Shown: positions 1 through 64,000 of the stretch, in pieces
Position numbering within the stretch: position 1 is the stretch's first letter
Layout: every line of letters begins with the position of its first letter
Assembly: GCA_028865345.1 (NCBI GenBank)
Contig: JAGWKL010000003.1
Location: 64,184-128,183 of the forward strand
Reading direction: 5' to 3'
Source: Candidatus Omnitrophota bacterium
GTDB lineage: Bacteria; Omnitrophota; Gorgyraeia; Zapsychrales; Fredricksoniimonadaceae
Length of the DNA: 64,000 bases
Position numbers and translations under genes: made by a program
The notes under the pieces: generated by a model
Databases searched by the model: none
Seen by the model: the letters and a program-made list of their open reading frames with translations, nothing else
What the model was told of the DNA's origin: nothing

Positions 1-366
1 TTGATTGCCTCTGCTTTTCATCCGCCTTACGGTGAAAAGATGGCCGCCGCAGCCGAGCGGGCCGGTTTCAAGGGCATCATTATTGTCAGAAACGGCATTG
101 AAGGCACCGTTGCCTTTCCGTTATTGAGGGACGTCAAGCTTTTACTGTCTGCCCGGCAAAAGGACGGCAGTTTCTTAAGGCATGAGATGACCATTGAGAA
201 TCCCCGTGCCGTTGAAATTGAAGAGATGGTTGAAAAGCCAAGAGCCGCTGATAATGCCAAGCTCATTGAGGCTTATATCAAGGAAGGCTCATCCGGCAAC
301 AAACATTTTGATGCGCGTGTGGGGTTGACATGTGAGGGGATATGTCAGGCTCTGAAAAATCTATGA
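1..366 (+). CDS. C-terminal fragment of a protein of uncertain identity (gene starts upstream of window)
   Basis: ORF open to the window edge; stop TGA 364-366 overlaps the downstream ATG (ATGA). No diagnostic motif recognised. Confidence 0.4.
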   Translation: MIASAFHPPYGEKMAAAAERAGFKGIIIVRNGIEGTVAFPLLRDVKLLLSARQKDGSFLRHEMTIENPRAVEIEEMVEKPRAADNAKLIEAYIKEGSSGNKHFDARVGLTCEGICQALKNL

Positions 367-1667
367 AGAAAATATCTTTTTATACCTTTGGTTGCCGTTT
401 GAACCAGTCGGAAACGGCCTCCATTGAAAATTCTTTTGAGCAGGGCGGCTGGCAAGTGGTGGACTTTGATGAGCCTTCGGACATTGTGGTCATCAATACC
501 TGCACGGTGACCGAGGGCGGGGATGCCGATACCCGGCGTCTGGTGCATAAAGTCAACCGTTTGAATCCCGGGGCGCGCATTGCTCTGGTCGGCTGCCAGG
601 CGCAGATCCAGAAAGAGAAACTGGCTTCCCTGCCCGGCGTGTGCTGGATCGTAGGCAATGGCCGTAAAATGGATTTGCTTTCAGTATTAAGTGAATTTCC
701 GCAACCGCAGGCGGCCCGGCTTATCGTGCCGGTCATGGAACGCCGGCCTTTCCGTTTACCGGTCCCGTCGGTCGACCGAGGGCACACGCGGGCCAATATC
801 AAGATCCAGGACGGCTGTGATTTTTTTTGTTCCTTTTGTGAGATCCCTTACGCGCGCGGCCGCGCCCGCAGCCGGGTGTTTGACGATGTCCTGACAGAAA
901 GCCGGGCGCTTCTCGCCGCAGGGCACAAAGAGCTGGTCTTGACCGGAATCAATATCGGGACGTACTCGTATGAGGAAAAAACACTCATGGATATCGTTGG
1001 GGCCGTAAATGCCATGGAAGGATTGGAGCGCCTGCGCATTTCATCCATTGAACCAACCACTGTTCCCAAAGGCCTTTGCGGTTATATGAAGGCAGGAGGG
1101 AAGCTTGTCCCTCATCTGCACATCCCTTTGCAAAGCGGGGACAATGAGGTCCTGGGCTGGATGAAGCGCAAATATACCGTCGAAGAGTTTCGTGATTTTA
1201 TTGGTGAAGCGATCGCTGAAGTGCCGCAGATTTGTATCGGCACCGATGTGATCGTGGGCTTTCCGGGCGAGACCGACGCGCATTTTGACCGCACGGTGGA
1301 AACATTAAGGCAGTTGCCTCTCCATTATGTTCATGTGTTCAGTTATTCCCCCCGGCATATGGCCAAAAGCCGCCTGAAGGAAACCCTGCCTGCCGCGGTG
1401 ATCGCCCGGCGCAGTGAAATCCTGCGCGACTTAAGCGCTGCCAAGCGAAAATCATTTTATGAATCCTTGCTTGGCACGACCCAAAAGGTCTTGTTTGAGC
1501 GGCCCAAGACCGACGGGTGGCAATACGGCCTGACGGGAAATTATGTGCGCGTTAAGATCCAAGGTCCTTGTGAACTGACCAATCAAATCCTTCCTGTCCG
1601 TCTCAATTCTATCGACGGCCTGTGCGTTGTGGGGGACCTGTCCCCGGACCCGGGGAGCGCCCGTTAG
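363..1667 (+). CDS. mtaB: Radical-SAM tRNA methylthiotransferase, MtaB-like (MiaB/RimO family)
   Basis: N-terminal FYTFGCRLNQSE MTTase motif. CDFFCSFCEIPYARG CxxxCxxC radical-SAM motif. C-terminal TRAM-like region. ATG at 363 is inside ATGA overlap with upstream stop. Confidence 0.85.
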   Translation: MKKISFYTFGCRLNQSETASIENSFEQGGWQVVDFDEPSDIVVINTCTVTEGGDADTRRLVHKVNRLNPGARIALVGCQAQIQKEKLASLPGVCWIVGNGRKMDLLSVLSEFPQPQAARLIVPVMERRPFRLPVPSVDRGHTRANIKIQDGCDFFCSFCEIPYARGRARSRVFDDVLTESRALLAAGHKELVLTGINIGTYSYEEKTLMDIVGAVNAMEGLERLRISSIEPTTVPKGLCGYMKAGGKLVPHLHIPLQSGDNEVLGWMKRKYTVEEFRDFIGEAIAEVPQICIGTDVIVGFPGETDAHFDRTVETLRQLPLHYVHVFSYSPRHMAKSRLKETLPAAVIARRSEILRDLSAAKRKSFYESLLGTTQKVLFERPKTDGWQYGLTGNYVRVKIQGPCELTNQILPVRLNSIDGLCVVGDLSPDPGSAR

Positions 1668-1668
1668 C

Positions 1669-1923
1669 ATGAAACCTGTTGGCGCCTGCTGGGCGTATAT
1701 GGTACAGTGTAAACACGGTACTTTTTATACCGGCTGGACCAATGATTTAAAAAAGCGCATGGCGGCCCATGACGCGGGCAAGGGCGCCAAATATTTGCGG
1801 GGCAGGGGCCCGGTCAAGTTGGTTTATCGAAAAGAATGCCTGACCGTCGCCCAAGCGCAGGCCCTGGAAAGGTCCATCAAAAAACTTACCCGGAAAGAAA
1901 AAGAAGCGCTGGTCTTTTTATGA
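1669..1923 (+). CDS. Stand-alone GIY-YIG nuclease-domain protein (UPF0213/YhbQ-like)
   Basis: YMVQC..GTFYTGWTNDLKKRMAAH..GKGAKY motif block typical of GIY-YIG domain. 84 aa. Starts 2 nt after the mtaB stop. Confidence 0.8.
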   Translation: MKPVGACWAYMVQCKHGTFYTGWTNDLKKRMAAHDAGKGAKYLRGRGPVKLVYRKECLTVAQAQALERSIKKLTRKEKEALVFL

Positions 1924-3734
1924 ACAAACGTTTTGGATGGCTTTTATTGGTCCTTTTGGCGCTGGGCGGTGTTTTTGTATGGTGCCGCTTATCCCTGCCC
2001 CGCTATCAATTCATCAACCTTTCCGTCGGCCAGTCAAAAGCCCGGGAGATATCCCGGAAATTCTTGGAGACCAAATACGGGGTCAATGTCAATGCCTACA
2101 CATCCGCCGTATTATTCAACGCGGATGATAATGCGGACCAGTATTTGCAAAGGACTCTGGGTTTTTCCGGCGAGAGGAGTCTTGTCCACCGCCTGCATTA
2201 CGACTTGTTCTGCTGGGTCATCCGTTATTTCAAAGAGAAGCAAAAAGAGGAGTATAAGGTCGCGGTCAGCAGCGCCACCGGTGAGGTCATCGGTTTTAAC
2301 CATACGATCGCAGATACGGCCGCCAGGCCGCTGGTCGATAAACAACAGGCCCGCCAGAGGGCTCTTCAATTCTTGAAGACCGCTTATGGTTTTAATCCCG
2401 CCGGGTATACAGTCCATAGTGAAGACGTTCATAAGCTGGAGAACAGGGTGGAGTATGCTTTTACTTGGGAAAACAAGGACGTGCATATTCCCTGGAGCAA
2501 GGACAAAGCCCAGGGTTACGCCAAACTCCTGACCAATGTCACGGTCTCGGGCAATGAAATTCTTGATTTTAATAAGGCTTTTTTTAAAATTCCTGACGGG
2601 TTTAACCGTTATGTAGACTACCTGAAACAAACCGGCCAAAATCTCACCCTGGTGTTCCGCATCCTTTATCTGGTGCTTCTGACCCTGGCCATTATGGCGG
2701 TTGTCAACCGCAAGCAGCAGGTGGTCACACGTACCGTGAGGTCGTTTTATGTCGGCGTGGGGATCGCCTTGTTTATTTTGATGGTCCTGGACCTTTTAAA
2801 CGATTATCAGAGCATTTTATACAGTTACCCGACCACCCAGTCCATGGGTGATTATGTGGCCCGTCAGTTTATCGAAGGCACCATAGCTCCCTTTTTCATC
2901 GCGCTGGGGTTTATTTTACCCGCCCTGGCAGGGGAGTCCCTGAATTTTGAGGTTGCCCGTGAGAAAAAAAATGGGGCTTTTTTGAGCACCCTTTTGTCTT
3001 CCTTTCGCTCGCTGAATATCGCCCGCCAGATCGCGGTGGGATATTGCGCGGCCGCGATCATTCTGGGGACCCAGTCATTGATTTACAGTTTAGGATTCAA
3101 ATATTGCGGGGTATGGGATGAGTTGTCCTGGATGACTCAGGCCTCGACAAGCATTGTACCCGCCTTGACCGCCTTGGCCATTGCTTTTCAGGCTTCTTTT
3201 ACAGAGGAGACAATGTTCCGCATGTTTGCCATCAATCTGTTCAGGAAATACCGCGTGCCTGTGGCCCTGGCGGTGTTTTTGAGCGCCGCGATATGGGGAT
3301 TCGGACATACGGGATATGAAATTTATCCCATGTGGTTTCGGGGTGTCGAAGTCACCACCATCGGGCTTATCATGGGGTTCTTTTATTTGCGGTTTGGCCT
3401 GGTATGCGTGATCACCGCCCATTTTCTGATCGACGGGTTTTTATCGGCCCTGCCGTTTTTGTTGAATCCTCACCTGTCCTTTAATTTTGCCACCGCTTTG
3501 ACGGTGGTGGGCCTGCCTTTGATATTGGCCCTGGTCGCAATTGTGTTCAACAGAAATACTCCTGAGAGGCCCTTGAGCATCCGTTTTAATGTCCACCAGC
3601 AATTTACCTACCATTTGCTGATGGAATTATGCCGTCACAAGGGCCCTGAAGAATTAACGGCCTTTAAAAATGACCTTCAGCGCCATGGGTGGGACGCTGC
3701 GATCATCCAGAGGGTCTTTGAGGATGATACGTAG
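1920..3734 (+). CDS. Membrane protein with CPBP (CAAX) intramembrane metalloprotease domain and N-terminal extracytoplasmic domain
   Basis: EETMFRMF (EExxxR), FGFGH, and AHFLIDGF motifs of the CPBP/Abi family. Multiple hydrophobic segments. ATGA overlap with the upstream gene. Confidence 0.8.
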   Translation: MNKRFGWLLLVLLALGGVFVWCRLSLPRYQFINLSVGQSKAREISRKFLETKYGVNVNAYTSAVLFNADDNADQYLQRTLGFSGERSLVHRLHYDLFCWVIRYFKEKQKEEYKVAVSSATGEVIGFNHTIADTAARPLVDKQQARQRALQFLKTAYGFNPAGYTVHSEDVHKLENRVEYAFTWENKDVHIPWSKDKAQGYAKLLTNVTVSGNEILDFNKAFFKIPDGFNRYVDYLKQTGQNLTLVFRILYLVLLTLAIMAVVNRKQQVVTRTVRSFYVGVGIALFILMVLDLLNDYQSILYSYPTTQSMGDYVARQFIEGTIAPFFIALGFILPALAGESLNFEVAREKKNGAFLSTLLSSFRSLNIARQIAVGYCAAAIILGTQSLIYSLGFKYCGVWDELSWMTQASTSIVPALTALAIAFQASFTEETMFRMFAINLFRKYRVPVALAVFLSAAIWGFGHTGYEIYPMWFRGVEVTTIGLIMGFFYLRFGLVCVITAHFLIDGFLSALPFLLNPHLSFNFATALTVVGLPLILALVAIVFNRNTPERPLSIRFNVHQQFTYHLLMELCRHKGPEELTAFKNDLQRHGWDAAIIQRVFEDDT

Positions 3735-3778
3735 TAATTCTTATTGACCGAATGCCGGGGTTGTTTTATATTTACGCT

Positions 3779-4162
3779 ATGAAGAAAATCTCCAGGATTT
3801 TTGTCGCTTTCTTGCTGGCCGTATCATTGGTTGTCTCAACGGTCATCTGCTGCTGCATTGCACCGGCGGTGGCAGCGCACTTTCAAAAGGAAGCCGCCTG
3901 CAGCCATTGTATGGGGCATAAAGCCTCCGGCCGGCCTTCAGATCCTCTATGCCCTCAGCAATTAATGAGCGCAGATTTTCTTCATGCGCCGGCGTTAACA
4001 TTTTCTGAAAGCACAGGCGGTTTTTCATTTACGCCGGTATTGTTTGTCGGTCATCATCCCGTTTTAACGCGTTTAATATTATCAGTCCATCCGCCCGGGG
4101 GGCCGCCCCTGGGCATGGATTTTATTCCGCTTTACCTTAGGACCTTCCAGTTACGCATTTAA
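3779..4162 (+). CDS. Hypothetical Cys/His-rich small protein with N-terminal hydrophobic segment
   Basis: ORF only; no RBS. CCCIAPAVAAHF..CSHCMGH cluster suggests possible metal binding. Start ambiguous (ATG 3752 or 3779). Confidence 0.3.
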   Translation: MKKISRIFVAFLLAVSLVVSTVICCCIAPAVAAHFQKEAACSHCMGHKASGRPSDPLCPQQLMSADFLHAPALTFSESTGGFSFTPVLFVGHHPVLTRLILSVHPPGGPPLGMDFIPLYLRTFQLRI

Positions 4163-4259
4163 TTCCCTTATCTCTTTCTTAAGTTGCCCTTGTCTCGCGC
4201 ATTATGCGGGAGGAGTCGTCCTTGATTTTGTCTGATTTCTGATAAAAAGGAGATATAGC

Positions 4260-4589
4260 ATGAACATCAAACCATTAGTTTTGATCTTAGGCGTTTTAAC
4301 CTTGTCAGGAGGGTTTGTTTTTGTCCAACAAAGCGCTGCCGCCGTCAAACCGAAAATTGTCGTCGTTGACAACACTGATCCAGCCAAGGCTGTGGAAGTA
4401 GGCAATAAAATTTGTCCCGTCGACGGCCTTAAGATCAGTGACGACGGGGCCATGGGCGGTGGGCCTGTCAAAATCGCTTATAAAGGCAGGATATATAACC
4501 TTGATTGTCCCATGTGCATTAAGGCTTTCGAAAACAACCCCGAAAAGTACAGCGCCATTGCCGAGAAGGAAGTTGGTGCGGGCAAGTAG
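4260..4589 (+). CDS. Secreted YHS-domain (TRASH-like) putative metal-binding protein
   Basis: Strong RBS AAAGGAGAT. Signal peptide. CPVDG...YNLDCPMCIKAFENNPEKY matches the YHS pattern (CPVCGM..Y.FCS..C...F..nPekY). Confidence 0.8.
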   Translation: MNIKPLVLILGVLTLSGGFVFVQQSAAAVKPKIVVVDNTDPAKAVEVGNKICPVDGLKISDDGAMGGGPVKIAYKGRIYNLDCPMCIKAFENNPEKYSAIAEKEVGAGK

Positions 4590-4618
4590 CTGCAGGGAGA
4601 GCCGGCGGATAATTCATT

Positions 4619-5167
4619 ATGCAAGAACCTGAAAAACAAGACGCTTCAATGCTTTTGGAGCAGGCCCGTCAACTGGACGAAGCGGCTCTCGGTCAACTGG
4701 TCAGGGAATATTATCCGGCTGTGCTTCGGTTTTTGTCTTACCGTACGCGTAATCAGGAAGACGCCGAAGATCTGACCAGCGAGGTGTTTATACGGATGAC
4801 AGGGGCCATTAAAACCCAGACCGGGAATTTTGCCGCGTGGCTGTTTAAGATCGCGCGCAACCTGCTCATCGATTATTACCGTAAGATGGATCGCCGGAAA
4901 ACTTCATCGCTGGATGAGATGGAGGATGACAGCATCGCTGTGACCTCCCGCGACCATAGAGAAGGTTTTTCTGAAGATGAGATCAAAGGGATGTTGGCCG
5001 TTTTGACGGATGAACAGCAGGAAGCGGTCACCTTAAGGTTCCTGAATGGTTATTCTTTAGAGGAAACCGCCGGGATCATGCAAAAGTCTGTGGGGGCGGT
5101 CAAGCTGCTCCAGTTCCGCGCCATAGCCGCGTTAAAGGAGCATTTGAAAATAGACATCCAGGCTTGA
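4619..5167 (+). CDS. ECF-type RNA polymerase sigma-70 factor
   Basis: Sigma-70 region 2 (LVREYYPAVLRFLSYRTRNQEDAEDLTSEVF) and region 4 HTH (LEETAGIMQKSVGAVKLLQFRA). Confidence 0.85.
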   Translation: MQEPEKQDASMLLEQARQLDEAALGQLVREYYPAVLRFLSYRTRNQEDAEDLTSEVFIRMTGAIKTQTGNFAAWLFKIARNLLIDYYRKMDRRKTSSLDEMEDDSIAVTSRDHREGFSEDEIKGMLAVLTDEQQEAVTLRFLNGYSLEETAGIMQKSVGAVKLLQFRAIAALKEHLKIDIQA

Positions 5168-5261
5168 AAAAGCGCTTGCGTAACTTTTTGTTGTTGGCGG
5201 CGTCTTTATCAGTGAACATTTTGATCCCAATGGGGGGGTCAATAAAAAAAGCGAGGACGCT

Positions 5262-5534
5262 ATGAAAAAACAAATCACATTTTTATTAATCGGTTTAGGG
5301 TTGGTGGCTTTCAGCAGCTTGAGTTTTGCCGAGAGCCAACTCGGTAAAGGGATTAGGACTGTGGAGGGAACGATCGTGTCCGTGAATACTTCCAAGGATG
5401 TGGCTGTGATAAAGGATAATGCTGTTGCGCATTATTATACAGTTCGTGTTTTTCCGGATCAGATTGGTTCTATACAGGCCGGAGAAAACGTCACGGCTGT
5501 TTCTTATGGGAATGGACCATTGACCCTTAAATAA
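5262..5534 (+). CDS. Small secreted protein, possibly CusF-like OB-fold without canonical Met ligands
   Basis: Signal peptide. Beta-rich EGTIVSVNTSKDVAVIKDN...IGSIQAGENVTAVSY pattern. RBS GAGGA. Followed by a terminator. Confidence 0.5.
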   Translation: MKKQITFLLIGLGLVAFSSLSFAESQLGKGIRTVEGTIVSVNTSKDVAVIKDNAVAHYYTVRVFPDQIGSIQAGENVTAVSYGNGPLTLK

Positions 5535-5552
5535 CAGCAAACATTTAAATAT

Positions 5553-5590
5553 AAAAAGGGGGACATGCTATAATATGTCCTCCTTTTTAG
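5553..5590 (+). terminator. Rho-independent terminator after the sigma/small-protein unit
   Basis: AAGGGGGACAT-gctataat-ATGTCCTCCTTTTT inverted repeat followed by a T-run. Confidence 0.6.
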
Positions 5591-5654
5591 CGTAACTTTC
5601 TGAGATTTTAAACGCCTGCATCGTCAGTAGGAATAATGGTATGGGAATTTTAAT

Positions 5655-6920
5655 ATGCGTATTTTAGTTTCAATGCTGGTGTTGGTGTTTGTGTCCCAGG
5701 GCCTGACGTTTGCGCAAGATGCCAGGTCTCCCGTACATTTAAGCGGATTGATCAAGGAGGCTTTAAACAACAATCCGCAGATTTTAGCCGCTAAAGCGCG
5801 CTACGAAGCGGCCCGCGCCCGTGTAGCCTTTTTCCGTAATGTTCCGGATCCCATGGTCGAGTACGGCTATGACAAGATCATTCCCTCAATGATAGGCGCA
5901 GACGCAGCCAAGCCCATGAAGACTCTTTCGGTAACTCAACGAATCCCTTTTCCGACAAAACTTTTTTTGGAAAGGAAGGCGGCCAGGCAGGAAATGGATG
6001 CTCAAAAGCAGGATTATGAGGAAACCCGGCAACGTGTCATTGAACAGGTCAAGGACGCCTATGCTTCTTTGTTTGTCGCCCAACGTAAAATAGCATTCAC
6101 AAAAGACGATTTTGAACTGGCCGGACAGATGGCTAAGGCTGCAGAGGTACGGTATTCGGCCAATCGGGATTCTCAAATTGACCTTTTACGGGCCCAAGCA
6201 GAGCAGGAAAAGATCATGGTACAGCAAAAAGAATTTGAGCAGGACCGTGTCATTGCCGTCAGTTTGCTGGCCTCTTTGCTTAACAAGGCCCCGCAGGATT
6301 TAGGAGATATTGATACGCATGAGAATGCAAAGGGAGAAGACCTTTCTGAAGAAAATGTGATTAAGAGGATCAAACAGGACCGTCCGGAATTGAAGTCTTT
6401 TAGGGCCATACTGGATCAAACCAGGACGAAATACTCCTTAAGTAAACAAAGCTTGTTACCGGACATAACGCTTACCTATCAGCACCAAGAGCAAAACGGC
6501 AGCTTCGGAAGAGGGCAATGGGCGGGTATGGTAGGTTTTACGATTCCACTTTGGTTTTGGGGCAAACAGGCGCCCGAGATCGTGGAAGCCCGCGCCGACC
6601 TTCGCGCCGCCCAGGCCGATTACCAGGCCGAGGAGAATACAGCCATTTTCGAAGGCAGGAGCGCTTTAGCAAAAGTTAAGGCGGCTCGTGAAGTGGTGGA
6701 ACTTTATGAGAAAGGGATTTTGCCGAGGGCCGAATCGGTGGTTGTCACGGACCGTGTGGCTTATGAGGCCTCAACAGGTGATTTTACCGAATATATAGCG
6801 GCTTTTAAGGCCCTTCGGGATTTTCAAATGGAATATGCGCAAGCCCTGGCTGGTTTGGCCGTTGCCAAGGCGGATTTGGACCGGGCCATAGGCGGGGATA
6901 TTGTATCTAAGGGGGAATGA
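5655..6920 (+). CDS. Outer-membrane efflux protein, TolC/CusC/CzcC family
   Basis: Signal peptide. Coiled-coil and beta-barrel OEP repeats (LIKEALNNNPQILAAKARYEAARARV). First gene of a cusCBA-like operon. Confidence 0.85.
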   Translation: MRILVSMLVLVFVSQGLTFAQDARSPVHLSGLIKEALNNNPQILAAKARYEAARARVAFFRNVPDPMVEYGYDKIIPSMIGADAAKPMKTLSVTQRIPFPTKLFLERKAARQEMDAQKQDYEETRQRVIEQVKDAYASLFVAQRKIAFTKDDFELAGQMAKAAEVRYSANRDSQIDLLRAQAEQEKIMVQQKEFEQDRVIAVSLLASLLNKAPQDLGDIDTHENAKGEDLSEENVIKRIKQDRPELKSFRAILDQTRTKYSLSKQSLLPDITLTYQHQEQNGSFGRGQWAGMVGFTIPLWFWGKQAPEIVEARADLRAAQADYQAEENTAIFEGRSALAKVKAAREVVELYEKGILPRAESVVVTDRVAYEASTGDFTEYIAAFKALRDFQMEYAQALAGLAVAKADLDRAIGGDIVSKGE

Positions 6921-6921
6921 A

Positions 6922-7926
6922 ATGAAAAAGTTCACATGGGTCATGATTTTCTTATTGATAGCTTGCGCCGCGGGAAGTCAAAATGCGTTCAGCCAGACTA
7001 AGAGAAAGATCCTTTATTATCGAAATCCGATGGATCCTTCGGTGACATCGCCTGTTTTTATGAAGGATTCGATGGGAATGGACTATATTCCCGTTTACGC
7101 CAAAGAACCTTCACAAGCTCAAAAGGTATCAGGTATTCATGTGCCCCTGCAACAGCAACAGCTTATCGGTCTTAAGACAGGGCTTGTCGAGAAGCGCGAT
7201 TTGATTTATGAGATCCGCGCATCGGCCCAAGTAGCCTTTGATCCTGACCTGTTTGTCGCCCAAACGAGTTATATCGAGGCGTTAAAAACATTAAAAGAAA
7301 CTGCGAACGGTTCGGATGCTTTTCTCAATGGACAATCTAAATCCCTTTTGGAAGCCAGCCGCCGCAATCTTTATCTTGAGGGCATGAGCGACAGCGAGAT
7401 CGATGAGCTGGCAAAAACGGGCAAAGCGGATGATAGTTTGTATTATCCCGGCACTTTGCCTACGGCATGGGTCTACGCCGCCATTTACGAGAACGAGGCC
7501 TTGATGACCAAGCCTGGCCAGAAGGTCACCTTTGAACCTCTGGCTTTTCCCGGAAAAATGTTCCATGGGATTGTGGCCGGAGTTTCTCCCATCTTGGATG
7601 CCCGGACGCGTACCGTGCGTTTGAGGATCAGGGTCGATGACCCCAAGAAAGAATTGCGTCCTCAAATGTTCGGAACGGCGTTGATTTCCGTTGATCTGGG
7701 AAAGAAACTGGCTGTTGACCAGGACGCTGTTTTGAACACGGGAATGAAGCAAATTGTTTACGTGGTCCATAAAGGGAATATTTTTGAAATGCGAAAGGTG
7801 ACCTTGGGCACAGAAGCCAAAGGTTATTATGAAGTTCTGTCAGGTCTTCAAGAAGGTCAGAAGGTCGTCACCAGTGGTAATTTCATGATTGACTCAGAAA
7901 GCAGGATTGAAGGGTTTACCAAATGA
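6922..7926 (+). CDS. cusB: RND efflux periplasmic adaptor, CusB/CzcB-like
   Basis: N-terminal YYRNPMDPSVTSPVFMKDSMGMDYIPVY metal-binding motif typical of CusB/SilB, then HlyD-family domains. RBS AAGGGGGAA. Confidence 0.85.
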   Translation: MKKFTWVMIFLLIACAAGSQNAFSQTKRKILYYRNPMDPSVTSPVFMKDSMGMDYIPVYAKEPSQAQKVSGIHVPLQQQQLIGLKTGLVEKRDLIYEIRASAQVAFDPDLFVAQTSYIEALKTLKETANGSDAFLNGQSKSLLEASRRNLYLEGMSDSEIDELAKTGKADDSLYYPGTLPTAWVYAAIYENEALMTKPGQKVTFEPLAFPGKMFHGIVAGVSPILDARTRTVRLRIRVDDPKKELRPQMFGTALISVDLGKKLAVDQDAVLNTGMKQIVYVVHKGNIFEMRKVTLGTEAKGYYEVLSGLQEGQKVVTSGNFMIDSESRIEGFTK

Positions 7927-10900
7927 TTAAAAAAGTCATCGAGTTTTCGGCAAATAATAAATTCTTGATTTTGATCATCATAGCGGCGGCCATAGTGGGG
8001 GCCATTATGGCTGTACGCAACATCCCTCTTGATGCCATTCCGGACCTTTCAGATACCCAGGTCATCGTTTATTCCCGCTGGAACCAGTCACCGGACATCA
8101 TGGAAGACCAGGTGACCTATCCCATCGTGACCGCGATGTTGGGCGCCCCTGATGTCAAAGCCATCAGGGGCTTTTCAGATTACGGTTATTCCTACGTCTA
8201 TATTATTTTTAAAGACGGGACAAACTTGTATTGGGCGCGCAGCCGCACATTGGAATATCTCAGCAAGGTCCTTCCCGCCCTGCCCAAAGGCGTTAAGACC
8301 GAATTAGGCCCGGATGCAACGTCCGTCGGGTGGGTCTATCAATATGCTCTGGTGGATAAAAGCGGCAAAAATGACCTTTCCCAATTGCGGTCTTTCCAGG
8401 ACTGGTATCTGCGTTATTGGCTGCAGTCTGTTCCGGGAGTCGCGGAAGTGGCATCAGTCGGGGGATTTCAAAAACAGTATCAGGTCAACGTCGATCCCGT
8501 GGCCCTGCAGGCGTATAACATCCCTATCACTAAGGTCATTGAGGCGGTACGTCGCAGTAATAATGATGTGGGGGCGAGGGTGGTGGATTTTTCCGGCACC
8601 GAATTCATGGTCCGCGGACGCGGGTATATCAAATCCACCAAGGACATAGAGAACATTGTTTTACGGACGGATTCTCACGGCAGGCCGGTTTTGGTGCGTG
8701 ATGTGGCAACAGTGACAACGGGCCCACAGATGCGCAGGGGTGTGACTGATCTGAATGGACAAGGGGACACAGTGGGCGGCATCGTGATCATGCGTTCGGG
8801 AGAAAATGCTCTAAATGTCATCAACCGGGTCAAACAGAAGCTCAAAGACATTCAGCCCTCGCTTCCGCCGGGCGTTAAGATCGTGACAACCTATGACCGC
8901 TCAGACCTTATCATGCGTGCGATCGATACGCTCAAACATCAGCTTATTGAGGAAATGATCATTGTCAGCTTGGTGATCATTTTTTTTCTGTGGCATTTCC
9001 CGTCAGCCAGTGTGCCGATTGCCACCATCCCTGTGGCAGTGCTTTTGTCCTTTATACCGATGTATGCCATGAAATTGACGTCCAATATCATGTCGCTAGC
9101 CGGTATCGCGATTTCCATCGGTGTTTTGGTGGACGGCGCCATCATCATGGTGGAGAACGCTTACAAAAAGACCCAATTGTGGGAAGCTTCGGGGCGCAAG
9201 GAGAATTACCATGACGTTTTGTTGACGGCTCTTAAAGAAGTGGGGCCGTCGATTTTCTTTTCTCTTCTTGTGATCGCGGTGTCATTTTTGCCGGTCTTCA
9301 TGCTGGTCGGTCAGTCAGGCAGGCTTTTCAGGCCCCTGGCCTTCAGCAATAACTTTACGATGGTCATTGCCGCGGTTTTGTCGGTCACCTTTGTTCCGGC
9401 TATGTTTGTGCTTTTGGTGCGGGTCAACGAGGCTCATTTCCGTCCGAAATGGCTGTCGAAACTTTATAATTTTTTACGCGTAGGCCATTATTATCCGGAG
9501 GAAAAACATCCGGTCAGCAAGGTCCTGTTTAATTTTTATGAACCTGTCTGCCGGTTCGTGCTCAAATACCGTGTCCAGACTTTGATTTTTGCCGGAATGA
9601 TCTTCTTGTCTATGATACCGGTTTATTTAAAGTTGGGATCGGAGTTTATGCCGCCTTTGAATGAGGGGACCATTCTTTATATGCCCACCACCTTGCCCGG
9701 GATATCAGTGACAGAAGCCCAAAAAGTTCTTCAGGAAACGGACAAGATCATCCGTACTGTGCCTGAGGTCCAAAGCGTGTTCGGCAAGGCCGGGCGGGCC
9801 GATACATCGACCGATCCGGCACCCTTATCAATGATGGAGACAACCATCGTCCTTAAACCGGAATCGCAATGGCGCAAGGTCCATCGCTGGTATTCGTCGT
9901 GGATGCCCGGATTCCTTCAAGGGTTTTTCCGTCCCATTTGGAATGACCGGATCACATGGCAGGACATCATCAATGAGCTTGATGAGAAAGTCAGACTACC
10001 GGGGTTGTCGAACGCATGGACCATGCCTATCAAAACACGTATTGACATGCTTTCAACCGGTATCAGGACTCCGGTGGGGATAAAAATTTTAGGCCCGGAT
10101 TTAAATGAGATAGAACGCATAGGTGTCAAGATCGAGAACATCGTCAAGCATATCAAAGGCGCCAGAAGCGTTTACGCGGAGCGCGTAACAGGCGGATATT
10201 ATCTGGATTATGATTTTAACTCTAGTGCTTTGGCCAGTTACGGATTGACGATCGGCGATGTGGAGGATGTGATTGCGTCGGCCATCGGCGGCGAAACAGT
10301 GACCACGACCGTTGAAGGCCTGGAAAGGTATTCCGTCAATGTCAGGTATTTGCGTCAGCTGCGTGATGATATCCCAAGCCTGGAGCGCATCCTGGTGTCC
10401 ACGCCCAATGGGGCGCAGGTACCGTTGGGACAACTGGCAAAGTTGAAATTTGTCCAGGGACCGGGCATGGTTCGCAATGAAAACGGCATGCCTGCCGGTT
10501 ATGTCTATGTGGACATGGCCGGCCGTGATATCGGCGGTTTTGTGCGGGACGCCAAACAGGCGGTTGATAAGGGGCTTAAACTGCCTTCAGGGTATACACT
10601 CATCTGGAGCGGGCAGTATGAGAACATGATCCGGGTCGCCCAGCGGATGAAGGTGATCATTCCCATCGCGCTTTTTATTATTTTTATGCTGTTGTACATG
10701 AATACCCGTTCGCACGTCAAAGCGGGAATAGTCCTGTTGGCGGTGCCTTTTTCTTTGGTGGGAGCCGTATGGTTTCTTTATTTTCTCCACTATAATTTAT
10801 CTGTCGCGGTGTGGGTGGGGATGATTGCCCTCATGGGGCTTGATGCGGAAACCGGTGTTTTTATGCTGCTTTTTCTGGATTTAGCTTATTATCAGGCCAT

Positions 10901-11216
10901 ACGTCTTGGCAAAATGAAAACGAACGCTCAGCTTCAGGAGGCCATTGTACAGGGAGCGGTCAAGCGCATTCGTCCCAAGCTTATGACGGTCAGCGCCATG
11001 TTTATGGGGCTTGTTCCCATTATGTGGTCCATAGGGGCAGGATCTGATGTGATGAAACGTATTGCGGCTCCCATGATCGGAGGTATCTTCAGCAGCTTCA
11101 TTATGGAGCTTTTAATCTATCCGGTCATTTACTATCTTTGGAAATGGAATTACGAGATGAAAAAGGGCTCCGTGGACGTCAGCAAGCTGCCCCTACCAGA
11201 GCTAAAGGGGCATTAA
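7923..11216 (+). CDS. cusA: Heavy-metal efflux RND permease, CusA/CzcA (HME-RND) family
   Basis: 1097 aa with 12-TM RND architecture. N-terminus MIKKVIEFSANNKFLILIIIAAAIVGAIMAVRNIPLDAIPDLSDTQVIVYS is typical of CusA. ATGA overlap with cusB. Confidence 0.9.
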   Translation: MIKKVIEFSANNKFLILIIIAAAIVGAIMAVRNIPLDAIPDLSDTQVIVYSRWNQSPDIMEDQVTYPIVTAMLGAPDVKAIRGFSDYGYSYVYIIFKDGTNLYWARSRTLEYLSKVLPALPKGVKTELGPDATSVGWVYQYALVDKSGKNDLSQLRSFQDWYLRYWLQSVPGVAEVASVGGFQKQYQVNVDPVALQAYNIPITKVIEAVRRSNNDVGARVVDFSGTEFMVRGRGYIKSTKDIENIVLRTDSHGRPVLVRDVATVTTGPQMRRGVTDLNGQGDTVGGIVIMRSGENALNVINRVKQKLKDIQPSLPPGVKIVTTYDRSDLIMRAIDTLKHQLIEEMIIVSLVIIFFLWHFPSASVPIATIPVAVLLSFIPMYAMKLTSNIMSLAGIAISIGVLVDGAIIMVENAYKKTQLWEASGRKENYHDVLLTALKEVGPSIFFSLLVIAVSFLPVFMLVGQSGRLFRPLAFSNNFTMVIAAVLSVTFVPAMFVLLVRVNEAHFRPKWLSKLYNFLRVGHYYPEEKHPVSKVLFNFYEPVCRFVLKYRVQTLIFAGMIFLSMIPVYLKLGSEFMPPLNEGTILYMPTTLPGISVTEAQKVLQETDKIIRTVPEVQSVFGKAGRADTSTDPAPLSMMETTIVLKPESQWRKVHRWYSSWMPGFLQGFFRPIWNDRITWQDIINELDEKVRLPGLSNAWTMPIKTRIDMLSTGIRTPVGIKILGPDLNEIERIGVKIENIVKHIKGARSVYAERVTGGYYLDYDFNSSALASYGLTIGDVEDVIASAIGGETVTTTVEGLERYSVNVRYLRQLRDDIPSLERILVSTPNGAQVPLGQLAKLKFVQGPGMVRNENGMPAGYVYVDMAGRDIGGFVRDAKQAVDKGLKLPSGYTLIWSGQYENMIRVAQRMKVIIPIALFIIFMLLYMNTRSHVKAGIVLLAVPFSLVGAVWFLYFLHYNLSVAVWVGMIALMGLDAETGVFMLLFLDLAYYQAIRLGKMKTNAQLQEAIVQGAVKRIRPKLMTVSAMFMGLVPIMWSIGAGSDVMKRIAAPMIGGIFSSFIMELLIYPVIYYLWKWNYEMKKGSVDVSKLPLPELKGH

Positions 11217-11285
11217 ATCGGCATAACTTTTGGCGGGATAGATCGTCTATAATTATGAGAGGCAGTACTTACAAAGGTTTATTTT

Positions 11286-12092
11286 ATGGATAAGAGACCG
11301 ATAGAAGATATATTCAATGAGTGCTATGAGAAGATGCTTGCCGGCATGCCTGCAGAAGAGATCATTCGGCAGTATCCTAATCATGCCAAGGAGTTAAAAG
11401 AACTCCTTGGTGTCGCCCAAAGTGTGAGCCACACGCCGCCCGTAAGGGTTTCAGATCAGAAACTGTTTTCCTGTCTGATCAAGGTAGGGGAAGAGATCCA
11501 AAGGCAAAAGGAGAGGTCTCTTTCGTCGAAGCTCAATCGGTTGTTTGTCTTTGCCTCACCGGCCTGGGCGCGCGGGTTTGCCCTGACCCTTGTCATTGTT
11601 TTTGCTGCCTGGGGCACGGTGAATGCGTCTGCCAACAGCCTGCCAGGCAGCCCTTTATATCTGGTAAAGCTCTTGGGTGAGAAGGCAAGTTATTTTCTGA
11701 CCGTCAATCCCCAGGGTCAACTGGAGTTAAAGATCACTTTTTCCGAAAGACGTTCAAAAGAACTGGTCAAAGAGTTCAATAAAACCGGCCATGTTGATAT
11801 CCAGACCCTTAAAAGGATGCTGAATGAAGCAGGGGATTCATTAAATGAGGTGGCTAAGCTGCCTGTTAAAGGACAAAAAATTTATCTTGTCCAACTTAAA
11901 TATTTGAATGACTATCAGAAAGATGTTCTTCAAGACCTTCAAAGCAGGGCGCCCCAAGTTCAGAAAGCCAAATTGGAACAGGCCATTACCATTTGCAATC
12001 AGCGTTGCCGATGGCTGCAAATGGCATGCGACCGGGGCTGTGTAACTTCCATGCGCGGTTGTCCGTGCCCCCTTCCATCAAAAAATATTTGA
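11286..12092 (+). CDS. Membrane protein with anti-sigma-factor-like topology and C-terminal Cys cluster
   Basis: Cytoplasmic helical N-domain, single TM (LFVFASPAWARGFALTLVIVFAAWG), periplasmic helical domain. C-terminal cluster ends CNQRCRWLQMACDRGCVTSMRGCPCP. Confidence 0.6.
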   Translation: MDKRPIEDIFNECYEKMLAGMPAEEIIRQYPNHAKELKELLGVAQSVSHTPPVRVSDQKLFSCLIKVGEEIQRQKERSLSSKLNRLFVFASPAWARGFALTLVIVFAAWGTVNASANSLPGSPLYLVKLLGEKASYFLTVNPQGQLELKITFSERRSKELVKEFNKTGHVDIQTLKRMLNEAGDSLNEVAKLPVKGQKIYLVQLKYLNDYQKDVLQDLQSRAPQVQKAKLEQAITICNQRCRWLQMACDRGCVTSMRGCPCPLPSKNI

Positions 12093-12176
12093 TAAAAATC
12101 AGGCCAAATACGCTAAAATAGCGGAAAACGAAGCGGCGGTGAAGCAATCGCCGTTAAATAATTTAAGGAGGACTCT

Positions 12177-12566
12177 ATGAAGAAATTGATCGCGTTGGCA
12201 GCGGTATTGGTCTTAAGCTCAGCAGTGGTTTTTGCTCAAGATACTTCATCGAATAAGAATGTAAATGGCACGACCGACAAGCCAAGTATGATGGACCAAG
12301 GCGGCATGATGGGCCAGGGCATGATGGGACCAGGCATGATGCATAAGGGCATGATGATGCACGGCATGATGATGAGAATGATGAACGCTTCCATGGTCGC
12401 CACCTCCGATGGAGGGGTAGTTGTTTTTACCGGTGACAGGCTCATCAAATATGACAAGGACTTAAATGTCGTCAAGGAAGTCAAGATAAAGGGGTATATG
12501 CCGGCCTGGGAGAAAACATGCCCCATTATGAATCCTGGCATGATGAAGGCTGAAGGAAAATCCTAG
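12177..12566 (+). CDS. Secreted methionine-rich putative Cu(I)/Ag(I)-binding protein
   Basis: Strong RBS AGGAGG. Signal peptide. MMDQGGMMGQGMMGPGMMHKGMMMHGMMMRMM Met motifs like those of CusF/PcoC/CopA periplasmic Cu-binding proteins. Stop abuts the ATPase ATG. Confidence 0.8.
   Translation: MKKLIALAAVLVLSSAVVFAQDTSSNKNVNGTTDKPSMMDQGGMMGQGMMGPGMMHKGMMMHGMMMRMMNASMVATSDGGVVVFTGDRLIKYDKDLNVVKEVKIKGYMPAWEKTCPIMNPGMMKAEGKS
12289..12384 (+). repeat. Coding microsatellite of (GGC/CAG)-ATG-ATG units encoding the Met-rich motifs
   Basis: ggcatgatg / ggcatgatgatg units iterate about 9 times in frame. Confidence 0.7.
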
Positions 12567-14792
12567 ATGCCCAAAGACCCCATATGCGGCATGGATGTGG
12601 ATGAAAGCTCGCCTTTGAAACTTGAGAAAGACGGGCAGGTGTATTATTTTTGTTCAGGCCATTGTAAGGAAAAATTCTTAAAAGAAGCACAATCCCATCC
12701 TAAGCCCCAAGCTTCTGCCTTACCATTGAAGGGCAGGACCTTGTACACCTGCCCCATGCATCCTGAAATTGAACAGGGTCATCCTGGCGACTGCCCTAAA
12801 TGCGGCATGGCGCTCGAGCCCAAAAGTCCGTTGGTGGAGCAGGAGCAGCCGGCGGAATCACACGAGATCAACTTTTTAAGGAAGAAATTCTGGATAGGGG
12901 TATGGTTGACCCTGCCTGTTGTTTTTCTGTCTTTAACGGCCAAGGCTATGCCTGATGCCGTCCGTTACCTCCAATGGGCCCTGGCTTCCATCGTGGTTTT
13001 TTATTGCGGCGGATTCTTGTTGGCCAAAGGATGGCAATCTATCGTCCACCGGCATTTGAACATGTTCACCCTTATAGGCCTGGGTGTCATCGTTGCTTAT
13101 AGCTACAGCACCGTGGTATTATTTTTGTCCCCCCCATCATATCTTTATTTTGAATCAGCTTGCGCCATTACGGTCCTGGTCATTTTAGGCCAATGGCTTG
13201 AGGCGCGGGCCCGTGGACAAACCGGCCAGGCCATTCAAAGCCTTTTAGGCCTTGCCGCTAAAGAAGCCCACCTGATCAAAGACGGCAGGGAAGAACAAGT
13301 CCCGGTTGATCAGGTCCAAAAAGGGGATCTTTTGCGGGTCAAGCCGGGGGAGAAGATCCCTTTGGACGGGATCATTGTGGAAGGCCGAAGCAGCATCGAT
13401 GAATCCATGATCTCCGGTGAGCCCATGCCCGTCGAGAAAAACACCGGAGACCGCGTCATCGGGGCAACGGTCAACCAGACCGGTAGCTTTGTCATGAGAA
13501 CGGAGAAAATCGGATCGGAAACCCTGCTTTCCCAGATCGTTCATATGGTCTCCGAAGCCCAGCGCAGCCGCGCGCCCATCCAGGGCCTGGCAGACCGGGT
13601 GGCCGGTTATTTTGTGCCTGCCGTCATTATCATTGCCGTCATTACTTTTTTCGTCTGGCTTTTCGTCGGGCCGCAGCCTGCTTTGACCTATGCGTTGGTT
13701 AACTCTATTGCGGTCGTGATCATTGCCTGTCCGTGTGCCCTGGGATTGGCAACACCGATGTCGATCATGGTGGGTGTGGGCCGGGGCGCACAGGCAGGCA
13801 TTTTAATCAAGAATGCCCAAGCCATTGAAAGGGCAGAAACAGTGACCCATGTTCTGGTGGATAAAACCGGGACCCTGACTGAAGGCAGGCCTAAAGTAAC
13901 AGCTTTGATCGGTCCGCAACCTCTGGAGGCGCTTGGTCTCGCGGCGTCAATGGAGCAAAACAGCGAGCATCCTTTGGCCGGCGCCGTCATGAATTATGCC
14001 AAAGAAAAAGGGGTCAAGATCGAAGCTGTACGGCACTTTGAATCCATAACCGGCGCGGGCGTCAGAGGGCAGGTCAATGGAAAGACCGTTCTCATCGGCA
14101 AACAGAAGTTCATCGAGGAATCAGGTGCCGTTATCCCGGAAGATTTGAAAAAAGAAGCTTCGCAAATGCAGGACAATGCGCAGACGGTTGTATGGGTGGC
14201 TACTGAAGGCAAGGCCTTGGGGATTTTTGGGATTTCTGACCCTATCAAGAAAACAACGGCGGATGCCATTCGCGCCCTGCATGGTATGGGATTGAAAATT
14301 ATCATGCTTACCGGCGATAACCGCAAAACAGCGGAGGTTGTAGCTAAACAACTGGGCATCGATCAGGTGGAGGCGGAATTAAACCCCCAAGGCAAACAAA
14401 ATATCGTCAGGACCTTCAGGGACCAGGGAGCCATCGTCATGATGGCAGGGGACGGCATCAATGACGCTCCGGCCCTGGCCCAGGCGCACGTGGGGGTTGC
14501 CATGGGAACAGGGACGGATGTTGCGATTGAATGTGCCGGCATGACCCTGGTCAAAGGCGATTTAAACGGCATCGTTAAAGTTTTAGGCTTAAGCCGTGCC
14601 GTCATGCATAATATCCGCCAGAATCTTTTCTTCGCGTTCATCTATAACGCTTTGGGTATCCCCATCGCCGCCGGTGTTCTTTATCCGTTTTTCGGGTTAT
14701 TGCTCAATCCCATTATCGCGGGCGCGGCCATGAGTTTCAGCTCGGTGTCCGTGATAACCAACGCCTTGCGTTTACGTCGTTTTCGGCTTTAG
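12567..14792 (+). CDS. copA: Cu+/Ag+-type P1B heavy-metal translocating ATPase with N-terminal YHS and CPMHPE/CPKCGM motifs
   Basis: CPC transmembrane motif ([13 protein letters not shown]). DKTGTLT phosphorylation site. GDGINDAP motif. N-terminal DPICGMDVD...[12 protein letters not shown] (YHS) and [22 protein letters not shown]. Confidence 0.9.
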
Positions 14793-14831
14793 GTTTTTAA
14801 AAGGAGAAATCATTAAGGAGGCTCAAAGGAA

Positions 14832-16013
14832 ATGACTTTTAAGAAAAGTATCGCCCGGCTGGCTTTCCAGTTTGTTTTTCTTATAGGGATAGTCAATTTT
14901 TTTGCCGACTTCACTTATGAAGGGGCCAGGAGCATCAACGGCGCTTTCTTATCCAGCTTGGGAGCCAGCGCCGTTGCCGTCGGGTTTATAGCAGGTTTTG
15001 GCGAGTTGATAGGGTACGGTTTGCGCTCACTGACAGGATTTTGGGCCGGCAAAACCCATCAGTATTGGATTTTTGCCATCATTGGCTATGCCATCAACAT
15101 GTTTGCCGTGCCTGCGATGGCCTTGGCAGGCAACTGGCCGATGGCCGCCTGCCTCATCATCGCCGAGCGTACCGGCAGGGCCGTCAGGAAACCTTCCGTC
15201 GAGACAATGCTTTCCTTTGCAGGCAAAGAATTGGGCAGCGGCTGGGTCTTCGGGCTCAATGAATTTATGGACCAATTCGGCGCCACCATAGGCCCTTTGA
15301 TCGTGGCATGGGTGCTGCTTACCAAACACAGTTACAAATATGGCTATGGCGTTCTTTTGATATCAGCGCTTTTATGTCTGGCCATGATCTTCACATCCAG
15401 GCTGTTTTTCCCCAAACCGCAGGAGCTGGATAAAAAAGAGCCGGTGATTTTAGAGCCCAAGGGTTTTACCAGGGCCTATTGGCTTTATGTGCTGGGCGGG
15501 GCCTTGATCGCTGCGGGGTTCGCGGATTTCGCGCTGATGGCGTTTCATTTTGACAGGACACATGCTGTTCCCATGCCATGGATCCCGATTTTTTACGCCA
15601 TAGCCATGGCCACCGGTGGGATCAGCGCTCTTATTATGGGCAGGTTGTTGGACAAATGGGGTCCCAAGATCATGATGCTTGCTTTTTTAGTGGGGGCCCT
15701 GTTTGCGCCGTTCGTTTTTTGGGGGAACTTTTCTTTAATACTCGCCGGGATGATCTTCTGGGGCGTCGGCTTGGGCGCCCAGGAATCCCTTCTTAAAGCA
15801 ACGCTGTCACATATGACTTCCCGGGACAAAAGAAGTGCCGCCTTCGGTGTTTTTGATACGGCTTTCGGCATTGCCTGGTTTTTGGGAAGCGCTGCGATGG
15901 GCATCCTGTATGCCTGGTCGCTCGTGGCCATGATCATTTTTTCCGTGGCCCTGCAGATGGCCGCCTTGCCTGTATTTATGATGGCCTTCAATAAGCAAAA
16001 GACGCACTCCTAA
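14832..16013 (+). CDS. MFS transporter
   Basis: About 12 predicted TM segments. GRLLDKWGPK-type MFS loop motif. RBS AAGGAGG. Confidence 0.8.
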   Translation: MTFKKSIARLAFQFVFLIGIVNFFADFTYEGARSINGAFLSSLGASAVAVGFIAGFGELIGYGLRSLTGFWAGKTHQYWIFAIIGYAINMFAVPAMALAGNWPMAACLIIAERTGRAVRKPSVETMLSFAGKELGSGWVFGLNEFMDQFGATIGPLIVAWVLLTKHSYKYGYGVLLISALLCLAMIFTSRLFFPKPQELDKKEPVILEPKGFTRAYWLYVLGGALIAAGFADFALMAFHFDRTHAVPMPWIPIFYAIAMATGGISALIMGRLLDKWGPKIMMLAFLVGALFAPFVFWGNFSLILAGMIFWGVGLGAQESLLKATLSHMTSRDKRSAAFGVFDTAFGIAWFLGSAAMGILYAWSLVAMIIFSVALQMAALPVFMMAFNKQKTHS

Positions 16014-16123
16014 AAGCGGTGCCTGTCCCCGGATTCGGGGGCCGCGCTGGTACTTGAATTCATAAATAAATAAGTTAAAATGATTTTTGTTGAAACAGGA
16101 ACAGGATAAGAAAGGATGGGATC

Positions 16124-16486
16124 ATGAGAAGAATAGCGTTGATAGGACTTACAGTAATTGCTTTAGTATTTTTAAACGGCTCTGTGCTGGTTTGGGCCCA
16201 ACAGACGGCCAAGGTCACCGGTGAAGTGGTGGACACCTATTGCTTTGTGACCATGGGCGCCAGGGGCGAAGGCCACCGTCAATGCGGCCTGGGATGCGCC
16301 CACAAAGGGATTCCCGTCGGTATTGTGGAAAACGGTACCAATAAGCTCTATGTTTTATTGCCGAACAAAAACGACACTTCTCTGTCCAAAGATGTCATCA
16401 ACAAAATGGGCCGGACAGCCACCGTGACAGGCAAGGTATATGCCAACGGCGGCAGCCAATTCCTGACAGTGGAGTCTGTCAGTTGA
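16124..16486 (+). CDS. Secreted Cys/His-containing small protein (possible metal site: C40,H51,C54,C58,H60)
   Basis: Signal peptide. YCFVTMGARGEGHRQCGLGCAH cluster. RBS AAAGGATGGG. Confidence 0.6.
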   Translation: MRRIALIGLTVIALVFLNGSVLVWAQQTAKVTGEVVDTYCFVTMGARGEGHRQCGLGCAHKGIPVGIVENGTNKLYVLLPNKNDTSLSKDVINKMGRTATVTGKVYANGGSQFLTVESVS

Positions 16487-16974
16487 TGAACTTATTGGCC
16501 AAGCTGCTGCCAGGTGCGGGGAACCTTCAAAACCTGCATCCTTTGGCAGTGCATTTCCCCATTGCCTTTTTGACAGCAGCGGGGTTTATCTATGTCTTGG
16601 CTTACGTGTTGCGCCGTGACGCGTGGGCCAGGACAGCTTTCTGGTTTTTAGGGCTTGGCTGCCTCACCGCCGCCGTCGCCGTCATGACGGGGCTTTATGC
16701 GGCCGGCGGCGTCATGGTGGCAAAATCCGTCCGGCAGCATTTGCTCCATGCCCACAAGTTGTGGATGCTGGCGACTTTTTATTTGAGTGCTATCTTGACA
16801 TTATGGGCGGCTTTCACAAATGGTTTTCCCAAAAAAGGCCGCCTGATTTTTGTGGTTTTATCTCTCATCCTTATCGCCGTCATGGTCAAGGGGGCTGATT
16901 ACGGCGGGCGGATGGTTTTTGATTATAATGCCGGAGGGGATGCTTGCGGCCAGCCGATAGAATTCAGCCACTGA
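16486..16974 (+). CDS. DUF2231-like integral membrane protein
   Basis: HPLAVHFPIA signature. 4-5 TM segments. Start overlaps upstream stop (TGATG). Confidence 0.7.
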   Translation: MNLLAKLLPGAGNLQNLHPLAVHFPIAFLTAAGFIYVLAYVLRRDAWARTAFWFLGLGCLTAAVAVMTGLYAAGGVMVAKSVRQHLLHAHKLWMLATFYLSAILTLWAAFTNGFPKKGRLIFVVLSLILIAVMVKGADYGGRMVFDYNAGGDACGQPIEFSH

Positions 16975-16976
16975 TA

Positions 16977-17480
16977 ATGATATTGACCCTGTTCTTTGTT
17001 CCTTATGCCTATGCGACGACGGCACAGGACTATCTGCAGGACGGCAACGATGCTTACAGGCGGGGACAGTATGACCATGCCATTTATGCCTATACCAAGG
17101 CCCTTGACATCGATCCCAACCTTGACAAGGCCTATGACAATCGCGGCGCGGCCTACGCCCAGGAAGGCAGTTTACCGAGAGCCATCGATGATTTCACCAT
17201 GGCCATTGCCGCCAACCCCAAGGATGAGCAGGCGTACAGCAACCGGGGCCATGCCTATGACCAGAAAGGCGATCTGCTTCAGGCTGTCGCTGATTATAGC
17301 CGGGTCATTGCGATTGATCCCCTCGATGTCAGGGGCTATAAGGCCCGCGGGTTCATTTATTATGAATTGAAACAATATGACAAGGCCTGGGACGACGTTT
17401 TTAAAGTCGAGGGGTTGGGAGGACATGTGGATGGTGATTTTTACCGTAAGCTTAAGTTGGCATCCGATCAAGGAAAGTAG
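16977..17480 (+). CDS. TPR-repeat protein with N-terminal signal-like segment
   Basis: Three to four 34-aa TPR units (AYDNRGAAYAQEG.., AYSNRGHAYDQKG.., GYKARGFIYYELK..). Confidence 0.75.
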   Translation: MILTLFFVPYAYATTAQDYLQDGNDAYRRGQYDHAIYAYTKALDIDPNLDKAYDNRGAAYAQEGSLPRAIDDFTMAIAANPKDEQAYSNRGHAYDQKGDLLQAVADYSRVIAIDPLDVRGYKARGFIYYELKQYDKAWDDVFKVEGLGGHVDGDFYRKLKLASDQGK

Positions 17481-17485
17481 ATTTT

Positions 17486-17827
17486 ATGGACCTAAAGCTT
17501 AAGACCATCATGACATTTGTTGTCCCCGCATTATTGTTTGTGATGATTTCGATGCCTTTGATCATCAGGAAGGTCCCTCGCAATTTTGGATACGGGTTCA
17601 GGACTAAAAAGACCCTCTCCAGCGACGAGATGTGGTATAAGGCCAACCGGTTCGGAGGCGCCGCGGTTTTGACAGCGGCTTTGCTGACTTTGACAGGCTG
17701 CCTTTGGCTTTTTTACCATAGGAATAATTTCTCCGCGGACGCCATTAACAGTTTTGGCTTCGGATTATTTATAACTCCGGTCCTTGCCGCTGTTGCGGTA
17801 TCTCTTATCTACATAAAAAGTCTATAG
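17486..17827 (+). CDS. SdpI/YhfL-family membrane protein
   Basis: PRNFGYGFRTKKTLSSDEMWYKANRFGG motif typical of the SdpI family. Three TM segments. Confidence 0.7.
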   Translation: MDLKLKTIMTFVVPALLFVMISMPLIIRKVPRNFGYGFRTKKTLSSDEMWYKANRFGGAAVLTAALLTLTGCLWLFYHRNNFSADAINSFGFGLFITPVLAAVAVSLIYIKSL

Positions 17828-17833
17828 GCGGTT

Positions 17834-17862
17834 GGATTTCCGAACTCTGGAAATTTTTTTAT
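17834..17862 (+). terminator. Rho-independent terminator
   Basis: ATTTCC-gaactct-GGAAAT hairpin followed by TTTTTTTATT. Confidence 0.6.
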
Positions 17863-17892
17863 TGCTTTTTAAATCGTTTTAAAGTATAAAAG

Positions 17893-17915
17893 ATATGTCC
17901 TCATTATTTACACAT
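17893..17915. promoter_or_regulatory. Candidate operator ATATGT-N11-ACACAT (one mismatch to the palindrome at 27318)
   Basis: Shares the exact 9-mer TTTACACAT and N11 spacing with the 27318-27340 site. Lies just downstream of a TATAAA -10-like hexamer, upstream of the GT4 gene. Confidence 0.35.
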
Positions 17916-17984
17916 CTTTAATTAAATCAAATACTTATAGTCCTTAGGTTAATCGATTGTTAGTTATCTTTGAGATGGTGTTTT

Positions 17985-19337
17985 ATGAAAAAGCATGCCA
18001 AACCGGAATTAGTTGCTGTAGAAAACGGTCTTTCCGAAACCGAGGAATTGCTCACCGAAATTGAAACAACCCAGGTTGAAACAGTCCCTGTCAAACAGGC
18101 CCCTGTTACGGAAGAAAAGATCAAATTCAAGAATATCCCCCCTAAAGTTGAGAAACCCGTCGAGCTTAATCCTATGCGGATCGCCCTGCTTTCCTGGGAA
18201 TCTCTTCATTCGATAAGCATCGGAGGGATTGCCGTTCATGTCACCGAGCTTGCCTGCGCGCTGGAGCGCAGAGGCCACGAGGTCCATGTCTTTACACGTA
18301 TGGGACAGCATGACCATCCCCAATACGAACGCATCCATGGGGTGCATTATCACCGGGTCCCTTATAGGGGGCATTCGGACATCATAGAAGATGTCAATAA
18401 TATGTGCCGTGCCTTTGTGACCACGGTGTTCCAGGTGGAAGATTATATGGGCGCCCATTTTGATATCGTCCATGCGCATGACTGGCTGACATCGAATGCG
18501 ATGGTATGGATCAAGCAGGGGCGGGGAAGAAAAGGGATATTGACCATCCATGCGACGGAATACGGCCGCTGCGGTAATAATTTTTATGGCGGCCAGTCGG
18601 CCAGGATACGCGATCACGAGCGCCACGGCACCTATTGCGCGGACAGGGTCATCACCGTATCTTATACGCTTAGAAGCGAAGTCATGTGGATGTACAATGT
18701 TCCTGACTGGAAGGTCCACAGCATTTATAACGGCGTCAATTACAAGCATTTCAACGGGTATGTCGATCCGGGCGCCATCAAGATGAAATACCACATGGGA
18801 CCGACAGATCCGGTGGTCTTGTTTGCCGGAAGGATGACGGTCCAAAAAGGGCCTGATCTGCTCATTGAAGCTGTGCCGGCCATTCTGCGTTATTATCCTA
18901 ATGCGAAATTTATTTTCGCGGGCGACGGCCATTTGCGGGGCGCCGTTGAAAACAGGGCCAGGCAATTGGGAGTTGCCCACGCCACCAGGTTTATCGGCCA
19001 CCAAAATGCCTGGGGACTGATCGACCTTTTTAAAGCCTGTGAGTGTGTCTGCGTCCCCAGCCGTAATGAACCCTTCGGCATCGTCATTCTTGAAGCCTGG
19101 AGCGCGGGCAAGCCGGTGGTGGCCACTGAAATCGGCGGCCCTTCCGAATTTGTCTGGCATGACGTGACAGGATACAGGGTCCGTCCGTCGCCGGATTCCA
19201 TTGCATGGGGGATCGGGACTCTGTTCGCCGATTTTGAGCATGGGCGGTGGATGGGCAAGAACGGCAGATACGCCGTTGAAAAAGACTTCTCCTGGGACGT
19301 CATTGCGGGCCATACCCTGGCCGTCTATAAACTGTAA
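17985..19337 (+). CDS. GT-B fold glycosyltransferase (GT4/GT5-like) with acidic N-terminal extension
   Basis: IALLSWESLHSISIGGIAVHVTELACALERRGHEVHVFT N-terminal Rossmann domain. C-terminal E..G GT-B motifs. Start alternatives: 17985 or 18174. Confidence 0.8.
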   Translation: MKKHAKPELVAVENGLSETEELLTEIETTQVETVPVKQAPVTEEKIKFKNIPPKVEKPVELNPMRIALLSWESLHSISIGGIAVHVTELACALERRGHEVHVFTRMGQHDHPQYERIHGVHYHRVPYRGHSDIIEDVNNMCRAFVTTVFQVEDYMGAHFDIVHAHDWLTSNAMVWIKQGRGRKGILTIHATEYGRCGNNFYGGQSARIRDHERHGTYCADRVITVSYTLRSEVMWMYNVPDWKVHSIYNGVNYKHFNGYVDPGAIKMKYHMGPTDPVVLFAGRMTVQKGPDLLIEAVPAILRYYPNAKFIFAGDGHLRGAVENRARQLGVAHATRFIGHQNAWGLIDLFKACECVCVPSRNEPFGIVILEAWSAGKPVVATEIGGPSEFVWHDVTGYRVRPSPDSIAWGIGTLFADFEHGRWMGKNGRYAVEKDFSWDVIAGHTLAVYKL

Positions 19338-19455
19338 CCTTCCTACGATCTTTCTACCGGTTTTCCCATTCTTTTTTTATAAAACGCCCGGTATCGCCAA
19401 TTCCTAGAAATAAGTGTTATACTTTATTTAAAGTAAGTGCCAACGAAGGAATAGG

Positions 19456-22400
19456 ATGACCTCATACATCCTTAATGTCAATAAGGCCATGGTCCAACAT
19501 ATCCGAAAAGCTGTTTCTATAATTATTCTGGTAGCTTTTATCAGTACCTCTGTACAGTCGTCGGCCTTTGCCCAAATAGACCCCATGCCTTGGATGCCCA
19601 AACCGGGGACAATGGTGCATCTAAGCCCTGTATATACGCCTGCCTATCTGAAAGGCATTGTCATCCATCCCAAAAATCCATTTAAATTCGACTTTATCAT
19701 CTACAGGGGCGATAAGCCTTTGACCTATGCCCAGAAAAGGCAAGTGTACACTAAACTGACCAAGTATTTTCTGGCATCCTTGGCTGTTCCTGACAGCGAC
19801 CAGTGGGTGAACCTGTCCCCTTATGAGAAAGACCGCATTATCAAAAGTGATTTCGGCAAAACAGAGATGGGCCGTGACCTTTTGGCCCAGGATTATCTGT
19901 TAAAGCAAATTACGGCATCCTTGATCTATCCGGAAAGCAAAATAGGCAAGCAGTTCTGGAAGAAGGTCTACGCCCAGGCGCAGAAGCAATACGGGACCAC
20001 CGATATTCCTGTGAATACATTTAACAAGGTATGGATATTGCCGGATGATGCGCTTATCTATGAAAAGGGCAATACGGCTTACGTTATCAAAAACCACTTG
20101 CGGGTGATGCTGGAAGAAGATTATTTGTCTTTACAAAAGCATGCCGGAATAACCGATGTCGTTTCAAGGGGCCCGAAGGGCGATGAAGCCTCCCGTATCA
20201 TCCGTCAAATTGTGCTTCCGCAACTGCAGAAAGAGGTCAATGAAGACAAGAACTTCGCGCCGTTGCGCCAGGTCTACAGCGGGATGCTGCTGGCTGCCTG
20301 GTTTAAACAGACCTTAAAACATTCTCTCCTGGCCGAAATTTACGCCAATAAGGGCAGGGTCAAGGGGATAGATCAGGACCCGAGAAGCAACGAAGCAATC
20401 TACCAGCAGTACCTGAGAGCCTATAAAAAGGGCGTGTTTGATTTCATCAAAGAAGATACGGATCGATTGACCAATGAAACGATCCCCAGAAAGTATTTCT
20501 CGGGCGGAGTGACAGGGGATTATGCACAAGCCGCAAAGGAGCTGGGAGAGGCGACGATCATTCACGAGGTGCATTCCATCGATCCTGCCCAGGCCGCTCT
20601 TGTCAGGGAGGTCTTGACATCAAAGGCCGATGATGTGACGGAAGTTTTCCGGGAAGCGGCAGGCCATACGGCCTTGCCCGATGGGGCCATGGCCACTGCG
20701 GGATTGTTTAAAAATGTGCCGGCGGGCACTATCAACCCCTACTTGGAAGTAAACCGTCTTTTTAGCGAGGTCAGCGGTAAGATCAGGCAGGAGAATATAA
20801 AAGACGTAAACGGAAGGACGATACAGGGGGATTTTATAAGGCCGATGTTGGAGACTTTGGACTATTACGCCGGTGAGGCCGGTAAGCAGGTTGAATCCGT
20901 CGAGCTTTTGGTGGCCATGGCCAGGGTGTTCAATGCCATAGGCTCTGACCCCAAAACCATGGTCAGGCACGGGGCGCCGGTCTATGCCGCGTATGATGGC
21001 CAAATTCAAGCGATCGTCAACGCCGGCACCTTGCGGGAGGCGGAAGACATTTTACGGACAATAACCCCGGCCCCCAAGACCGAAGGGCAGCCCACCAGCG
21101 CTGTATTCAAGGCATTTATTGCGGCGCATTTTCAGGACATGCCCAAGATGGAAGCCTATAAGGCCGACGGAGAAAAGGTCGAACTGGTCGATCTGGGCAG
21201 CCCCGAGGTGCAACAGATGCTTAAGGCCCCGGCTGCGGTCCCTATCATCGTCCCCGACAAACGGGTCCTGACTTTATATTCCGATGGAAAATTATTGGAA
21301 ACCGCCGGGGATTGGACCAGCTATGATTTAAACCGCCGTATCGCCGTCTCTCAAAGCGGGGTGATCTATTTTATCAAGCATAAGCCGGGAGACAGGCGAT
21401 TTAAGATCATGTACCCGTTTCGACTGGATTATGAGGATTCAGGCCTGGCCTTGAATAGTAAGGTTTTGGCAAAGGTCCCCGAAACCTACCGTGATGCGTT
21501 GGTCAGTGAAGTCCAAAGGGGTTTCAGGGCCTTGATCCTGGATTCGGGCCATCCCGATCCCAGACCAGCCAATCTTCTGGTGAGGATCGCCGTTGATGAC
21601 AAGGGGAAACCCGGCGTGGAGTATGAGCCGATCGATTTCGATGCGGCCATGACGCACGGAGGAGGTTTTTTAAAAGAGGCGGTCGGCTTTCTCAACAGCC
21701 GCGGCTTAAAGCCGCAATGGGGAAACACCTATGTGTTATACCCGCGCATGCCCTTGTATAATACCTTTCTAGATTTTTTAACGGAAGAATTGGGCCGCCT
21801 GCCTTTTAACAATGAAACCGGCCAAACGGTCCTTATGCGCAAGGATGCCCGGGAGGTCGTTGCCCGCTTAAGGGGCTATCTGCAGCGGAGGCTGGACATG
21901 ATCGAAGCGTCCGGGCCATGGAACGGGCATACCGAAAGCATCGCGGATATATTCCATAAAAACAGCCTGGAAGTGTTCAAGAATGAGATTTATCCCCGGC
22001 ATGGCATCAACGGTACCGGATATAATTTGGACCTCGCTGTCGACGGGAATCATGCTCCGGCATTTTTAAAGCTGGAAAGAAGGCAGGTGGTCCAGGAGAG
22101 CGGGGGCATCAAGGTCTACAATGACGGTGTTTTAACCCTCAGGCTTACCGACGGAGCCTTGATTCTGGACCTGGAAAGGATCCCGACATCCAATGTTCAT
22201 TACGCAGATACGGCCATGGGCTCTCAGCAGGTCCAGGCGTCCCTGCATAGAAAATTCGCGTTAATCGTGTATGCCGATAAATCAACGGATTGGAACGGCG
22301 CTTTAAATAACGTTCTTGGTCTTAGAGAAGAGTTGGAACAAAAAGGGTATGTGGTCAGCAATACGCGGGTCGATTCTGTTGAGAATTTAATCGAAAAGGT

Positions 22401-23031
22401 GGAGAAGTATTCTAAGGACCAGGCCCCGGATCTGTTGATCATTGGGGCCCATGGAACACAAAATTCAATGCATTTAGGCAATGGCCCCGGAGGGTATCTT
22501 ACCTTGCACAATGTCCAACAGCTAAGAATGATAAGCGGTACGCTGGCAAAAGGCGGAACCGTTGTTTTGCAGAGTTGTTCGACGGGTAAAGGGGAAAGTT
22601 TTGAAGGCAATATGGCCAATGTTTTCGCTAAGATATTTCCACAGGCCGCGCATGTTTTCGCCCCAAGAGTGCCGGCGGGCCCAAGGTTTACCTTTGATGC
22701 TAATAATGTGGTTTCCGGGATAAAATATGACAATTTTGAATCAGGGGTCGTTTCCAGTATTAATTTGAGGACCCATGAGACTAATTTGACCGAAAGAGGA
22801 TACGATGCCGCAAAACAAGCGCGCTTGCAGGATAAGGCCATGACGCCCGGCGGTATCGACTTAAACGCCGCCAATTTGGACCTGTTGATCAAGCGGGACG
22901 GCAAGGGCATGCCGCTGCAGTGGCCAATTCAGGACCAGGCCCAGTTTAGCAATATCCAGGGTCTTGACCCTGTCATACTTTCCATAAAGCCCGCAACCCG
23001 GACACCCGTGTTTGCTGAGCTTGTGTCTTGA
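19456..23031 (+). CDS. Large secreted multidomain protein: unknown N-terminal region, atypical kinase-like core, C-terminal CHAT/caspase-like domain
   Basis: Signal peptide (VQHIRKAVSIIILVAFISTSVQSSAFAQ). GHPDPRPANLLV (HxDxxxxN) at aa 698-709 and IDFD at aa 726-729. LLIIGAHG (H999) and VVLQSCSTG (C1041) caspase/CHAT dyad. Confidence 0.85.
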   Translation: MTSYILNVNKAMVQHIRKAVSIIILVAFISTSVQSSAFAQIDPMPWMPKPGTMVHLSPVYTPAYLKGIVIHPKNPFKFDFIIYRGDKPLTYAQKRQVYTKLTKYFLASLAVPDSDQWVNLSPYEKDRIIKSDFGKTEMGRDLLAQDYLLKQITASLIYPESKIGKQFWKKVYAQAQKQYGTTDIPVNTFNKVWILPDDALIYEKGNTAYVIKNHLRVMLEEDYLSLQKHAGITDVVSRGPKGDEASRIIRQIVLPQLQKEVNEDKNFAPLRQVYSGMLLAAWFKQTLKHSLLAEIYANKGRVKGIDQDPRSNEAIYQQYLRAYKKGVFDFIKEDTDRLTNETIPRKYFSGGVTGDYAQAAKELGEATIIHEVHSIDPAQAALVREVLTSKADDVTEVFREAAGHTALPDGAMATAGLFKNVPAGTINPYLEVNRLFSEVSGKIRQENIKDVNGRTIQGDFIRPMLETLDYYAGEAGKQVESVELLVAMARVFNAIGSDPKTMVRHGAPVYAAYDGQIQAIVNAGTLREAEDILRTITPAPKTEGQPTSAVFKAFIAAHFQDMPKMEAYKADGEKVELVDLGSPEVQQMLKAPAAVPIIVPDKRVLTLYSDGKLLETAGDWTSYDLNRRIAVSQSGVIYFIKHKPGDRRFKIMYPFRLDYEDSGLALNSKVLAKVPETYRDALVSEVQRGFRALILDSGHPDPRPANLLVRIAVDDKGKPGVEYEPIDFDAAMTHGGGFLKEAVGFLNSRGLKPQWGNTYVLYPRMPLYNTFLDFLTEELGRLPFNNETGQTVLMRKDAREVVARLRGYLQRRLDMIEASGPWNGHTESIADIFHKNSLEVFKNEIYPRHGINGTGYNLDLAVDGNHAPAFLKLERRQVVQESGGIKVYNDGVLTLRLTDGALILDLERIPTSNVHYADTAMGSQQVQASLHRKFALIVYADKSTDWNGALNNVLGLREELEQKGYVVSNTRVDSVENLIEKVEKYSKDQAPDLLIIGAHGTQNSMHLGNGPGGYLTLHNVQQLRMISGTLAKGGTVVLQSCSTGKGESFEGNMANVFAKIFPQAAHVFAPRVPAGPRFTFDANNVVSGIKYDNFESGVVSSINLRTHETNLTERGYDAAKQARLQDKAMTPGGIDLNAANLDLLIKRDGKGMPLQWPIQDQAQFSNIQGLDPVILSIKPATRTPVFAELVS

Positions 23032-23166
23032 CTTATCAACCCACCCTTCGGGAAATTGTAGAATTTTAGAAATTGGGTCGTGAGAGTTTATAAAGGTTTG
23101 ATCTTGCAACCTCCGGTTAAGAATGGCACAATTATGTTTTGCCAGGGGACTTACCGAATAAAAATT

Positions 23167-24012
23167 ATGAGATCAATTTTCAATTCTAATTGGGCGTATA
23201 TTCCCTATCATATCCATCCGGTGGCTTTCAGCATCGGTCCTGTCCGTGTTCATTGGTACGGGTTGATGTATTTGACCGCCTTTTTCATCGTTTATTTTCT
23301 GGTTCTATACAGGATCAGGACGGAATCCCTCAGTTACAGCAAAGAATCCATACTGGATTTTATGTTTTTGGCCATCGCGTGCCTTTTCGCCGGAGGCAGG
23401 TTGGGCTACGTGCTTTTTTATAATTTGCCTTACTATTTGGCCAATCCGATAAAGATTATTTCCCCGTTTAGTTTTTCCAACGGCATTCATTATACGGGTA
23501 TTTATGGGATGTCGTTTCATGGAGCTTTGATAGGCGTGTTTTTGGCTTTTATGTATTACTGCCGCAAGAATAAAATGAACCCCTGGCGTTTTATAGACCT
23601 TTTTGTCCCGGCCATTCCGTTGGGTTATACCTTCGGCAGAATAGGCAATTTTATTAATGGCGAATTATATGGAAGGGTCACGACTGTACCGTGGGGCATG
23701 TATTTTCCTCTCGATGGCACACATCAACTGCGGCATCCTTCCCAATTGTATGAAGCCTTTTTTGAAGGAATCGTGCTTTTTGTGGTCCTTTGGAATTTGA
23801 GAAAGGTCAGATCTTTTGACGGTTTCCTTTCAGCCGTGTACCTGATCGGTTATGGGACATTCAGATTTTTTATAGAATTTTTCAGACAGCCGGACCCGCA
23901 GTTGGGTTTTGTATTAGGGCCGTTTTCCATGGGGCAGATCCTTTGTTTTATTATGGTTGTCGCCGGGACGGCGATATTGGCAGGGCATAGGAAAGATTTT
24001 TTGCGCCGATAA
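23167..24012 (+). CDS. lgt: Prolipoprotein diacylglyceryl transferase
   Basis: HPVAFSIGPVRVHWYGLMY N-terminus. GRIGNFINGELYGR signature. Start uncertain (23134 or 23167). Confidence 0.85.
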   Translation: MRSIFNSNWAYIPYHIHPVAFSIGPVRVHWYGLMYLTAFFIVYFLVLYRIRTESLSYSKESILDFMFLAIACLFAGGRLGYVLFYNLPYYLANPIKIISPFSFSNGIHYTGIYGMSFHGALIGVFLAFMYYCRKNKMNPWRFIDLFVPAIPLGYTFGRIGNFINGELYGRVTTVPWGMYFPLDGTHQLRHPSQLYEAFFEGIVLFVVLWNLRKVRSFDGFLSAVYLIGYGTFRFFIEFFRQPDPQLGFVLGPFSMGQILCFIMVVAGTAILAGHRKDFLRR

Positions 24013-24270
24013 GACGGTTATTCAGATTTGTCATCAGCCCTGCAGATGAAATTGTTATGGAAAATCAAATGCCCGGCCCAATCAACTCGTCTTATGCGCA
24101 GCGTGTCCTTATAAAGGTCCCGGAGAGGTCTAAGATACTAGGAAAAGCTTCTGGACAGCCTTAAAAAAGTCTGGTATAAAAGACTCTCGCTTTCATGACT
24201 TGAGGCGTTCAGCTGCCGGCCGTCTGGTGATGGCAGGCTTTGATTGAGGCCGCAAGACAATCGAATAATT

Positions 24271-24343
24271 GGGCCATTAGCTCATCCGGTAGAGCATCTG
24301 ACTCTTAATCAGAGGGTGGCAGGTTCGAGTCCTGCATGGCCCA
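24271..24343 (+). tRNA. tRNA-Lys (anticodon CUU)
   Basis: Cloverleaf: acceptor GGGCCAT/ATGGCCC, D stem GCTC/GAGC, anticodon stem TCTGA/TCAGA with loop CTCTTAA, T arm GCAGG-TTCGAGT-CCTGC. 73 nt. CCA not encoded. Confidence 0.9.
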
Positions 24344-24352
24344 TTTTTGTTT

Positions 24353-25168
24353 ATGGATATCAAATCCCTGAAGAAGAAAGCCGTTGATTTCCGTCGACAA
24401 ATCCTGGAGACCCTGGAGGCCGCAGGTTCGGGCCATCCGGGCGGTTCCTTGTCCGCCGTTGAGATTTTTTTGGTCCTTTACGGCTGCCAGCTCAAACACA
24501 GGCCTGCCGATCCCTGTTGGGATGACCGTGACCGCGTGATCGTTTCCAAGGGCCACGTGACTCCGGTCGTGTACGTGACGCTTGCCAACTTCGGATATTT
24601 CTCTAAAGAAGAATTAAAAACATTCAGAAAATTCGGCAGCCGCCTGCAGGGTCATGTGCATACCAAGGTGCCCGGTGTGGAATTTAATACCGGTTCGTTG
24701 GGGCATGGTCTGTCTTTTGCCAACGGGGTGGCCTTGGGCGCTAAAATGCGCGGTAAAAATTTCAAGGTGTATTGCGTGATGGGCGATGGGGAGCTTCAGG
24801 AAGGTTCCGTGTGGGAGGCGGCCATGACCGCCGCCCACCATAAGTTGGACAATGTATGCGCCGTCGTTGATTACAACAAGGTGCAGGAGAACGGGCCGAC
24901 CAATGAGATCAAGAATCTGGAGCCTTTGGCCCAAAAGTGGTCGGCATTCGGCTGGCATGTGCTTGAGGTTGATGGGCACAGCATCGAAGCTTTGAAGGCG
25001 GCCTTTGATGATTTTAATGCCGTCCGAGGCCGTCCGACGGTGATCATTGCTAATACATTTAAAGGCAGGGGTATTTCTTTTATGGAAGGCAAATGCGCCT
25101 GGCACGGCAAAGCTCCCAACAAAGAGCAATTGGCCATGGCTTTGCGGGAGTTGATCGATGGAGATTAA
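24353..25168 (+). CDS. tktA: Transketolase, N-terminal (TPP-binding) subunit
   Basis: GHPGGSLS and GDGE..EG TPP-binding motifs. Split two-subunit transketolase. Confidence 0.9.
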   Translation: MDIKSLKKKAVDFRRQILETLEAAGSGHPGGSLSAVEIFLVLYGCQLKHRPADPCWDDRDRVIVSKGHVTPVVYVTLANFGYFSKEELKTFRKFGSRLQGHVHTKVPGVEFNTGSLGHGLSFANGVALGAKMRGKNFKVYCVMGDGELQEGSVWEAAMTAAHHKLDNVCAVVDYNKVQENGPTNEIKNLEPLAQKWSAFGWHVLEVDGHSIEALKAAFDDFNAVRGRPTVIIANTFKGRGISFMEGKCAWHGKAPNKEQLAMALRELIDGD

Positions 25169-26111
25169 GCCCGTCCCCACCAGAGACGGTTTCGGCGAGG
25201 AGTTGGTTGCCCTTGGCAAATCCAATCCCAATGTCGTGGTGACTTCCGGCGACCTGGAAGATGCCACCCGCGCCGAATATTTCAAGAAAGAGTTTCCGCA
25301 GCGGTTTTTTAATTTAGGCATCACGGAGCAGGACGTGGTGGGCACGGCCGCGGGCTTGAGCACCCAGGGCTATGTGGCCTTTGCCACTTCCTTTGCCGTA
25401 TTTCTGACCAACCGTGCCTATGACATGATCCGCATGGACGTCTGTTACAACAATTTGAATGTGAAGGTGGTCTGTTCGCATGGGGGTATCACCGTCGGTG
25501 AGGATGGCGCCAGCGCCCAGTGCCTGGAAGATTTTGCCATTATGCGGGTGCTTCCTAATATGAGGGTCATTTGTCCTGTGGACCATATCGAGGCCAGGAA
25601 AGCCACGCGTGCCATCGCCAATACGTTCGGCCCGTTTTATATGCGCACCTCCAGAGCGCCGTTCCCTGTCATTACCGCAGAAGGGGACCCTTTTGTGATC
25701 GGCAAGGCCAATGTGTTGCGTTTGGGCCGTGATGCGACGGTCATCGCCTGCGGGGTTATGGTCTCGGAAGCCCTTGCGGCCGCCGAAAAATTAAAATCCG
25801 ACGGCATAGATCTCAGGGTCGTGAACATGCATACCATCAAGCCCGTCGATGTTGAGACGATCGTCGCTGCTGCGAAGGAAACCGGCGCCATTGTGTGTGC
25901 CGAAGAACATCAGATGGCCGGCGGCCTGGGGTCCGCGGTGGCGGAAATTCTGGGGCGGTATTCCCCGTGTCCCTTGGAAATATTGGGGATCAAGGACTCG
26001 TTTGGTGAAAGCGGTACGCCTGCCCAATTAATGGTGCAGTACGGCTTGAAAGATGTTAATATCGTAGCTGCGGTCAAAAATGTGATTAAACGGAAAGTCT
26101 CCTATGCCTGA
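25158..26111 (+). CDS. tktB: Transketolase, C-terminal subunit
   Basis: Pyrimidine-binding and C-terminal domains. Overlaps the N-terminal subunit gene by 11 nt. Confidence 0.9.
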   Translation: MEIKPVPTRDGFGEELVALGKSNPNVVVTSGDLEDATRAEYFKKEFPQRFFNLGITEQDVVGTAAGLSTQGYVAFATSFAVFLTNRAYDMIRMDVCYNNLNVKVVCSHGGITVGEDGASAQCLEDFAIMRVLPNMRVICPVDHIEARKATRAIANTFGPFYMRTSRAPFPVITAEGDPFVIGKANVLRLGRDATVIACGVMVSEALAAAEKLKSDGIDLRVVNMHTIKPVDVETIVAAAKETGAIVCAEEHQMAGGLGSAVAEILGRYSPCPLEILGIKDSFGESGTPAQLMVQYGLKDVNIVAAVKNVIKRKVSYA

Positions 26112-27204
26112 AACAAAACTGCATGAAATAGCCCGGCTCGGCCAAAGCGTATGGATCGATAATATCAGCCGTTCGATGATCGTCGGCGGCCAGTTGAGGG
26201 CGCTCATTGACAAGGGGCTGCGCGGCCAGACATCCAACCCCACCATTTTTAAACAAGCCATCAGCCAGAGCAGCGATTACGACGCCGAAATAGAGCGGTT
26301 GGCCCAGGCAGGCAAGTCCACTTTTGAGATTTACGATGAGTTGACCATTAAGGACGTGCAGGATGCCGCAGACCTTTTCGGCGGCGTTTATGAAGCCACC
26401 CAAGGTCTGGATGGATATGTCAGTTTGGAGATCAATCCCCAATTGGGTAATGAATTTGAGGCCCAGCTTAAGGAAGGCAGGCGCCTGTGGCAGGCGCTCA
26501 ACCGTCCCAACGTGATGATCAAGGTGCCCGCCACAAAGAACGGTCTGCATGTTGTGCAGGGACTGATCGCCCACGGCATTAATGTCAATGTCACCCTGAT
26601 TTTTTCTGCGGAACAATATCAGCAGGTGGTCTGGGCGTATCTCAAAGGGTTGGACCTTCTGGCCAAAAACGGGGGAGAAACGGGCAGGGTGCGCTCCGTG
26701 GCTTCGGTCTTTGTCAGCCGTGTCGATACGAGCGTCGACAAAAAGCTGGATGAAAAGAAAGATGCAGGCTTAAGGGGCCAGGCCGCCCTTGCCAACGCGG
26801 CGATCATTTATCATAAATTCCAAAATAGTTTTAACGGTGACGAATTTAAGGCTTTGAAGCGTCAAGGGGCCCATCTGCAGCGTGTCTTGTGGGCCTCGAC
26901 GGGGACCAAGGACCCGCAATACAGCGATATCAAATATGTTACCGGATTGATGGGTCCCGATACCGTTAATACCATGCCGGACAAAACACTGGAAGCGGTG
27001 TTGGACCATGGGACGGCCTTGGGCTGCTTGCCCGCCTCTGTCGCCGCCGCCCAGCGAACGATCGGGCAGTTACGCATGAAAGGCGTCGATATCGGCATGG
27101 TGTGCAATCAGTTGCTCGACGACGGGCTGGCCGCTTTTGAAAAATCCTTCGAAGAATTGACCGTCTGCCTTGAAGAAAAACAGGCGCGGTTACTTGCCAA
27201 ATAG
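26104..27204 (+). CDS. tal: Transaldolase (long bacterial type)
   Basis: SVWIDNISRSMI..GQTSNPTIF motifs. 366 aa. Confidence 0.9.
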   Translation: MPETKLHEIARLGQSVWIDNISRSMIVGGQLRALIDKGLRGQTSNPTIFKQAISQSSDYDAEIERLAQAGKSTFEIYDELTIKDVQDAADLFGGVYEATQGLDGYVSLEINPQLGNEFEAQLKEGRRLWQALNRPNVMIKVPATKNGLHVVQGLIAHGINVNVTLIFSAEQYQQVVWAYLKGLDLLAKNGGETGRVRSVASVFVSRVDTSVDKKLDEKKDAGLRGQAALANAAIIYHKFQNSFNGDEFKALKRQGAHLQRVLWASTGTKDPQYSDIKYVTGLMGPDTVNTMPDKTLEAVLDHGTALGCLPASVAAAQRTIGQLRMKGVDIGMVCNQLLDDGLAAFEKSFEELTVCLEEKQARLLAK

Positions 27205-27208
27205 AAAA

Positions 27209-27279
27209 ATTAGAAAATTTTAATGGAAAAATTTTAAAATTTTGCTACATTAGTATGTGTAACATTAGAAAATTTTAAT
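27209..27279. repeat. Two copies of ATTAGAAAATTTTAAT (55-bp period) in an AT-rich intergenic region
   Basis: Exact 16-mers at 27209-27224 and 27264-27279. Region is rich in AAAATTTT self-complementary tracts. Confidence 0.4.
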
Positions 27280-27317
27280 AAACAGGCTTCCCGGAAACGG
27301 CAAAAATTTTAAGCGGA

Positions 27318-27340
27318 ATGTGTAAAATATCTTTACACAT
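27318..27340. promoter_or_regulatory. Perfect palindromic operator ATGTGTAAA-atatc-TTTACACAT
   Basis: 9-bp perfect inverted repeat with 5-bp spacer overlapping a TAAAAT -10-like hexamer, 54 nt upstream of the small-peptide ATG. A half-site ATGTGTAA also occurs at 27255. Confidence 0.45.
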
Positions 27341-27393
27341 CATTAACAACAGATAAGAAGTCAAATTCTTATCACAATCAAGGAGGAGAAGTC

Positions 27394-27543
27394 ATGAGTA
27401 AGAAATCCGTAGTTGCATTCGCCCTGCTCTTTGCAGCGGCAGGTTTGATCCTGGCCAATACCGTCAAAGCCCAGGACACAACCGCTGATAATAGCGCCAT
27501 GAACAGCGACAATGGCGGCGCAGCAGCTCCTGCCGATCAATAA
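27394..27543 (+). CDS. Small secreted peptide (49 aa; signal peptide plus about 23-aa acidic Asp/Asn/Ala-rich tail)
   Basis: Not in ORF track (<60 aa). Strong RBS AAGGAGGAG 5 nt upstream. MSKKSVVAFALLFAAAGLILANTVKA signal peptide. Own terminator downstream. Confidence 0.55.
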   Translation: MSKKSVVAFALLFAAAGLILANTVKAQDTTADNSAMNSDNGGAAAPADQ

Positions 27544-27571
27544 TTCTTTTTAAGAGAATCATTGGTCAATA

Positions 27572-27607
27572 AAAAGGGACACTTCATCAAGTGTCCCTTT
27601 TTATTTG
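27572..27607 (+). terminator. Rho-independent terminator
   Basis: AAAAAGGGACAC-ttcatcaa-GTGTCCCTTTTT hairpin plus T-run. Confidence 0.65.
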
Positions 27608-27652
27608 CCTTTTTGCTGGCAGCCTTTTGACGTATATATTAAACTATAACCA

Positions 27653-29131
27653 ATGGATTCGTGGAAAGCGATAACATCTTTAACATATAGTCAGATCAAG
27701 GAGTTACAGAACCGGCGCCTGCATTCTTTCATCAATACCCACGTCTATCCGTTCAGCCCTTATTACCGTAACCTTTTCGATGATAAGAAAATCGACCCCA
27801 AATCCATCCGCACCAGGGAGGATTTAAAACGTATTCCCTTTATCAATAAATCAGACCTGCTCGATAAGGACAACCCGCAGAAATTCAAGGACTTCATCCT
27901 CCAGCCGGACAAGGAGAAGATAAAAAGCCATTGGCCTAAAACACGTTTGTTGGGCTTCGCGTTGAAATCTTGCGCCCAGGGCCGGCACCTGGAAGATGAT
28001 CTGGCCAGGGAATATCGTCCCATATTCATGACCTTCACCACCGGAACGACTAATGCGCCGGTGCCGTTTATGTACAGCCGCCGGGACCTGGATAACCTGA
28101 ACCTTTTCGGGGCCCGCATGGTTGGACTTTTCGGCATCAAAAGCGATGAACGGATCATGAACCTTTTTCCTTTTGCCCCGCACCTGGCCTTTTGGCAGAC
28201 TTTTTTCGGTGCTATTGAAGCAGGGGTTTTCTCGCTTTCCACCGGCGGCGGCAAGGTCATGGGCACCGAAGGCAATTTAACGGCGCTTATGAGGATCAAG
28301 CCTTCCACCATCCTGGGCGTGCCGAGCTATATTTACCATCTGGTGCGTTTTGCCCAGACCAAGGGGCATGACCTATCCTTTCTGAAGAACATCGTGCTGG
28401 GCGCGGCGAGGGTCACGCCGGCCTATAAGCAGAAGTTATCGGCCATGTTGAGAGCCCAGGGGGGCAAGGATATTTGTATCTTCGGCACTTATGGCTTTAC
28501 CGAGGCGCGTTGTGCCTGGGCCGAATGCCCGACCGAGAACCATCTGTCCAGCGGCTATCATCTTTACCCGGACAAGGAGATCTTTGAGATCATCGATCCT
28601 GACACCGGCGAGATCAGAGATGACGGGGCGGACGGTGAACTTGTGTACACCAACCTGGACGCCCGCGCCAGCGTGGTGCTGCGATACCGCACCGGCGATT
28701 TTGTCAAAGGCGGAATCAGTCACGGCCCCTGCCCCTATTGCGGGCGCGTGACGCTGCGCCTGTCCTCGGACATCACGCGTTTGTCCGATCAAAAAGACAT
28801 CCATCTCTCCAAGGTGAAGGGAACGCTCGTAAACTTAAGCCATTTTACCGAAGTGTTAAGCGGCATTTCCCAGATCAATGAATGGCAGCTGGAGATCCGC
28901 AAGCATAATAATGATCCTTTTGAAGTTGATGAGATCATTGTGTATGTCACGGCCCAGGAGGGGGTTGACCAGTTGGCGCTTTCCAAACAGATCATCGACA
29001 AGCTGACCGGGGCCACCGAAGTGGCCCCGAATCAAATTGAATTCATTCCTCTTGCCGAAATGGTCAAGCGTCTGGAATTGGAAACGGCGAACAAGGAAAA
29101 ACGCATTTTGGATACGAGGCCTAAAGGATGA
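27653..29131 (+). CDS. Phenylacetate-CoA ligase-like adenylate-forming enzyme (PaaK/CoF390 family)
   Basis: FMTFTTGTTNAPVP AMP-binding motif. TYGFTEARCAW. YRTGDFVKGG. N-terminal PaaK-type domain. Possible TTGACG -35 at 27626. Confidence 0.8.
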   Translation: MDSWKAITSLTYSQIKELQNRRLHSFINTHVYPFSPYYRNLFDDKKIDPKSIRTREDLKRIPFINKSDLLDKDNPQKFKDFILQPDKEKIKSHWPKTRLLGFALKSCAQGRHLEDDLAREYRPIFMTFTTGTTNAPVPFMYSRRDLDNLNLFGARMVGLFGIKSDERIMNLFPFAPHLAFWQTFFGAIEAGVFSLSTGGGKVMGTEGNLTALMRIKPSTILGVPSYIYHLVRFAQTKGHDLSFLKNIVLGAARVTPAYKQKLSAMLRAQGGKDICIFGTYGFTEARCAWAECPTENHLSSGYHLYPDKEIFEIIDPDTGEIRDDGADGELVYTNLDARASVVLRYRTGDFVKGGISHGPCPYCGRVTLRLSSDITRLSDQKDIHLSKVKGTLVNLSHFTEVLSGISQINEWQLEIRKHNNDPFEVDEIIVYVTAQEGVDQLALSKQIIDKLTGATEVAPNQIEFIPLAEMVKRLELETANKEKRILDTRPKG

Positions 29132-29144
29132 ATAAGGAGACGGC

Positions 29145-30422
29145 ATGGATAGAATAGCGATCGTCGGCGGTATACGTACCCCGTTTTGCAAAATGGGCAC
29201 GAATTTCAACAGCCTGAGCGCCCAGGAACTCGGGCGCATTGCCGCGCGTGAATTGATCGAGCGCATGGACCTGGATGTCAAGGTCATCGATGAAGTGATC
29301 TTCGGGTGCGTGGGCCAGCCGGCAGAGGCCGCCAATATCGCCCGTGTCATAGCCCTTCTGGCCGGTGTTCCTAAAACGACACCGGCCGTCACCGTGCACC
29401 GCAATTGCGCCTCCGGCATTGAAGCCGCGGTCAATGCGGCCATCAAGATCAAGGCGGGCCTTGGCAGCATTTATTTGACCGGCGGCACCGAGTCCATGAG
29501 CAACATTCCGTTTTTCTTTTCCAAAGCGTATCAGGAAATTTTGACCGGGATCTCGCGCGCCAAAACCATGCCCGCAAAATTGCAGGAGTTTGCCAAGATA
29601 CGCCCGCACCATTTTTTAAAACCCAATATCGGACTGCAATTGGGGCTGACTGACCCTGTTTGCGGCCTTAACATGGGCCAGACCGCCGAGGTGCTGGCCA
29701 AAGAATTCGGAATCACCCGTCGAGCGCAGGATGAATTTGCCCTGGCCTCGCACCAGAAAGCCATAGCCGGCCGCGCCCTTCTCAGGGAAGAGATTGTCCC
29801 CGTGATCCCGGGGCCTAAATATAAGGAGGCCGTCATGGATGACAACGGCCCGCGCGACGGCCAGACCATGGAAGCCTTGGCCAAACTGAAGCCTTTTTTT
29901 GAAAGAGGCACGGGCACCGTGACCCCCGGAAATTCCAGCCAGATCACCGACGGTGCTTGCGCGCTTTTAGTGGCCGGCGAATTGCGCGCCAAGGTGCTGG
30001 GCATGAAGCCGCTGGGGTATATCCGCAGTTTTGCCTTTGCCGGCGTGGAGCCGGACCGCATGGGTATAGGACCTGCGCATGCCATTCCCATGGCCTTAAA
30101 GAAAGCGGGCATGAAACTTTCCGATGTCCAGGCCTTTGAGATCAACGAAGCTTTTGCCGCCCAGGTCCTGGCTTGCCTGCGCGCCCTGGGGTCAGAGAAA
30201 TTCGCCAGGGATTTCGGTTATGAAGGTTATACCGGTGAAATCGACCCCGCGCAATTGAACGTCAACGGCGGGGCCATTGCCCTGGGCCATCCGGTAGGCA
30301 CTTCGGGTGCCAGGTTGATCCTGACCATGCTTAAACATTTAAATCGCCATAATCTTAATTGCGGGGTCGTGTCCTTGTGCGTCGGCGGGGGCCAGGGCGC
30401 GGCCGTGGTCTTGGAGAGATAA
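29145..30422 (+). CDS. Acetyl-CoA C-acyltransferase (thiolase)
   Basis: VHRNCASGIEA active-site Cys. NGGAIALGHPVGTSGAR. CVGGGQG C-terminal motif. RBS AAGGAGA. Confidence 0.9.
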   Translation: MDRIAIVGGIRTPFCKMGTNFNSLSAQELGRIAARELIERMDLDVKVIDEVIFGCVGQPAEAANIARVIALLAGVPKTTPAVTVHRNCASGIEAAVNAAIKIKAGLGSIYLTGGTESMSNIPFFFSKAYQEILTGISRAKTMPAKLQEFAKIRPHHFLKPNIGLQLGLTDPVCGLNMGQTAEVLAKEFGITRRAQDEFALASHQKAIAGRALLREEIVPVIPGPKYKEAVMDDNGPRDGQTMEALAKLKPFFERGTGTVTPGNSSQITDGACALLVAGELRAKVLGMKPLGYIRSFAFAGVEPDRMGIGPAHAIPMALKKAGMKLSDVQAFEINEAFAAQVLACLRALGSEKFARDFGYEGYTGEIDPAQLNVNGGAIALGHPVGTSGARLILTMLKHLNRHNLNCGVVSLCVGGGQGAAVVLER

Positions 30423-30430
30423 GGGGGCCT

Positions 30431-31855
30431 ATGAAGAAAACCGTCCTTTGTTCTTTCTTTTTGTTTTTATCGGCGGCGGGAGTTCACGCGAATGTCCTGA
30501 CGAGCACCGTCAGTGACCAGCAGTCTGTAGAGGTTACGGTCTATAACAGCAATTTAGGTCTGGTCAAGGACATCCGCCGCCTGCAGTTGCCTCAAGGTCA
30601 AGGGGAGTTAAGATTCATGGATGTAGCTTCAGGGATCATGCCCTATACAGTGCAGGTCCAGTCCTTGACTTCTCCCGGTCAGTTGACGGTCCTTGAACAA
30701 AATTATGAATACGACTTAATGAATTCCAGCAAGTTGCTGGATAAATATGTTGGAAAGAATTTGAAGATCATGACTGTGAATCAAATGACCGGCCAGAAGT
30801 CAATTGTGGATGCGGTATTGCTTAGCAATAATGACGGTCCTATTTATAAGATCAACGGTGAGATTTATTTAGGTTATCCCGGTTATCAAATCCTGCCGCA
30901 GATCCCTGAAAATCTCATTGCCAAACCTACCTTGACCTGGGAATTTGATAATCAAAATGCGAACCCCCAAACCGTGCAAGTGGCTTATTTGACGGACAAT
31001 ATCACCTGGCGGGCGGACTATATTATGGTGGTCAATCATGACGACACCGCAGCTAATATCAATGGGTGGGTGACGTTGGATAATAGAAGCGGTGCCGCCT
31101 ATAAGAATGCCAAATTGAAATTAGTGGCAGGGCAGGTTAACCGTGTGCAAAGTTATGCGATGAGAAAGATGCTGCCCATGAGTGACATGGCATTAGGGGC
31201 TGCAACGGCGCCGCAGTTTCAGGAGCAGCCTTTTTTCGAATATCACCTCTATGATCTCCAGCGTCCTACCACCATCGAGAACAATCAAACCAAACAGATC
31301 AATCTTTTACAAGCAGACCACGTCGCCATCAACAAGGAATATATTGTGCACGGACAGCAGGATTATTTTTACACCAATTTCAACGGTGCAGAGCCGATGA
31401 AGACGCCGGTGGATGTCGTCCTGAAATTCAAGAACTCCAAAGCCAATCACATGGGCATGCCTTTGCCTGCGGGCACGGTGCGCCTCTACAAGAAAGACGC
31501 CCAGGGCAGTTTGGAATTCGTCGGTGAAGACAGTATTGACCACACGCCCAAGGATGAGGATGTGGAAATAAAAGCAGGGGAAGCCTTTGATGTGGTGGCC
31601 GAGCGCCAGCAAATGGATTATAAACTGGCCTATAGGTCTTATGAAACGGCATGGGAGGTCACGATCCGCAACCATAAGGACAATGCGGTCAAGGTAGGCG
31701 TCATTGAGCCCATGTATGGTGATTGGCAGGTGCTCGAAAGTTCAGCGCCTTATAAGAAAGTCAATGCCAACACGCTTCGTTTTGATGTGGAAGTCCCCAA
31801 AGACCAGGAAGTCAAGATCGACTATCGTGTGAGGGTCACGACATTCAGAGGATAG
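30431..31855 (+). CDS. Secreted DUF4139/DUF4140-like (mucoidy-inhibitor MuiA-like) protein
   Basis: Signal peptide. Beta-rich N- and C-terminal halves resembling the DUF4140/DUF4139 family. RBS AAGGGGG. Confidence 0.65.
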   Translation: MKKTVLCSFFLFLSAAGVHANVLTSTVSDQQSVEVTVYNSNLGLVKDIRRLQLPQGQGELRFMDVASGIMPYTVQVQSLTSPGQLTVLEQNYEYDLMNSSKLLDKYVGKNLKIMTVNQMTGQKSIVDAVLLSNNDGPIYKINGEIYLGYPGYQILPQIPENLIAKPTLTWEFDNQNANPQTVQVAYLTDNITWRADYIMVVNHDDTAANINGWVTLDNRSGAAYKNAKLKLVAGQVNRVQSYAMRKMLPMSDMALGAATAPQFQEQPFFEYHLYDLQRPTTIENNQTKQINLLQADHVAINKEYIVHGQQDYFYTNFNGAEPMKTPVDVVLKFKNSKANHMGMPLPAGTVRLYKKDAQGSLEFVGEDSIDHTPKDEDVEIKAGEAFDVVAERQQMDYKLAYRSYETAWEVTIRNHKDNAVKVGVIEPMYGDWQVLESSAPYKKVNANTLRFDVEVPKDQEVKIDYRVRVTTFRG

Positions 31856-31864
31856 GAGCTTAAC

Positions 31865-33979
31865 ATGTCTGTATTTTATAAAGAAGAAGCGAATATCGGT
31901 ACCGTCACCTTTGATGCGCCTGACTCCAAGGTCAATGTTTTGAATGCGGACACCCTGATTGGCTTCGGGACGATCCTTGACGGTCTCAAAAATAAGAATT
32001 TAAAAGCCCTTGTCATTCAAAGCGCCAAGAAGGACATTTTTATCGCCGGTGCCGATATCAAGGAGATTGAAAATATCACGGACGAAGCGGATGCCAAGGC
32101 CAAGGCCCAGGCCGGCCAGCGGGTCATGGATACATTGGAGGATTTGCCCTTCCCGACGGTAGCGGTGATCGACGGTGCCGCCTTGGGCGGGGGCTGTGAA
32201 CTGGCCCTGGCCTGCCGGTGGCGGGTGATGACCTTTAACGACAAAATCCGCATCGGCCTTCCGGAGGTGAATCTGGGTTTTGTGCCGGGTTTCGGCGGCA
32301 CATACCGGCTGCCGCGGCTTATCGGCCTTCAGCAGGCAATGAAAATGATCGTCTCCGGTGTGCCCGTAAACCCTCAGGCGGCATTCAAGAGCGGTCTGGT
32401 TGACAGGCTTTATCCTGCGGTGGGTTTACAGGAAAGCGTGCGCGAGTTCATCGAGGAAATTGCCGCTGAACCGGGCAAACGCGTTTTGATGAGAAAGGGC
32501 CCCAAAGGCCTCGCGGCATTCCTGGATAATCACCCTCTTGGCCGGATGGTGGTGTATAAGAAAACCATCGAGTCCGTCCAAAAAGCCACCAAGGGTTTTT
32601 ATCCGGCGCCCTTGAAAGCCGTGGACGTGATACGCAAGAGCCAATATCTGTCCCGCGAGCAGGCCCTGGACATTGAATCAGGCGCTTTTGCACAGTTGGC
32701 CGTCACACCGATCTCCAAAAATCTGGTTCGGTTATTTTATTTGACGGAAAAATACAAGAAATTGTCCGTGTCCGGCGCTGAAGGGATCAAGCCTGCGGCC
32801 ATGTCCAAGGCCGCGGTGATCGGCGCCGGTGTCATGGGCGGAGGGATCGCCCAGTTGTTAAGCAACCGCGGCGTTTGGACGCGGCTTAAAGACATCAACC
32901 ACGAGGCCATTGCCAAGGGCCTGGCCGCCGCCTACGACGTCTATAAACATGCCATGAAAAGAAGGAAAGCCAGACCCCATGAAGTGGCGGCCAAAATGGC
33001 CATGATCACAGGCACCGTCGATTACAGCGGTTTTGCGGATGTCGACATCGTGATCGAGGCAGTGGTGGAAAATTTGGACATCAAGCAAAAAGTATTCGCT
33101 CAAGTCAGTCAGGTGGTGTCCCCCAAGGCTGTTTTAGCTTCAAACACTTCATCATTGTCAGTGACGGAAATGGCCCGTGTGGCCAAGGACCCCGCACGGG
33201 TCATCGGTTTTCACTTTTTTAATCCCGTGCACCGTATGCCGTTGATTGAGATCATTACCACGGAATTCACATCCCAACAGACCCTGGTGGCGACCGTGGC
33301 ATTTGCCAGGAAATTGGGCAAGACACCGGTGGTAGTCAAAGATGCGCCGGGTTTTCTGGTCAACCGCATTTTGTTGGGGTATATCAATGAAGCCGGCCGT
33401 ATTTTGAGCGAAGGCGGCACGATCGATGAGATCGATCGTTTTGCCGTCAACTTCGGATTGCCCATGGGGCCTTTCACTTTGTCCGATGAGGTTGGTTTGG
33501 ACGTGGGAGTCAAGGTGCTGCATGTTTTGGAAGCGGGCCTGGGACCCCGGTTTAAGCCGGCCTCCATTTTTGACGGCATCCTGCCTAAAAAGCTTCTTGG
33601 GAAGAAATCGGGCAAAGGGTTTTATATTCACGGCAAAAAACGCACGGTCAATAACGAAGTGCAGGCGCTTGTCAAGGCGGGCGGCAAGGTGACTGAACAT
33701 GAGGCCATTGAGCGGATGATTTATATCATGATCAACGAAGCGGCCCTCGTCCTGCAGGAGAAGGTGGTGGACGGCCCGGATGCCGTGGATATCGGTATGA
33801 TCATGGGCACGGGCTTCCCGCCTTTCAGGGGAGGGCTTTTGCGCTACGCGGACTCTATCGGCATAGACACATTAATGGAAAGACTGGAAGCGTTGGAATC
33901 GCGTTTTCAGGACGGGCGTTTCAAGCCTTGCGACTATATTTTGGAGCTGAAGAAAAATGGAAGACAGTTTTATACTTAA
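31865..33979 (+). CDS. Fatty-acid oxidation multifunctional enzyme (enoyl-CoA hydratase / 3-hydroxyacyl-CoA dehydrogenase), FadJ/FadB-like
   Basis: N-terminal crotonase fold (AVIDGAALGGGCELALAC). Central NAD-binding AVIGAGVMGGGIA. C-terminal 3HCDH domains. 704 aa. Confidence 0.9.
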   Translation: MSVFYKEEANIGTVTFDAPDSKVNVLNADTLIGFGTILDGLKNKNLKALVIQSAKKDIFIAGADIKEIENITDEADAKAKAQAGQRVMDTLEDLPFPTVAVIDGAALGGGCELALACRWRVMTFNDKIRIGLPEVNLGFVPGFGGTYRLPRLIGLQQAMKMIVSGVPVNPQAAFKSGLVDRLYPAVGLQESVREFIEEIAAEPGKRVLMRKGPKGLAAFLDNHPLGRMVVYKKTIESVQKATKGFYPAPLKAVDVIRKSQYLSREQALDIESGAFAQLAVTPISKNLVRLFYLTEKYKKLSVSGAEGIKPAAMSKAAVIGAGVMGGGIAQLLSNRGVWTRLKDINHEAIAKGLAAAYDVYKHAMKRRKARPHEVAAKMAMITGTVDYSGFADVDIVIEAVVENLDIKQKVFAQVSQVVSPKAVLASNTSSLSVTEMARVAKDPARVIGFHFFNPVHRMPLIEIITTEFTSQQTLVATVAFARKLGKTPVVVKDAPGFLVNRILLGYINEAGRILSEGGTIDEIDRFAVNFGLPMGPFTLSDEVGLDVGVKVLHVLEAGLGPRFKPASIFDGILPKKLLGKKSGKGFYIHGKKRTVNNEVQALVKAGGKVTEHEAIERMIYIMINEAALVLQEKVVDGPDAVDIGMIMGTGFPPFRGGLLRYADSIGIDTLMERLEALESRFQDGRFKPCDYILELKKNGRQFYT

Positions 33980-34565
33980 AAAGAAAGATTCCCGGCCGGC
34001 CAAGGGCATAAAGGCTTCGCTCAAGAAGAATATCCTTATCGGTGTCGTTGGCATGGCCGGTGCCGTTTTGTTGGCCGCCTTAGGCTGGTATTTGTATTTC
34101 GAGTCGCAGTTTACCGTTTATCGGGACAGCCAGTATCAGTTTTCGATCAAATATCCTAAAACCTGGAAGGTGGTCACTGCCCCCAAACCCAGCGTGGCAG
34201 TGGCCTTCCTGCGTCCCAAGGACACGGTCCTGGACACCGTGACGGAGAATTTCACCGTTGTCGTCCAGCCGCTTTCAGTACAAGACCATGTTCTGGCCGT
34301 ATTCAATGCCAACGTCAAAAACCAGATGCTGGCGGTGTTCGGCAAACATATCATCATTGCCCGGGACCAGCCGATGCATTGGGGCTGGCGCCAGGGACAT
34401 GAAATGGTTTTCAAGGCGCCGGTTCCCGACCATTTGGTCATGGTCAATGCCTGGACGCTGCGTATCGACCATGCCTACATCATGACCTATTTCGGAGACC
34501 TGAACAAATTTTCAAAAGATTCCCTTATCGTGGATGAAATGATCCGTTCTTTCCGCCTGCAATAA
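33957..34565 (+). CDS. Membrane-anchored hypothetical protein (PsbP-like/DUF-type fold)
   Basis: N-terminal TM anchor, then a roughly 150-aa beta-rich domain. Overlaps the fadJ 3' end by 23 nt. Confidence 0.6.
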   Translation: MEDSFILKKKDSRPAKGIKASLKKNILIGVVGMAGAVLLAALGWYLYFESQFTVYRDSQYQFSIKYPKTWKVVTAPKPSVAVAFLRPKDTVLDTVTENFTVVVQPLSVQDHVLAVFNANVKNQMLAVFGKHIIIARDQPMHWGWRQGHEMVFKAPVPDHLVMVNAWTLRIDHAYIMTYFGDLNKFSKDSLIVDEMIRSFRLQ

Positions 34566-34570
34566 CTTTT

Positions 34571-35257
34571 CTAGAATCCCATGCGTTCGACGAGGAACTC
34601 CTTGAGGCTGCGGCATTGCAGGTAAGGGTTGGTTTGCTTCTGGCGCCCCATGGTGTCCGTCGGGGTGGCTCCGTAATTGTGTCCGGGGTAGATCACGGTC
34701 TCATCGGGCAGTTTCATGAGGACTTCATAGAGGCTGTGGTACATGACCGCAGGATCGCCGCCCGGCAGATCGCACCGTCCGCAGCCGTCGATAAAAAGCG
34801 TGTCCCCGCTGATGAGCTGGTCCTGGGGGCCTAAAAAACATTGGCAGCCCGGCGTATGGCCCGGCGTATGCAGGATATCAAAGGTGATTTTCCCTACCGA
34901 CAATTTGTCTTTGGAAGTCACATCCACAAGTCCTTGGAGGCGCGGCCGCAGCGGGGGGTATTCAAACTTGGAAATGTACACCGGCACCTTATGCAGGGTC
35001 AAAAGTTTCTCCAAACCATTGACGTGGTCGGGATGGGCGTGGGTCAGAAAGACCTTGGTGATCTTATATCCCAGCCGTTTGGCTTCCCTGCAAAGAAAAT
35101 CCACGTCCCAGGCAGGGTCAACCACGGCCATTTCCCTGGTTTCAGGGTCGCCTAAAAGATAAAGGAAATTGTTGAGAGGCCCTATTTCGTATTGTTGGAT
35201 GAGCAGTCTTGACATAAAAACCCCCGGCTTTATAATGAACAGCGGTTTTGAAAGCAT
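34571..35257 (-). CDS. MBL-fold metallo-hydrolase (glyoxalase II / ETHE1-like)
   Basis: THAHPDHVNGL (HxHxDH) metal-binding motif. 228 aa. One of only two minus-strand genes. Confidence 0.85.
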   Translation of the reverse strand: MLSKPLFIIKPGVFMSRLLIQQYEIGPLNNFLYLLGDPETREMAVVDPAWDVDFLCREAKRLGYKITKVFLTHAHPDHVNGLEKLLTLHKVPVYISKFEYPPLRPRLQGLVDVTSKDKLSVGKITFDILHTPGHTPGCQCFLGPQDQLISGDTLFIDGCGRCDLPGGDPAVMYHSLYEVLMKLPDETVIYPGHNYGATPTDTMGRQKQTNPYLQCRSLKEFLVERMGF

Positions 35258-35284
35258 CTTACATCATACCCGGAGGTTAATCAA

Positions 35285-35836
35285 ATGGCCCTTTTAGAAT
35301 CCGTTAAAATTCCCTTAGGCACGACGATGCCTGCCTTTGAATTAAAAGATCCTTATGGGAAATCCCATAAATCCTCCGAGCTTTTCGGCGAGCGCGGCCT
35401 GCTGGTCGTTTTTACCTGCAACCACTGCCCGTATGCCCTGGCTGTCTGGCCCCGGCTTGTCCGTCTCGCCCGGTACGGCAGGGGCATGAGGGTCAATTGT
35501 GCCGCCATCAACCCCAATATCAACCCTGATTATCCCGATGACGCTCCGGATAAAATGATCCTCAAGATCAAGGAATTGGGCATTGATTTTCCGTATTTGG
35601 TCGATGATACCCAGCAGGTGGCGGAGGCCTTCAAGGCCCAATGCACGCCGGACATTTATTTGTTCGATAAGAACAAGGCGCTTGTCTACCATGGCCGCAT
35701 CGATGATAACTGGAAAGACGAGGACGCGGTCAGGTGCGAAGAACTGAAAGAGGCCATGAACAATATGGCTGCCGGCCGGCCGATTTCCAGCAAGCAGACC
35801 CCTTCCATGGGATGTTCAATTAAGTGGAAAGGTTAA
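35285..35836 (+). CDS. Thioredoxin-fold thiol-disulfide oxidoreductase (AhpC/TSA-redoxin family)
   Basis: LLVVFTCNHCPY redox motif. Thioredoxin-like fold. Confidence 0.8.
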   Translation: MALLESVKIPLGTTMPAFELKDPYGKSHKSSELFGERGLLVVFTCNHCPYALAVWPRLVRLARYGRGMRVNCAAINPNINPDYPDDAPDKMILKIKELGIDFPYLVDDTQQVAEAFKAQCTPDIYLFDKNKALVYHGRIDDNWKDEDAVRCEELKEAMNNMAAGRPISSKQTPSMGCSIKWKG

Positions 35837-35896
35837 CCCCTTACGAATTCGAAGCAATTGGGCCTTTTGGGTTGTTCCATCAAGTGGAGAAGTTAG
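35807..35896 (+). repeat. Tandem duplication of the last 30 nt of the redoxin gene (60-bp period)
   Basis: atgggatgttcaattaagtggaaaggttaa (MGCSIKWKG*) at 35807-35836 versus ttgggttgttccatcaagtggagaagttag (LGCSIKWRS*) at 35867-35896. A CGAATTCG palindrome lies between copies. Confidence 0.6.
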
Positions 35897-35905
35897 GCCG
35901 TTTTC

Positions 35906-37072
35906 ATGGAATTCATCAATCGCATAACCGAAGCCGGGGACTTGTCGCAAATCACCGATGATCTTTTGAAGGATGTCCGGGGTGATTTTGACCTGGGGGT
36001 TTTGTATATTTGCCCCTGGCCGCCCTATGACCCGGTCCAGGTTTTCCAGGCCCTTAAGCAGAAGGTCAATGTCCGCCATTTGATCTGTTGCAGTTGTGCG
36101 GGAGTGATCGGTGCCGGCCGGGAGATCGAAGGCCGGCCGTCGGCATCGCTGATGCTCATGCGTCTGCCGCAGGTGAAAGTTTCCCCTTTCGCCCTGACCC
36201 AGCCGGTGCTTGAGTCATTAAAGGAAAAGGAAGACTGGTGGCGCCTGCTTGAAGTCTATCCCAATGAGAAGCCCGCTTTTTTGGCCTTTGCCGATCCATT
36301 TGCCTTTGACGGCAACACTTTTTTATCGGGATTAAACCAGGCCTATCCCGGAAGTCCAGTGATAGGCGGCCTGGCCTCGGCGGCTTCCAGCCCCGGGGAA
36401 AACATATTGGCCATGGACGGCGAAGTGATGCGGGAAGGCCTTATCGGTGTGGCAATGACAGGCAACCTCGCGGTCGAGACCGTGGTCTCCCAAGGCTGCC
36501 GTCCCATTGGAGAGATCTATATTGTTACAAAAGCCCAGCGCAATATCATTTTTGAATTGGCAGGCCGCCCTTTTTTAAAGTGCTTGGAAGAAGTATTGGG
36601 CCGTGGCACGGACTATGACCGTCATCTGGCGCATGAAGCCATTTTTATCGGTATTGCCATGAACGAATATAAAGAAAAATTCCAGCGGGGCGACTTTTTG
36701 ATCCGCGGAGTCATGGGCCTGGACCCCAAAAGCGGTGCCGGTGCCGTCGGAGACTTTATACGGGTGGGGCAGACCGTACAGTTCCATTTGCGCGATGCCA
36801 GGACAGCCGACGAGGATTTGCATGAGTTGTTAAAGCAGCAAACGGCCCTCAAGCGCACAGGCCTCCATGGGGCCTTTGTTTTTTCCTGCAACGGCCGCGG
36901 GATGAATCTTTTTAAAGAACACGATCATGATATCCGGATCATCCAGGAGCATCTGGGGCCGGTTGCGGCCGCGGGATTTTTTTGCGCCGGGGAGATCGGG
37001 CCGGTCGGAGGAATAAATTTCCTGCACGGTTTTACCAACAGCATGGCCTTATTTTATCCCCAACAGGTATGA
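35906..37072 (+). CDS. FIST-domain (FIST-N plus FIST-C) sensory protein
   Basis: Architecture and conserved blocks of FIST N/C domains. 388 aa. Confidence 0.75.
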   Translation: MEFINRITEAGDLSQITDDLLKDVRGDFDLGVLYICPWPPYDPVQVFQALKQKVNVRHLICCSCAGVIGAGREIEGRPSASLMLMRLPQVKVSPFALTQPVLESLKEKEDWWRLLEVYPNEKPAFLAFADPFAFDGNTFLSGLNQAYPGSPVIGGLASAASSPGENILAMDGEVMREGLIGVAMTGNLAVETVVSQGCRPIGEIYIVTKAQRNIIFELAGRPFLKCLEEVLGRGTDYDRHLAHEAIFIGIAMNEYKEKFQRGDFLIRGVMGLDPKSGAGAVGDFIRVGQTVQFHLRDARTADEDLHELLKQQTALKRTGLHGAFVFSCNGRGMNLFKEHDHDIRIIQEHLGPVAAAGFFCAGEIGPVGGINFLHGFTNSMALFYPQQV

Positions 37073-37920
37073 TCCCTGCCACCCCTTATCTGGAGCGCAT
37101 GTTGTCTTTTGTCCGCGAGGCCGGCACAATCGCCCTGGATTTGATGGCGCACAGCGATCCCGGCTTAAAGAAAGACAGTACCGTCATCACCCTTGCGGAC
37201 AAGGCGATTTCCGATTTGGCCAGACGCAGCCTCAGCGATGTGCTTTCAGACCCGGGGCACATCCTTATCGATGAAGAAGACGGCAGGGCATTGGAATATT
37301 TGGACCCCAAACGGCTCGAGCGGACCCCTTTTGTCTGGGCCCTGGACCCCATCGACGGCACACGCTTGTACGCCAATCGCATGCCGTTGTACGGGATTTC
37401 CCTGGGGCTCATCAAGGACTTAAAACCATGGCTGGGGGTCGTGTATTTTCCCTATTTAAAGGAACTTTTTTATTGCGACGGCCAGGAAGCGTATTTTGTG
37501 CACAATCCCTTTGGCCCCCAGGAGATCAAAACAAAGATCGTCCCCATCGATGAAAAACCCTCGCCCCGTTCCCTGTTTTTTTGCAATGATACTTTTTTTG
37601 ATAAATTTTACTGGGGCGACAAAGATTTCCACATCATGATCAACGCCTGCGCTGTAGTCAATCTCTGCTGGCCGGCCATTGCCCGCGGGATAGGCTGCTT
37701 TCTGCGCTGCCACCTGTGGGACTTTGCCGGGAGCTGGCCGATCATCCGGCGAGCAGGGCTGGATTTCCGCCGCATTTCCGACGGAAAAATTATGGACAGC
37801 CTCCAGGCAGACCTGTTTGACCGTTCGCCCGTGGCCTGGCACCTGAAGGAATATTATCTGATATCGAGCGAAGCCAATTTTAAAGAAATTTTGTCAAAAA
37901 TAGTCAGGCGCTCTCCTTGA
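37069..37920 (+). CDS. Inositol monophosphatase / CysQ-family phosphatase
   Basis: WALDPIDGT and metal-binding motifs. ATGA overlap with the FIST gene. Confidence 0.8.
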   Translation: MIPATPYLERMLSFVREAGTIALDLMAHSDPGLKKDSTVITLADKAISDLARRSLSDVLSDPGHILIDEEDGRALEYLDPKRLERTPFVWALDPIDGTRLYANRMPLYGISLGLIKDLKPWLGVVYFPYLKELFYCDGQEAYFVHNPFGPQEIKTKIVPIDEKPSPRSLFFCNDTFFDKFYWGDKDFHIMINACAVVNLCWPAIARGIGCFLRCHLWDFAGSWPIIRRAGLDFRRISDGKIMDSLQADLFDRSPVAWHLKEYYLISSEANFKEILSKIVRRSP

Positions 37921-38052
37921 TAAAGGTCCATTTAGGTGCTATACATAAATTAGCCGACAGCAATCATCCGTTAAATCTTAAGGCCCGCTGGGGTTTTCCC
38001 TGGGCACGCCAAGACAAAACCAAAAAAGATGATTCTGCCGGTTTTTTTAGCC

Positions 38053-38080
38053 TTCACAAGCCCGCCTTTGATGTTATAAT
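38053..38080 (+). promoter_or_regulatory. Candidate sigma-70 promoter (-35 TTCACA, 16-nt spacer, -10 TATAAT)
   Basis: Hexamers at 38053-38058 and 38075-38080, about 70 nt upstream of the 38150 ORF. Confidence 0.4.
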
Positions 38081-38149
38081 GTACGCTTGTAAAAATTTTT
38101 AAATAATGCATGCGTCAAAAACCTTACAAATACAAAGGAACAGGGAATA

Positions 38150-38452
38150 TTGTCTGAACGGTTTATTCGAATCCACAAGAAGTTCCATCTGGATGAGCTT
38201 AAGACCCATCTGATGACCTACGGGGCCTTGTCCGGGACCTGCGCCAATTGCAAGGAGATGGACTTGAGGATCGATGCCCTTCAATGCCCGGGATGTAAGA
38301 CCGATTTTAAATACATCGCCTTCCAAAATGTCAGGGACCACATGCCTAAGATGCAAAAGATCAGCCATGAAAGGCCCAACATCGTTTTTGTGGATTACGA
38401 TGATTTCAAGCGTCTTGAAGGCGAAGAAAAAGCCAAAGGGATATTGGGATGA
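38150..38452 (+). CDS. Small zinc-ribbon protein (CxxC...CxxC), hypothetical
   Basis: CANCKEMD...CPGCKTD double CxxC. TTG start proposed by the ORF track; alternative internal ATG. Confidence 0.5.
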   Translation: MSERFIRIHKKFHLDELKTHLMTYGALSGTCANCKEMDLRIDALQCPGCKTDFKYIAFQNVRDHMPKMQKISHERPNIVFVDYDDFKRLEGEEKAKGILG

Positions 38453-39591
38453 TCAATAAAGAGCGGCTGATAAGAATTACGCAGGGCCTGATCGGCATCA
38501 ATTCAGTTAACCCGCCGGGCAACGAGGTGTCGGTTGCGGATTTTGTCGCCCGTGATTTAAAGGCGATCGGCCTTCAGGTCAAAGTCCATTCATTCGCCAA
38601 AAACCGTCCCAATGTGGTGGCGACCCTTAAGGGCTCATGGCCGAGGCCCAAAGCGCAACGCGAAGCGTTACTGATAACGCCGCATTATGACACCGTGCCT
38701 TTCGGCGAGGGTTGGAAATTCGACCCGCTGGGCGGCGTCATCCGTCACGACCGCATTTACGGCCGGGGGGCCAGCGACGACAAAGGCAATTGCGCCGTGG
38801 GCATGGAGGTATTGCACAGCATGGTCGAAGACGGTATCCGCCCGCAGAGGGACATTGTTTTTGCCGCCACGGCCGACGAGGAGACCGGAAGCCGTCTGGG
38901 GATCATCCCTTTGTTGAGCAAAGGCATCCTGCGCCCCAAAGCCGCTTTGATCACCGACTCAGAAGAATTCGACGCTATCATCGCGCAAAAAGGGCTTCTG
39001 CATTGCCGGGTTCAGATTTTCGGGAAAAAAGCCCATGGGGCCTATAATTGGCTGGGCGTCAACGCCATTGAAATCGCGGCAAGGGCCATCAACCGCCTTA
39101 AGAAACACCAGTTTAAATATAAAAAACACCCGTTGCTTGTACCGCCGACCAAGAACATCGGTACCATCCGCGGGGGAGATAAGGTCAACATGGTGGCGGA
39201 TTTTTGCGAGTTCGCCCTGGATTTGCGTTTCATGCCGGGGATGACGGCCGGTAAAATTTTAAAAGAAATCAAAGGCGTCATCGCCCAAGAGACCAAGAAT
39301 TTTAAAATAATCATCGATGATACCCAAAAGCCATACGGGATCGATGCGGGGCATCCTTTTGTCAAGACCTATGTGGATACATGCAGGAAAATGGGCTTCA
39401 AAGCCAAATTAAAAGGCAGCCAGGGAGCGACCGTCATCACCTTTTTCCAGGACTACGGCATTCCTGCATTTTCGACGGGATGGGGCAGCCACGGGGTCAT
39501 CCATGCCAATGATGAGTACGCGGAAATTAAAATACTATACAACGGGGCCAGGGTCTTAGAGCGCTTTATTAAGGAATACGATGTTGTTTAG
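38449..39591 (+). CDS. M20-family metallopeptidase (ArgE/DapE-like deacylase)
   Basis: HYDTVP..GASDDKG..ADEETGS metal-binding motifs. ATGA overlap with the upstream gene. Confidence 0.85.
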   Translation: MINKERLIRITQGLIGINSVNPPGNEVSVADFVARDLKAIGLQVKVHSFAKNRPNVVATLKGSWPRPKAQREALLITPHYDTVPFGEGWKFDPLGGVIRHDRIYGRGASDDKGNCAVGMEVLHSMVEDGIRPQRDIVFAATADEETGSRLGIIPLLSKGILRPKAALITDSEEFDAIIAQKGLLHCRVQIFGKKAHGAYNWLGVNAIEIAARAINRLKKHQFKYKKHPLLVPPTKNIGTIRGGDKVNMVADFCEFALDLRFMPGMTAGKILKEIKGVIAQETKNFKIIIDDTQKPYGIDAGHPFVKTYVDTCRKMGFKAKLKGSQGATVITFFQDYGIPAFSTGWGSHGVIHANDEYAEIKILYNGARVLERFIKEYDVV

Positions 39592-40249
39592 GGCCTTTTT
39601 ACTGACATTATTCCTGGGGTGCGCCTTTTCCCGAAGCTCGCATGCTGAAACCATCTACTATTCCATCCGCCAGATAGGGTTTGACGGTAAGGCGAGCCTG
39701 ACCATGGCCGGCCCCAGGAATTATAAAGGACGCAAGACCCTGTTGGTCGCTTTCAAGGCCCGCGGCGCGCATTATTGGGACAATGAGGACATCTATCTGG
39801 ACCCGTCGACGTACAAGCCGCTGTTTGTGGAACGCAATTTCAGTTTGAGCATTTTCGGCCAGGGCAAAGTTTCGGAAGATTATGTCAGTTCCAAAGGGCA
39901 GATCCTTATTACCAAGGTGGACGGCGACCGTGTGACCCATCAGGTCATCAATGAAGTCGGCAGCGTGGACAATATTTATGGGTTTATTTATCGTTACCGT
40001 AAGGAAGGATCATTTAAAATAGGGGATGTCATTCACATGATCCTGCCGACCAGGGATTTAAAGCTCCGTCTGGTCAAGCGCATGAAGCTTAAAATAGGCA
40101 GGAAATCTTATGAAAGCTATTTTATGGAAAGCCAGCCGCGGAGATATAAAATCTGGTTCGCTGACTCCGGGCTTAAATTGCCGCTGCGCATCACCGGTTC
40201 CATCGGGTTCCTTAATTCAGTGATGACGATGACAGGCTATAAAGAATAA
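39581..40249 (+). CDS. Secreted hypothetical protein (DUF3108-like)
   Basis: Signal peptide. Beta-rich. Confidence 0.55.
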
Positions 40250-40308
40250 ACAAAAGGCCCTATTCCATCAACGTCGTTAAGGCGGGTGCTAATGCGGGGG
40301 AGAATGAA

Positions 40309-41493
40309 GTGACTAAGCGTCTTCCTAATACACGAGGCTATTATGGTCCTTTCGGGGGGCGGTTCGCGCCCGAGACCCTGATGGCAGTGCTGTCTCAATT
40401 GGAAAAACAGTACGCGGCCATTAAAAAAGATAAAGCTTTCCGGAAGGAACTGGAGTTTTATCTCAAGGAATATGCCGGAAGACCTACGCGTCTCTATTTG
40501 GCCAAAGGCTTAAGCGCGCATTTGAAAAAGCTCAAGGTTTATTTAAAGCGCGAGGACCTCCTGCATACGGGCGCGCATAAGATCAATAACACCCTGGGAC
40601 AGATACTGGTGGCCCGGCGCATGGGCAAAACGCGTATCATCGCCGAGACGGGCGCCGGCCAGCACGGGGTGGCCACGGCGACGTGTGCGGCCCTCTTCGG
40701 GCTTAAATGTGTGGTCTATATGGGTTCCGAGGACGTCCAGCGCCAATCCCTCAACGTGCTGCGTATGAAATTGATGGGTGCGACCGTGATCCCCGTCGAA
40801 AGCGGGTCTAAAACGCTCAAAGACGCCATGAATGAAGCGGTGCGCGACTGGGTGACCAACGTGGCGGACACCTTTTATATTATAGGTTCAGTGGCGGGGT
40901 TCCATCCCTACCCGGCCATGGTGCGTGATTTTCAGTCCGTGATAGGCCGGGAGGCCCGGCGGCAATTCTTGGCCTTGAACAAGAGATTACCGGATTATCT
41001 GCTCGCCTGTGTCGGCGGAGGCAGCAATGCCATGGGCTTGTTCCATCCATTTTATGCAGACGCCTCCGTCAAAATGATAGGAGTGGAAGCCGCAGGGCAC
41101 GGGGTGCATACGCAACAGCATGCCGCGACATTAAACCTTGGCACGACCGGCGTTTTGCATGGCAGCAAATCCAAGCTTTTGCAAAACAGCGACGGTCAAG
41201 TACAGGTGGCGCACTCCATTGCCGCGGGATTGGATTATCCGGGGGTCGGCCCCGAACATGCCTATTACCAGGCCAGCGGCCGCGCCCAATACGTTACTGT
41301 TACCGATGTGGACGCGATCGAAGGCTTAAAACTTTTGTCCCGATTGGAAGGGATCATCCCTGCCATGGAGACGGCCCATGCTATTGCGTATTTGCCGAGG
41401 CTTGCCCGCCGGGTCAAAAAGACGGCAACGGTCATCGTCTGCCTTTCCGGACGCGGGGACAAGGACATGAACCAGATTTCTCAATTGATCTAA
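40309..41493 (+). CDS. trpB: Tryptophan synthase beta chain
   Basis: GTG start with [25 protein letters not shown] and [12 protein letters not shown]-Lys motif. GGGSNA. Confidence 0.9.
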
Positions 41494-42288
41494 ATGAACC
41501 GGATCGAACAAAAATTTCAGGAATTGAAACAGCAAAAGCGTAAGGCCTTTATTGCCTTCATTACCGCCGGCGATCCTGATTTGTCTTCTACCGGGAAGCT
41601 GGTCAGGGCCCTGGAGGAGGCAGGCGTGGATATCATTGAATTGGGCGTCCCTTTTTCCGACCCCCTGGCCGACGGCCCCATTATTCAAGCCTCTTATCAC
41701 CGGGCTTTAAATCATGGGACGACCGTCAAAAAAATTTTAGAGACGGTCAAGCGCCTGCGCCGCACGACATCCATTCCCTTGGCGCTGATGAGTTCTTATA
41801 ATCCTATTTTTCATTTCGGTGAACAGAAGTTTATCGAGTCCTGCGTCGAAGCGGGGGTGGATGGACTGATTGTGCCTGATTTGCCCCCGGAAGAAGCTGT
41901 CAAGCTTCGCCGTCTTGCCCGGGAATATGATGTGGCGACTGTCTTTTTTGTGGCACCCACCAGTACCGACGATCGCATCAAATCCAATACCATGGCGGCC
42001 AACGGGTTTGTTTATTATGTCTCGTTGACAGGGACGACGGGCGTCCAAAAAGCGGTGGCGTCCGCCGTGATCAGGCACGTCCGGCATATCAAACGCTTCA
42101 CCCCAAAGCCCGTTTGCGTGGGTTTTGGCATCTCAACGCCGCAGCAAGTCAGGGCCATTGCCCGGGCCGCCGACGGTATTATTGTCGGCAGCGCCATCGT
42201 CAAGACTATCGAGGCGCACAGGGGCAGGCGTGACCTGTTGCCGTCCGTCAAGCGCTACGTTTCTTCATTAGTGAAAGCCCTGAGATAA
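41494..42288 (+). CDS. trpA: Tryptophan synthase alpha chain
   Basis: AFIAFITAGDP and ELGVPFSDPLADGP motifs. Starts immediately after the trpB stop. Confidence 0.9.
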   Translation: MNRIEQKFQELKQQKRKAFIAFITAGDPDLSSTGKLVRALEEAGVDIIELGVPFSDPLADGPIIQASYHRALNHGTTVKKILETVKRLRRTTSIPLALMSSYNPIFHFGEQKFIESCVEAGVDGLIVPDLPPEEAVKLRRLAREYDVATVFFVAPTSTDDRIKSNTMAANGFVYYVSLTGTTGVQKAVASAVIRHVRHIKRFTPKPVCVGFGISTPQQVRAIARAADGIIVGSAIVKTIEAHRGRRDLLPSVKRYVSSLVKALR

Positions 42289-42289
42289 T

Positions 42290-43564
42290 ATGCGCCGCCT
42301 CACCTCATTGCCTAATCAAATCCGCATCGTTACCCGGGACATCAAAGACCGCGACAGCGTTTCCATCGGGGTATGGCTCGCCGCCGGCGGCCGATATGAG
42401 ACGCAGGGCAATAAGGGTGTGGCGCATTTTTTGGAGCATATGGCTTTCAAGGGAAGCGCTCAATATTCCTGCGATGAGATCAAACAGACGGTGGAAGGTG
42501 TCGGCGGGTGCCTGAATGCCTTTACCGGTGAAGAAGAGACCTGTTATTATGCCAAGGTGCCCGGGGCCCATTGGAAGGAGACCTTCGATGTCCTTGCGGA
42601 TTTGAGTTTTTTCCCCCGGCTGGCGCCCAAGGACCTGGAAAAAGAGCGCGCGGTCATTTTGGAAGAAATCAAGATGTACCGCGACCTGCCGCAATATTAT
42701 GTGGGCGAACTTCTCGAGGGGCTTTTGTGGCCGGGCCACCCGCTGGGCCAAAGCCTGGCAGGCACTTGGGCGTCGGTGGGGAAGATGACCGTCGCTCATG
42801 TGCGCGATTTTCAGCGCAAACTTTATGTGCCGGCCAATACGGTGATCGCCGTCTGCGGCTCCATAAGGCATGAAGAATTGGTCAGGTGCGTCGCTGCAAA
42901 ATTAGGGAAACTGAAAGCGGCCGCGGGACCGTCCTATCTTCCCGCCCGCCGTACCCAGGAGCATCCCGGCATCCATTTACATTTCAAACAGACCGAACAG
43001 ATGCATTTGGCCATGGGTTATCTGGGTTATGAGACCAACCATAAGGACTATTATGTCCTGGCCTTGTTGAATATCATCTTAGGCGGGAACATGTCCAGCC
43101 GTTTATTCAATGAAGTCCGGGAAAAGCGCGGGTTGGCGTATTCCGTTTCCAGCGGCGCCAAAAGCCTGGATGATACCGGAGCTTTCATGATCCGCGCCGG
43201 CGTGGACAATGCCAAGATCGTCGATGCTCTCCAATTGATCCTTAAGGTTTTGGCTGGGGTCGCCTCCGGCGGAGTCGAAGAAGGGGAGTTTGTGCGCGCC
43301 CGGGAATATTATATCGGCCAATTCCTGCTGGGTATGGAAGATACCATGGACCAGATGCTTTGGACGGGCAGCGGGGTCATCAGCAATGACCAGGTCAAGA
43401 CCATGGGAGACGCCATTAAAAAGATCAAGGCGGTGACCAGGAGCGATATTCAACGCGTGGCCCGTGAAATTTTGGATCCGTGCAGGTTGAACCTCGCCAT
43501 CATCGGTCCTATGAGCGACGGGCAGCGAAAACAGATCGCGGACCTGACGGGTGCTGTTGCTTAA
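42290..43564 (+). CDS. M16-family zinc peptidase (insulinase-like)
   Basis: GVAHFLEHMAFKGS HxxEH inverted zinc motif. Confidence 0.85.
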   Translation: MRRLTSLPNQIRIVTRDIKDRDSVSIGVWLAAGGRYETQGNKGVAHFLEHMAFKGSAQYSCDEIKQTVEGVGGCLNAFTGEEETCYYAKVPGAHWKETFDVLADLSFFPRLAPKDLEKERAVILEEIKMYRDLPQYYVGELLEGLLWPGHPLGQSLAGTWASVGKMTVAHVRDFQRKLYVPANTVIAVCGSIRHEELVRCVAAKLGKLKAAAGPSYLPARRTQEHPGIHLHFKQTEQMHLAMGYLGYETNHKDYYVLALLNIILGGNMSSRLFNEVREKRGLAYSVSSGAKSLDDTGAFMIRAGVDNAKIVDALQLILKVLAGVASGGVEEGEFVRAREYYIGQFLLGMEDTMDQMLWTGSGVISNDQVKTMGDAIKKIKAVTRSDIQRVAREILDPCRLNLAIIGPMSDGQRKQIADLTGAVA

Positions 43565-43591
43565 AAAATCCAATTATGCTATGATTGAATT

Positions 43592-43939
43592 ATGGAATCG
43601 ACACAGACTCATGAACCTATTGTAACGCTAACGGATGCGGCTGCGGCCAAGGTCCGGTCTATGATGGCCAAGGAAGGCAAGGAGGGGCATGCCTTGCGTT
43701 TCGGCGTTGTCACCGGCGGCTGCGCGGGGCTTTCCTATGAAATGAAATTTCAAAAGGCCCCTTATGAGAATGATGTCCTTTTTATGCACAACGGCGTCAA
43801 TATCATTGTCAACCAGGAAAGTGTTGAGTTCGTCAAGGGTGTTGAGATCGATTACGTGGACACCTTGCGCGAATCCGGCTTTAAATATAAAAACCCCCAG
43901 GCCAAATCCAGTTGCGGCTGCGGCACTTCTTTTAGTTAA
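43592..43939 (+). CDS. erpA: Fe-S cluster insertion / A-type carrier protein (HesB/IscA/ErpA family)
   Basis: GGCAGLSY ... SSCGCGTSF C-terminal Cys motif. Confidence 0.85.
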   Translation: MESTQTHEPIVTLTDAAAAKVRSMMAKEGKEGHALRFGVVTGGCAGLSYEMKFQKAPYENDVLFMHNGVNIIVNQESVEFVKGVEIDYVDTLRESGFKYKNPQAKSSCGCGTSFS

Positions 43940-45727
<1,788 letters not shown>

Positions 45728-45738
45728 GGTTCAGATGA

Positions 45739-47574
45739 TCAAGTGACGGCCAGGGCTCCGGTCGTCGCAAAGGCCTCGGCAAATTCTTCCACCAGGCCCA
45801 GGAGCCTCTGATGGCACGCTTCCAGATCATTGAGCGCTTTAGTGCGGTATTCGAGGGATTCTTCCACCATCTGCGGGAAAAGCTTGCGGTAATACTCAAT
45901 CCCTTCCAAAAGATTATTTTTAAATTCCGTAAAATATTTGACCTTTTGATCGGTGATGTTTCTAAGAGATTTGGCAACGTCTTTCTTGAGATAATCTACG
46001 TACATGCCCAATTCTTTGATGAACATGTTGGGTCTGGGTGTGTCGTTCAGAAGATTGATACGGCCGTAGATATGGTCGGCCATTTCTTTTAACGTGGCTA
46101 TTTGGGAAAAGTAGGCCAGATTAGGGCCCGGGCAGACCGCGGTAAAGCCGGGGACCCTGGTAGTAATGTTATTTTTAACGATGGCCGGCTGGCCCAGATC
46201 ATGGCAGATACAGGCCTTGACCACAATGGCCTCGAGGTGTTTTTTATATTCTGCCTCGTCCAGGTTCAAGGCATTGAGCTGGTCGATCTTAAGCTTCTGG
46301 TACTGGCGGCTGGCGGTGCAGATCGGCTCTTCGGTAAATTCGGTATTTGAAACCAAGTGGCCTTTAGGACAGGCGCTGCCTGGACGGCCTCGCATGACCT
46401 TAAGATTCTTTTCAATATCGCTCAGGGAATCCCTTATACTGTTAAAAGGGACGCCTAAGGGAGAGACCTCGCTGACGTACAGGTCTTTTTCACCGGCCTT
46501 GGACAGTTTTTCCAGGGTGATGGCGTCAACGTTAGTGACCTCAGGACACAGCAGAAAAGGCGTGGCCCAGCCGGTGGCATTTAATCCGTAATGGGCCCGT
46601 AAGAATTTATCTTCGTTATGGGTGCCGATACCGCCCTGGGCAGTGATCTTGACCTCATGGGGTTTGGCGAAAAAGCCTTTGTTCTTCAGCTTCAGGGCCT
46701 CGTTATAAATATGATGCAGTTCGTCGGTCAGCTGTTGGCGTTTGACCCGGAACTCTTCCAGGATAGGGCCCATCAAGTACCCATCCGTGGCAAAAGCATG
46801 GCCGCCGCAATTAAGGCCCGATTCGACGCGGTATTCTGAGATCCACAGGCCTTTTTTGGCGAAGAATTTTCCCTGCACGATGGAGGATCGGAAATCGCTG
46901 ACCTTCAAAATGATTTTTTTCTTGATGTCGCCTGTGGCATCGGCATAGAAATCCTTGAATTGCTCGGCATAAGCATACAGCCGGCGGTTGATGCCCGCGG
47001 AGAACACAATGGCTGACCGCAGGCTGCTCGCGGCGTAACCGCGCAGCGCTGAAAGGGCGTCGGAAAACTCGGCAGGTAAAAGGGCGCCTTGGGTGTCATA
47101 ATTATTGCGGTCAAGCTTGGTCATGATGTTGACATTGATATCACCGGGCCGGATCGATTCGCGCAAATTTCTTTGAAGGTCCGCCTTGAGTTTAAGATCA
47201 GGGCACTCCAGCATGTGCCGCCAGGCAGCCTTGAGTACGGAATCTTCGGGAAGCATTTCGAAATATTTGGTGATCTCGCTGCCCGCCTCAAAGGGGGAGT
47301 TTTTAAGTTCTTCAAACTGGCGCTGAACGATGCGGTTGACCAGGTCCAAATACGCGGTGATGCGCCGCGCGCGGAAATCGTCATCGTGTTTAGTAATGGG
47401 GGTATAATGTTCACCCTCTTTTTCGCAATAGAACTGGCGCATCTGTTCGATCAGGGTATCATCCACCAGCGAAATGACCGAGTGAATGCCATAGCGCGCC
47501 ACCTTAATAGGCGTGTCGATCGAAAATGCGGTCCCCATCACGGGTATGTGAAAAGAATGGATCTGCTTTGCCAT
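45739..47574 (-). CDS. Conserved hypothetical 611-aa cytoplasmic protein (possible FMN/TIM-barrel-like GGIG motif)
   Basis: Long ORF with good coding character, divergent from bioB. ITAQGGIGTHNED and SGLNCGGHAFATDG motifs faintly resemble FMN-phosphate-binding loops. No confident family assignment. Confidence 0.7.
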   Translation of the reverse strand: MAKQIHSFHIPVMGTAFSIDTPIKVARYGIHSVISLVDDTLIEQMRQFYCEKEGEHYTPITKHDDDFRARRITAYLDLVNRIVQRQFEELKNSPFEAGSEITKYFEMLPEDSVLKAAWRHMLECPDLKLKADLQRNLRESIRPGDINVNIMTKLDRNNYDTQGALLPAEFSDALSALRGYAASSLRSAIVFSAGINRRLYAYAEQFKDFYADATGDIKKKIILKVSDFRSSIVQGKFFAKKGLWISEYRVESGLNCGGHAFATDGYLMGPILEEFRVKRQQLTDELHHIYNEALKLKNKGFFAKPHEVKITAQGGIGTHNEDKFLRAHYGLNATGWATPFLLCPEVTNVDAITLEKLSKAGEKDLYVSEVSPLGVPFNSIRDSLSDIEKNLKVMRGRPGSACPKGHLVSNTEFTEEPICTASRQYQKLKIDQLNALNLDEAEYKKHLEAIVVKACICHDLGQPAIVKNNITTRVPGFTAVCPGPNLAYFSQIATLKEMADHIYGRINLLNDTPRPNMFIKELGMYVDYLKKDVAKSLRNITDQKVKYFTEFKNNLLEGIEYYRKLFPQMVEESLEYRTKALNDLEACHQRLLGLVEEFAEAFATTGALAVT

Positions 47575-47660
47575 ATGAGTACAAATATACCCTATTTCAT
47601 TTCAAAAAGCAAATTTTATATATAATTCTAAAGCCCTTAAATTTTTCGGGGAGTATGTGA

Positions 47661-48821
47661 ATGGATATATTGTCAACCTGGGCCAAAGAAGCTGTTGACA
47701 ATCGGCAATTTCTTGATATTCTTTATAAGCATATGGATCGATTATTTTATTTGGAATTGGCCCGCCGGAGCATGAACGGTGAGCAGTTGGATAATGCCGC
47801 CTGTGCCGGGATATTGTCCGATACTTCCTTAGAGATTTTGACGCTTTTGGATGCCGCGTATCAGGTTCGTAAGCATTATTTCGGCAAAGAGGTGCGTGTG
47901 CATATCCTGAACAATGCCCAAAACGGACATTGCCGGGAAGATTGCCATTACTGCGCCCAGGCCAGTTCTTCGGCGGCACAGATCGAAGAATACGGCATCA
48001 AACCCGACGAGGAGATTCTCCAGGAAGCGCGCCAGGCTTACGCCAAAGGGGCCGCTTGTTATTGCATGGTATTTGCCGGCCGCGGCGCTTCCCAGTCTCG
48101 CATTGAGCACCTTAAACGCCTCCTGGCCGGCATCAAGAGCGAATTCCCCGATAAAGAAATTTGCGTTTCCACAGGGTTTGTGTCTGATGAAGGGGCTGTC
48201 GAATTAAAAAAGGCGGGCTTGGACCGCTTGAACCACAATTTGAATACGTCCGAAGCCCATTATCCGAACATTTGCACGACGCATACCTTTACCGACAGGC
48301 TCAATACGCTGCTGGCGGCCAAGGCGGCGGGGCTCAAGGTCTGTTCCGGCATGATCGTCGGCATGGGGGAGAACAATGCGGACATTATTGAGGTGGCCCT
48401 GCGGTTGAGGGCTTTAAAGGCAGAATCCATCCCGGTCAATTTATTGGTCCCTATTGAAGGTAATGTTCTTGGCGCCCCGGGATCCGCCCTCACCCCTGAT
48501 TTTATTTTAAGGGTGTTGTGTTTGTTCAGGTTTTTGAACCCGGCGTCGGAAATCAGGGTGGCGGCCGGCCGGGAAATACATTTGCGTTCCATGGAAGTGA
48601 TGGCATTATATCCGGCCAATTCTTTGTTTTTACAAGGGTATTTAAACGCTAAAGGCGCCTCTAATGCCCGTACCTTACAGATGATCAAGGATGCCGGTTT
48701 TAGTATAAAATCCGAAGTTGATTTGGATGAATTGCTCGAACGAATGCCGCAGCAAGATGGTATCACCGACAGCCCCAAGGTATTGCTAAAGACCCTGAAA
48801 GAACTGCGCCCGGCTATTTAA
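47661..48821 (+). CDS. bioB: Biotin synthase (radical SAM), with possible N-terminal extension
   Basis: CREDCHYCAQ Fe-S/SAM motif. LNHNLNTSEAHYPNICTTHTFTDRLNTL..KVCSGMIVGMGE and RVAAGRE match BioB blocks. True start may be internal (about 47772). Confidence 0.8.
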   Translation: MDILSTWAKEAVDNRQFLDILYKHMDRLFYLELARRSMNGEQLDNAACAGILSDTSLEILTLLDAAYQVRKHYFGKEVRVHILNNAQNGHCREDCHYCAQASSSAAQIEEYGIKPDEEILQEARQAYAKGAACYCMVFAGRGASQSRIEHLKRLLAGIKSEFPDKEICVSTGFVSDEGAVELKKAGLDRLNHNLNTSEAHYPNICTTHTFTDRLNTLLAAKAAGLKVCSGMIVGMGENNADIIEVALRLRALKAESIPVNLLVPIEGNVLGAPGSALTPDFILRVLCLFRFLNPASEIRVAAGREIHLRSMEVMALYPANSLFLQGYLNAKGASNARTLQMIKDAGFSIKSEVDLDELLERMPQQDGITDSPKVLLKTLKELRPAI

Positions 48822-48890
48822 AAAAGAGAAAATTATATTTTATGGCGTCCCCTACATTAGGGATGTGCAAGTGTTATTTTCGGTTTTTTC

Positions 48891-48918
48891 TTGCCAAAAC
48901 AGGACGCCATGCTATAGT
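48891..48918 (+). promoter_or_regulatory. Candidate extended -10 sigma-70 promoter (-35 TTGCCA, 16-nt spacer, TGc-TATAGT)
   Basis: Hexamers at 48891-48896 and 48913-48918 with TG at 48910-48911. About 60 nt upstream of the OFOR alpha ATG. Confidence 0.45.
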
Positions 48919-48950
48919 GTAAAATCGACTTACTTTTCGTAACCAAATAG

Positions 48951-48964
48951 TATCTATATAGATA
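48951..48964. promoter_or_regulatory. Perfect 14-bp palindrome TATCTATATAGATA in the OFOR leader (candidate operator)
   Basis: Self-complementary 14-mer between the predicted TSS and the RBS (GAAGAGG) of the 48978 gene. Confidence 0.45.
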
Positions 48965-48977
48965 GAAGAGGCCATTT

Positions 48978-50789
48978 ATGTCACTCGAGAAACGCCCTGT
49001 CACAAGATTTGAATTGCTCATGGATGCCGGTTATGGCGCGCAAAAAGCAGGGGACATCCTGCTGGGGGCCTTTGTCGGCATGGGGCAATATGTTTATGTG
49101 GAGCCCATGATCCCCGCTGAAATTTCCCCGCCGGCCAGGAGCCGTGCGGCCCTTTCCGGGGTCATCATCCGTCTGGCGGATTTTGACGTTACCAATATCG
49201 GCAATGACACGGATTTGATCCTGGCCGCCCATGAAGTGGTCCTGGACCGCCGGCTTGACGACAGAGAATTTAATGCCAATGCCAAGATTTTGCTGGACAT
49301 GGGAGACCAGGAAGATAATCCTGAATCCTATGAAATGGTGCTCAAGCGCTGCACCAAGCTGTCTTTAAGCGTCATTCCTTTTAATGTGGATGCCGAATCC
49401 CGGACCCTTATCAAGGAGTTGGGGGGCAAGGGGCAGAATTTGTATTATCTCGGGATGCTCTCCTTCATTTACAACATGGACGAGGAGATCGTTAAAAAAG
49501 AGATCCTTAAGACCTTCGGCAAAAAGCTCAAAGAAGACATCATGGCCAAAAATATCACCCTGTATCACAATGGCTACCAACTGGCCAAGGAAAAAGTGTT
49601 TTTCCGTGTAGAAGTGCAATGCCACGAGCGTCCCGGCCAACAGATCCTTATCGACGGCAATACATCCATGAGCCTGGGGCTTATCGATGCGGGGTTCAAG
49701 CTGTTTTCCGGTTATCCCATCACCCCGGCATCTTCCATTATGCATACGCTGGCCAAAAATTTTCCGTCCTATGGCGGCCTGGTGCACCAGGCGGAAGATG
49801 AGATCGCGGCCATCGGCGCCGCGGTGGGCTCCTATTATGCCGGTAAGCCGGCCGTGACCGCAACTTCCGGACCGGGCCTGTCCTTAAAGCAGGAATTCAT
49901 CGGTTTTGCCTCAGCCGCGGAAATCCCTCTGGTTGTCATCGATGTCCAGCGTGCCGGACCATCGACGGGGATGCCTACCAAGACCGAGCAGTCGGATTTG
50001 TTGGCGGCCTTGTGCGGCAGCCACGGGGACTACGCCAAGATCATCCTCAGCGTTTCCAACGTCATTGATTGTTTCTACGCCCCGCATTTGGCCAGGTACC
50101 TGGCTGAGAAATTGCGCGTGCCGGTTTTTATCCTGAGCGATTTCCAGACAGCCAACAGTTATAAGGTTGTGGCCAAATTCAAGCTGGCCCAGATGAACGG
50201 CGGGGTGGACGATATCCCGGATTTTGTGTTCGAGCGTTTCCATATGAAACGTCTGGCCGGGCCCGTACAAATGGTGCGCACCCTGCAAACCGTGCCCGGT
50301 ACCGAAGGCGGCATGCGCCGTATCACCGGCCTCAATACCGATGAGCAGGGCAAGATCAATTATTTCTCCGACCACCATCAGCGTTCCCACGCAGTGCGCA
50401 ACGAGAAGATCCATCAAGTCCGGCGGGTACTGACCCTGCCGGAAATGTTCGGCAAGGACACCAATGAGGTTTTGATCGTGGGCTGGGGTTCCAGCCGCGG
50501 CGCCATCGAGGAGGCCATTTCCCTTTGCGAAAAGAACGGCGTTCCGGCGTCAGGAATGCATTTGCGGGTGGTGTATCCGTTGCCCTTGATGCTCAAAGAT
50601 GTGTTTACCAAATATAAGAAGGTTATGACCGTAGAGGTCGCCTTCGGTGATCCTTTGAAACCATCGCCATTGGCTTTATTGTTAAGATCAGAAACTCTGA
50701 CGGACGTCCGTCCCCTCGTGGCTGATGCCACCGGTCGGCCGCTGCGTCCCAGAATTATTATGAATAAGATTCAGGAGGCTTTGAAATGA
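48978..50789 (+). CDS. 2-oxoacid:ferredoxin oxidoreductase, fused gamma-alpha subunit
   Basis: N-terminal POR gamma domain, then alpha domain (GYPITPASSIMH..). 603 aa. Confidence 0.9.
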   Translation: MSLEKRPVTRFELLMDAGYGAQKAGDILLGAFVGMGQYVYVEPMIPAEISPPARSRAALSGVIIRLADFDVTNIGNDTDLILAAHEVVLDRRLDDREFNANAKILLDMGDQEDNPESYEMVLKRCTKLSLSVIPFNVDAESRTLIKELGGKGQNLYYLGMLSFIYNMDEEIVKKEILKTFGKKLKEDIMAKNITLYHNGYQLAKEKVFFRVEVQCHERPGQQILIDGNTSMSLGLIDAGFKLFSGYPITPASSIMHTLAKNFPSYGGLVHQAEDEIAAIGAAVGSYYAGKPAVTATSGPGLSLKQEFIGFASAAEIPLVVIDVQRAGPSTGMPTKTEQSDLLAALCGSHGDYAKIILSVSNVIDCFYAPHLARYLAEKLRVPVFILSDFQTANSYKVVAKFKLAQMNGGVDDIPDFVFERFHMKRLAGPVQMVRTLQTVPGTEGGMRRITGLNTDEQGKINYFSDHHQRSHAVRNEKIHQVRRVLTLPEMFGKDTNEVLIVGWGSSRGAIEEAISLCEKNGVPASGMHLRVVYPLPLMLKDVFTKYKKVMTVEVAFGDPLKPSPLALLLRSETLTDVRPLVADATGRPLRPRIIMNKIQEALK

Positions 50790-51706
50790 CTACAGATACA
50801 ATTTCCAAACCGGCGCCGACGCCGATCACCATAAAAGAACTGAACACCGAAAATCCCCGCTGGTGCGCCGGCTGCGGCGATTTCGGGATCATCATGGGCT
50901 TGAAAAGATTTATCGTCGAGCGCCAGCTTTCGCCGTCCCAAACGGTGAATGTTTCCGGGATCGGCTGCTCAGGCCGCGCGCCGAACTACTTCAATACCTA
51001 TGGCGTGCATTCGATCCACGGCCGCGCCATCCCCATTGCCTTAGGGATAGCCCTGGCGCAGCCCGGCTTAAATTTGTTTGTGCACTCCGGAGACGGGGAC
51101 GCCCTGAGCATCGGCGGCAATCACCTGATCCACGGCATCAACAAGAATTTCAAGTGCGTATTTTTGATGTATGACAATGAGGTCTACGCCCTGACCAAGA
51201 ATCAGACATCCCCCACGACACGCCACGAGCACCCGACCAATACCCAGCCGCAAGGGACATTTTTGAACCCCTTAAATCCCATCACCCTGGTTTTGGGGTT
51301 AGGGGCCTCATTTGTGGCCTCGACCGCGGACTGGATACCGGACCATTTGACCAATACGATGAAGGCGGCCTTCGACCATCCTGGTTTTGCCTTTGTGCAT
51401 ATTTCCCAGCGCTGCCCGCATTTTGATCCGAATAATTTTGATCATAAGAATTCAAGCTGGTTTTCATTCTTAAAGCATCCCAACGGCATTGAGCCTGACC
51501 GCCGCCTTGCGGCCAAGACCGAGACCGTGGAACACGACCCTTCGAATCTCACCCAGGCGTTTTCGTACGGGGCCGCTGACCGCCGGTATTTCGGCCTGTT
51601 TTTTCAAAATAAGGACAAACCGCGCTACGACAACATCCTTCATAATTTGGTGGAGAAAGCGCCCAAAAAAGATCCATCAAAAATCCTGGACAGCTATTTG
51701 ATTTAA
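50786..51706 (+). CDS. 2-oxoacid:ferredoxin oxidoreductase, beta (TPP-binding) subunit
   Basis: WCAGCGDFGI N-terminus and GDGD TPP motif. ATGA overlap with the alpha subunit gene. Confidence 0.9.
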   Translation: MTTDTISKPAPTPITIKELNTENPRWCAGCGDFGIIMGLKRFIVERQLSPSQTVNVSGIGCSGRAPNYFNTYGVHSIHGRAIPIALGIALAQPGLNLFVHSGDGDALSIGGNHLIHGINKNFKCVFLMYDNEVYALTKNQTSPTTRHEHPTNTQPQGTFLNPLNPITLVLGLGASFVASTADWIPDHLTNTMKAAFDHPGFAFVHISQRCPHFDPNNFDHKNSSWFSFLKHPNGIEPDRRLAAKTETVEHDPSNLTQAFSYGAADRRYFGLFFQNKDKPRYDNILHNLVEKAPKKDPSKILDSYLI

Positions 51707-51709
51707 GCC

Positions 51710-52648
51710 ATGGAAAACCTCATCATCATCGGCTCGGGGCCTGCGGGGCACACCGCGGCCGTTTATTCAGCCCGTGCCCGCCTTAATCCTTTGATGTTCG
51801 AAGGGGCCTTTGCGGCAGGCGTTGCTGCCGGGGGCCAGTTGACCACAACCACCGAAGTGGAGAATTATCCCGGGTTTTTGTCCATTCCGGGACCGCTTCT
51901 CATGGATAAAATGCGCGAGCAGTCCCTGCATTGCGGGGCGCGCATCCTGACGGAAACTGTTGACAGGGTGGACCTGTCGCAGAGACCTTTTAAAGTCCGG
52001 GCCGCGGGCAAAGAATATGAGGCCAAGACCTTGATCATTGCCACCGGCGCTCAAGCCCGGCGCATGGACCTGCCGGGCGAGGAGCGTTTGTGGCAGAAGG
52101 GGATTTCCGCCTGCGCGGTCTGCGACGGCGCCCTGCCTTTTTTCCGCAATAAATTACTGGCGGTGGTCGGGGGCGGAGATTCGGCCGTTGAGGAGTCCAC
52201 CTACCTGACCAAATTTGCCTCCAAGGTCCTGCTGCTGGTGCGCCGCGATATGATGCGGGCGTCCATGGTCATGCAGGAGCGTGCCCAAAGCAATCCTAAA
52301 ATCGAGATCATGTTCGAAACGCTTCCGGTGGAAGTTTTAGGAGATAAAAGTGTTTCCGGCCTGAAAGTCAGGAACACCCGTACCAATGCCGAAAGCATTC
52401 TGCCTGTAGGCGGGTTGTTTTATGCGATCGGGCATTTACCCAATACCGCGTTTCTGGAAGGCCAGTTGGAATTGGATGAAGTAGGGTATATCAAAACCAG
52501 GCCGGGTACCGCCCAGACAAGCGTGGAGGGCGTTTTTGCCGCCGGCGACGTGCAGGACAAGGTCTACCGTCAGGCGGTCACCTCGGCCGGCACCGGCTGC
52601 ATGGCCGCCCTGGATGCCGAGCATTTCTTAGCCGCCCATTCTCATTGA
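51710..52648 (+). CDS. trxB: Thioredoxin-disulfide reductase
   Basis: [13 protein letters not shown] motif. CAVCDG redox-active disulfide. GGGDSA NADPH motif. Confidence 0.9.
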
Positions 52649-52701
52649 TAAATGACGCAATTTCTATTCTTTCATTTATAAAAATGTGATAGTATTTTTT
52701 T

Positions 52702-53196
52702 ATGGTGACCATTGATTTCAAGAACAAGAGCCTGCATGAATATCTGGACCAGCTTTCCCGCCGGGAGCCTGTGCCAGGCGGGGGATCGGCGGCGGCCCTG
52801 ACCGCGGCGCTGGGTGCCGGCCTTATCTCCATGGTCACCAATTATTCTATGGGCCGCAAGGCCAACACCAAGGCGGTGGAACAACGCTTGGGGACGATTC
52901 TGGCCCAAAGCGAACCCATCCGTTTGAGATTGCTTCAACTCGTGAGCCTTGACAGCGAGGCGTATTTAAAGATTTCCGCGGCCCGGTCTTTGGACAAAAG
53001 AGCCCAAAGGCTCGCCGCCCGTGAAGGCAAGGCCGTGCCTTTGGAGGTCTGTAAGCTTTGTTATAAGGCCATCCGGTTAACGCCTTATCTGGTGGAACGC
53101 GGCAATCCGTATCTTCTTTCGGATGTGGAGGTGGCCCTCGAACTTCTGCTGTCCGCTTTTAATGCGGCCCGTGTCATGGTGAGGGTCAATTCATGA
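52702..53196 (+). CDS. Cyclodeaminase/cyclohydrolase-family protein (FtcD C-domain / FchA-like methenyl-THF cyclohydrolase)
   Basis: EPVPGGGSAAALTAALGAGLISMV motif. Confidence 0.8.
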   Translation: MVTIDFKNKSLHEYLDQLSRREPVPGGGSAAALTAALGAGLISMVTNYSMGRKANTKAVEQRLGTILAQSEPIRLRLLQLVSLDSEAYLKISAARSLDKRAQRLAAREGKAVPLEVCKLCYKAIRLTPYLVERGNPYLLSDVEVALELLLSAFNAARVMVRVNS

Positions 53197-54050
53197 GCGC
53201 GCAAATCCTCGACGGTAAACTGCTGGCTGCCCAGCTCAAAACGGCGTTGACACAGGAAATTAAGCGTTTGCGGGAGTCTGTCCAGGAGGCCCCCCGCATT
53301 TTCAGCATAGTTGTGGGGAACGATCCGGCCAGTCTTTCTTATGCCGCTTCGCAGCAGAAGACCGCCCAGGGTGTGGGGATCCAGTATGAGCTGCGCAACT
53401 TCAACGCCGAAAGTACGACCCAGGATGATGTGTTGAACTTGATCGGCGAATTAAACAGCTACGACCACGTCCATGGCATTATAGTCAATAAGCCTTTGCC
53501 GGCGCAGATGAATTTCAAGGCCATCATCAATGCCATCACTCCGTACAAGGACATTGAAGGCATGAATCTGATGAATTTCGGCAGGCTTTTGATGGGGGAA
53601 GAAGGTATTTTCCCCTGCACCCCGTCGGCGGCTTTGGAATTATTGAAATCTTCCGGCGTTCCCTTGAAAGGCAAGCACGCCATTGTCATAGGCCGTTCCG
53701 AGATTGTAGGCAAACCCGTGGCCCTCTTATTGTTGAGAGAAGACATGACGGTGACCGTCTGCCACTCCAAGACCATTGACCTGCCCTTTGTCGTGCACGA
53801 TGCGGACGTTGTGATCGCAGCATTGGGCCGGCCGGGCTTTGTGAAAGGTGAGTGGATCAGGCAGGGGGCGATCGTGGTTGACGTGGGGATCAATCAGGTC
53901 GAGGGCAAACTGGTGGGTGATGTGGATTTTGCCTCCGCAGTTCAAAAAGCCTCGCATATCACACCCGTGCCCGGGGGTGTGGGGCCCGTGACGGCTGTCA
54001 TGCTCATGAACAATGCCGTTAAGGCTTTTAAAATCCTCAATCGAATTTAA
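53193..54050 (+). CDS. folD: Bifunctional methylene-THF dehydrogenase / methenyl-THF cyclohydrolase
   Basis: ILDGK..; GIIVNKPLP; TPSAAL; GRSEIVGKP; GGVGPVT motifs. ATGA overlap with the upstream gene. Confidence 0.9.
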   Translation: MSAQILDGKLLAAQLKTALTQEIKRLRESVQEAPRIFSIVVGNDPASLSYAASQQKTAQGVGIQYELRNFNAESTTQDDVLNLIGELNSYDHVHGIIVNKPLPAQMNFKAIINAITPYKDIEGMNLMNFGRLLMGEEGIFPCTPSAALELLKSSGVPLKGKHAIVIGRSEIVGKPVALLLLREDMTVTVCHSKTIDLPFVVHDADVVIAALGRPGFVKGEWIRQGAIVVDVGINQVEGKLVGDVDFASAVQKASHITPVPGGVGPVTAVMLMNNAVKAFKILNRI

Positions 54051-54052
54051 TC

Positions 54053-55090
54053 ATGAAGACTTTAGTTGTCGGAAATTCCTTGGACGTGCTCCCCGCTATA
54101 GAACATATCCATAACGCGGGCGGCCAAGCCGCGCTTTTTGCCACCGAGGGTTTTCTGCCGTATGACCGTTCGCTTTTGCCGGGCCTGGCAGGCGGGGATG
54201 TCCGCCAGGAGGACTTGTTCAGGACGTCCTCGGATGTTTTAGCCCGGTGTTGTCCTGCGGTCATCACCGATGAGAGCTTGGGCCGCATCAGCGTCAAACG
54301 CAGGCACCTGACCACGGTAAAAAAAACACAGATCGATTATGACCGTCTGATTCTTGTGGACACCGGAGAGCTCATCCTGCCGGCCATCCGCGGCCGGGAA
54401 CGCAAGGGCGTTTTTGACTGCTGGCGCCTGTCTTCCATTAAAGCACTGCAACAGCACCTGCCGTTTGCCGACGGGGTGATGGTCGCGGCCACCAGGATCC
54501 AGGGCCTGAACATGGCCTGTGTTTTGAACCGGTTGAAAAAAGAAGTGACTGTCATTTCTTCCGCGATCGGCCTTTTGCCTGAAATTTTAGACGATGAATC
54601 AGGGCTTTTGTTGAAACAAATTCTTGAAGGCAAAGGGATCCGTGTGATCAGCGAGAACGCAGTGGAAGAAATTTTAGGGGAGGCGCAGGTCAAGGCGGTC
54701 AAATTAAAATCAGGCAAGGTCTTAGGGTGCGATGCGGTCATTTTTGATGAGGCCAGGGCCGACATACGGATGCTTTCGGAGCCCGCCCTCACCGGGGATG
54801 ATGAAATCTGCATCGAAGACTGCTTTAAACTGCCTACGCCGCCGCTGGCTCCAGCCCATTTCGGATGTCATGTGCTTGACGGTTTTTACGCCGGGTGGAC
54901 CAAATTGCCCGACGGCGGACGGGAATATTTAAAATTCGACGGCCCTCAAAATATCTACAAGAAAATTTACGCCCTCGGCCACCACCTGGCAGGAGTGGTG
55001 ACTTTTAATGCGCCCCAGGACAATGATCGTCTGTTGGGGATACTCCAGCGGCAAGACAATATCACCGGCAAAGAAGAAGAGATTCTTTAA
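54053..55090 (+). CDS. Degenerate pyridine-nucleotide-disulfide oxidoreductase-like protein (both GxGxxG motifs lost)
   Basis: Length and domain order resemble NirB/rubredoxin-reductase-type FAD/NAD oxidoreductases. The dinucleotide loops read VVGNSLDVLPA and VMVAATRIQGLNMAC instead of GxGxxG. Confidence 0.65.
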   Translation: MKTLVVGNSLDVLPAIEHIHNAGGQAALFATEGFLPYDRSLLPGLAGGDVRQEDLFRTSSDVLARCCPAVITDESLGRISVKRRHLTTVKKTQIDYDRLILVDTGELILPAIRGRERKGVFDCWRLSSIKALQQHLPFADGVMVAATRIQGLNMACVLNRLKKEVTVISSAIGLLPEILDDESGLLLKQILEGKGIRVISENAVEEILGEAQVKAVKLKSGKVLGCDAVIFDEARADIRMLSEPALTGDDEICIEDCFKLPTPPLAPAHFGCHVLDGFYAGWTKLPDGGREYLKFDGPQNIYKKIYALGHHLAGVVTFNAPQDNDRLLGILQRQDNITGKEEEIL

Positions 55091-55095
55091 TCACC

Positions 55096-57456
55096 ATGTC
55101 CCAGCGTGTTTTTATCATTGATGCCCATGGCCTTTGTTACAGGGCTTATTACGCGGTCAAAGCCTTGAAGAACTCCAAGGGCCTGCCCACCAACGCCGTT
55201 TTCGGTTTTTGCAATATGCTGCGCAAGATGCTCCTCGACTTTAAACCGACGCACGTGGCGGTCTGTTTTGACGTGGGCAGGGACACCCACCGCCAGAAAA
55301 AATTCGCCGATTATAAGATCCAGCGGCAAGCCATGCCTGATGACCTGGTCGTGCAGATCAAAACGATCCGCGAGGTCATCAGCGCTTACAATATCCCTAT
55401 TTTTGAACTGGAAGGTTATGAGGCCGATGATGTCATGGCGACCCTGGCCCTGCGCTTTGCCAAAAAGGACGCCCAAATTTTTTTGGCCACGGATGACAAG
55501 GACATGGCCCAGCTGGTGGGCGAGCATATCAAATTATACAGCCCCCGTCAGGAAAAAGAGTTCGACGGCAAGGGCGTGGAAGAAAAATTCGGGGTCGCCC
55601 CCAAGCAGATCACCGACTACATCGCCCTGGCAGGGGATGCTTCGGACAACATCCCCGGGGTTAAAGGCATCGGCGAGAAGGGGGCGCGCAAACTCATTGC
55701 CGAATACAAATCCTTGGAAGGGATCTATGAACATATCGACCGGATCACTCCGGCAGGCATGAAGGAAAAGCTGATCGTCTCCCGCCAGGAGGCTTTTTTG
55801 AGCAAGGAGCTGGCCACCCTGCACGCCGATGTGCCGGTGGATGCCGCGTTGGGAAATCTGGCTTTTCCTGAACCTGACCGCGGCAAGTTGTTTGCGCTCT
55901 TTAATGAATTGGAATTCCGCAAACTGGCCGAGGAATACGCGCCGGCAGGTGCCGCCCAGCAACTCGTCGAAGAATTGAAGGCTTGGGTGGAAACGACCGA
56001 AGAAAACCAGCCCCTTTACATTGTCTATGACCTGAAATCCTTACGTAAGGCCAAAGCTTTCGGAGAAGAGCAGTTGAAGCACAGGATTTTTGATGTTTAT
56101 TTGGCGGATTACCTGCTCTCGGGCGGCCAGGGGCAGTATCATTTGCCGGCTTTGAGGACGACCGGCGAGGGGATGAAGGAGCTTTACACGCTCCAAAAGC
56201 GGTTATTGAAGGAACAGGGGCTTGAATTCCTTTTTTATGACGTGGAGATGCCTTTGTCCAATGTTCTTTTTGAGATGGAGACCAACGGCGTACGGATTGA
56301 TGCGGCGGTATTGGAAAGGTTGTCCAAGGAATGTGCGGGTAAGATGGCTGAATTGGAGGGTTCGTTGTACAAGATCGCCGGGGGTGAGTTTAATGTCAAC
56401 AGTCCCAAGCAGTTAAGCATCATTTTGTTTGAACGTTTGAAACTGCCGGTTATAAGAAAGACCAAGACCGGATTCTCGACGGACGAAGAGGTCCTGACCA
56501 GGCTTTCCGGCCGGCATCCTTTGCCCGCCCTGATCCTGGAGTACCGGCAAATGGCCAAATTGAAATCCACCTATATCGATGCCCTGCCGCAGTTGATCGA
56601 CCCTCAGACCAAACGTTTGCACACGACGTTCAACCAGGCCGGGGCTGAGACGGGGAGACTTAGTTCCAATAACCCCAACTTGCAGAATATTCCCATCCGC
56701 ACCGAATTCGGACAGCGTATCCGCCGGGCTTTTGTTCCTTACACCAAGGGTCATGTGCTGCTTTCCGCCGACTATTCACAGATAGAATTAAGGATCTTGG
56801 GGGTTTTGTCGAAAGACGAAGAGCTCCAGAAAGCCTGCCGCGGTGAAGGGGACATCCACCGCCATACGGCTTCCCTGATGTTTGAGGTGCCCGAAAGCAA
56901 GGTGGACGAAAAAATGCGCTATGCCGCCAAGCGCATTAATTTCGGAATCGTGTACGGCATGGGGGCTTTCAGTCTGGCCAAGGATTTGAATGTGAGTGTT
57001 GCGCAGGCGCAGGATTTTATTGATAAATATTTTCTGCGATACCCGAAGGTCCGGCAGTTTTTGGACGGACAGATCCAGAAGGCCAGGGATTTGGGATATG
57101 TGACGACCTTTTTCGGCCGCCGGCGCTATTTGCCGGACATCCATAACCGCAATATGGGGCTGCGCCAGTTTGCCGAACGCCAGGCGATCAACGCGCCCAT
57201 GCAGGGTACGGCCGCGGACATTATTAAGATAGCCATGGTCAAAATCAGCCGGCGCATGGCCCGGGAAAAATTGTCCTCGACGATGACCATGACCGTGCAC
57301 GATGAGCTTGTTTTCGACGTACCTCAGGATGAAATTAAAACAATGGCCTCCCTGGTCCGTGAAGAAATGGAAGGGGCCATGGATTCCTCGGTCCCCATCA
57401 AGACAACTATCGAAGCCGGTTCCAATTGGCTGGAAATGGAAAAGTCGCTTTCATGA
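55096..57456 (+). CDS. polA: DNA polymerase I (5'-3' exonuclease plus polymerase; short central domain)
   Basis: N-terminal FEN-like nuclease (FIIDAHGLCYRAYYA). Pol A motifs DYSQIELR and QVHDEL-type (TVHDELVFD). 786 aa. Confidence 0.9.
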   Translation: MSQRVFIIDAHGLCYRAYYAVKALKNSKGLPTNAVFGFCNMLRKMLLDFKPTHVAVCFDVGRDTHRQKKFADYKIQRQAMPDDLVVQIKTIREVISAYNIPIFELEGYEADDVMATLALRFAKKDAQIFLATDDKDMAQLVGEHIKLYSPRQEKEFDGKGVEEKFGVAPKQITDYIALAGDASDNIPGVKGIGEKGARKLIAEYKSLEGIYEHIDRITPAGMKEKLIVSRQEAFLSKELATLHADVPVDAALGNLAFPEPDRGKLFALFNELEFRKLAEEYAPAGAAQQLVEELKAWVETTEENQPLYIVYDLKSLRKAKAFGEEQLKHRIFDVYLADYLLSGGQGQYHLPALRTTGEGMKELYTLQKRLLKEQGLEFLFYDVEMPLSNVLFEMETNGVRIDAAVLERLSKECAGKMAELEGSLYKIAGGEFNVNSPKQLSIILFERLKLPVIRKTKTGFSTDEEVLTRLSGRHPLPALILEYRQMAKLKSTYIDALPQLIDPQTKRLHTTFNQAGAETGRLSSNNPNLQNIPIRTEFGQRIRRAFVPYTKGHVLLSADYSQIELRILGVLSKDEELQKACRGEGDIHRHTASLMFEVPESKVDEKMRYAAKRINFGIVYGMGAFSLAKDLNVSVAQAQDFIDKYFLRYPKVRQFLDGQIQKARDLGYVTTFFGRRRYLPDIHNRNMGLRQFAERQAINAPMQGTAADIIKIAMVKISRRMAREKLSSTMTMTVHDELVFDVPQDEIKTMASLVREEMEGAMDSSVPIKTTIEAGSNWLEMEKSLS

Positions 57457-58838
57457 AAATCGTGTTGTGCTCCTCAGAGGTGGTTCCTTTTGCAAAGACC
57501 GGCGGTCTGGCTGATGTCTGCGGCGCCCTGCCTCCGGCGCTGGAAAAGTTGGGCCACGAGGTTGTCGTCATCACCCCGCGGTATAAGACATCCAACATCC
57601 AGGTCCCGGCGCCCATCGTGCGCATCGGCGAAAATATCAGGGTCTGCTTTATCGAGCACCACAATTATTTCGGTAGGGAGGGCCTGTACGGCGATCCGGG
57701 AGGCGAGTACCAGGACAATCTGGAGCGTTTCACGCATTTTTGCCATAAAAGTTTCGAGGTCCTGAAAGAAATCAAATTTTCTCCTGATATCATCCATTGC
57801 CACGACTGGCATACGGCCCTGATCCCTGTGCTGCTTAAGACCAACTACCAGCATGACCCGTTTTTTAGAGGCAGCCGGTCGGTCCTGACTATCCACAATA
57901 TGGCCTATCAGGGGATTTTCCCGAAATTCAAATACGAGAGGCTGGGGGTCCACGGCCGGCTTTTCCACCCCCAGGCTCTGGAATTTTATGACCAGGTCAA
58001 CGTCCTTAAAGGGGGGATCATTTTTGCCCACGCCCTCACCACAGTTTCTCCCCAGTATGCCAAAGAAATACAGACCCGGGAATTCGGGTGTACGCTTGAC
58101 GGTGTTTTACGCAACCGCGCCCAAGACATTTCCGGGATCCTCAACGGCCTGGATTATGAAACATGGAACCCCAAGGACGATCCTTTTTTGAACTTTCCTT
58201 ACGATGCCGCCGGCGCCCATGAATTGAAGATCAACAATAAGCTGGTGCTTCAGGTGACTCTGGGCCTGCCTTCCAGGGAAGACGTGCCGCTTTTCGGTTT
58301 TGTGGGCAGGCTTTGCGCCCAAAAAGGGCTGGACCTCATCAGGGACGTCGTCGATGCCATCGCGGCTAAGGGGGGCCAGGTCATTTTTACGGGCGTGGGG
58401 GACAGGAAATATCATCGCATGATCGAAGAGGCGGCCGGCCGTCATCCGCACCACGTGGGCAAAATCCTGAAATTTGACGAAGGCATCGCCCATAAAATCT
58501 ATGCCGCCTCGGATTTCTTTTTGATGCCATCGACCTATGAACCCTGCGGGCTAGGCCAGATGATCGCGTTAAGGTATGGTTCCATCCCGGTAGTGTACAA
58601 GACCGGCGGCCTGGCGGACACCATCCACCTTTATGATCCCATCCATAAAACGGGCAACGGATTCATATTTACGGAATATACCAAAGCTTCCTTTATTAAG
58701 GCCGTCGATGAGGCCTTGAAGGTCTATCATCAAAAAGACCAGATGAAAGACCTGCTGGATGCGGCCATGCGTTACCGCTTCTCCTGGGAAAAATCTGCCA
58801 GGGAATACGTGAAGGTTTTCGAAAAATGCTTGTCATAG
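57453..58838 (+). CDS. glgA: Glycogen (starch) synthase
   Basis: MKIVLCSSEVVPFAKTGGLADV N-terminus with KTGGL motif. ATGA overlap with polA. Confidence 0.9.
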   Translation: MKIVLCSSEVVPFAKTGGLADVCGALPPALEKLGHEVVVITPRYKTSNIQVPAPIVRIGENIRVCFIEHHNYFGREGLYGDPGGEYQDNLERFTHFCHKSFEVLKEIKFSPDIIHCHDWHTALIPVLLKTNYQHDPFFRGSRSVLTIHNMAYQGIFPKFKYERLGVHGRLFHPQALEFYDQVNVLKGGIIFAHALTTVSPQYAKEIQTREFGCTLDGVLRNRAQDISGILNGLDYETWNPKDDPFLNFPYDAAGAHELKINNKLVLQVTLGLPSREDVPLFGFVGRLCAQKGLDLIRDVVDAIAAKGGQVIFTGVGDRKYHRMIEEAAGRHPHHVGKILKFDEGIAHKIYAASDFFLMPSTYEPCGLGQMIALRYGSIPVVYKTGGLADTIHLYDPIHKTGNGFIFTEYTKASFIKAVDEALKVYHQKDQMKDLLDAAMRYRFSWEKSAREYVKVFEKCLS

Positions 58839-59419
58839 GACTTACAGGAAATTTGGGGTGCGGAAAATCCACCGTGGCCGCAATGTTCGCCCGCAGGGGG
58901 GCCAAGACCATTGATGCCGACCTCGTCACGAGGCGGCTACTAACGAAAAATGAGAAATGTATAAAAAAAGTGGCAAAAATTTTTCCAGGTGTTATACTTG
59001 TCTCAAATAAGGTTGACCGCTCTGAATTAGCCAAGATCGTTTTTAATCATCCACGGGAACTACATAAGCTCACCAACATACTTTATCCTGAGGCTCTCAA
59101 AGCAGTTAAAAATCAGTTATCCCGATATAAACATGAATCGCTTGTCGTTTTAGATGCGCCTCTTCTATTTGAATCCGGATGGAACAAAATCACTGATATA
59201 ACCATCGTGGTCAGGGCCCGGCGCCGCCAGCAGATCGAACGCGCCTGCAAACGCCTGGGGATCACCCACAGCGAAGCCCTGCGGAGGCTCCGCAACCAAA
59301 TGCCTCTTAAGGCCAAATCCGACATGGCGGATATGATCATTGATAATAGCCATGACCTAGTTCAGACGCAAAACCAAGTGGATGCGATTATGCATAGATT
59401 AAGGAAAATCAACAATTAA
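58826..59419 (+). CDS. coaE: Dephospho-CoA kinase
   Basis: IGLTGNLGCGKST P-loop. 197 aa. Confidence 0.9.
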   Translation: MLVIGLTGNLGCGKSTVAAMFARRGAKTIDADLVTRRLLTKNEKCIKKVAKIFPGVILVSNKVDRSELAKIVFNHPRELHKLTNILYPEALKAVKNQLSRYKHESLVVLDAPLLFESGWNKITDITIVVRARRRQQIERACKRLGITHSEALRRLRNQMPLKAKSDMADMIIDNSHDLVQTQNQVDAIMHRLRKINN

Positions 59420-59455
59420 TTTTTAACCCGCCTTCGGCGGACTTAGGAGAAACCA

Positions 59456-60799
59456 ATGGGCAGGACGGAAACAAAACAGGAAAAAGAAGAACTGAAAGAA
59501 AACGGGAACGGCAACGGCGATTATAAGCCCGCCAACCCTCAAGGCAAGACCATAAATATAGAAGCGTTGAAAGACATGAAGATGGCGGAGCTGACCAAGC
59601 TCGCCCGCGACATGGACATCCAGGGCGCTTCCGTCCTTAAAAAACAGGACCTGATGTTCAAGATCCTGCAAGTGCAGGCGGAAAAAGAAGGTCTGATGTT
59701 CGGCGAAGGCACCCTGGAAATATTGACCGAGGGTTTCGGTTTTTTAAGGAGCGCCAAATACAACTACCTGCCCTGCCCGGATGACATTTATATTTCACCT
59801 TCTCAGATCCGCCGGTTTGATCTTAAGACCGGGGATACGGTCTCCGGCCAGATCCGGCCGCCCAAGGAAGGTGAGAAGTATTTTGCCCTTTTAAAGGTAG
59901 AGGCGGTCAATTTTGAAAATCCTGAAAAATGCAAAGACAAGATATTCTTCGATAACCTCACGCCCCTGTATCCCAAGGAACGCCTGAACCTGGAAACCGT
60001 CCAGCAGGAGGTGTCCACGCGCATCATCAATTTGCTGACACCCATTGGTAAGGGGCAGCGCGCCTTGATTGTGGCCCCGCCTTATAGCGGCAAGACCGTG
60101 CTGTTACAAAAAGTGGCCAATGCCATTGTGCATAACCACCCGGAGGTCATCCTGATCGTGCTTTTGATCGATGAGCGCCCGGAAGAAGTCACGGACATGC
60201 AAAGGTCGGTCAAAGGGGAGGTCATTGCCTCCACCTTTGATGAGCCGGCCGAGCGCCATGTGCAGATCGCTGAGGTCGTCATTGAGAAAGCCAAACGCCT
60301 GGTGGAGCACAAGCGCGACGTGGTGATTCTTTTGGACAGCATCACGCGTCTGGCCCGCGCGTATAACACCGTGGTGCCGCATTCCGGCAAGATCCTTTCC
60401 GGCGGTGTGGATTCCAACGCGCTCCATAAACCCAAACGTTTCTTCGGCGCGGCCCGTAATATAGAGGAAGGCGGTTCGCTGACGATCATCGCCACCTCGC
60501 TCGTTGATACCGGCAGCCGCATGGATGAGGTCATCTTTGAAGAGTTTAAAGGCACCGGCAACATGGAATTGCAGCTTGACCGCAACCTGTTCCAGCGCCG
60601 CATTTATCCGGCCATCGACATCAAACGTTCCAATACCCGCCATGAAGAGCTCTTGGTGCCGGCCTCGGACCTGCAACGCGCCTGGCTTTTGCGCAAGGCC
60701 TTCAATGACCTTAATTCCGCGGAGGCCATGGAGCTTTTGATCGACAAGATCTCGAAATATAAGACCAACGCAGATTTCTTGCAAAATATGAATAAATGA
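59456..60799 (+). CDS. rho: Transcription termination factor Rho (with low-complexity N-terminal insertion)
   Basis: CSD/OB N-domain. Walker A APPYSGKT. RecA-like C-domain. 447 aa. Confidence 0.9.
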
Positions 60800-60845
60800 T
60801 GTAATATAACGCCTTCAAAAATCCGATATAAGGAGCTATAAGGAA

Positions 60846-61049
60846 ATGAAAGCTGAAATTCATCCCAAATACGAGGAAGCCACCATCACGTGCGCCTGCG
60901 GGAATGTGATCCACACAAGGGCCACCAAGAAATTGATCCGTGTGGAAATTTGTTCCCAATGTCATCCGTTTTTCACCGGCGCCAAGAAGTTTGTGGACAC
61001 AGCCGGCCGCATTGAACGTTTCAACAAACGTTATGCTAAGACCAAATGA
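60846..61049 (+). CDS. rpmE: 50S ribosomal protein L31
   Basis: [30 protein letters not shown]. Confidence 0.9.
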
Positions 61050-62115
61050 TGAAGCAAAGTTGGTCAAGGCCCACCAACGTTATGCCGAACTCGAAGTTCT
61101 TCTGGCCGACGAGAAGGTTGTATCCGATGCAAACCAGATGGCCAAGCTTGCCAAAGAGTTTTCCAGCTTAGGCAACCTCATCGAGCTTTACCGCTCCTAT
61201 CAAAAGACCGTAAGCCACATCCATGAGTCTCAGGAAATCCTGAAATCCAAAGGGGATGCCGAATTCAAAGAGCTTGCCCAAAGCGAGCTCCTTTCTCTGG
61301 AACCCCGATTGAAAGAATTGACCGGTCAGCTGACGGATTATTTGGACCCATCCAAGAACGAGCCGGACAAAAACATCATCGTTGAGATCAGGGCAGGCAC
61401 CGGCGGCCTGGAAGCGAGCTTGTTTGCCGCGGATCTTTATCGCATGTACACGAAATACGCGGACCTCAAGGCATGGAAGCTGGAACTCATGTCTTACACG
61501 GACACTGAAGCCGGCGGCGTCAAGGAAGTGGTGTTTTCTTTAAGCGGCCGCGAGTGCTCCAAGCGTCTGAAATGGGAAAGCGGCATCCATCGCGTGCAGC
61601 GTGTCCCGACGACCGAAGCTTCCGGGCGCATCCACACCTCGGCGGTCACGGTGGCCATCTTGTTTGAGCCTGAAGAAATCGACCTGGAGATCAATCCTAA
61701 AGACCTGAAGATCGATGTGTACCGTTCTTCCGGACCCGGCGGCCAGAGCGTCAATACGACCGATTCCGCGGTACGCATCACGCACCTTCCCTCGGGCACG
61801 GTGGTTGTTTGCCAGGACGAGCGTTCCCAGCTTAAAAACCGCGCCAAGGCCATGCGTATTTTGCGTGCCAGGATCCTGGACCATATGCAGCAGGAGGCTT
61901 TTCATAAAGAGTCGGCTTTACGCAAATCCCAGGTCGGCTCAGGCGACCGCAGCGAGAAGATCCGCACCTATAATTTCCCCGACCGCAGGGTCACGGACCA
62001 CCGCATCGGTTTCACCAGCCACCAACTGGAGAGCATCCTGAACGGGGACATGGATGAGTTGACCGGCGCACTCATGGCCGCGGAAAAAGACCTCAAAGAA
62101 CACGACCGGCAATAG
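61033..62115 (+). CDS. prfA: Peptide chain release factor 1
   Basis: PST tripeptide region, GGQ motif ([12 protein letters not shown]), RF-1 domain. Start chosen at the ATG giving the canonical N-terminus; overlaps rpmE by 17 nt. Confidence 0.9.
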
Positions 62116-62120
62116 CTGAC

Positions 62121-62903
62121 ATGTCCGAAGACGAGATCATCCTGACGCATATTCTCCAATGCCGTGCCATTGATCTGGCCGTTGATGGCCTCGCATTGAC
62201 CCCCTCGCAGGAGGAACAATTCCGTCGATATAAATGCCGCCGCCTTGCCGGCGAGCCGTTGCAGTACATTTTAGGCTGCTGCGATTTTATGGGCCTGGAA
62301 TTGGGCGTCAACCCGACGGTTTTGGTGCCCAGGCCGGAGACCGAGCAGTTGGTCGATACGGCGTTGAAGTATTTTAAGGGAGGCGCTGCTTTGGATTTAG
62401 GCACCGGTTCGGGCAATATTGCCGTTGCCCTGGCGAAATTCGTTGAGCATTGCGAAGTTATCGCCATGGACAAATCAGCACAGGCCCTGGATACAGCGCG
62501 TGCCAATGCAAAGCGGCATGGCGTTATGCAGCGCATGACATTTATCCATGGGGACATGTCCAATGAGAAATTTATTTTAAATCTGCTGAAAGACGCCAAA
62601 TTTGACTTGGTCATTTCCAACCCGCCTTATATACCCACGGAACAATTAAGTACGCTGCCCCAAGATGTCCGGAAGGAACCGCCTGCCGCCTTAGACGGCG
62701 GCCGAGACGGTTTGAAATTTATCCGCATTATTATAAAATATACTCCTTGCTTGCTAAGAAAGGGCGCTTGTCTTATGATGGAATTCGGCGACGGTCAGGC
62801 CGAGGCTGTCAAACAGCTGGCCCAAGACACGCGCCTATTTTCCACTATAGAAATTTTTAAGGATTTAGCGGGGCGGGACAGGGTCATGAGGGCCGTCCTG
62901 TAG
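62121..62903 (+). CDS. prmC: Release-factor glutamine N5-methyltransferase
   Basis: NPPYIP catalytic motif. SAM-binding LDLGTGSGNIA. Confidence 0.9.
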   Translation: MSEDEIILTHILQCRAIDLAVDGLALTPSQEEQFRRYKCRRLAGEPLQYILGCCDFMGLELGVNPTVLVPRPETEQLVDTALKYFKGGAALDLGTGSGNIAVALAKFVEHCEVIAMDKSAQALDTARANAKRHGVMQRMTFIHGDMSNEKFILNLLKDAKFDLVISNPPYIPTEQLSTLPQDVRKEPPAALDGGRDGLKFIRIIIKYTPCLLRKGACLMMEFGDGQAEAVKQLAQDTRLFSTIEIFKDLAGRDRVMRAVL

Positions 62904-62912
62904 AAAGGCTTT

Positions 62913-64000
62913 ATGGAGAAATTTGTCATTGAGGGCGGCAAGCCTCTTAAGGGAGAGATCAAAACCAGCGGCTCCAAGAACGCGACCTTGCCGGTTTTAG
63001 CGGCGACTTTGTTGACCGACGGTGTTTGTGAAATCCGTAATATCCCCAAATTACGAGACACCTTGACCATGTGCAAGCTGCTGCGCAGCTTGGGCAAGAC
63101 GGTCGAGATCGGTGCCAATAAAGTGACGGTTTCCGGCAGCGTCAACAACCATGTGGCGGATTATAAGCTGGTTTCCACCATGCGAGGTTCTTTTTGCGTC
63201 CTGGGGCCTTTACTGGCTAAATTAGGAAAAGCCAAGGTTTCTATGCCCGGCGGATGCATTATCGGTGTGCGCCCGATTGATTTGCATATGAAAGGCATAA
63301 CGGCATTGGGCGTCAAATCGGACTTTGAAGCAGGTTATGTCATTGCGCGCGCCCCCCGATTGAAAGGCGCGCAGATGTATTTGGGGGGGACTTTCGGCTC
63401 ATCGGTCTTGGCCACGGCCAATGTCATGATGGCTGCAAGCCTGGCGCACGGGGAGACCGTCATCGAGTCCGCGGCCTGCGAACCGGAGATCGAGGAGTTG
63501 GGGGATTTTCTAAGCAGCATGGGCGCCAAGATCGAGGGGCAGGGAACGCCCCGCATCATCATCAACGGAGTCCGGAAATTAAACGGCATCAATTATAAAA
63601 TGGGGCCGGACCGTATCGAGGCCGGGACCTTCCTGCTTTTGGCCGCGGCAGCCAAAAGCGACATCCTGGTCAGGGACGCCCACTATAATCATTTGCTTGC
63701 CCTTATCGATAAATTGCAGATGATCGGGGTGGATGTGCAGAAAGACGGGGCGGACATCCGCGTTAAATGTAAAAAGACCCTGCGCCCGGCCAATATCGTC
63801 ACTCACCCTCATCCTGGGTTCCCGACGGACTTGCAGGCCCAGTACATGGCGCTCATGGCCATCACGCCGGGTGTGAGCATCATCACCGACAGGGTTTTTC
63901 CCGACCGCTTCATGCATATTGCCGAGCTCAACCGTATGGGAGCCTCGATCCGCCGCGATGCGGGTGTGGCCATTGTCGAGGGCGTTAAAAAATTATTCGG
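62913..64000 (+). CDS. murA: UDP-N-acetylglucosamine 1-carboxyvinyltransferase (partial; runs off the window end)
   Basis: MEKFVIEGGKPLKGEIKTSGSKNATLPVLAA N-terminus. Cys-loop region PGGCIIGVRPIDLH. No stop before position 64000. Confidence 0.9.
   Translation, partial: MEKFVIEGGKPLKGEIKTSGSKNATLPVLAATLLTDGVCEIRNIPKLRDTLTMCKLLRSLGKTVEIGANKVTVSGSVNNHVADYKLVSTMRGSFCVLGPLLAKLGKAKVSMPGGCIIGVRPIDLHMKGITALGVKSDFEAGYVIARAPRLKGAQMYLGGTFGSSVLATANVMMAASLAHGETVIESAACEPEIEELGDFLSSMGAKIEGQGTPRIIINGVRKLNGINYKMGPDRIEAGTFLLLAAAAKSDILVRDAHYNHLLALIDKLQMIGVDVQKDGADIRVKCKKTLRPANIVTHPHPGFPTDLQAQYMALMAITPGVSIITDRVFPDRFMHIAELNRMGASIRRDAGVAIVEGVKKLF

Follow-up and report, generated by a model that had tools for sequence, protein, structure and literature searches.

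Genes and features of the cluster

The window, a 64-kb stretch (64,000 nucleotides) of a Candidatus Omnitrophota contig, carries on its + strand the genes and features collected in Table 1. All 15 ORFs that an earlier note on this DNA had listed were found on that strand at the coordinates it gave, and the gene order it described is real.

Table 1. Genes and predicted regulatory features of the cluster and of the adjoining region (positions in the window).
Feature	Position	Strand	Assignment or remark
C136, small membrane-anchored Cys/His-rich protein	3752-4162	+	likely start ATG 3779
Secreted YHS-domain protein	4260-4589	+	Pfam YHS 26 bits, below the 30.3 cut-off
ECF sigma, BldN-like, 182 aa	4619-5167	+	Pfam Sigma70_r2, Sigma70_r4, Sigma70_ECF
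Predicted promoter P1, CGTAACTTTT-N12-CGTCTTTA	5179-5208	+	31.6-31.9 bits; 54 nt before S90 start
S90, secreted 90-aa OB-fold protein	5262-5534	+	AF2 and Foldseek
Intrinsic-terminator-like hairpin	5552-5589	+	between S90 and cusC promoter
Predicted promoter P2, CGTAACTTTC-N12-CGCCTGCA	5591-5620	+	core 17.1 bits, full 25.3; 35 nt before cusC
Outer-membrane factor, CusC-like	5655-6920	+	Pfam OEP, 162 bits
Periplasmic adaptor, CusB-like	6901-7926	+	HlyD_D23; real start probably ATG 6922
CusA-type HME-RND pump (CusA/CzcA)	7923-11216	+	TIGR00914 1072 bits, cut-off 701
Predicted promoter P3, CATAACTTTT-N12-CGTCTATA	11222-11251	+	core 23.9 bits, full 29.8; 35 nt before anti-sigma gene
DUF5667 single-pass membrane protein, 268 aa	11286-12092	+	Pfam DUF5667 32 bits, cut-off 27
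Met-rich secreted protein	12177-12566	+	no Pfam family
P1B-1 CopA-type Cu(I)/Ag(I) ATPase	12567-14792	+	Pfam YHS, HMBD, E1-E2_ATPase
MFS transporter	14832-16013	+	Pfam MFS_1; adjoins cluster
Secreted 120-aa Cys/His protein	16124-16486	+	overlaps DUF2231 gene
DUF2231 membrane protein	16483-16974	+	Pfam DUF2231, 70 bits
TPR protein	16944-17480	+	Pfam TPR; adjoins cluster
SdpI-like protein	17486-17827	+	Pfam SdpI; adjoins cluster

The copper/silver character originally proposed for the region holds on the motifs and family matches of its efflux proteins. The best solved relative of the RND pump is Escherichia coli CusA (1001 bits, versus 474 for ZneA), and the CusA methionine triad (M573, M623 and M672) is retained. 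The adaptor, whose best solved relative is E. coli CusB, keeps the three-Met N-terminal site of that protein (NPM...SMGMD aligned with DPM...FMDMD). The ATPase has its YHS and HMBD domains at the N-terminus, matches TIGR01511 with 627 bits (cut-off 397) and carries the CPC, YN and MSFSS motifs (MxxSS type).

Several small proteins accompany this machinery. The Cys/His-rich ORF at the 5′ end exists, but its start is probably ATG 3779 rather than position 3752; a sigma70-like TTGACC-17-TATATT lies in this region at 3744-3772. The product, C136, combines an N-terminal transmembrane segment bearing a CCC motif with a conserved C-terminal PLYL..F.LRI, and belongs to no family in Pfam or NCBIfam. 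It has homologues in the same clusters of related loci (designated here by L numbers), namely L011 (6555-6962, 93 bits), L007 (2296-2679) and L005 (10738-11142). The secreted YHS protein shares 55-74% identity with its YHS counterparts in the equivalent position of L003, L004, L005 and L007; orthologues in relatives do carry the YHS call, and the gene keeps its place directly before that of the sigma factor, whether or not a DUF2231 gene intervenes. The ‘OB-like’ label given to the 90-aa protein, S90, is supported by an AF2 model with five strands (pLDDT around 90 over residues 31-90), whose best Foldseek matches are OB folds, SilF included, all of them weak (E 1.5e-3 to about 1e-2); the match to CusF (1zeq) has an E of 2.4e-3 and a TM of 0.5. 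S90 is without conserved Met, His, Trp or Cys residues; its homologues lie between or beside the sigma and anti-sigma genes in L005, L011 and L012. The terminator noted after this gene corresponds to a hairpin with a 16-bp stem (dG -21 kcal/mol, z -5.4) flanked by A and U tracts. Lastly, the gene of the Met-rich protein is always immediately 5′ of that of the copA-type ATPase, including in L005, L011 and L012.

The same gene families were found together in at least six other genomes, a recurrence that places their grouping beyond chance. Judged by this co-occurrence, the conserved core is made up of C136, the YHS protein, the sigma factor, S90, cusCBA, the anti-sigma factor, the Met-rich protein and copA, frequently joined by DUF2231. 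Nothing marks the region as a mobile ‘island’: neither a tRNA nor an integrase was found at the cluster borders, and there is no GC shift. Inclusion of the MFS, TPR and SdpI-like proteins is not supported by the comparison, as none of the three has a homologue in any related cluster; in L008, the ATPase gene is directly followed by a homologue of window positions 19456-23031. The DUF2231 protein of the window is 29-32% identical to those whose genes separate YHS from sigma in L004, L005 and L007, and since DUF2231 recurs beside these two genes in relatives, it is possible that the Cys/His and DUF2231 pair belongs to the cluster. The secreted YHS, DUF2231, Cys/His and Cys-rich DUF5667 proteins are recurrent neighbours in relatives and we found no literature record of them, in line with the suggestion that the region has members foreign to described cus/cop/sil loci.

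The ECF sigma factor and the DUF5667 protein

The sigma factor is devoid of regulatory extensions. Among NCBIfam families it matches BldN best (134 bits, below the cut-off of 206), and its best solved relative is sigma-BldN (6dxo_A, E 1.6e-24). Orthologues are 72-76% identical in L003, L004, L005 and L007, and 51-58% identical in L001 and L006.

The DUF5667 protein very probably represents the cognate anti-sigma factor of this sigma, as judged from gene neighbourhood. Among 76 species-representative loci found with a DUF5667 alignment, 63 carry an orthologous ECF sigma gene immediately before the DUF5667 homologue (same strand, sigma ORF ending no more than 150 nt upstream); the remaining 13 are mostly truncated contigs or Omnitrophota variants. 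Represented among the 76 are Chloroflexota, Omnitrophota, Calditrichaceae, Bacteroidetes, Stahlbacteria, Saccharibacteria and other groups. Relative to the window proteins, the identities of sigma and DUF5667 drop together, from 74/65% in L003 and 72/58% in L005 to 58/42-44% in L006 and 51/38-39% in L001, and the 64-kb window contains no second sigma or DUF5667 paralogue. We infer that the two proteins bind each other physically.

The protein is predicted to start with a cytoplasmic helical N-domain, to cross the membrane once (around residues 92-113) and to continue with a periplasmic helical DUF5667 domain that is followed by a Cys-rich tail. Its N-terminus matches no Pfam ASD family, lacks an HxxxCxxC motif and retrieved nothing in a PDB profile search, RsbN included; with a mean pLDDT of 61 the AF2 model is of low quality, and a fold search with it was uninformative. 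Six Cys lie within the last 45 residues, two of which (C237 and C261) are the only tail Cys conserved throughout the family (alignment A1). In the corresponding segment, all nine RND-linked anti-sigmas have 4-6 Cys, as compared with 0-2 (mean 0.31) in 61 unlinked ones, a correlation that in essence comes from two independent lineages, an Omnitrophota clade and a single Stahlbacteria genome, whose protein is 28% identical. It is thus tempting to see metal as the signal and the Cys-rich tail as its sensor, although these periplasmic Cys may simply form disulfides.

Predicted promoters and gene order in relatives

A conserved, putative ECF-type promoter motif, cGTAACTTTT-N12-CGTCTTTA, was described by a PWM trained on 13 sites, all from relatives and none from the window. 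In the 64-kb window it has exactly three matches, all of which lie between genes on the + strand, 35-54 nt before start codons; these three sites of at least 17 bits compare with 0.04 expected and a maximum of one in 200 shuffles. The -10 element of P2 is weaker and degenerate (CGCC), whereas its equivalents in L003, L004 and L007 have the canonical CGTC. The position equivalent to P3 carries the motif in L003, L005, L007, L008 and L012, and beyond the training loci it was recovered at equivalent positions in L008, L011, L012, L013, L015 and the Stahlbacteria locus L020. The sigma factor of the cluster presumably uses P1 to P3. Scanning of the window detected no such motif upstream of the sigma gene itself, whereas adjacent-layout loci have one there, as expected for an autoregulated ECF sigma. 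There is likewise no match before the Met-rich and copA genes, so that their sigma-dependence rests on read-through; copA would then be co-transcribed with the anti-sigma gene.

The separation of the sigma and anti-sigma genes by cusCBA, already pointed out in the earlier note, is indeed unusual given their adjacency in most relatives. By gene order, the insertion is confined to one Omnitrophota clade, comprising the window and at least four other assemblies. The full split, with sigma upstream and about 5.9 kb apart, is seen only in Omnitrophota-type contigs (L003/L009, L004 and L007/L010); in L008, cusA immediately precedes the anti-sigma gene, and the contig ends before the sigma position. 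The window-type order, sigma-(S90)-cusCBA-anti-sigma, is represented by L003, L004, L007 and L008. Intermediate layouts occur in L005 (sigma, anti-sigma, C134, S96, cusCBA), L011 (sigma, S90, anti-sigma, C136, cusCBA, YHS, Met-rich, copA) and L012 (YHS, DUF2231, sigma, S90, further genes, anti-sigma, cusCBA). This comparison of gene orders shows the split layout to be derived and conserved within a clade.

A proposed metal-responsive circuit and its relation to known systems

We consider it likely that the region is a Cu(I)/Ag(I) efflux regulon controlled by the ECF sigma factor, with the DUF5667 protein as anti-sigma and its tail as the sensing element. The sigma factor and the secreted YHS protein would be expressed together from a promoter not recognised by this sigma, and the cytoplasmic N-terminal domain of the DUF5667 protein would keep the sigma inactive at the inner membrane. 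A periplasmic signal, most likely the binding of Cu(I)/Ag(I) to the Cys-rich C-terminal tail, would inactivate the anti-sigma, possibly with subsequent proteolysis. The freed sigma could then transcribe the S90 unit, ending at the terminator, as well as cusCBA and the anti-sigma gene, the last probably with read-through to the genes for the Met-rich protein and the CopA-type ATPase. With the anti-sigma gene sigma-dependent and the sigma gene not, such a circuit would have negative feedback without positive autoregulation. ECF-controlled metal efflux is of a known kind; here it would involve an unannotated anti-sigma family.

Alternatively, the sigma/DUF5667 pair could be a generic envelope-stress module whose anti-sigma does not sense metal, the cus/cop genes having simply been recruited to it or being placed in addition under a metal regulator encoded elsewhere in the genome, for example CusRS, CueR or CsoR. 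With 8133 cluster representatives the family is large, metal genes are missing from the vicinity of about 60 of the 76 loci, conservation of the tail Cys is only partial and the cusC -10 element of the window is weak. However, the Cys-rich tail is specific to RND-linked members in two phyla, the ECF-motif sites of these clusters all precede metal-related, secreted small-protein or regulator genes, and family assignment revealed no regulator gene in the cluster other than the sigma/DUF5667 pair. We regard this alternative as unlikely.

It is considerably less probable that the DUF5667 protein is a co-regulated membrane or periplasmic metal handler and that the sigma factor is controlled otherwise, for instance by its own transcription only. 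Public annotations, all ‘hypothetical’ or ‘DUF5667’, would allow for such a role, and a search for sigma-DUF5667 fusion proteins found none. Nevertheless, in many phyla, and also in lineages without metal genes, the DUF5667 gene closely adjoins, and often overlaps, the orthologous sigma gene, its product has a topology typical of single-pass anti-sigmas, and the sigma has no extension through which it could be regulated. Finally, the contig of the window belongs to a MAG, but an artefact of assembly or binning is hardly credible as the source of the split layout and is effectively refuted by the recurrence of the sigma-cusCBA-DUF5667 order in four independent assemblies from different projects (GCA_015233675, GCA_015233335, ERZ27248668 from ENA and JAHFGE01), with genes 62-69% identical and hence not copies.

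The metal-responsive regulon proposed here is reminiscent of several described systems. The metal-pump context of ECF291 has been reported (PMC7826278). In the CnrYXH-cnrCBA system of Cupriavidus metallidurans, which belongs to this group, the sigma CnrH, the membrane anti-sigma CnrY and the periplasmic sensor CnrX control an adjacent HME-RND operon, as we propose for the window, where sigma-dependent promoters are likewise predicted before the pump genes and a small periplasmic protein is encoded inside the regulatory module. In contrast, the window sigma is no more than a distant relative of CnrH (26 bits to 4cxf_A, as compared with 90 bits to BldN), its putative anti-sigma is a 268-aa DUF5667 protein rather than the short CnrY and is encoded downstream of the pump, S90 differs from CnrX in having no conserved metal ligands, and the cargo is Cu(I)/Ag(I) instead of Ni/Co.

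In Streptomyces, rsbN is a direct target of BldN (ECF121) and is transcribed from its own promoter (PMC6101532), as P3 predicts for the anti-sigma gene of the window. Both RsbN and the DUF5667 protein are single-pass membrane anti-sigmas (the latter putatively) without similarity to classical anti-sigma domains, yet no sequence similarity was detected between them. The window sigma, scoring below the BldN-family cut-off, also lacks the N-terminal pro-sequence of BldN, and its proposed regulon is metal efflux rather than chaplins and rodlins.

With the enterobacterial cusRS-cusCFBA and sil loci, the cluster shares the CusA Met triad, the CusB N-terminal Met site, the OEP and a small periplasmic OB-fold protein, and, as in sil with SilP, a CopA-type ATPase in the same locus. 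Unlike these loci, it has no two-component regulator, control apparently falling to the sigma/anti-sigma pair; its OB-fold protein lacks the His/Met/Trp site of CusF, and secreted YHS, DUF2231, C136 and Met-rich proteins are additional conserved partners. CorE and CorE2 of Myxococcus xanthus are ECF sigmas that respond to Cu or to Cd/Zn and have a C-terminal Cys-rich domain; in CorE this domain is part of the cytoplasmic sigma itself and no anti-sigma is known to be used. The window resembles them in apparently placing an ECF sigma over copper-efflux genes and in having a Cys-rich, CxC-containing element as the proposed metal sensor. In contrast to CorE, however, its 182-aa sigma has no extension, and the Cys-rich element lies in a second, membrane-bound protein, at its extracytoplasmic end.

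Composition, metal specificity and borders of the cluster

The region 3752-17827 contains 15 consecutive ORFs, all on the + strand. Pfam and NCBIfam searches confirmed the gene list that an earlier note had drawn up from the sequence alone for a copper/silver-type resistance island. Pfam scans with the E limit relaxed to 5 gave nothing meaningful for C136, S90, the Met-rich protein and the 120-aa secreted protein S120, and a literature search for DUF2231 gave nothing relevant.

Genes of the cluster and putative ECF-type promoter sites in the window
Feature	Position	Strand	Remarks
Cys/His-rich small protein (C136)	3752-4162	+	without family
Secreted protein	4260-4589	+	YHS match below threshold
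ECF sigma factor, 182 aa	4619-5167	+	Sigma70_r2, Sigma70_r4
Putative ECF-type site P1	5179	+	upstream of S90; best match in window
S90, secreted protein, 90 aa	5262-5534	+	
Putative ECF-type site P2	5591	+	upstream of cusC; weaker -10 (CGCC)
OEP, CusB-like adaptor and CusA/CzcA RND pump	5655-11216	+	
Putative ECF-type site P3	11222	+	upstream of putative anti-sigma gene
Single-pass membrane protein, 268 aa	11286-12092	+	DUF5667 domain
Met-rich secreted protein	12177-12566	+	
CopA-type ATPase	12567-14792	+	YHS and HMBD domains
MFS transporter, S120 overlapping DUF2231 protein, TPR protein, SdpI-like protein		+	3' of the ATPase

Defining motifs in the pump, the adaptor and the ATPase support the assignment of the cluster to Cu(I)/Ag(I). 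CusA is distinguished within the CusA/CzcA family by the methionine triad M573/M623/M672 and by a TM4 motif that lacks the DFG Asp of CzcA-type pumps. The RND pump scores 1072 bits with TIGR00914 (cut-off 701), and 1001 bits against Escherichia coli CusA versus 474 bits against the divalent-cation pump ZneA; in the alignment it retains all three methionines, and its TM4 motif, GIAISIGVLVDGAIIMVEN, is like that of CusA, GIAIAVGAMVDAAIVMIEN, as in a monovalent Cu/Ag type HME-RND pump. The adaptor keeps the three methionines of the N-terminal Cu/Ag site that marks CusB among RND adaptors (NPM...SMGMD versus DPM...FMDMD in E. coli CusB), and it is best described as a divergent CusB-like protein since it reaches 115 bits with the NF007303 subfamily model, whose cut-off is 390. 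P1B-1 (CopA-type) ATPases are recognized by the TIGR01511 cut-off, CPC in TM4 of the core, YN, MxxSS and DKTGT; the ATPase of the cluster scores 627 bits with this copper-ATPase model (cut-off 397), and its translation shows CPC, YN, MSFSS and VDKTGT. Unlike the cus and sil loci, the cluster has no two-component regulator.

S90 was considered as a CusF-type metallochaperone. Its AF2 model is a confident five-stranded barrel, and the OB folds retrieved by Foldseek include CusF and SilF as top matches (TM about 0.5). However, CusF and SilF combine this fold with a His/Met/Met(/Trp) site for Cu(I)/Ag(I), whereas Met, Trp and Cys are absent from mature S90 and none of its His is conserved. As Met, His, Trp and Cys are all unconserved in the S90 family, we rejected this assignment. 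In two loci of relatives carrying DUF5667 homologues (L011 and L012), S90 sits between the sigma and anti-sigma genes; one may speculate that it is an accessory of the signalling module.

The membership of the cluster proposed in the earlier note recurs in relatives for C136, the YHS protein, DUF2231, the sigma factor, S90, cusCBA, the DUF5667 protein, the Met-rich protein and copA, but the MFS, TPR and SdpI-like genes never recur in their clusters and are not supported as members. The genomic context of the cluster varies between relatives; in the window, it is flanked by genes for MtaB, a GIY-YIG protein, a CPBP protease and a GT4 glycosyltransferase. In another relative (L008), copA is directly followed by a homologue of the gene at 19456-23031, which thus provides a right-hand synteny anchor and identifies the segment spanning MFS to GT4 as variable. 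A mobile genomic island, as judged by an integrase or recombinase, tRNA or direct-repeat borders and deviant composition, was rejected: the sole tRNA lies at 24270, and GC content is 47-52% inside versus 50-53% in the flanks.

The anchor gene itself (+ strand) encodes a 1191-aa secreted protein, with only a weak C-terminal match to the caspase-like Peptidase_C14 (E 2.7e-4); its homologue in the contig of the closest relative (L008, 6511-10425) measures 1304 aa and immediately follows copA. On the left, a 632-aa CPBP/Rce1-like membrane protease (1836-3734, +) has about 90 nt at its annotated start in common with the GIY-YIG ORF (1627-1923, +, 61 bits); the true start of the protease is probably later, at MNKRFGWLL. 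The DUF2231 ORF contains a 20-bp hairpin within its coding sequence (16593-16635, +; dG -30.9 kcal/mol, z -5.6), of which no second copy was found in the window.

The ECF sigma factor and its putative DUF5667 partner

The sigma factor has the domain architecture of ECF (group 4) sigma-70 proteins, which consist of sigma2 and sigma4 domains only and measure about 180-200 aa (Sigma70_r2, 65.5 bits; Sigma70_r4, 41; Sigma70_ECF, 42; TIGR02937, 95 versus a cut-off of 42.9). Its best NCBIfam match is the BldN family (TIGR02952, ECF121), and BldN is also its closest solved structure by sequence. Members of this family exceed the equivalog cut-off, and BldN proper has an N-terminal pro-extension. With 134 bits against a cut-off of 206, and no such extension present, the window sigma factor is a relative of the BldN family rather than a member. 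A CnrYXH-type system (ECF291), composed of a CnrH-group sigma factor, a CnrY anti-sigma factor and a CnrX sensor, does not fit: CnrH matches the window sigma only weakly (4cxf_A, E 5.8e-5), and neither S90 nor the membrane protein has any family match except DUF5667.

The membrane protein belongs to DUF5667 (PF18915; 32.4 bits, gathering threshold 27) and carries the invariant juxtamembrane motif SAxSLPGDPLYxVK, common to DUF5667 proteins across phyla. All 22 close homologues found in a first search were DUF5667 proteins, and it was their gene contexts that pointed to a sigma factor as partner. In three distant relatives (L001, L002 and L006; 39-44% identity), the DUF5667 gene overlaps an ECF sigma gene or begins 5 nt after it, and the encoded sigma factors are 51-58% identical to that of the window. 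An alignment scan with one genome per species yielded 76 loci, mostly from Chloroflexota, with others from Omnitrophota, Calditrichaceae, Bacteroidetes, Stahlbacteria, Saccharibacteria and further groups, and the window proteins were mapped onto all their ORFs. In 63 of these 76 loci, an ECF sigma ORF of the same strand ends no more than 150 nt upstream; the others are mostly contig ends or Omnitrophota variants.

A functional anti-sigma factor is encoded by a gene coupled to that of its sigma factor, has an N-in/C-out topology, and binds and inhibits the sigma factor. From this genomic coupling, the DUF5667 protein is predicted to be the partner of the sigma factor. Its topology, with a cytoplasmic helical N-terminal domain, basic residues ahead of the TM helix and a helical extracytoplasmic domain, is also consistent with a membrane anti-sigma factor. 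The family is large (8133 cluster representatives at 50% identity in an exhaustive profile search, E up to 1e-3), and no database or paper that we searched labels it as anti-sigma: the 380 matches of a diverse 30-sequence profile are all named 'hypothetical' or 'DUF5667', and our literature search found no paper mentioning the domain.

The protein does not resemble class I anti-sigma factors (ASDI/ZAS), which have a recognizable domain such as zf-HC2 or RskA and, in ZAS proteins, HxxxCxxC. In Pfam, the window protein and every homologue match DUF5667 alone; the HxxxCxxC motif was not found, C13 and C63 being the only invariant cytoplasmic cysteines. RsbN, the partner of the nearest solved sigma factor, BldN, is also a non-classical single-pass anti-sigma factor; the rsbN gene is a direct target of BldN (PMC6101532). 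RsbN-type proteins show sequence or fold likeness to RsbN, whose three-helix N-terminal domain binds between sigma2 and sigma4. Searching PDB sequences with a profile from the alignment of DUF5667 homologues gave no RsbN at E up to 10, only spurious matches to HCV polymerase. The AF2 model (17 sequences) is of low confidence (mean pLDDT 61, residues 50-152 below 50); it places three helices at the N-terminus (6-18, 23-28 and 31-48), and Foldseek against the PDB gave generic helical matches only (best E 0.04).

No sigma-DUF5667 (Rosetta-stone) fusion was found among longer family members. Four of these (P0223, P0226, P0245 and P0264; 424-774 aa) have N-terminal extensions of about 180 aa that give only weak T2SSF-like matches; they are not sigma fusions. 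Several stretches of these extensions match the query profile, and a duplication of cytoplasmic helical modules may account for them.

Gene order and putative ECF-type promoters

The observation that the sigma and anti-sigma genes are separated by the whole cusCBA operon was confirmed, and the reading as a copper/silver-type cluster with an unusual regulatory layout is supported. The window shares the order (YHS-DUF2231)-sigma-(S90)-cusCBA-ASF, in which ASF denotes the putative anti-sigma gene, with L003/L009, L004 and L007/L010; L008 has cusA-ASF, its contig ending upstream of the pump. Other relatives have the order YHS-DUF2231-sigma-ASF-C134-S96-cusCBA-...-MET-copA (L005; MET, Met-rich protein), sigma-S90-ASF-C136-cusCBA-YHS-MET-copA (L011) or YHS-DUF2231-sigma-S90-...-ASF-cusCBA-...-MET-copA (L012). 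The split arrangement is not an artefact, since it occurs in independent assemblies whose proteins are 62-69% identical, and the comparison of gene orders indicates that it is derived and conserved.

A pattern, (G/A)TAACTTT...CGTC, was first seen three times on reading the intergenic regions; it occurs at these three places alone in the window, versus 0.17 expected, and also at equivalent positions in relatives. To avoid circularity, a PWM was trained on 13 sites from relatives only. Its consensus is cGTAACTTTT-N12-CGTCTTTA, and on both strands of the 64-kb window it detects exactly three sites (P1, P2 and P3). The next-best site remains below 12 bits; with a threshold of 17 bits, the expectation is 0.04 sites, and none of 200 dinucleotide shuffles had more than one. 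Moreover, loci outside the training set carry the motif at the expected places, for instance upstream of the OEP-MFP-RND genes in Stahlbacteria (L020).

In loci with adjacent sigma and anti-sigma genes, the motif precedes the sigma gene, a position predictive of classic autoregulation; the next gene downstream of the anti-sigma gene has it too. In the window, a search down to 8 bits upstream of the sigma, YHS and C136 genes (3400-4620) found no such promoter. The sigma gene thus appears to be without autoregulation from a nearby ECF promoter, in contrast to the anti-sigma gene, which is predicted to be sigma-dependent. The motif was likewise not found upstream of the Met-rich and copA genes. 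A strong hairpin (dG -21 kcal/mol, z -5.4) lies between S90 and the cusC promoter, and a sigma70-like TTGATG-17-TATTAT was seen by eye upstream of YHS-sigma in L003, L004 and L007.

A sigma70-like element, TTGACC-17-TATATT, is also present in the window at 3744-3772; it ends 7 nt 5' of the ATG at 3779 of the Cys/His protein, and a Shine-Dalgarno sequence is absent. The transcript may therefore be leaderless, and it could supply the YHS and sigma genes as well. In the non-metal clade (L001, 10864-11163; L006, 10864-11166; equivalents in L013/L015), the gene after the anti-sigma gene has a perfect ECF promoter and encodes a secreted protein of about 100 aa, unrelated to S90, with a His/Tyr/Gly/Arg-rich tail (…GGHHPHSYGRERYGYRHGCGDWYR). 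In L008 (2575-4168), an ECF promoter 3' of the anti-sigma gene stands ahead of an accessory set that differs from that of the window and is followed by copA: an ICMT/PEMT-like membrane methyltransferase, an 80-aa Cys/His/Gly-rich membrane peptide and a SAM-methyltransferase-like protein (labels from sequence reading and Pfam tags of L005).

A candidate metal-sensing circuit

The earlier remark on a Cys cluster in the anti-sigma-like protein is supported by comparison. All nine RND-linked anti-sigma proteins (9/9), including a Stahlbacteria protein that is 28% identical, have 4-6 Cys in their C-terminal 45 residues, typically as CxC...CxC, versus 0-2 (mean 0.31) in 61 unlinked homologues, a correlation that represents about two independent lineages only. 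Of the tail cysteines of the window protein (C237, C241, C249, C253, C259 and C261), C237 and C261 are the only ones conserved across the alignment of DUF5667 homologues. Direct sensing of Cu/Ag by this tail is conceivable, although we consider it rather unlikely.

Control of Cu/Ag efflux is usually exerted by two-component systems (CusRS, SilRS, CopRS) or cytoplasmic metalloregulators (CueR, CsoR, CopY). In this bacterium of a candidate phylum, it appears to run through an ECF sigma/anti-sigma switch with a well-defined and conserved promoter. This switch probably drives S90, cusCBA and an anti-sigma-(Met-rich-copA) unit, with negative feedback only. The regulatory logic is like that of CnrYXH-cnrCBA, though the sigma factor is only weakly similar to CnrH; the CnrYXH-cnrCBA group, ECF291, also has a metal-pump context (PMC7826278).

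More tentatively, DUF5667 could be a large, unannotated anti-sigma family working with BldN-like ECF sigma factors and a common GTAACTTTT-N12-CGTC promoter. An Omnitrophota/Stahlbacteria subclade would have gained the Cys-rich (CxC...CxC) extracytoplasmic tail, which would sense periplasmic Cu(I)/Ag(I) directly and so control cusCBA and copA. By moving to a place behind the pump, the anti-sigma gene would have changed a pair that is usually autoregulated into a circuit whose only feedback is negative. If true, sensing by the Cys tail would add to CnrYXH and CorE a third way, distinct in mechanism, in which ECF systems sense metals; here, in contrast to CorE, it is a separate membrane protein that carries the Cys-rich element. 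Confirmation of the sigma/anti-sigma switch would give DUF5667 a function across many phyla, and would provide a natural example of anti-sigma gene relocation altering the feedback structure of an ECF circuit. It would also make available a new periplasmic metal-sensing module, an attractive biosensor part since it is small and orthogonal with a known promoter.

Arsenic-type genes (1053-2902; DUF134, SBF/ACR3-like and LMWPc/ArsC-like) lie ahead of the cluster in L003 (nDJH13bin20), which suggests that the module travels inside broader metal and metalloid resistance neighbourhoods.

Follow-up and report, generated by a model that had tools for sequence, protein, structure and literature searches.

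A methionine-rich, probably secreted protein encoded between cusCBA and copA in Omnitrophota: an unannotated family with a putative Cu(I)/Ag(I)-binding tract that differs by a 15-nt unit between strains

The locus analysed here raises two questions: what a small, Met-rich and probably exported protein does when its gene lies, in one co-directional cluster, between cusCBA and the gene for a P1B-1 ATPase, and whether the repeat inside that gene changes the number of Met motifs from strain to strain. Periplasmic handling of Cu(I)/Ag(I) between ATPase and RND pump is known mainly from the proteobacterial CusF, SilE/PcoE, CopK, CopC and CueP. Copper oxidases that depend on oxygen would help little in Omnitrophota, Planctomycetota and related uncultured anaerobes; there, an unrelated and unannotated family appears to fill this role. 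Below, ‘the window’ is the whole 64-kb stretch of DNA that was analysed.

The Met-rich gene and its neighbours in the window

The Met-rich ORF proposed by the sequence-only reading is real and begins and ends exactly where that reading had put it (Table 1). The full 129-aa product consists of MKKLIALAAVLVLSSAVVFA followed by the predicted mature part, QDTSSNKNVNGTTDKPSMMDQGGMMGQGMMGPGMMHKGMMMHGMMMRMMNASMVATSDGGVVVFTGDRLIKYDKDLNVVKEVKIKGYMPAWEKTCPIMNPGMMKAEGKS. Its N-terminus is predicted to be a Sec-type signal peptide, as judged by the basic N-terminus, the hydrophobic core and the VFA/Q site; A20, which precedes the predicted cleavage position, is nearly invariant in the family alignment, and the protein would thus be exported. 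Met accounts for 22 residues of the whole protein and for 21 of the 109 residues of the predicted mature part, i.e. 19.3% rather than the earlier estimate of about 21%, against a background of 3.1% in nine neighbouring genes. The Met/Gly tract is denser still, with 16 Met and 8 Gly per 34 residues (47% Met). The C-terminus is shortened: CPIM and GMM are kept, and the protein is without the Met helix segment and the His tail, both of which are typical of copA-linked relatives. The sole Trp, W111, lies within PAWEK. Its sequence is that of MDE2009029.1 (100% identity), which is listed as hypothetical in a Candidatus Omnitrophica MAG. We rejected as a gene the antisense ORF at 12236-12541 (101 aa, rich in Ile, Pro and Met), which is a shadow of the ATG/CAT repeats.

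Table 1. Coordinates of the features discussed, in window positions (all on the + strand)
Feature	Position	Strand	Basis or remark
Small secreted YHS protein	4260-4589	+	in cluster
ECF sigma factor	4619-5167	+	in cluster
90-aa secreted protein	5262-5534	+	in cluster
cusCBA-like heavy-metal RND efflux genes	5655-11216	+	Pfam; TIGR00914
Outer membrane factor (OMF)	5655-6920	+	Pfam
CusB-like adaptor	6901-7926	+	Pfam
CusA/CzcA-family pump	7923-11216	+	TIGR00914, 1072 bits vs cut-off 701
DUF5667 membrane protein, Cys-rich C-terminus	11286-12092	+	Pfam PF18915, E=1.3e-7
Shine-Dalgarno AAGGAGG of Met-rich gene	12165-12171	+	strong; 5 nt before ATG; read in sequence
Met-rich secreted protein gene	12177-12566	+	ORF list; 129 aa; member of unannotated family
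Predicted Sec signal peptide MKKLIALAAVLVLSSAVVFA	12177-12236	+	cleavage before Q21; V-F-A motif
Met/Gly-rich tract SMMDQGGMMGQGMMGPGMMHKGMMMHGMMMRMMN	12285-12386	+	aa 37-70; predicted disordered
Imperfect 15-nt tandem array, five G-M-M-x-x units	12303-12377	+	each opens with exact GGCATGATG
Polymorphic unit GGCATGATGGGCCAG (GMMGQ)	12303-12317	+	one copy in window, two in L088-L091
Conserved folded core SMVATSDGGVVVFTGDRLIKYDKDLNVVKEVK	12390-12485	+	aa 72-103; four-stranded antiparallel β-meander (AF2)
C-terminal CPIMNPGMM	12519-12545	+	reduced version of family CPMM/Met-rich C-terminal segment
AAGGA, possible Shine-Dalgarno for copA	12553-12557	+	inside end of Met-rich ORF; 9 nt before ATG
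Stop/start junction TAG/ATG	12564-12569	+	zero intergenic bases; both genes in same frame
P1B-1 type Cu+/Ag+ exporting ATPase (CopA-like)	12567-14792	+	Pfam; TIGR01511; motifs
MFS transporter	14832-16013	+	in cluster
Secreted 120-aa protein	16124-16486	+	in cluster
DUF2231 protein	16483-16974	+	in cluster

The ATPase scores 627 bits against TIGR01511 (cut-off 397), carries N-terminal YHS and HMBD domains and has the transmembrane motifs CPC, YN and MxxSS at residues 388, 693 and 722. The DUF5667 gene, which separates cusA from the Met-rich gene, is retained in the sister strains and in one further locus, L075. No ORF of the cluster matches the CusF, SilE/PcoE or CopK models, so the role of chaperone or sponge is otherwise unfilled there. 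A promoter and terminator consensus scan of the 84-nt gap upstream of the Met-rich gene yielded nothing convincing; co-transcription with the upstream genes is possible.

On the downstream side, the TAG stop codon (12564-12566) touches the ATG of the ATPase gene with a gap of 0 nt, as had been noted from the sequence. ATG 12567 is taken as the true copA start since orthologous CopA proteins open in the same way (M-x-x-DPICGM). The stop-to-start gaps to copA across family loci are 0, 3, 8, 8, 9, 9, 14, 17, 21, 39, 63, 182 and -17 nt, and the TAG/ATG of the window therefore stands at the tight end of a general pattern in which orthologous junctions mostly measure 0-21 nt. Translationally coupled pairs within one operon have stop and start codons that overlap or adjoin, and the arrangement found here is consistent with such coupling of the Met-rich gene and copA. 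As the two ORFs share a frame, we also considered read-through of the TAG to give a CopA fusion, and rejected it: an exported domain would then precede the cytoplasmic YHS/HMBD domains of CopA, and the orthologous junctions are not consistently in frame.

The 15-nt repeat and its length variation between strains

The Met/Gly tract contains exact, in-phase copies of GGCATGATG at 12303, 12318, 12333, 12348 and 12363, separated by variable 6-nt spacers. Because these five cores recur in phase at 15-nt steps, the repeat period is 15 nt, and the units encode GMMGQ, GMMGP, GMMHK, GMMMH and GMMMR. Tandem Repeats Finder likewise returned a period of 15, with 4.4-4.6 copies and 76-77% matches. The repeat is thus arranged head to tail and its period is divisible by 3; what had been described as a near-perfect contiguous 9-nt microsatellite is an imperfect array with a period of 15 nt, not 9. 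A sixth copy of GGCATGATG lies at 12537, and no further copy was found elsewhere in the 64 kb searched on either strand. Since Met has a single codon, the ATGATG part of the repeat is forced; the free part is GGC, which precedes MM in six of six cases as compared to 40% local GGC usage.

To compare lengths between strains, we used the 90%-identity cluster of the window protein, which has one other member, P0250 (134 aa), found by protein-cluster look-up in three further MAGs and one SRA-run assembly. These four correspond to GCA_028870875.1, GCA_028866185.1, GCA_028871075.1 and SRR32006849. P0250 is identical to the window protein save for one extra GMMGQ. At the DNA level the loci L088-L091 belong to the same species and are 99.3-99.7% identical to window positions 2177-22566, with 5-54 substitutions depending on the length compared. 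The extra 15-nt GGCATGATGGGCCAG unit, the placement of which is ambiguous within 12303-12329, is the sole indel across 20.4 kb of 99.7%-identical DNA, which has 20-54 SNPs. As the array makes up 75 nt of the 20.4 kb, a randomly placed indel would fall within it in about 0.4% of cases.

The short allele is known from one assembly, the MAG of the window, and the 15-nt difference might in principle have arisen in assembly or consensus calling and not reflect a true allele. We consider this very improbable. The perfect period-15 stretch measures 26 nt in the long allele (12 nt in the short one) and is far shorter than reads or k-mers, which makes assembly collapse unlikely, and the four long-allele assemblies differ among themselves by 3-35 SNPs and are therefore independent. 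Furthermore, a similar unit indel exists in a second family cluster, where P0265 (145 aa) has one GMMKE unit more than P0101, P0266 and P0267 (each 140 aa). Length differences in the other 90% clusters mostly reflect alternative starts or truncated contigs and not internal indels, P0265 versus P0101 being the only true unit indel among them. An exact-match DNA scan of JGI metagenome contigs with the right flank of the tract as query found nothing.

The sequence-only reading had predicted that slippage changes the number of Met motifs in frame, and had proposed aligning strains for repeat-length polymorphism as a check. That alignment reveals a whole-unit 15-nt difference between the window and L088-L091, and the prediction is borne out in silico, by the additional GMMGQ in four assemblies and by the GMMKE indel elsewhere; we regard it as supported. 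The locus is a clean natural example of a putative metal-binding tract in which motif number shifts by whole units between near-identical strains, and since two natural alleles exist (129 and 134 aa), the relation between motif number and metal capacity is directly testable.

This is one polymorphism with two alleles, which by itself is no proof that unit number affects fitness, and any adaptive value of unit number is putative.

An unannotated family with a constant core and a variable tract

A word-index search retrieved 168 homologues, and an HMM search of the representatives of 50%-identity clusters retrieved 1,173 at E≤1e-3, 985 of which also fall at E≤1e-10. On this sequence evidence, the Met-rich protein is a member of a genuine, unannotated family of about 1,000 clusters at 50% identity. 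Searches of Pfam and NCBIfam with the window protein (Pfam at E≤0.1 and E≤10, NCBIfam at E≤1) and with 104 relatives gave no consistent family model; with such a model, copper and silver resistance determinants would be better annotated in metagenomes. The hosts, almost all of them uncultured and known as MAGs, are mostly Omnitrophota and Planctomycetota (Sedimentisphaerales, Phycisphaerae, Pirellulales), with a few Fibrobacter, Syntrophales and Auribacterota.

Family members share an architecture of signal peptide, Met/Gly tract (often closing with MCPMM), core and C-terminal segment. The core is 32 aa long in 104 of 104 members, with no indels, and has the consensus (S/V)VATSDGGVVVxxGNKLxKYDKDLNxVKEVE; in the family alignment, D78, G79, G80, K91 and D93 are invariant and Y92 is nearly so. 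After the core, most members continue with DMxxMQKMMxxMxxCPMM and an acidic tail that closes with (D/E)HxSHH. The tract ranges from 22 to 77 aa over the 104 members, taking 31 distinct lengths, and its composition is constant at 33% Met, 22% Gly and 13% Lys. The tract thus appears to be selected for composition and not for sequence.

The AF2 models fit this division. In the window protein, block-mean pLDDT is 42-58 at residues 21-70, with residues 19-50 almost wholly below 50, and the Met/Gly tract is predicted to be disordered; the core is modelled as four antiparallel strands that form a meander (block-mean pLDDT 92-97). In the canonical member P0003, Met-rich helices flank the predicted meander (block-mean pLDDT 84-97 over residues 61-110). 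Foldseek searches of the PDB with the two AF2 models gave no significant match (all E≥0.07). The best matches are single propeller blades or generic β-meanders, with an rmsd of about 1 Å over 33-38 residues; the propeller-blade matches are generic, and we do not claim that the Met-rich protein forms a propeller.

We next asked which genes accompany the family. Genes were called in 79 loci (78 species-representative genomes and the window), and neighbours up to four genes away in each direction were clustered. Among them copA alone recurs strongly: it is present in 17 of the 79 loci and located at +1 on the same strand in 13; it occupies the +1 position in 11 of the 68 loci that have at least 1.5 kb of downstream DNA. 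At three loci (L001, L003 and L005), relatives are likewise found near CopA and Cus genes. Median Met content is 17% in copA-linked members as compared to 13% in the others, MM pairs number 5 versus 2.5, and the (E/D)HxSHH tail is present in 11 of 13 versus 7 of 66; the copA-linked subset thus looks, as judged by sequence, more like a metal protein. Minor recurrent neighbours are a PEMT/ICMT-like methyltransferase, DUF5676, a small YHS protein, DUF2231, an ArsP permease and RND pumps. In over half of the family loci, no metal gene could be recognised within 10 kb, and for this reason the core function of the family may be broader or different.

Three groups of characterised proteins invite comparison. 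SilE is a disordered periplasmic Ag+ sponge, the sil operon of which also encodes SilP and SilCFBA (PMC5008109). Like SilE/PcoE, the Met-rich protein is small and predicted to be Sec-exported, and its operon also encodes a P1B ATPase and an RND pump of the CusCBA type. Both have a long Met-rich region, predicted here to be disordered, in which Met and scattered His would offer many soft-metal sites; this is resemblance and not membership. The window protein has no Pfam match and no NCBIfam match to SilE/PcoE at E≤1, nor does any of the 104 relatives. While SilE/PcoE motifs are of the MxxH/HxxM type, those found here are G-M-M-x-x, and unlike SilE the Met-rich protein is modelled with a confidently folded β core. 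The family is found in Omnitrophota and Planctomycetota, whereas SilE/PcoE reside on enterobacterial plasmids.

CusB receives Cu+ from CusF, a periplasmic Met/His/Trp chaperone (PMC3817396). The Met-rich protein shares with CusF/SilF its niche beside cusCBA and, by prediction, the character of a small β-rich periplasmic protein with Met ligands; similarly, it could take Cu(I) from CopA and feed the RND pump. The CusF_Ec model (PF11604) matches neither the window protein, at E≤0.1 or E≤10, nor any of the 104 relatives, and the H-x7-W-x2-M-x-M pattern of the CusF-type site is absent from the Met-rich protein. The predicted fold is a four-strand meander and not the five-strand OB barrel of CusF/SilF, and there are many Met residues instead of one defined site.

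CopK of Cupriavidus metallidurans (2k0q, PF11525), a Cu(I)/Cu(II) protein, is, like the Met-rich protein, small, periplasmic, Met-rich, built on an all-β core and encoded in a copper cluster. Of the PDB sequences, CopK alone is matched by the family profile (E=0.21, 45 residues), and the alignment pairs CopK METRDGTKIIMKGNEIFRLDEAL with 30 residues of the core, M-x5-V-A-T-S-D-G-G-V-V-V-x-x-G-N-x-L-x-x-x-D-x-x-L. Homology to CopK is not supported, as this weak match, with an hhalign probability of 44% against the single CopK sequence, fell to 8% against a 14-sequence CopK profile. None of the 104 members matches PF11525, CopK does not figure among the 50 best Foldseek matches of the AF2 models in the PDB, and the positions of the four Met ligands of CopK are not conserved in the Met-rich family. 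With the homology tests unsupported, we do not file the Met-rich protein under CopK, CusF or SilE/PcoE; the family appears to be separate from all three, and we liken it to them as a Met-rich periplasmic copper protein.

A looser parallel is offered by the tandem Met repeats of Pseudomonas syringae CopA/CopB, the Met-rich insert of CueO and the ‘Mets’ of Ctr1, which are thought to bind or funnel Cu(I). These too are short Met-containing units located in the extracytoplasmic parts of copper-handling proteins. While they are inserts in enzymes or transporters, the repeat described here accounts for roughly one-third of a small protein that stands alone, and its copy number is documented to vary between strains.

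Candidate function and its alternatives

We think it rather likely that the Met-rich protein binds Cu(I)/Ag(I) in the periplasm, as a sponge or chaperone that cooperates with CopA and CusCBA; both the metal binding and the partners are what we infer from the data above. The chaperone reading is a reasonable one for a gene that lies between cusCBA and a P1B-1 ATPase gene and that has copA as its sole strongly enriched neighbour. According to this model, Sec would export the protein and the signal peptide would then be cleaved, leaving a mature form composed of a disordered Met/Gly tail of G-M-M-x-x units, a rigid four-stranded β module and a short CPIM...GMM C-terminus. The thioethers, together with His56, His62 and Cys115, would present Cu(I)/Ag(I) with a large choice of soft, oxidation-independent ligand sets. 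Against the model stand the missing Met helix and His tail of the window protein and the large share of family loci away from recognisable metal genes; in addition, to our knowledge, adjacent Met-Met pairs are not among the classical characterised Cu(I) motifs, namely MxM, MxxM and the H/M/M/W site of CusF. An ion released by CopA into the periplasm would be captured by the Met-rich protein and either buffered, as by a SilE-like sponge, or handed to CusB/CusA, as by a CusF-like chaperone, with the β core and the CP(M) motif serving as a docking surface or a defined site. The gene would be co-transcribed with copA, with a probable translational link through the TAG/ATG junction. Finally, slipped-strand mispairing or unequal recombination would add or remove whole GMMxx units in frame, such that the number of binding motifs would vary between strains and species.

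The constancy of the core and the drift of the tract lend themselves to another explanation, in which the Met/Gly tract is a flexible low-complexity tether, any specific function, whether or not it involves metal, resides in the β core and CP(M), and the length polymorphism is neutral. The 32-aa core is indeed the only sequence-conserved part of the protein, tract length drifts between 22 and 77 aa, low-complexity regions are generally prone to indels, and many members are encoded away from metal genes. A neutral linker is, however, not expected to remain Met-rich: Met is a rare and costly residue (3.1% background), yet the tract keeps to about 33% Met across the 104 members, and it is richest precisely in the copA-linked subset. 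We therefore regard the tether explanation as unlikely.

The composition of the cluster might suggest a signalling role instead, the protein being a periplasmic metal-sensing accessory of the ECF sigma pathway and the DUF5667 protein that would modulate signalling and not traffic metal. The ECF sigma gene and the Cys-tailed DUF5667 membrane protein are encoded in the same cluster, and both histidine kinases and response regulators are repeatedly encoded close to family members (12 loci for each). These recurrent neighbours are generic, though: both families are very abundant and hold no fixed position relative to the gene. Moreover, DUF5667 accompanies the family only in the species of the window and in L075, and the tight, positionally fixed partner is copA, all of which makes a signalling role decidedly improbable.

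We give very little credence to the protein being a sacrificial Met sink that scavenges copper-stress oxidants and is repaired by Msr enzymes, since no msr gene was seen next to it, either in the window or at the other loci that were looked at, the hosts belong mostly to lineages that we take to be anaerobic, and the conserved core, the CPM motif and the His tail would be left unexplained. The precedent for such a sink comes from E. coli, where MsrPQ repairs periplasmic Met-rich copper proteins like CusF after their oxidation (PMC9302797).

The sponge or chaperone reading can be extended, more tentatively, from the window protein to the family at large. It is conceivable, if doubtful, that we are looking at a PVC-superphylum family of modular periplasmic metallochaperones or sponges, in which the number of binding units is tuned by in-frame 15-nt slippage. 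The PVC superphylum comprises Planctomycetota, Verrucomicrobiota, Chlamydiota and their allies. The window protein would then be the founding example of a large unrecognised family, and the tuning would take place on short evolutionary timescales, with the tract acting as a contingency-like locus for metal-buffering capacity and not as an on/off phase-variation switch. Each module would consist of the GMMxx tract, the 32-aa β core and the Met helix/CPMM/His tail, with modules sometimes combined as two or three in tandem or fused to cytochrome c. Both kinds of arrangement are found: some family members contain two or three tandem modules, and P0123 has an N-terminal cytochrome c domain.

A recurrent YHS/TRASH–DUF2231 pair and the family's module architecture

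The YHS/TRASH and DUF2231 proteins encoded in the window (see table) recur as a pair near a Met-rich family gene, the cusCBA-like efflux genes (Cus) and CopA in loci of other Omnitrophota and of Planctomycetota (L005, L011, L017, L024, L046, L059, L069 and L082). Both proteins may be part of the same copper module. Within the Met-rich family itself, some members (P0123, P0121, P0127, P0142, P0145 and P0181) carry two or three complete modules in tandem, each comprising Met/Gly tract, core and helix. In one of these, the 349-aa P0123, a cytochrome c domain (CASCHG) is fused to two such modules.

Features noted in the window
Feature	Position	Strand	Length (aa)	Description
CAAX-protease/Rce1-like + DUF4901	1836-3734		632
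ORF	3752-4162		136	CCC within membrane segment, then HFQKEAACSHCMGH
YHS/TRASH	4260-4589		109	small, secreted
ORF	5262-5534		90	secreted, beta-rich; between ECF sigma gene (directly upstream) and OMF gene
DUF5667	11286-12092			membrane; between cusA and Met-rich gene
Antisense ORF	12236-12541	-	101	high Ile, Pro, Met (IIMPCIIMPLCIMPGPIMPWPIMPP)
ORF	16124-16486		120	secreted; Cys/His residues (CFVTMGARGEGHRQCGLGCAH)
DUF2231	16483-16974			membrane

Small ORFs and the DUF5667 protein

Of three small ORFs, the 90-aa one has no counterpart in Pfam or NCBIfam, and those of 120 and 136 aa matched no family. The 90-aa protein is encoded roughly where CusF stands in cusCFBA; it lacks Met ligands. The gene for the 120-aa protein runs with its stop into the start of the one for DUF2231, and the 136-aa ORF immediately precedes the gene for the YHS protein. 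The antisense ORF over the Met-rich gene was rejected as a gene: it is a shadow ORF, the mirror image of the ATG repeats.

The DUF5667 protein, which ends in a Cys-rich tail (CNQRCRWLQMACDRGCVTSMRGCPCP), is kept in the sister strains. It also has a counterpart (E=2e-104) in L075, a locus from another genome with a Met-rich family member; there its gene lies upstream of the OMF gene rather than in the interval that it occupies in the window.

Clustered substitutions relative to sister strains

Over the 20.4 kb compared, substitutions relative to the sister strains are strongly clustered in the CAAX-protease/Rce1-like + DUF4901 gene, which harbours 27 of the 49 SNPs that separate the window from sister-strain locus L088; for L089 the count is 27 of 54. 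The gene makes up ~9% of the compared sequence, and this distribution suggests that it is locally hypervariable or recombined.

Follow-up and report, generated by a model that had tools for sequence, protein, structure and literature searches.

What does the long ORF at 19456..23031 of the 64,000-nucleotide stretch of DNA analysed here (the window) encode? Omnitrophota, from which this DNA stems, are widespread, uncultured and ultra-small bacteria that are thought to be predators or parasites. The ORF is confirmed, with an ATG start and 1191 amino acids plus stop on the plus strand, and its product is identical to the NCBI entry 'hypothetical protein KGI24_02510 [Candidatus Omnitrophica bacterium]'. 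A sequence-only reading had taken it for a secreted kinase-like core fused to a C-terminal CHAT/caspase-like protease, encoded in an accessory-looking block. All motifs quoted there are present, at nucleotide coordinates that agree with the translation arithmetic; the signal peptide and the caspase-like protease hold up, while the kinase core and the accessory block do not. On balance, we consider it somewhat more likely than not that the product is a modular protein, exported by Sec, that belongs to a large, Omnitrophota-specific family.

By inspection of its sequence, the N-terminus bears a predicted Sec-type signal peptide, as had been proposed (aa 1-39, 19456..19572), with a basic n-region (HIRK), an h-region at aa 19-33 and a cleavage motif between AFA and Q. 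The h-region is the sole strongly hydrophobic stretch of the protein (Kyte-Doolittle mean 2.5); throughout the family the N-terminus is conserved, and an AxA-type cleavage motif is kept after the h-region. The signal peptide is followed by a conserved N-domain of ~360 residues (aa ~40-400, 19573..20655; landmarks WVNLSPYE, NTFNKVWI and PRKYFSGG), which recurs at 55-75% identity in thousands of Omnitrophota proteins, has no match in Pfam, NCBIfam or the PDB, and yielded an unusable AF2 model (pLDDT 46.7). The ~60 residues at the other end (aa 1132-1191, 22849..23028; GGIDLNAANLDLLIKRDGKGMPL...GLDPVILSIKPA...) form a conserved C-terminal tail, with the family consensus GGIDxNxxNL..IKRDGxG..GLxPVI..I.P. 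The tail likewise has no match in Pfam, NCBIfam or the PDB, and a scan of 22 tails against Pfam at E <= 10 revealed no secretion-tail family. Signal peptide, N-domain landmarks and tail consensus together define the family, and the protein studied here carries all three. N-domain and tail had been overlooked in the sequence-only reading; the ~590 residues that it could not assign comprise the N-domain, for which a Pfam match is indeed lacking, and the first part of module A (see below).

The two conserved parts frame everything else. BLAST coverage by 119 homologues is confined to aa 1-400 and 1125-1190, 114 of the 120 closest family members carry the tail, and one member (L113) is cargo-less, consisting of N-domain, linker and tail only. 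No intact ORF had a tail but no N-domain: in a metagenome search with the tail, the N-domain was also present in 54 ORFs, 27 were not judgeable, 4 were split, and the remaining 10 all lay within fragmented contexts.

The family is undescribed, very large and restricted to Omnitrophota, with several paralogues per genome. Among 8,000 candidates scored, 3,673 proteins belong to it at E <= 0.001, and species-representative genomes hold at least 592 confirmed copies. The best 80 of these are spread over 40 assemblies, none with more than 6 copies, and nearly all are titled either Omnitrophota/Omnitrophica MAGs or, generically, 'uncultured Planctomycetales'. Tandem copies are frequent. Median N-domain identity is 56% within genomes compared to 53% between genomes, which shows the paralogues to be ancient rather than recently recombined.

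Between N-domain and tail, family members differ almost without limit. The cargo of 120 proteins falls into 91 BLAST clusters, 75 of which are singletons, and most of it has no Pfam match; single cases match Peptidase_M3, LMWPc, GNAT, AvrB_AvrC, Response_reg and LysM, and PP2C occurs in one protein. Some of the cargo is of a typically cytoplasmic type (CheY receiver, cNMP-binding, HD), which would be odd for surface enzymes but could fit effectors that are brought inside another cell. Hypervariable modules behind a conserved N-terminal region, numerous paralogues, partly in tandem, and effector-like cargo in some members (AvrB_AvrC, DUF4347-like protease, peptidase, phosphatase) are also what one would expect of a classical polymorphic toxin for interbacterial competition, in which a conserved trafficking N-terminus precedes variable toxin domains and the toxin is paired with its own immunity gene. 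Such a gene has no candidate here, as lgt lies directly downstream at a distance of 48 bp, and 80 family loci show neither a recurrent small downstream ORF nor a conserved neighbour. The conserved tail past the variable part constitutes a different layout, there are no clear orphan cassettes of cargo plus tail, with tail-only segments confined to truncated or fragmented genes, and the age of the paralogues points in the same direction; we therefore regard a classical polymorphic toxin as highly improbable.

The 80 loci also contain no linked secretion-system or partner gene, and conservation of the neighbourhood, proposed earlier as a check, was not observed. Nor is there support for an accessory-looking block: GC content equals that of the flanks, and the neighbours are core chromosomal genes, including lgt, tRNA-Lys, transketolase, copper ATPase, AcrB, PolA and similar genes; a GT4 glycosyltransferase gene, like lgt, adjoins the ORF. 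This setting, the single N-terminal hydrophobic segment and the lack of linked outer-membrane secretion genes would suit a housekeeping protein of the periplasm, tethered to the inner membrane by an uncleaved N-terminal anchor and engaged in maintenance or signalling of the cell's own envelope. We consider this very unlikely, given the family-wide conservation of the AxA-type cleavage motif after the h-region and the presence of effector-type domains among the cargo; a housekeeping role also sits poorly with tens of divergent paralogues whose cargoes are unrelated.

The cargo of the protein itself consists of three modules, A, B and C. Module C (aa ~925-1119, 22228..22812) is a predicted cysteine-protease domain of the caspase-like type (clan CD), with H999 (GAHG; 22450-22452, within IGAHG at 22441-22455) and C1041 (QSCSTG; 22576-22578, within LQSCS at 22567-22581) as predicted catalytic residues. 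Both are conserved far beyond chance, the histidine in 104/104 and the cysteine in 105/106 aligned homologues. Scanned alone, module C scores 25.6 bits against Peptidase_C14, borderline above the gathering score of 21.4, while a scan of the full-length protein gives 21.1 bits, slightly below it; the best PDB profile match is the large subunit of caspase-6, with H999 aligned to the catalytic SHG histidine. The earlier assignment to caspase/CHAT proteases therefore stands in its caspase-like part, on the basis of the Peptidase_C14 match and the invariant dyad, but not for CHAT (PF12770), against which the protein scores 11.3 bits (E 0.23; cut-off 24) and which is matched by 7/27 module-C homologues at E <= 0.01. 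The family that most of these homologues match is DUF4347 (PF14252; 14/27 at E <= 0.01, best E 4e-9), for which the protein itself reaches 21.1 bits compared to a gathering threshold of 24.6, and the profile match of module C to a DUF4347 protein in the PDB (9qpe_G) is weak (E 1.2). DUF4347 is present in the T6SS effector PA0256 of P. aeruginosa (PMC8262886; PDB 9QPE, PMC13323088). Caspase-like modules also occur in the family members P0002, P0083, P0175 and P0215.

The modules are separated by a short recurrent motif, [D/N]-x-A-M. It is present at each of the four internal boundaries between modules, as placed independently by homology: DGAM between N-domain and module A (aa 409-412, 20680..20691; DNA GATGGGGCCATG), DAAM between modules A and B (aa 729-732, 21640..21651), DTAM between modules B and C (aa 918-921, 22207..22218) and DKAM between module C and the tail (aa 1126-1129, 22831..22842). 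Family-wide, the motif occurs 469 times, compared to 29.8 +/- 5.6 in shuffled sequences, an enrichment of ~16-fold. Its density is 2.14 per 1000 aa in family ORFs, compared to 0.30 in neighbouring ORFs and 0.16 in homologues of modules B and C from outside the family. For 70% of the family's AM dipeptides, D or N fills the first motif position, and the closest homologue, P0002, likewise carries the motif directly ahead of module C. Across the family, the motif coincides only weakly with the boundaries of BLAST HSPs (13.2% of ends compared to 9.8% at random; starts are not enriched).

Clan CD peptidases are strict in their P1 preference, for example for Asp in caspases and Asn/Asp in legumain. 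Enrichment and family specificity of the motif, its position at each module boundary and ahead of module C in P0002, its preferred first residue and the recurrence of caspase-like modules in four other members could thus, taken together with this strictness, reflect a polyprotein: by analogy to MARTX and TcdB, which are autoprocessed by a cysteine protease domain, the linkers would be processing sites with P1 = Asp/Asn, cut after export in cis or trans by clan CD proteases such as module C, which would free the effector domains. A protease module is absent from most of the family, though, and in module C the conserved candidate pocket residues are acidic (D945, D1081) and a conserved Arg is absent, which does not suggest Asp/Asn specificity and would rather favour a basic than an acidic P1. 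Furthermore, the first copy of the motif (NKAM, aa 9-12) lies within the signal peptide, in its n-region on the cytoplasmic side; alternatively, the motif could have a structural or recognition role in the linkers. Processing at these sites hence seems unlikely to us.

The linkers also bear on the kinase question. Module A (aa ~424-727, 20725..21636) is rare, being shared with P0062, P0123 and P0133, and harbours the proposed catalytic signature near its C-terminal end: HPDPRPAN (H699-N706, 21550..21573), conserved in 4/4 homologues, followed by IDFD (I726-D729, 21631-21642). The residues H699, D701, N706 and D727 do not vary, although the alignment has just 4 sequences, which share 48 invariant columns. 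The long ORF segments of the window, 26,867 aa in all, contain a single H.D....N motif with two hydrophobic residues behind it, and since we estimate the chance expectation at ~0.1, the motif alone is only weakly non-random. A secreted atypical kinase with its core at aa ~600-780, which would either act on a target by phosphorylation or control the fused CHAT/caspase protease, could further draw on P0123, where HRDKRPANFLV resembles the HRDLKPEN sequence of the kinase catalytic loop, on an invariant lysine (K641) placed on a strand, on the local order in the AF2 model of module A (helix, HxDxxxxN loop, beta-hairpin, Asp), and on P0133, in which module A precedes a PP2C phosphatase domain. Nevertheless, we found no Pfam kinase family on the full protein (E <= 1) or on four excised homologue fragments (E <= 10), no kinase in the PDB by profile search with module A, and no core alignment by hhalign with an approximate PKA sequence; a bilobal fold, with an N-lobe sheet and alphaC followed by a helical C-lobe, is not seen in module A. 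The ~60 residues between K641 and D701 are too few for alphaC-beta4-beta5-hinge-alphaD-alphaE. In P0062 and P0123, module A ends right after 'ID' and leads straight into the C-tail, so that there is no C-lobe. In the protein studied here, D727 still belongs to module A, while D729, the second D of IDFD, is the Asp of the family linker DAAM, and the downstream residues form a separate domain, module B (aa ~735-917, 21658..22206), which is also found as stand-alone proteins of ~200 aa and has its own set of conserved residues (R795, D797, W822, E839, K842, Y856, D859, R875 and H915). A kinase-protease fusion thus appears quite unlikely.

Returning to the exported modular protein that we favour, we infer that its most likely function is that of an effector or surface protein with a predicted cysteine protease. 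Its frame comprises the signal peptide, the ~360-aa N-domain, interchangeable cargo split by [D/N]-x-A-M linkers, and the ~60-aa tail. N-domain and tail are obligately coupled and may jointly serve a post-Sec step common to all members, such as attachment to the cell surface, or crossing of or release from the outer membrane, while the cargo would endow each member with its own activity. In the present case this cargo is composed of modules A and B and of module C with its intact His999/Cys1041 dyad, which would be expected to cut an external substrate, of prey, host or envelope, or the protein's own linkers. An effector role would be in keeping with the proposal that Omnitrophota are host-dependent or predatory (PMC10066038). 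A bolder version, which we regard as doubtful, holds that N-domain and C-tail are the halves of a new, phylum-specific export or display handle and that the linkers are processing sites. If true, each Omnitrophota genome would encode dozens of 'polyprotein' effectors, and this one would release modules A and B and its caspase-like protease outside the cell or in prey.

With thousands of members, one export-type frame and near-unlimited cargo, the family is an obvious candidate for the interaction machinery of Omnitrophota. It is also a big reservoir of unannotated domains: neither Pfam nor the PDB contains a relative of the N-domain, the tail, module A, module B or most other cargo. The boundary motif offers a simple, testable handle for domain parsing and, possibly, for processing. 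For the gene itself, the annotation changes from a kinase-protease fusion to an exported modular protein with a predicted clan CD protease domain.

Several known systems can be compared with the protein and its family. Module A shares with PKL kinases the pattern H-x-D-x4-N-h-h...D, with a helix before and a beta-hairpin after it, but differs in the lack of a profile or fold match and of a C-lobe, and in the short spacing of the putative beta3 Lys. In module C, G-x-H-G and Q-S-C-S-T-G correspond to SHG and QACxG of clan CD caspases; unlike these, it matches the C14 model in the p20-like half alone (positions 1-129 of 233), its homologues are nearest to DUF4347, a family without established biochemical activity, and it is embedded between the conserved head and tail of an exported modular protein. 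As a whole, the family recalls T9SS cargo in combining a Sec signal with a conserved C-terminal domain behind diverse domains (60-80 aa in T9SS), although its tail matches no Pfam family, T9SS tail models included, and no PDB sequence, and an NCBIfam scan of the full protein likewise retrieved no T9SS C-terminal domain; moreover, T9SS cargo has no common N-domain of ~360 aa, whereas no intact ORF was seen to carry the family tail without one. With polymorphic toxins (Rhs, CDI, MafB) the family shares the conserved N-terminus, the hypervariable modules and the multi-copy, partly tandem occurrence, but it differs in the missing immunity gene or conserved neighbour, the tail behind the variable part, the several modules per protein, the specific linker motif and the ancient paralogues. 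The protein is far smaller than MARTX and large clostridial toxins and has no Peptidase_C80 match and no RTX or CROP repeats; like them, it is a predicted exported multi-module protein that unites a putative clan CD His/Cys protease with effector-like modules, which makes autoprocessing at the linkers a plausible, if purely hypothetical, analogy.

The ORF at 19456-23031 (+) encodes a protein of 1191 aa, identical to 'hypothetical protein KGI24_02510' from a Candidatus Omnitrophica MAG. The motifs from which a sequence-only reading had proposed a secreted fusion of a kinase-like core and a CHAT/caspase-like protease are all found where it had placed them, namely HPDPRPAN at nt 21550-21573, IDFD at nt 21631-21642, and the dyad residues H999 (nt 22450-22452) and C1041 (nt 22576-22578). 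The signal peptide is likewise borne out, being Sec-type by inspection, with a basic n-region, the sole hydrophobic stretch at aa 19-33 and an AFA↓Q junction. In BLAST comparisons with 119 homologues, coverage was confined to aa 1-400 and aa ~1125-1190, and word-index searches with the intervening cargo, or with an alignment of its first unit, retrieved nothing except the protein itself, so that the middle 700 aa had to be searched exhaustively with HMMER and then resolved by local domain mapping. This middle part proved to consist of three units that each also occur independently: module A (aa ~424-727), seen elsewhere only in P0062, P0123 and P0133, module B (aa ~735-917; 21658-22206), homologous to many stand-alone proteins of ~200 aa, and module C (aa ~925-1119), with hundreds of homologues. 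The relatives of module B (P0126-P0150 and others) form an uncharacterised family that keeps the motifs LP..NEVG.T.LMR.DA, LEVFKNEIY, GIGYSLDL and LERR as well as a terminal His; module B matched nothing in Pfam or the PDB, and it also occurs as a fusion partner of a SAM methyltransferase (P0168) and of UPF0489 (P0135).

Signal peptide, N-domain and C-terminal tail define a very large family. Of 8,000 candidates scored, 3,673 matched at E <= 0.001, and at least 592 confirmed copies are present in one-genome-per-species contigs. The best 80 of these loci stem from 40 assemblies, single assemblies contributing as many as 6 of the 80; tandem neighbours are common among them, and their titles are nearly all Omnitrophota/Omnitrophica or generic 'uncultured Planctomycetales', with one Elusimicrobia and one Elulimicrobium. 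At loci L006, L010, L014, L017, L020, L028, L053 and L062, family genes lie in tandem on the same strand with a copy upstream of the match, the tail of the upstream copy stopping shortly before the next copy's start. The window holds no second copy. The N-domain (~360 aa, 55-75% identity) is marked by WVNLSPYE, NTFNKVWI and PRKYFSGG, and its median identity is 56% within and 53% between genomes; this similar divergence indicates that the paralogues are old and kept alike by purifying selection rather than by gene conversion. The tail, which 114 of the 120 nearest family members carry, follows the consensus GGIDFNAANLNLQIKRDGxGVPLP..QQDL....I.GL.PVILSIKPA...P.F..L. Neither N-domain nor tail matched Pfam, NCBIfam or PDB sequences, and an AF2 model of the N-domain (pLDDT 46.7) yielded no usable fold.

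The cargo between these conserved ends is highly variable: in 120 members it falls into 91 BLAST clusters, 75 of them singletons, and most of it carries no Pfam domain, with isolated occurrences of Peptidase_M3, LMW phosphatase, GNAT plus AvrB_AvrC, CheY receiver, LysM and PP2C. With somewhat better than even confidence, we read the protein studied here as a Sec-exported modular protein whose head and tail take part in a localisation step shared by the family and whose cargo is active outside the cell; this step would either anchor the protein at the surface or carry it across the outer membrane for release. When metagenomes were queried with only the tail, 54 of the ORFs retrieved proved to contain the N-domain as well, 27 could not be judged and 4 were split genes; each of the other 10, tail-only segments, came from a fragmented or frameshifted context, and the tail is therefore no general sorting tag. 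In-frame stops or frameshifts separate N-domain from tail at L010 (5857-7176, then 7180-10323) and L011 (5980-8304, then 8308-8979), and further family genes are broken in this manner at L067, L081, L088 and L120; they may represent pseudogenes, assembly errors or cases of recoding.

The units of the protein are joined by a recurrent motif, [D/N]-x-A-M. Five copies occur in the studied ORF (all +), at aa 9-12 in the n-region of the signal peptide (19480-19491) and at the boundaries between N-domain and module A (aa 409-412; 20680-20691), modules A and B (aa 729-732; 21640-21651), modules B and C (aa 918-921; 22207-22218) and module C and tail (aa 1126-1129; 22831-22842), such that all four internal boundaries, which had been set independently by homology, carry it. 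In P0002, the closest homologue, a copy lies a little ahead of the caspase-like module. Across 120 family proteins the motif occurs 469 times, compared to 29.8 +/- 5.6 in shuffled sequences (~16-fold), and it is family-specific: per 1000 aa, family ORFs contain 2.14 copies, neighbouring ORFs 0.30, and homologues of modules B and C from outside the family 0.16. AM lies within 90 aa past the N-domain in 84% of members and within 30 aa ahead of the tail in 53%, where we estimate ~36% and ~13%, respectively, from the family-wide AM frequency; motif positions show at most a weak signal relative to BLAST HSP boundaries across the family. A cargo-less member (L113:223-1032 (+), its 5' end cut by the contig) has EHAM, NAAM and DAAM in the 73-aa linker that connects the end of its N-domain (PRKYFSGG) to the tail (GGIDFN...).

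At the DNA level, every copy in the studied gene reads G-GCC-ATG. Family-wide, however, all four Ala codons are in use with only a moderate G/C bias, so that the motif acts mainly as a peptide and a DNA-level recombination site was rejected; translation initiating within the gene at the ATG of the motif was also rejected, as no Shine-Dalgarno-like element is present at workable spacing. Over the whole window, the heptamer GGCCATG has 48 matches, compared to 17.8 +/- 4.0 in shuffles, and GATNNGGCCATG occurs 6 times where 0.32 are expected, four times inside the studied ORF and otherwise at 35690 (-) and 58758 (+). The most interesting meaning of the motif is the possibility that its copies are processing sites with Asp or Asn at P1. 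A polyprotein processed at DxAM would be compatible with the exported modular protein that we favour; we regard it as unlikely.

As to the cargo, module C is, judged by its sequence, a real caspase-like domain. By itself it scores 25.6 bits against Peptidase_C14 (gathering score 21.4; 21.1 bits in the full-length scan), and its dyad is essentially invariant, 104/104 aligned homologues keeping H999 and 105/106 keeping C1041, in the contexts G-x-H-G and (Q)-S-C-S-T-G. Among 27 module-C homologues, Pfam recognises DUF4347 in 14, CHAT in 7 and C14 in 4. The best PDB sequence for the module-C profile is the large subunit of an ancestral caspase-6 (E 0.027), whose catalytic SHG histidine aligns with H999; the DUF4347 protein 9qpe_G follows at E 1.2. 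DUF4347 is a domain of the Hcp-loaded T6SS effector PA0256 of P. aeruginosa (PMC8262886; structure 9QPE, PMC13323088). The earlier assignment to caspase/CHAT thus holds for a caspase-like domain, but not for CHAT, against which the module reaches 11.3 bits vs 24. A predicted clan-CD cysteine protease would be the recognisable activity that the cargo exerts outside the cell.

The kinase-like core is not supported. H699, D701, N706 and D727 are identical in all four module-A sequences, the equivalent of HPDPRPAN in P0123 being HRDKRPANFLV, and an AF2 model (pLDDT 67.5, pTM 0.51) shows a long helix, the HxDxxxxN motif and a beta-hairpin, a local order resembling alphaE, catalytic loop, beta7 and beta8 of kinases; for this, module A was modelled by itself, since MAFFT misaligned fragments in an alignment spanning modules A and B. 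Notwithstanding this conserved local motif, the full protein matched no Pfam kinase family, nor did excised fragments even at E <= 10, a PDB profile search with module A found no kinase, hhalign against a manually entered PKA sequence left the core unaligned, and Foldseek gave no match to the model better than E 0.93. Moreover, module A stops at 'ID' in P0062 and P0123, with the tail directly after, and therefore has no C-lobe. The stretch of aa 600-780 originally taken as kinase straddles the boundary between modules A and B, and D729 of 'IDFD' is part of the linker motif. The sole circumstantial hint of a phosphorylation-related role comes from the family member P0133 (1945 aa), which has a PP2C phosphatase domain (aa 1238-1513) C-terminal to its module A (aa 834-1120). 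All in all, a kinase-protease fusion appears decidedly improbable.

Nor is the suggested accessory block supported: the gene sits in the core chromosome, and its GC content (0.49-0.53) agrees with the flanks, so that a compositional island is rejected. Upstream lie genes for a copper P-type ATPase, MFS, DUF2231, TPR and SdpI proteins and a GT4 glycosyltransferase (17970-19337 (+)), the last fully enclosing a 434-aa antisense ORF (18009-19313 (-)) that Pfam does not recognise and that is probably spurious. Downstream, lgt follows after 48 bp, and beyond it tRNA-Lys(CTT) (24270-24344) directly precedes an ORF with the N-terminal TPP-binding domain of transketolase (24347-25168 (+), Pfam); an overlapping 317-aa ORF (25158-26111 (+)) is presumed to be the other half of this split transketolase. 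Elsewhere, the window encodes AcrB, ThiC, PFOR, PolA, glycogen synthase and a FadB-like protein, and a 611-aa ORF (45739-47574 (-)) that has no Pfam match at E <= 1e-5. We give little credence to a periplasmic housekeeping protein, and still less to a classical polymorphic toxin with immunity, for which there is neither an immunity gene nor any neighbour conserved across family loci.

Omnitrophota have been proposed to be host-dependent or predatory (PMC10066038). In view of this lifestyle and of the effector-type domains that some cargo contains, the exported protein may plausibly act as an effector. Our search of the Omnitrophota and giant-gene literature, papers and preprints, found no description of the family, which does not prove that none exists; we think it doubtful that the family represents a genuinely new system of export and processing. 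A T9SS-like tail was rejected, as no T9SS model matched it. In its layout, the family is reminiscent of T9SS cargo, of polymorphic toxins and of MARTX-type modular toxins, yet it differs from each of them in their defining features.
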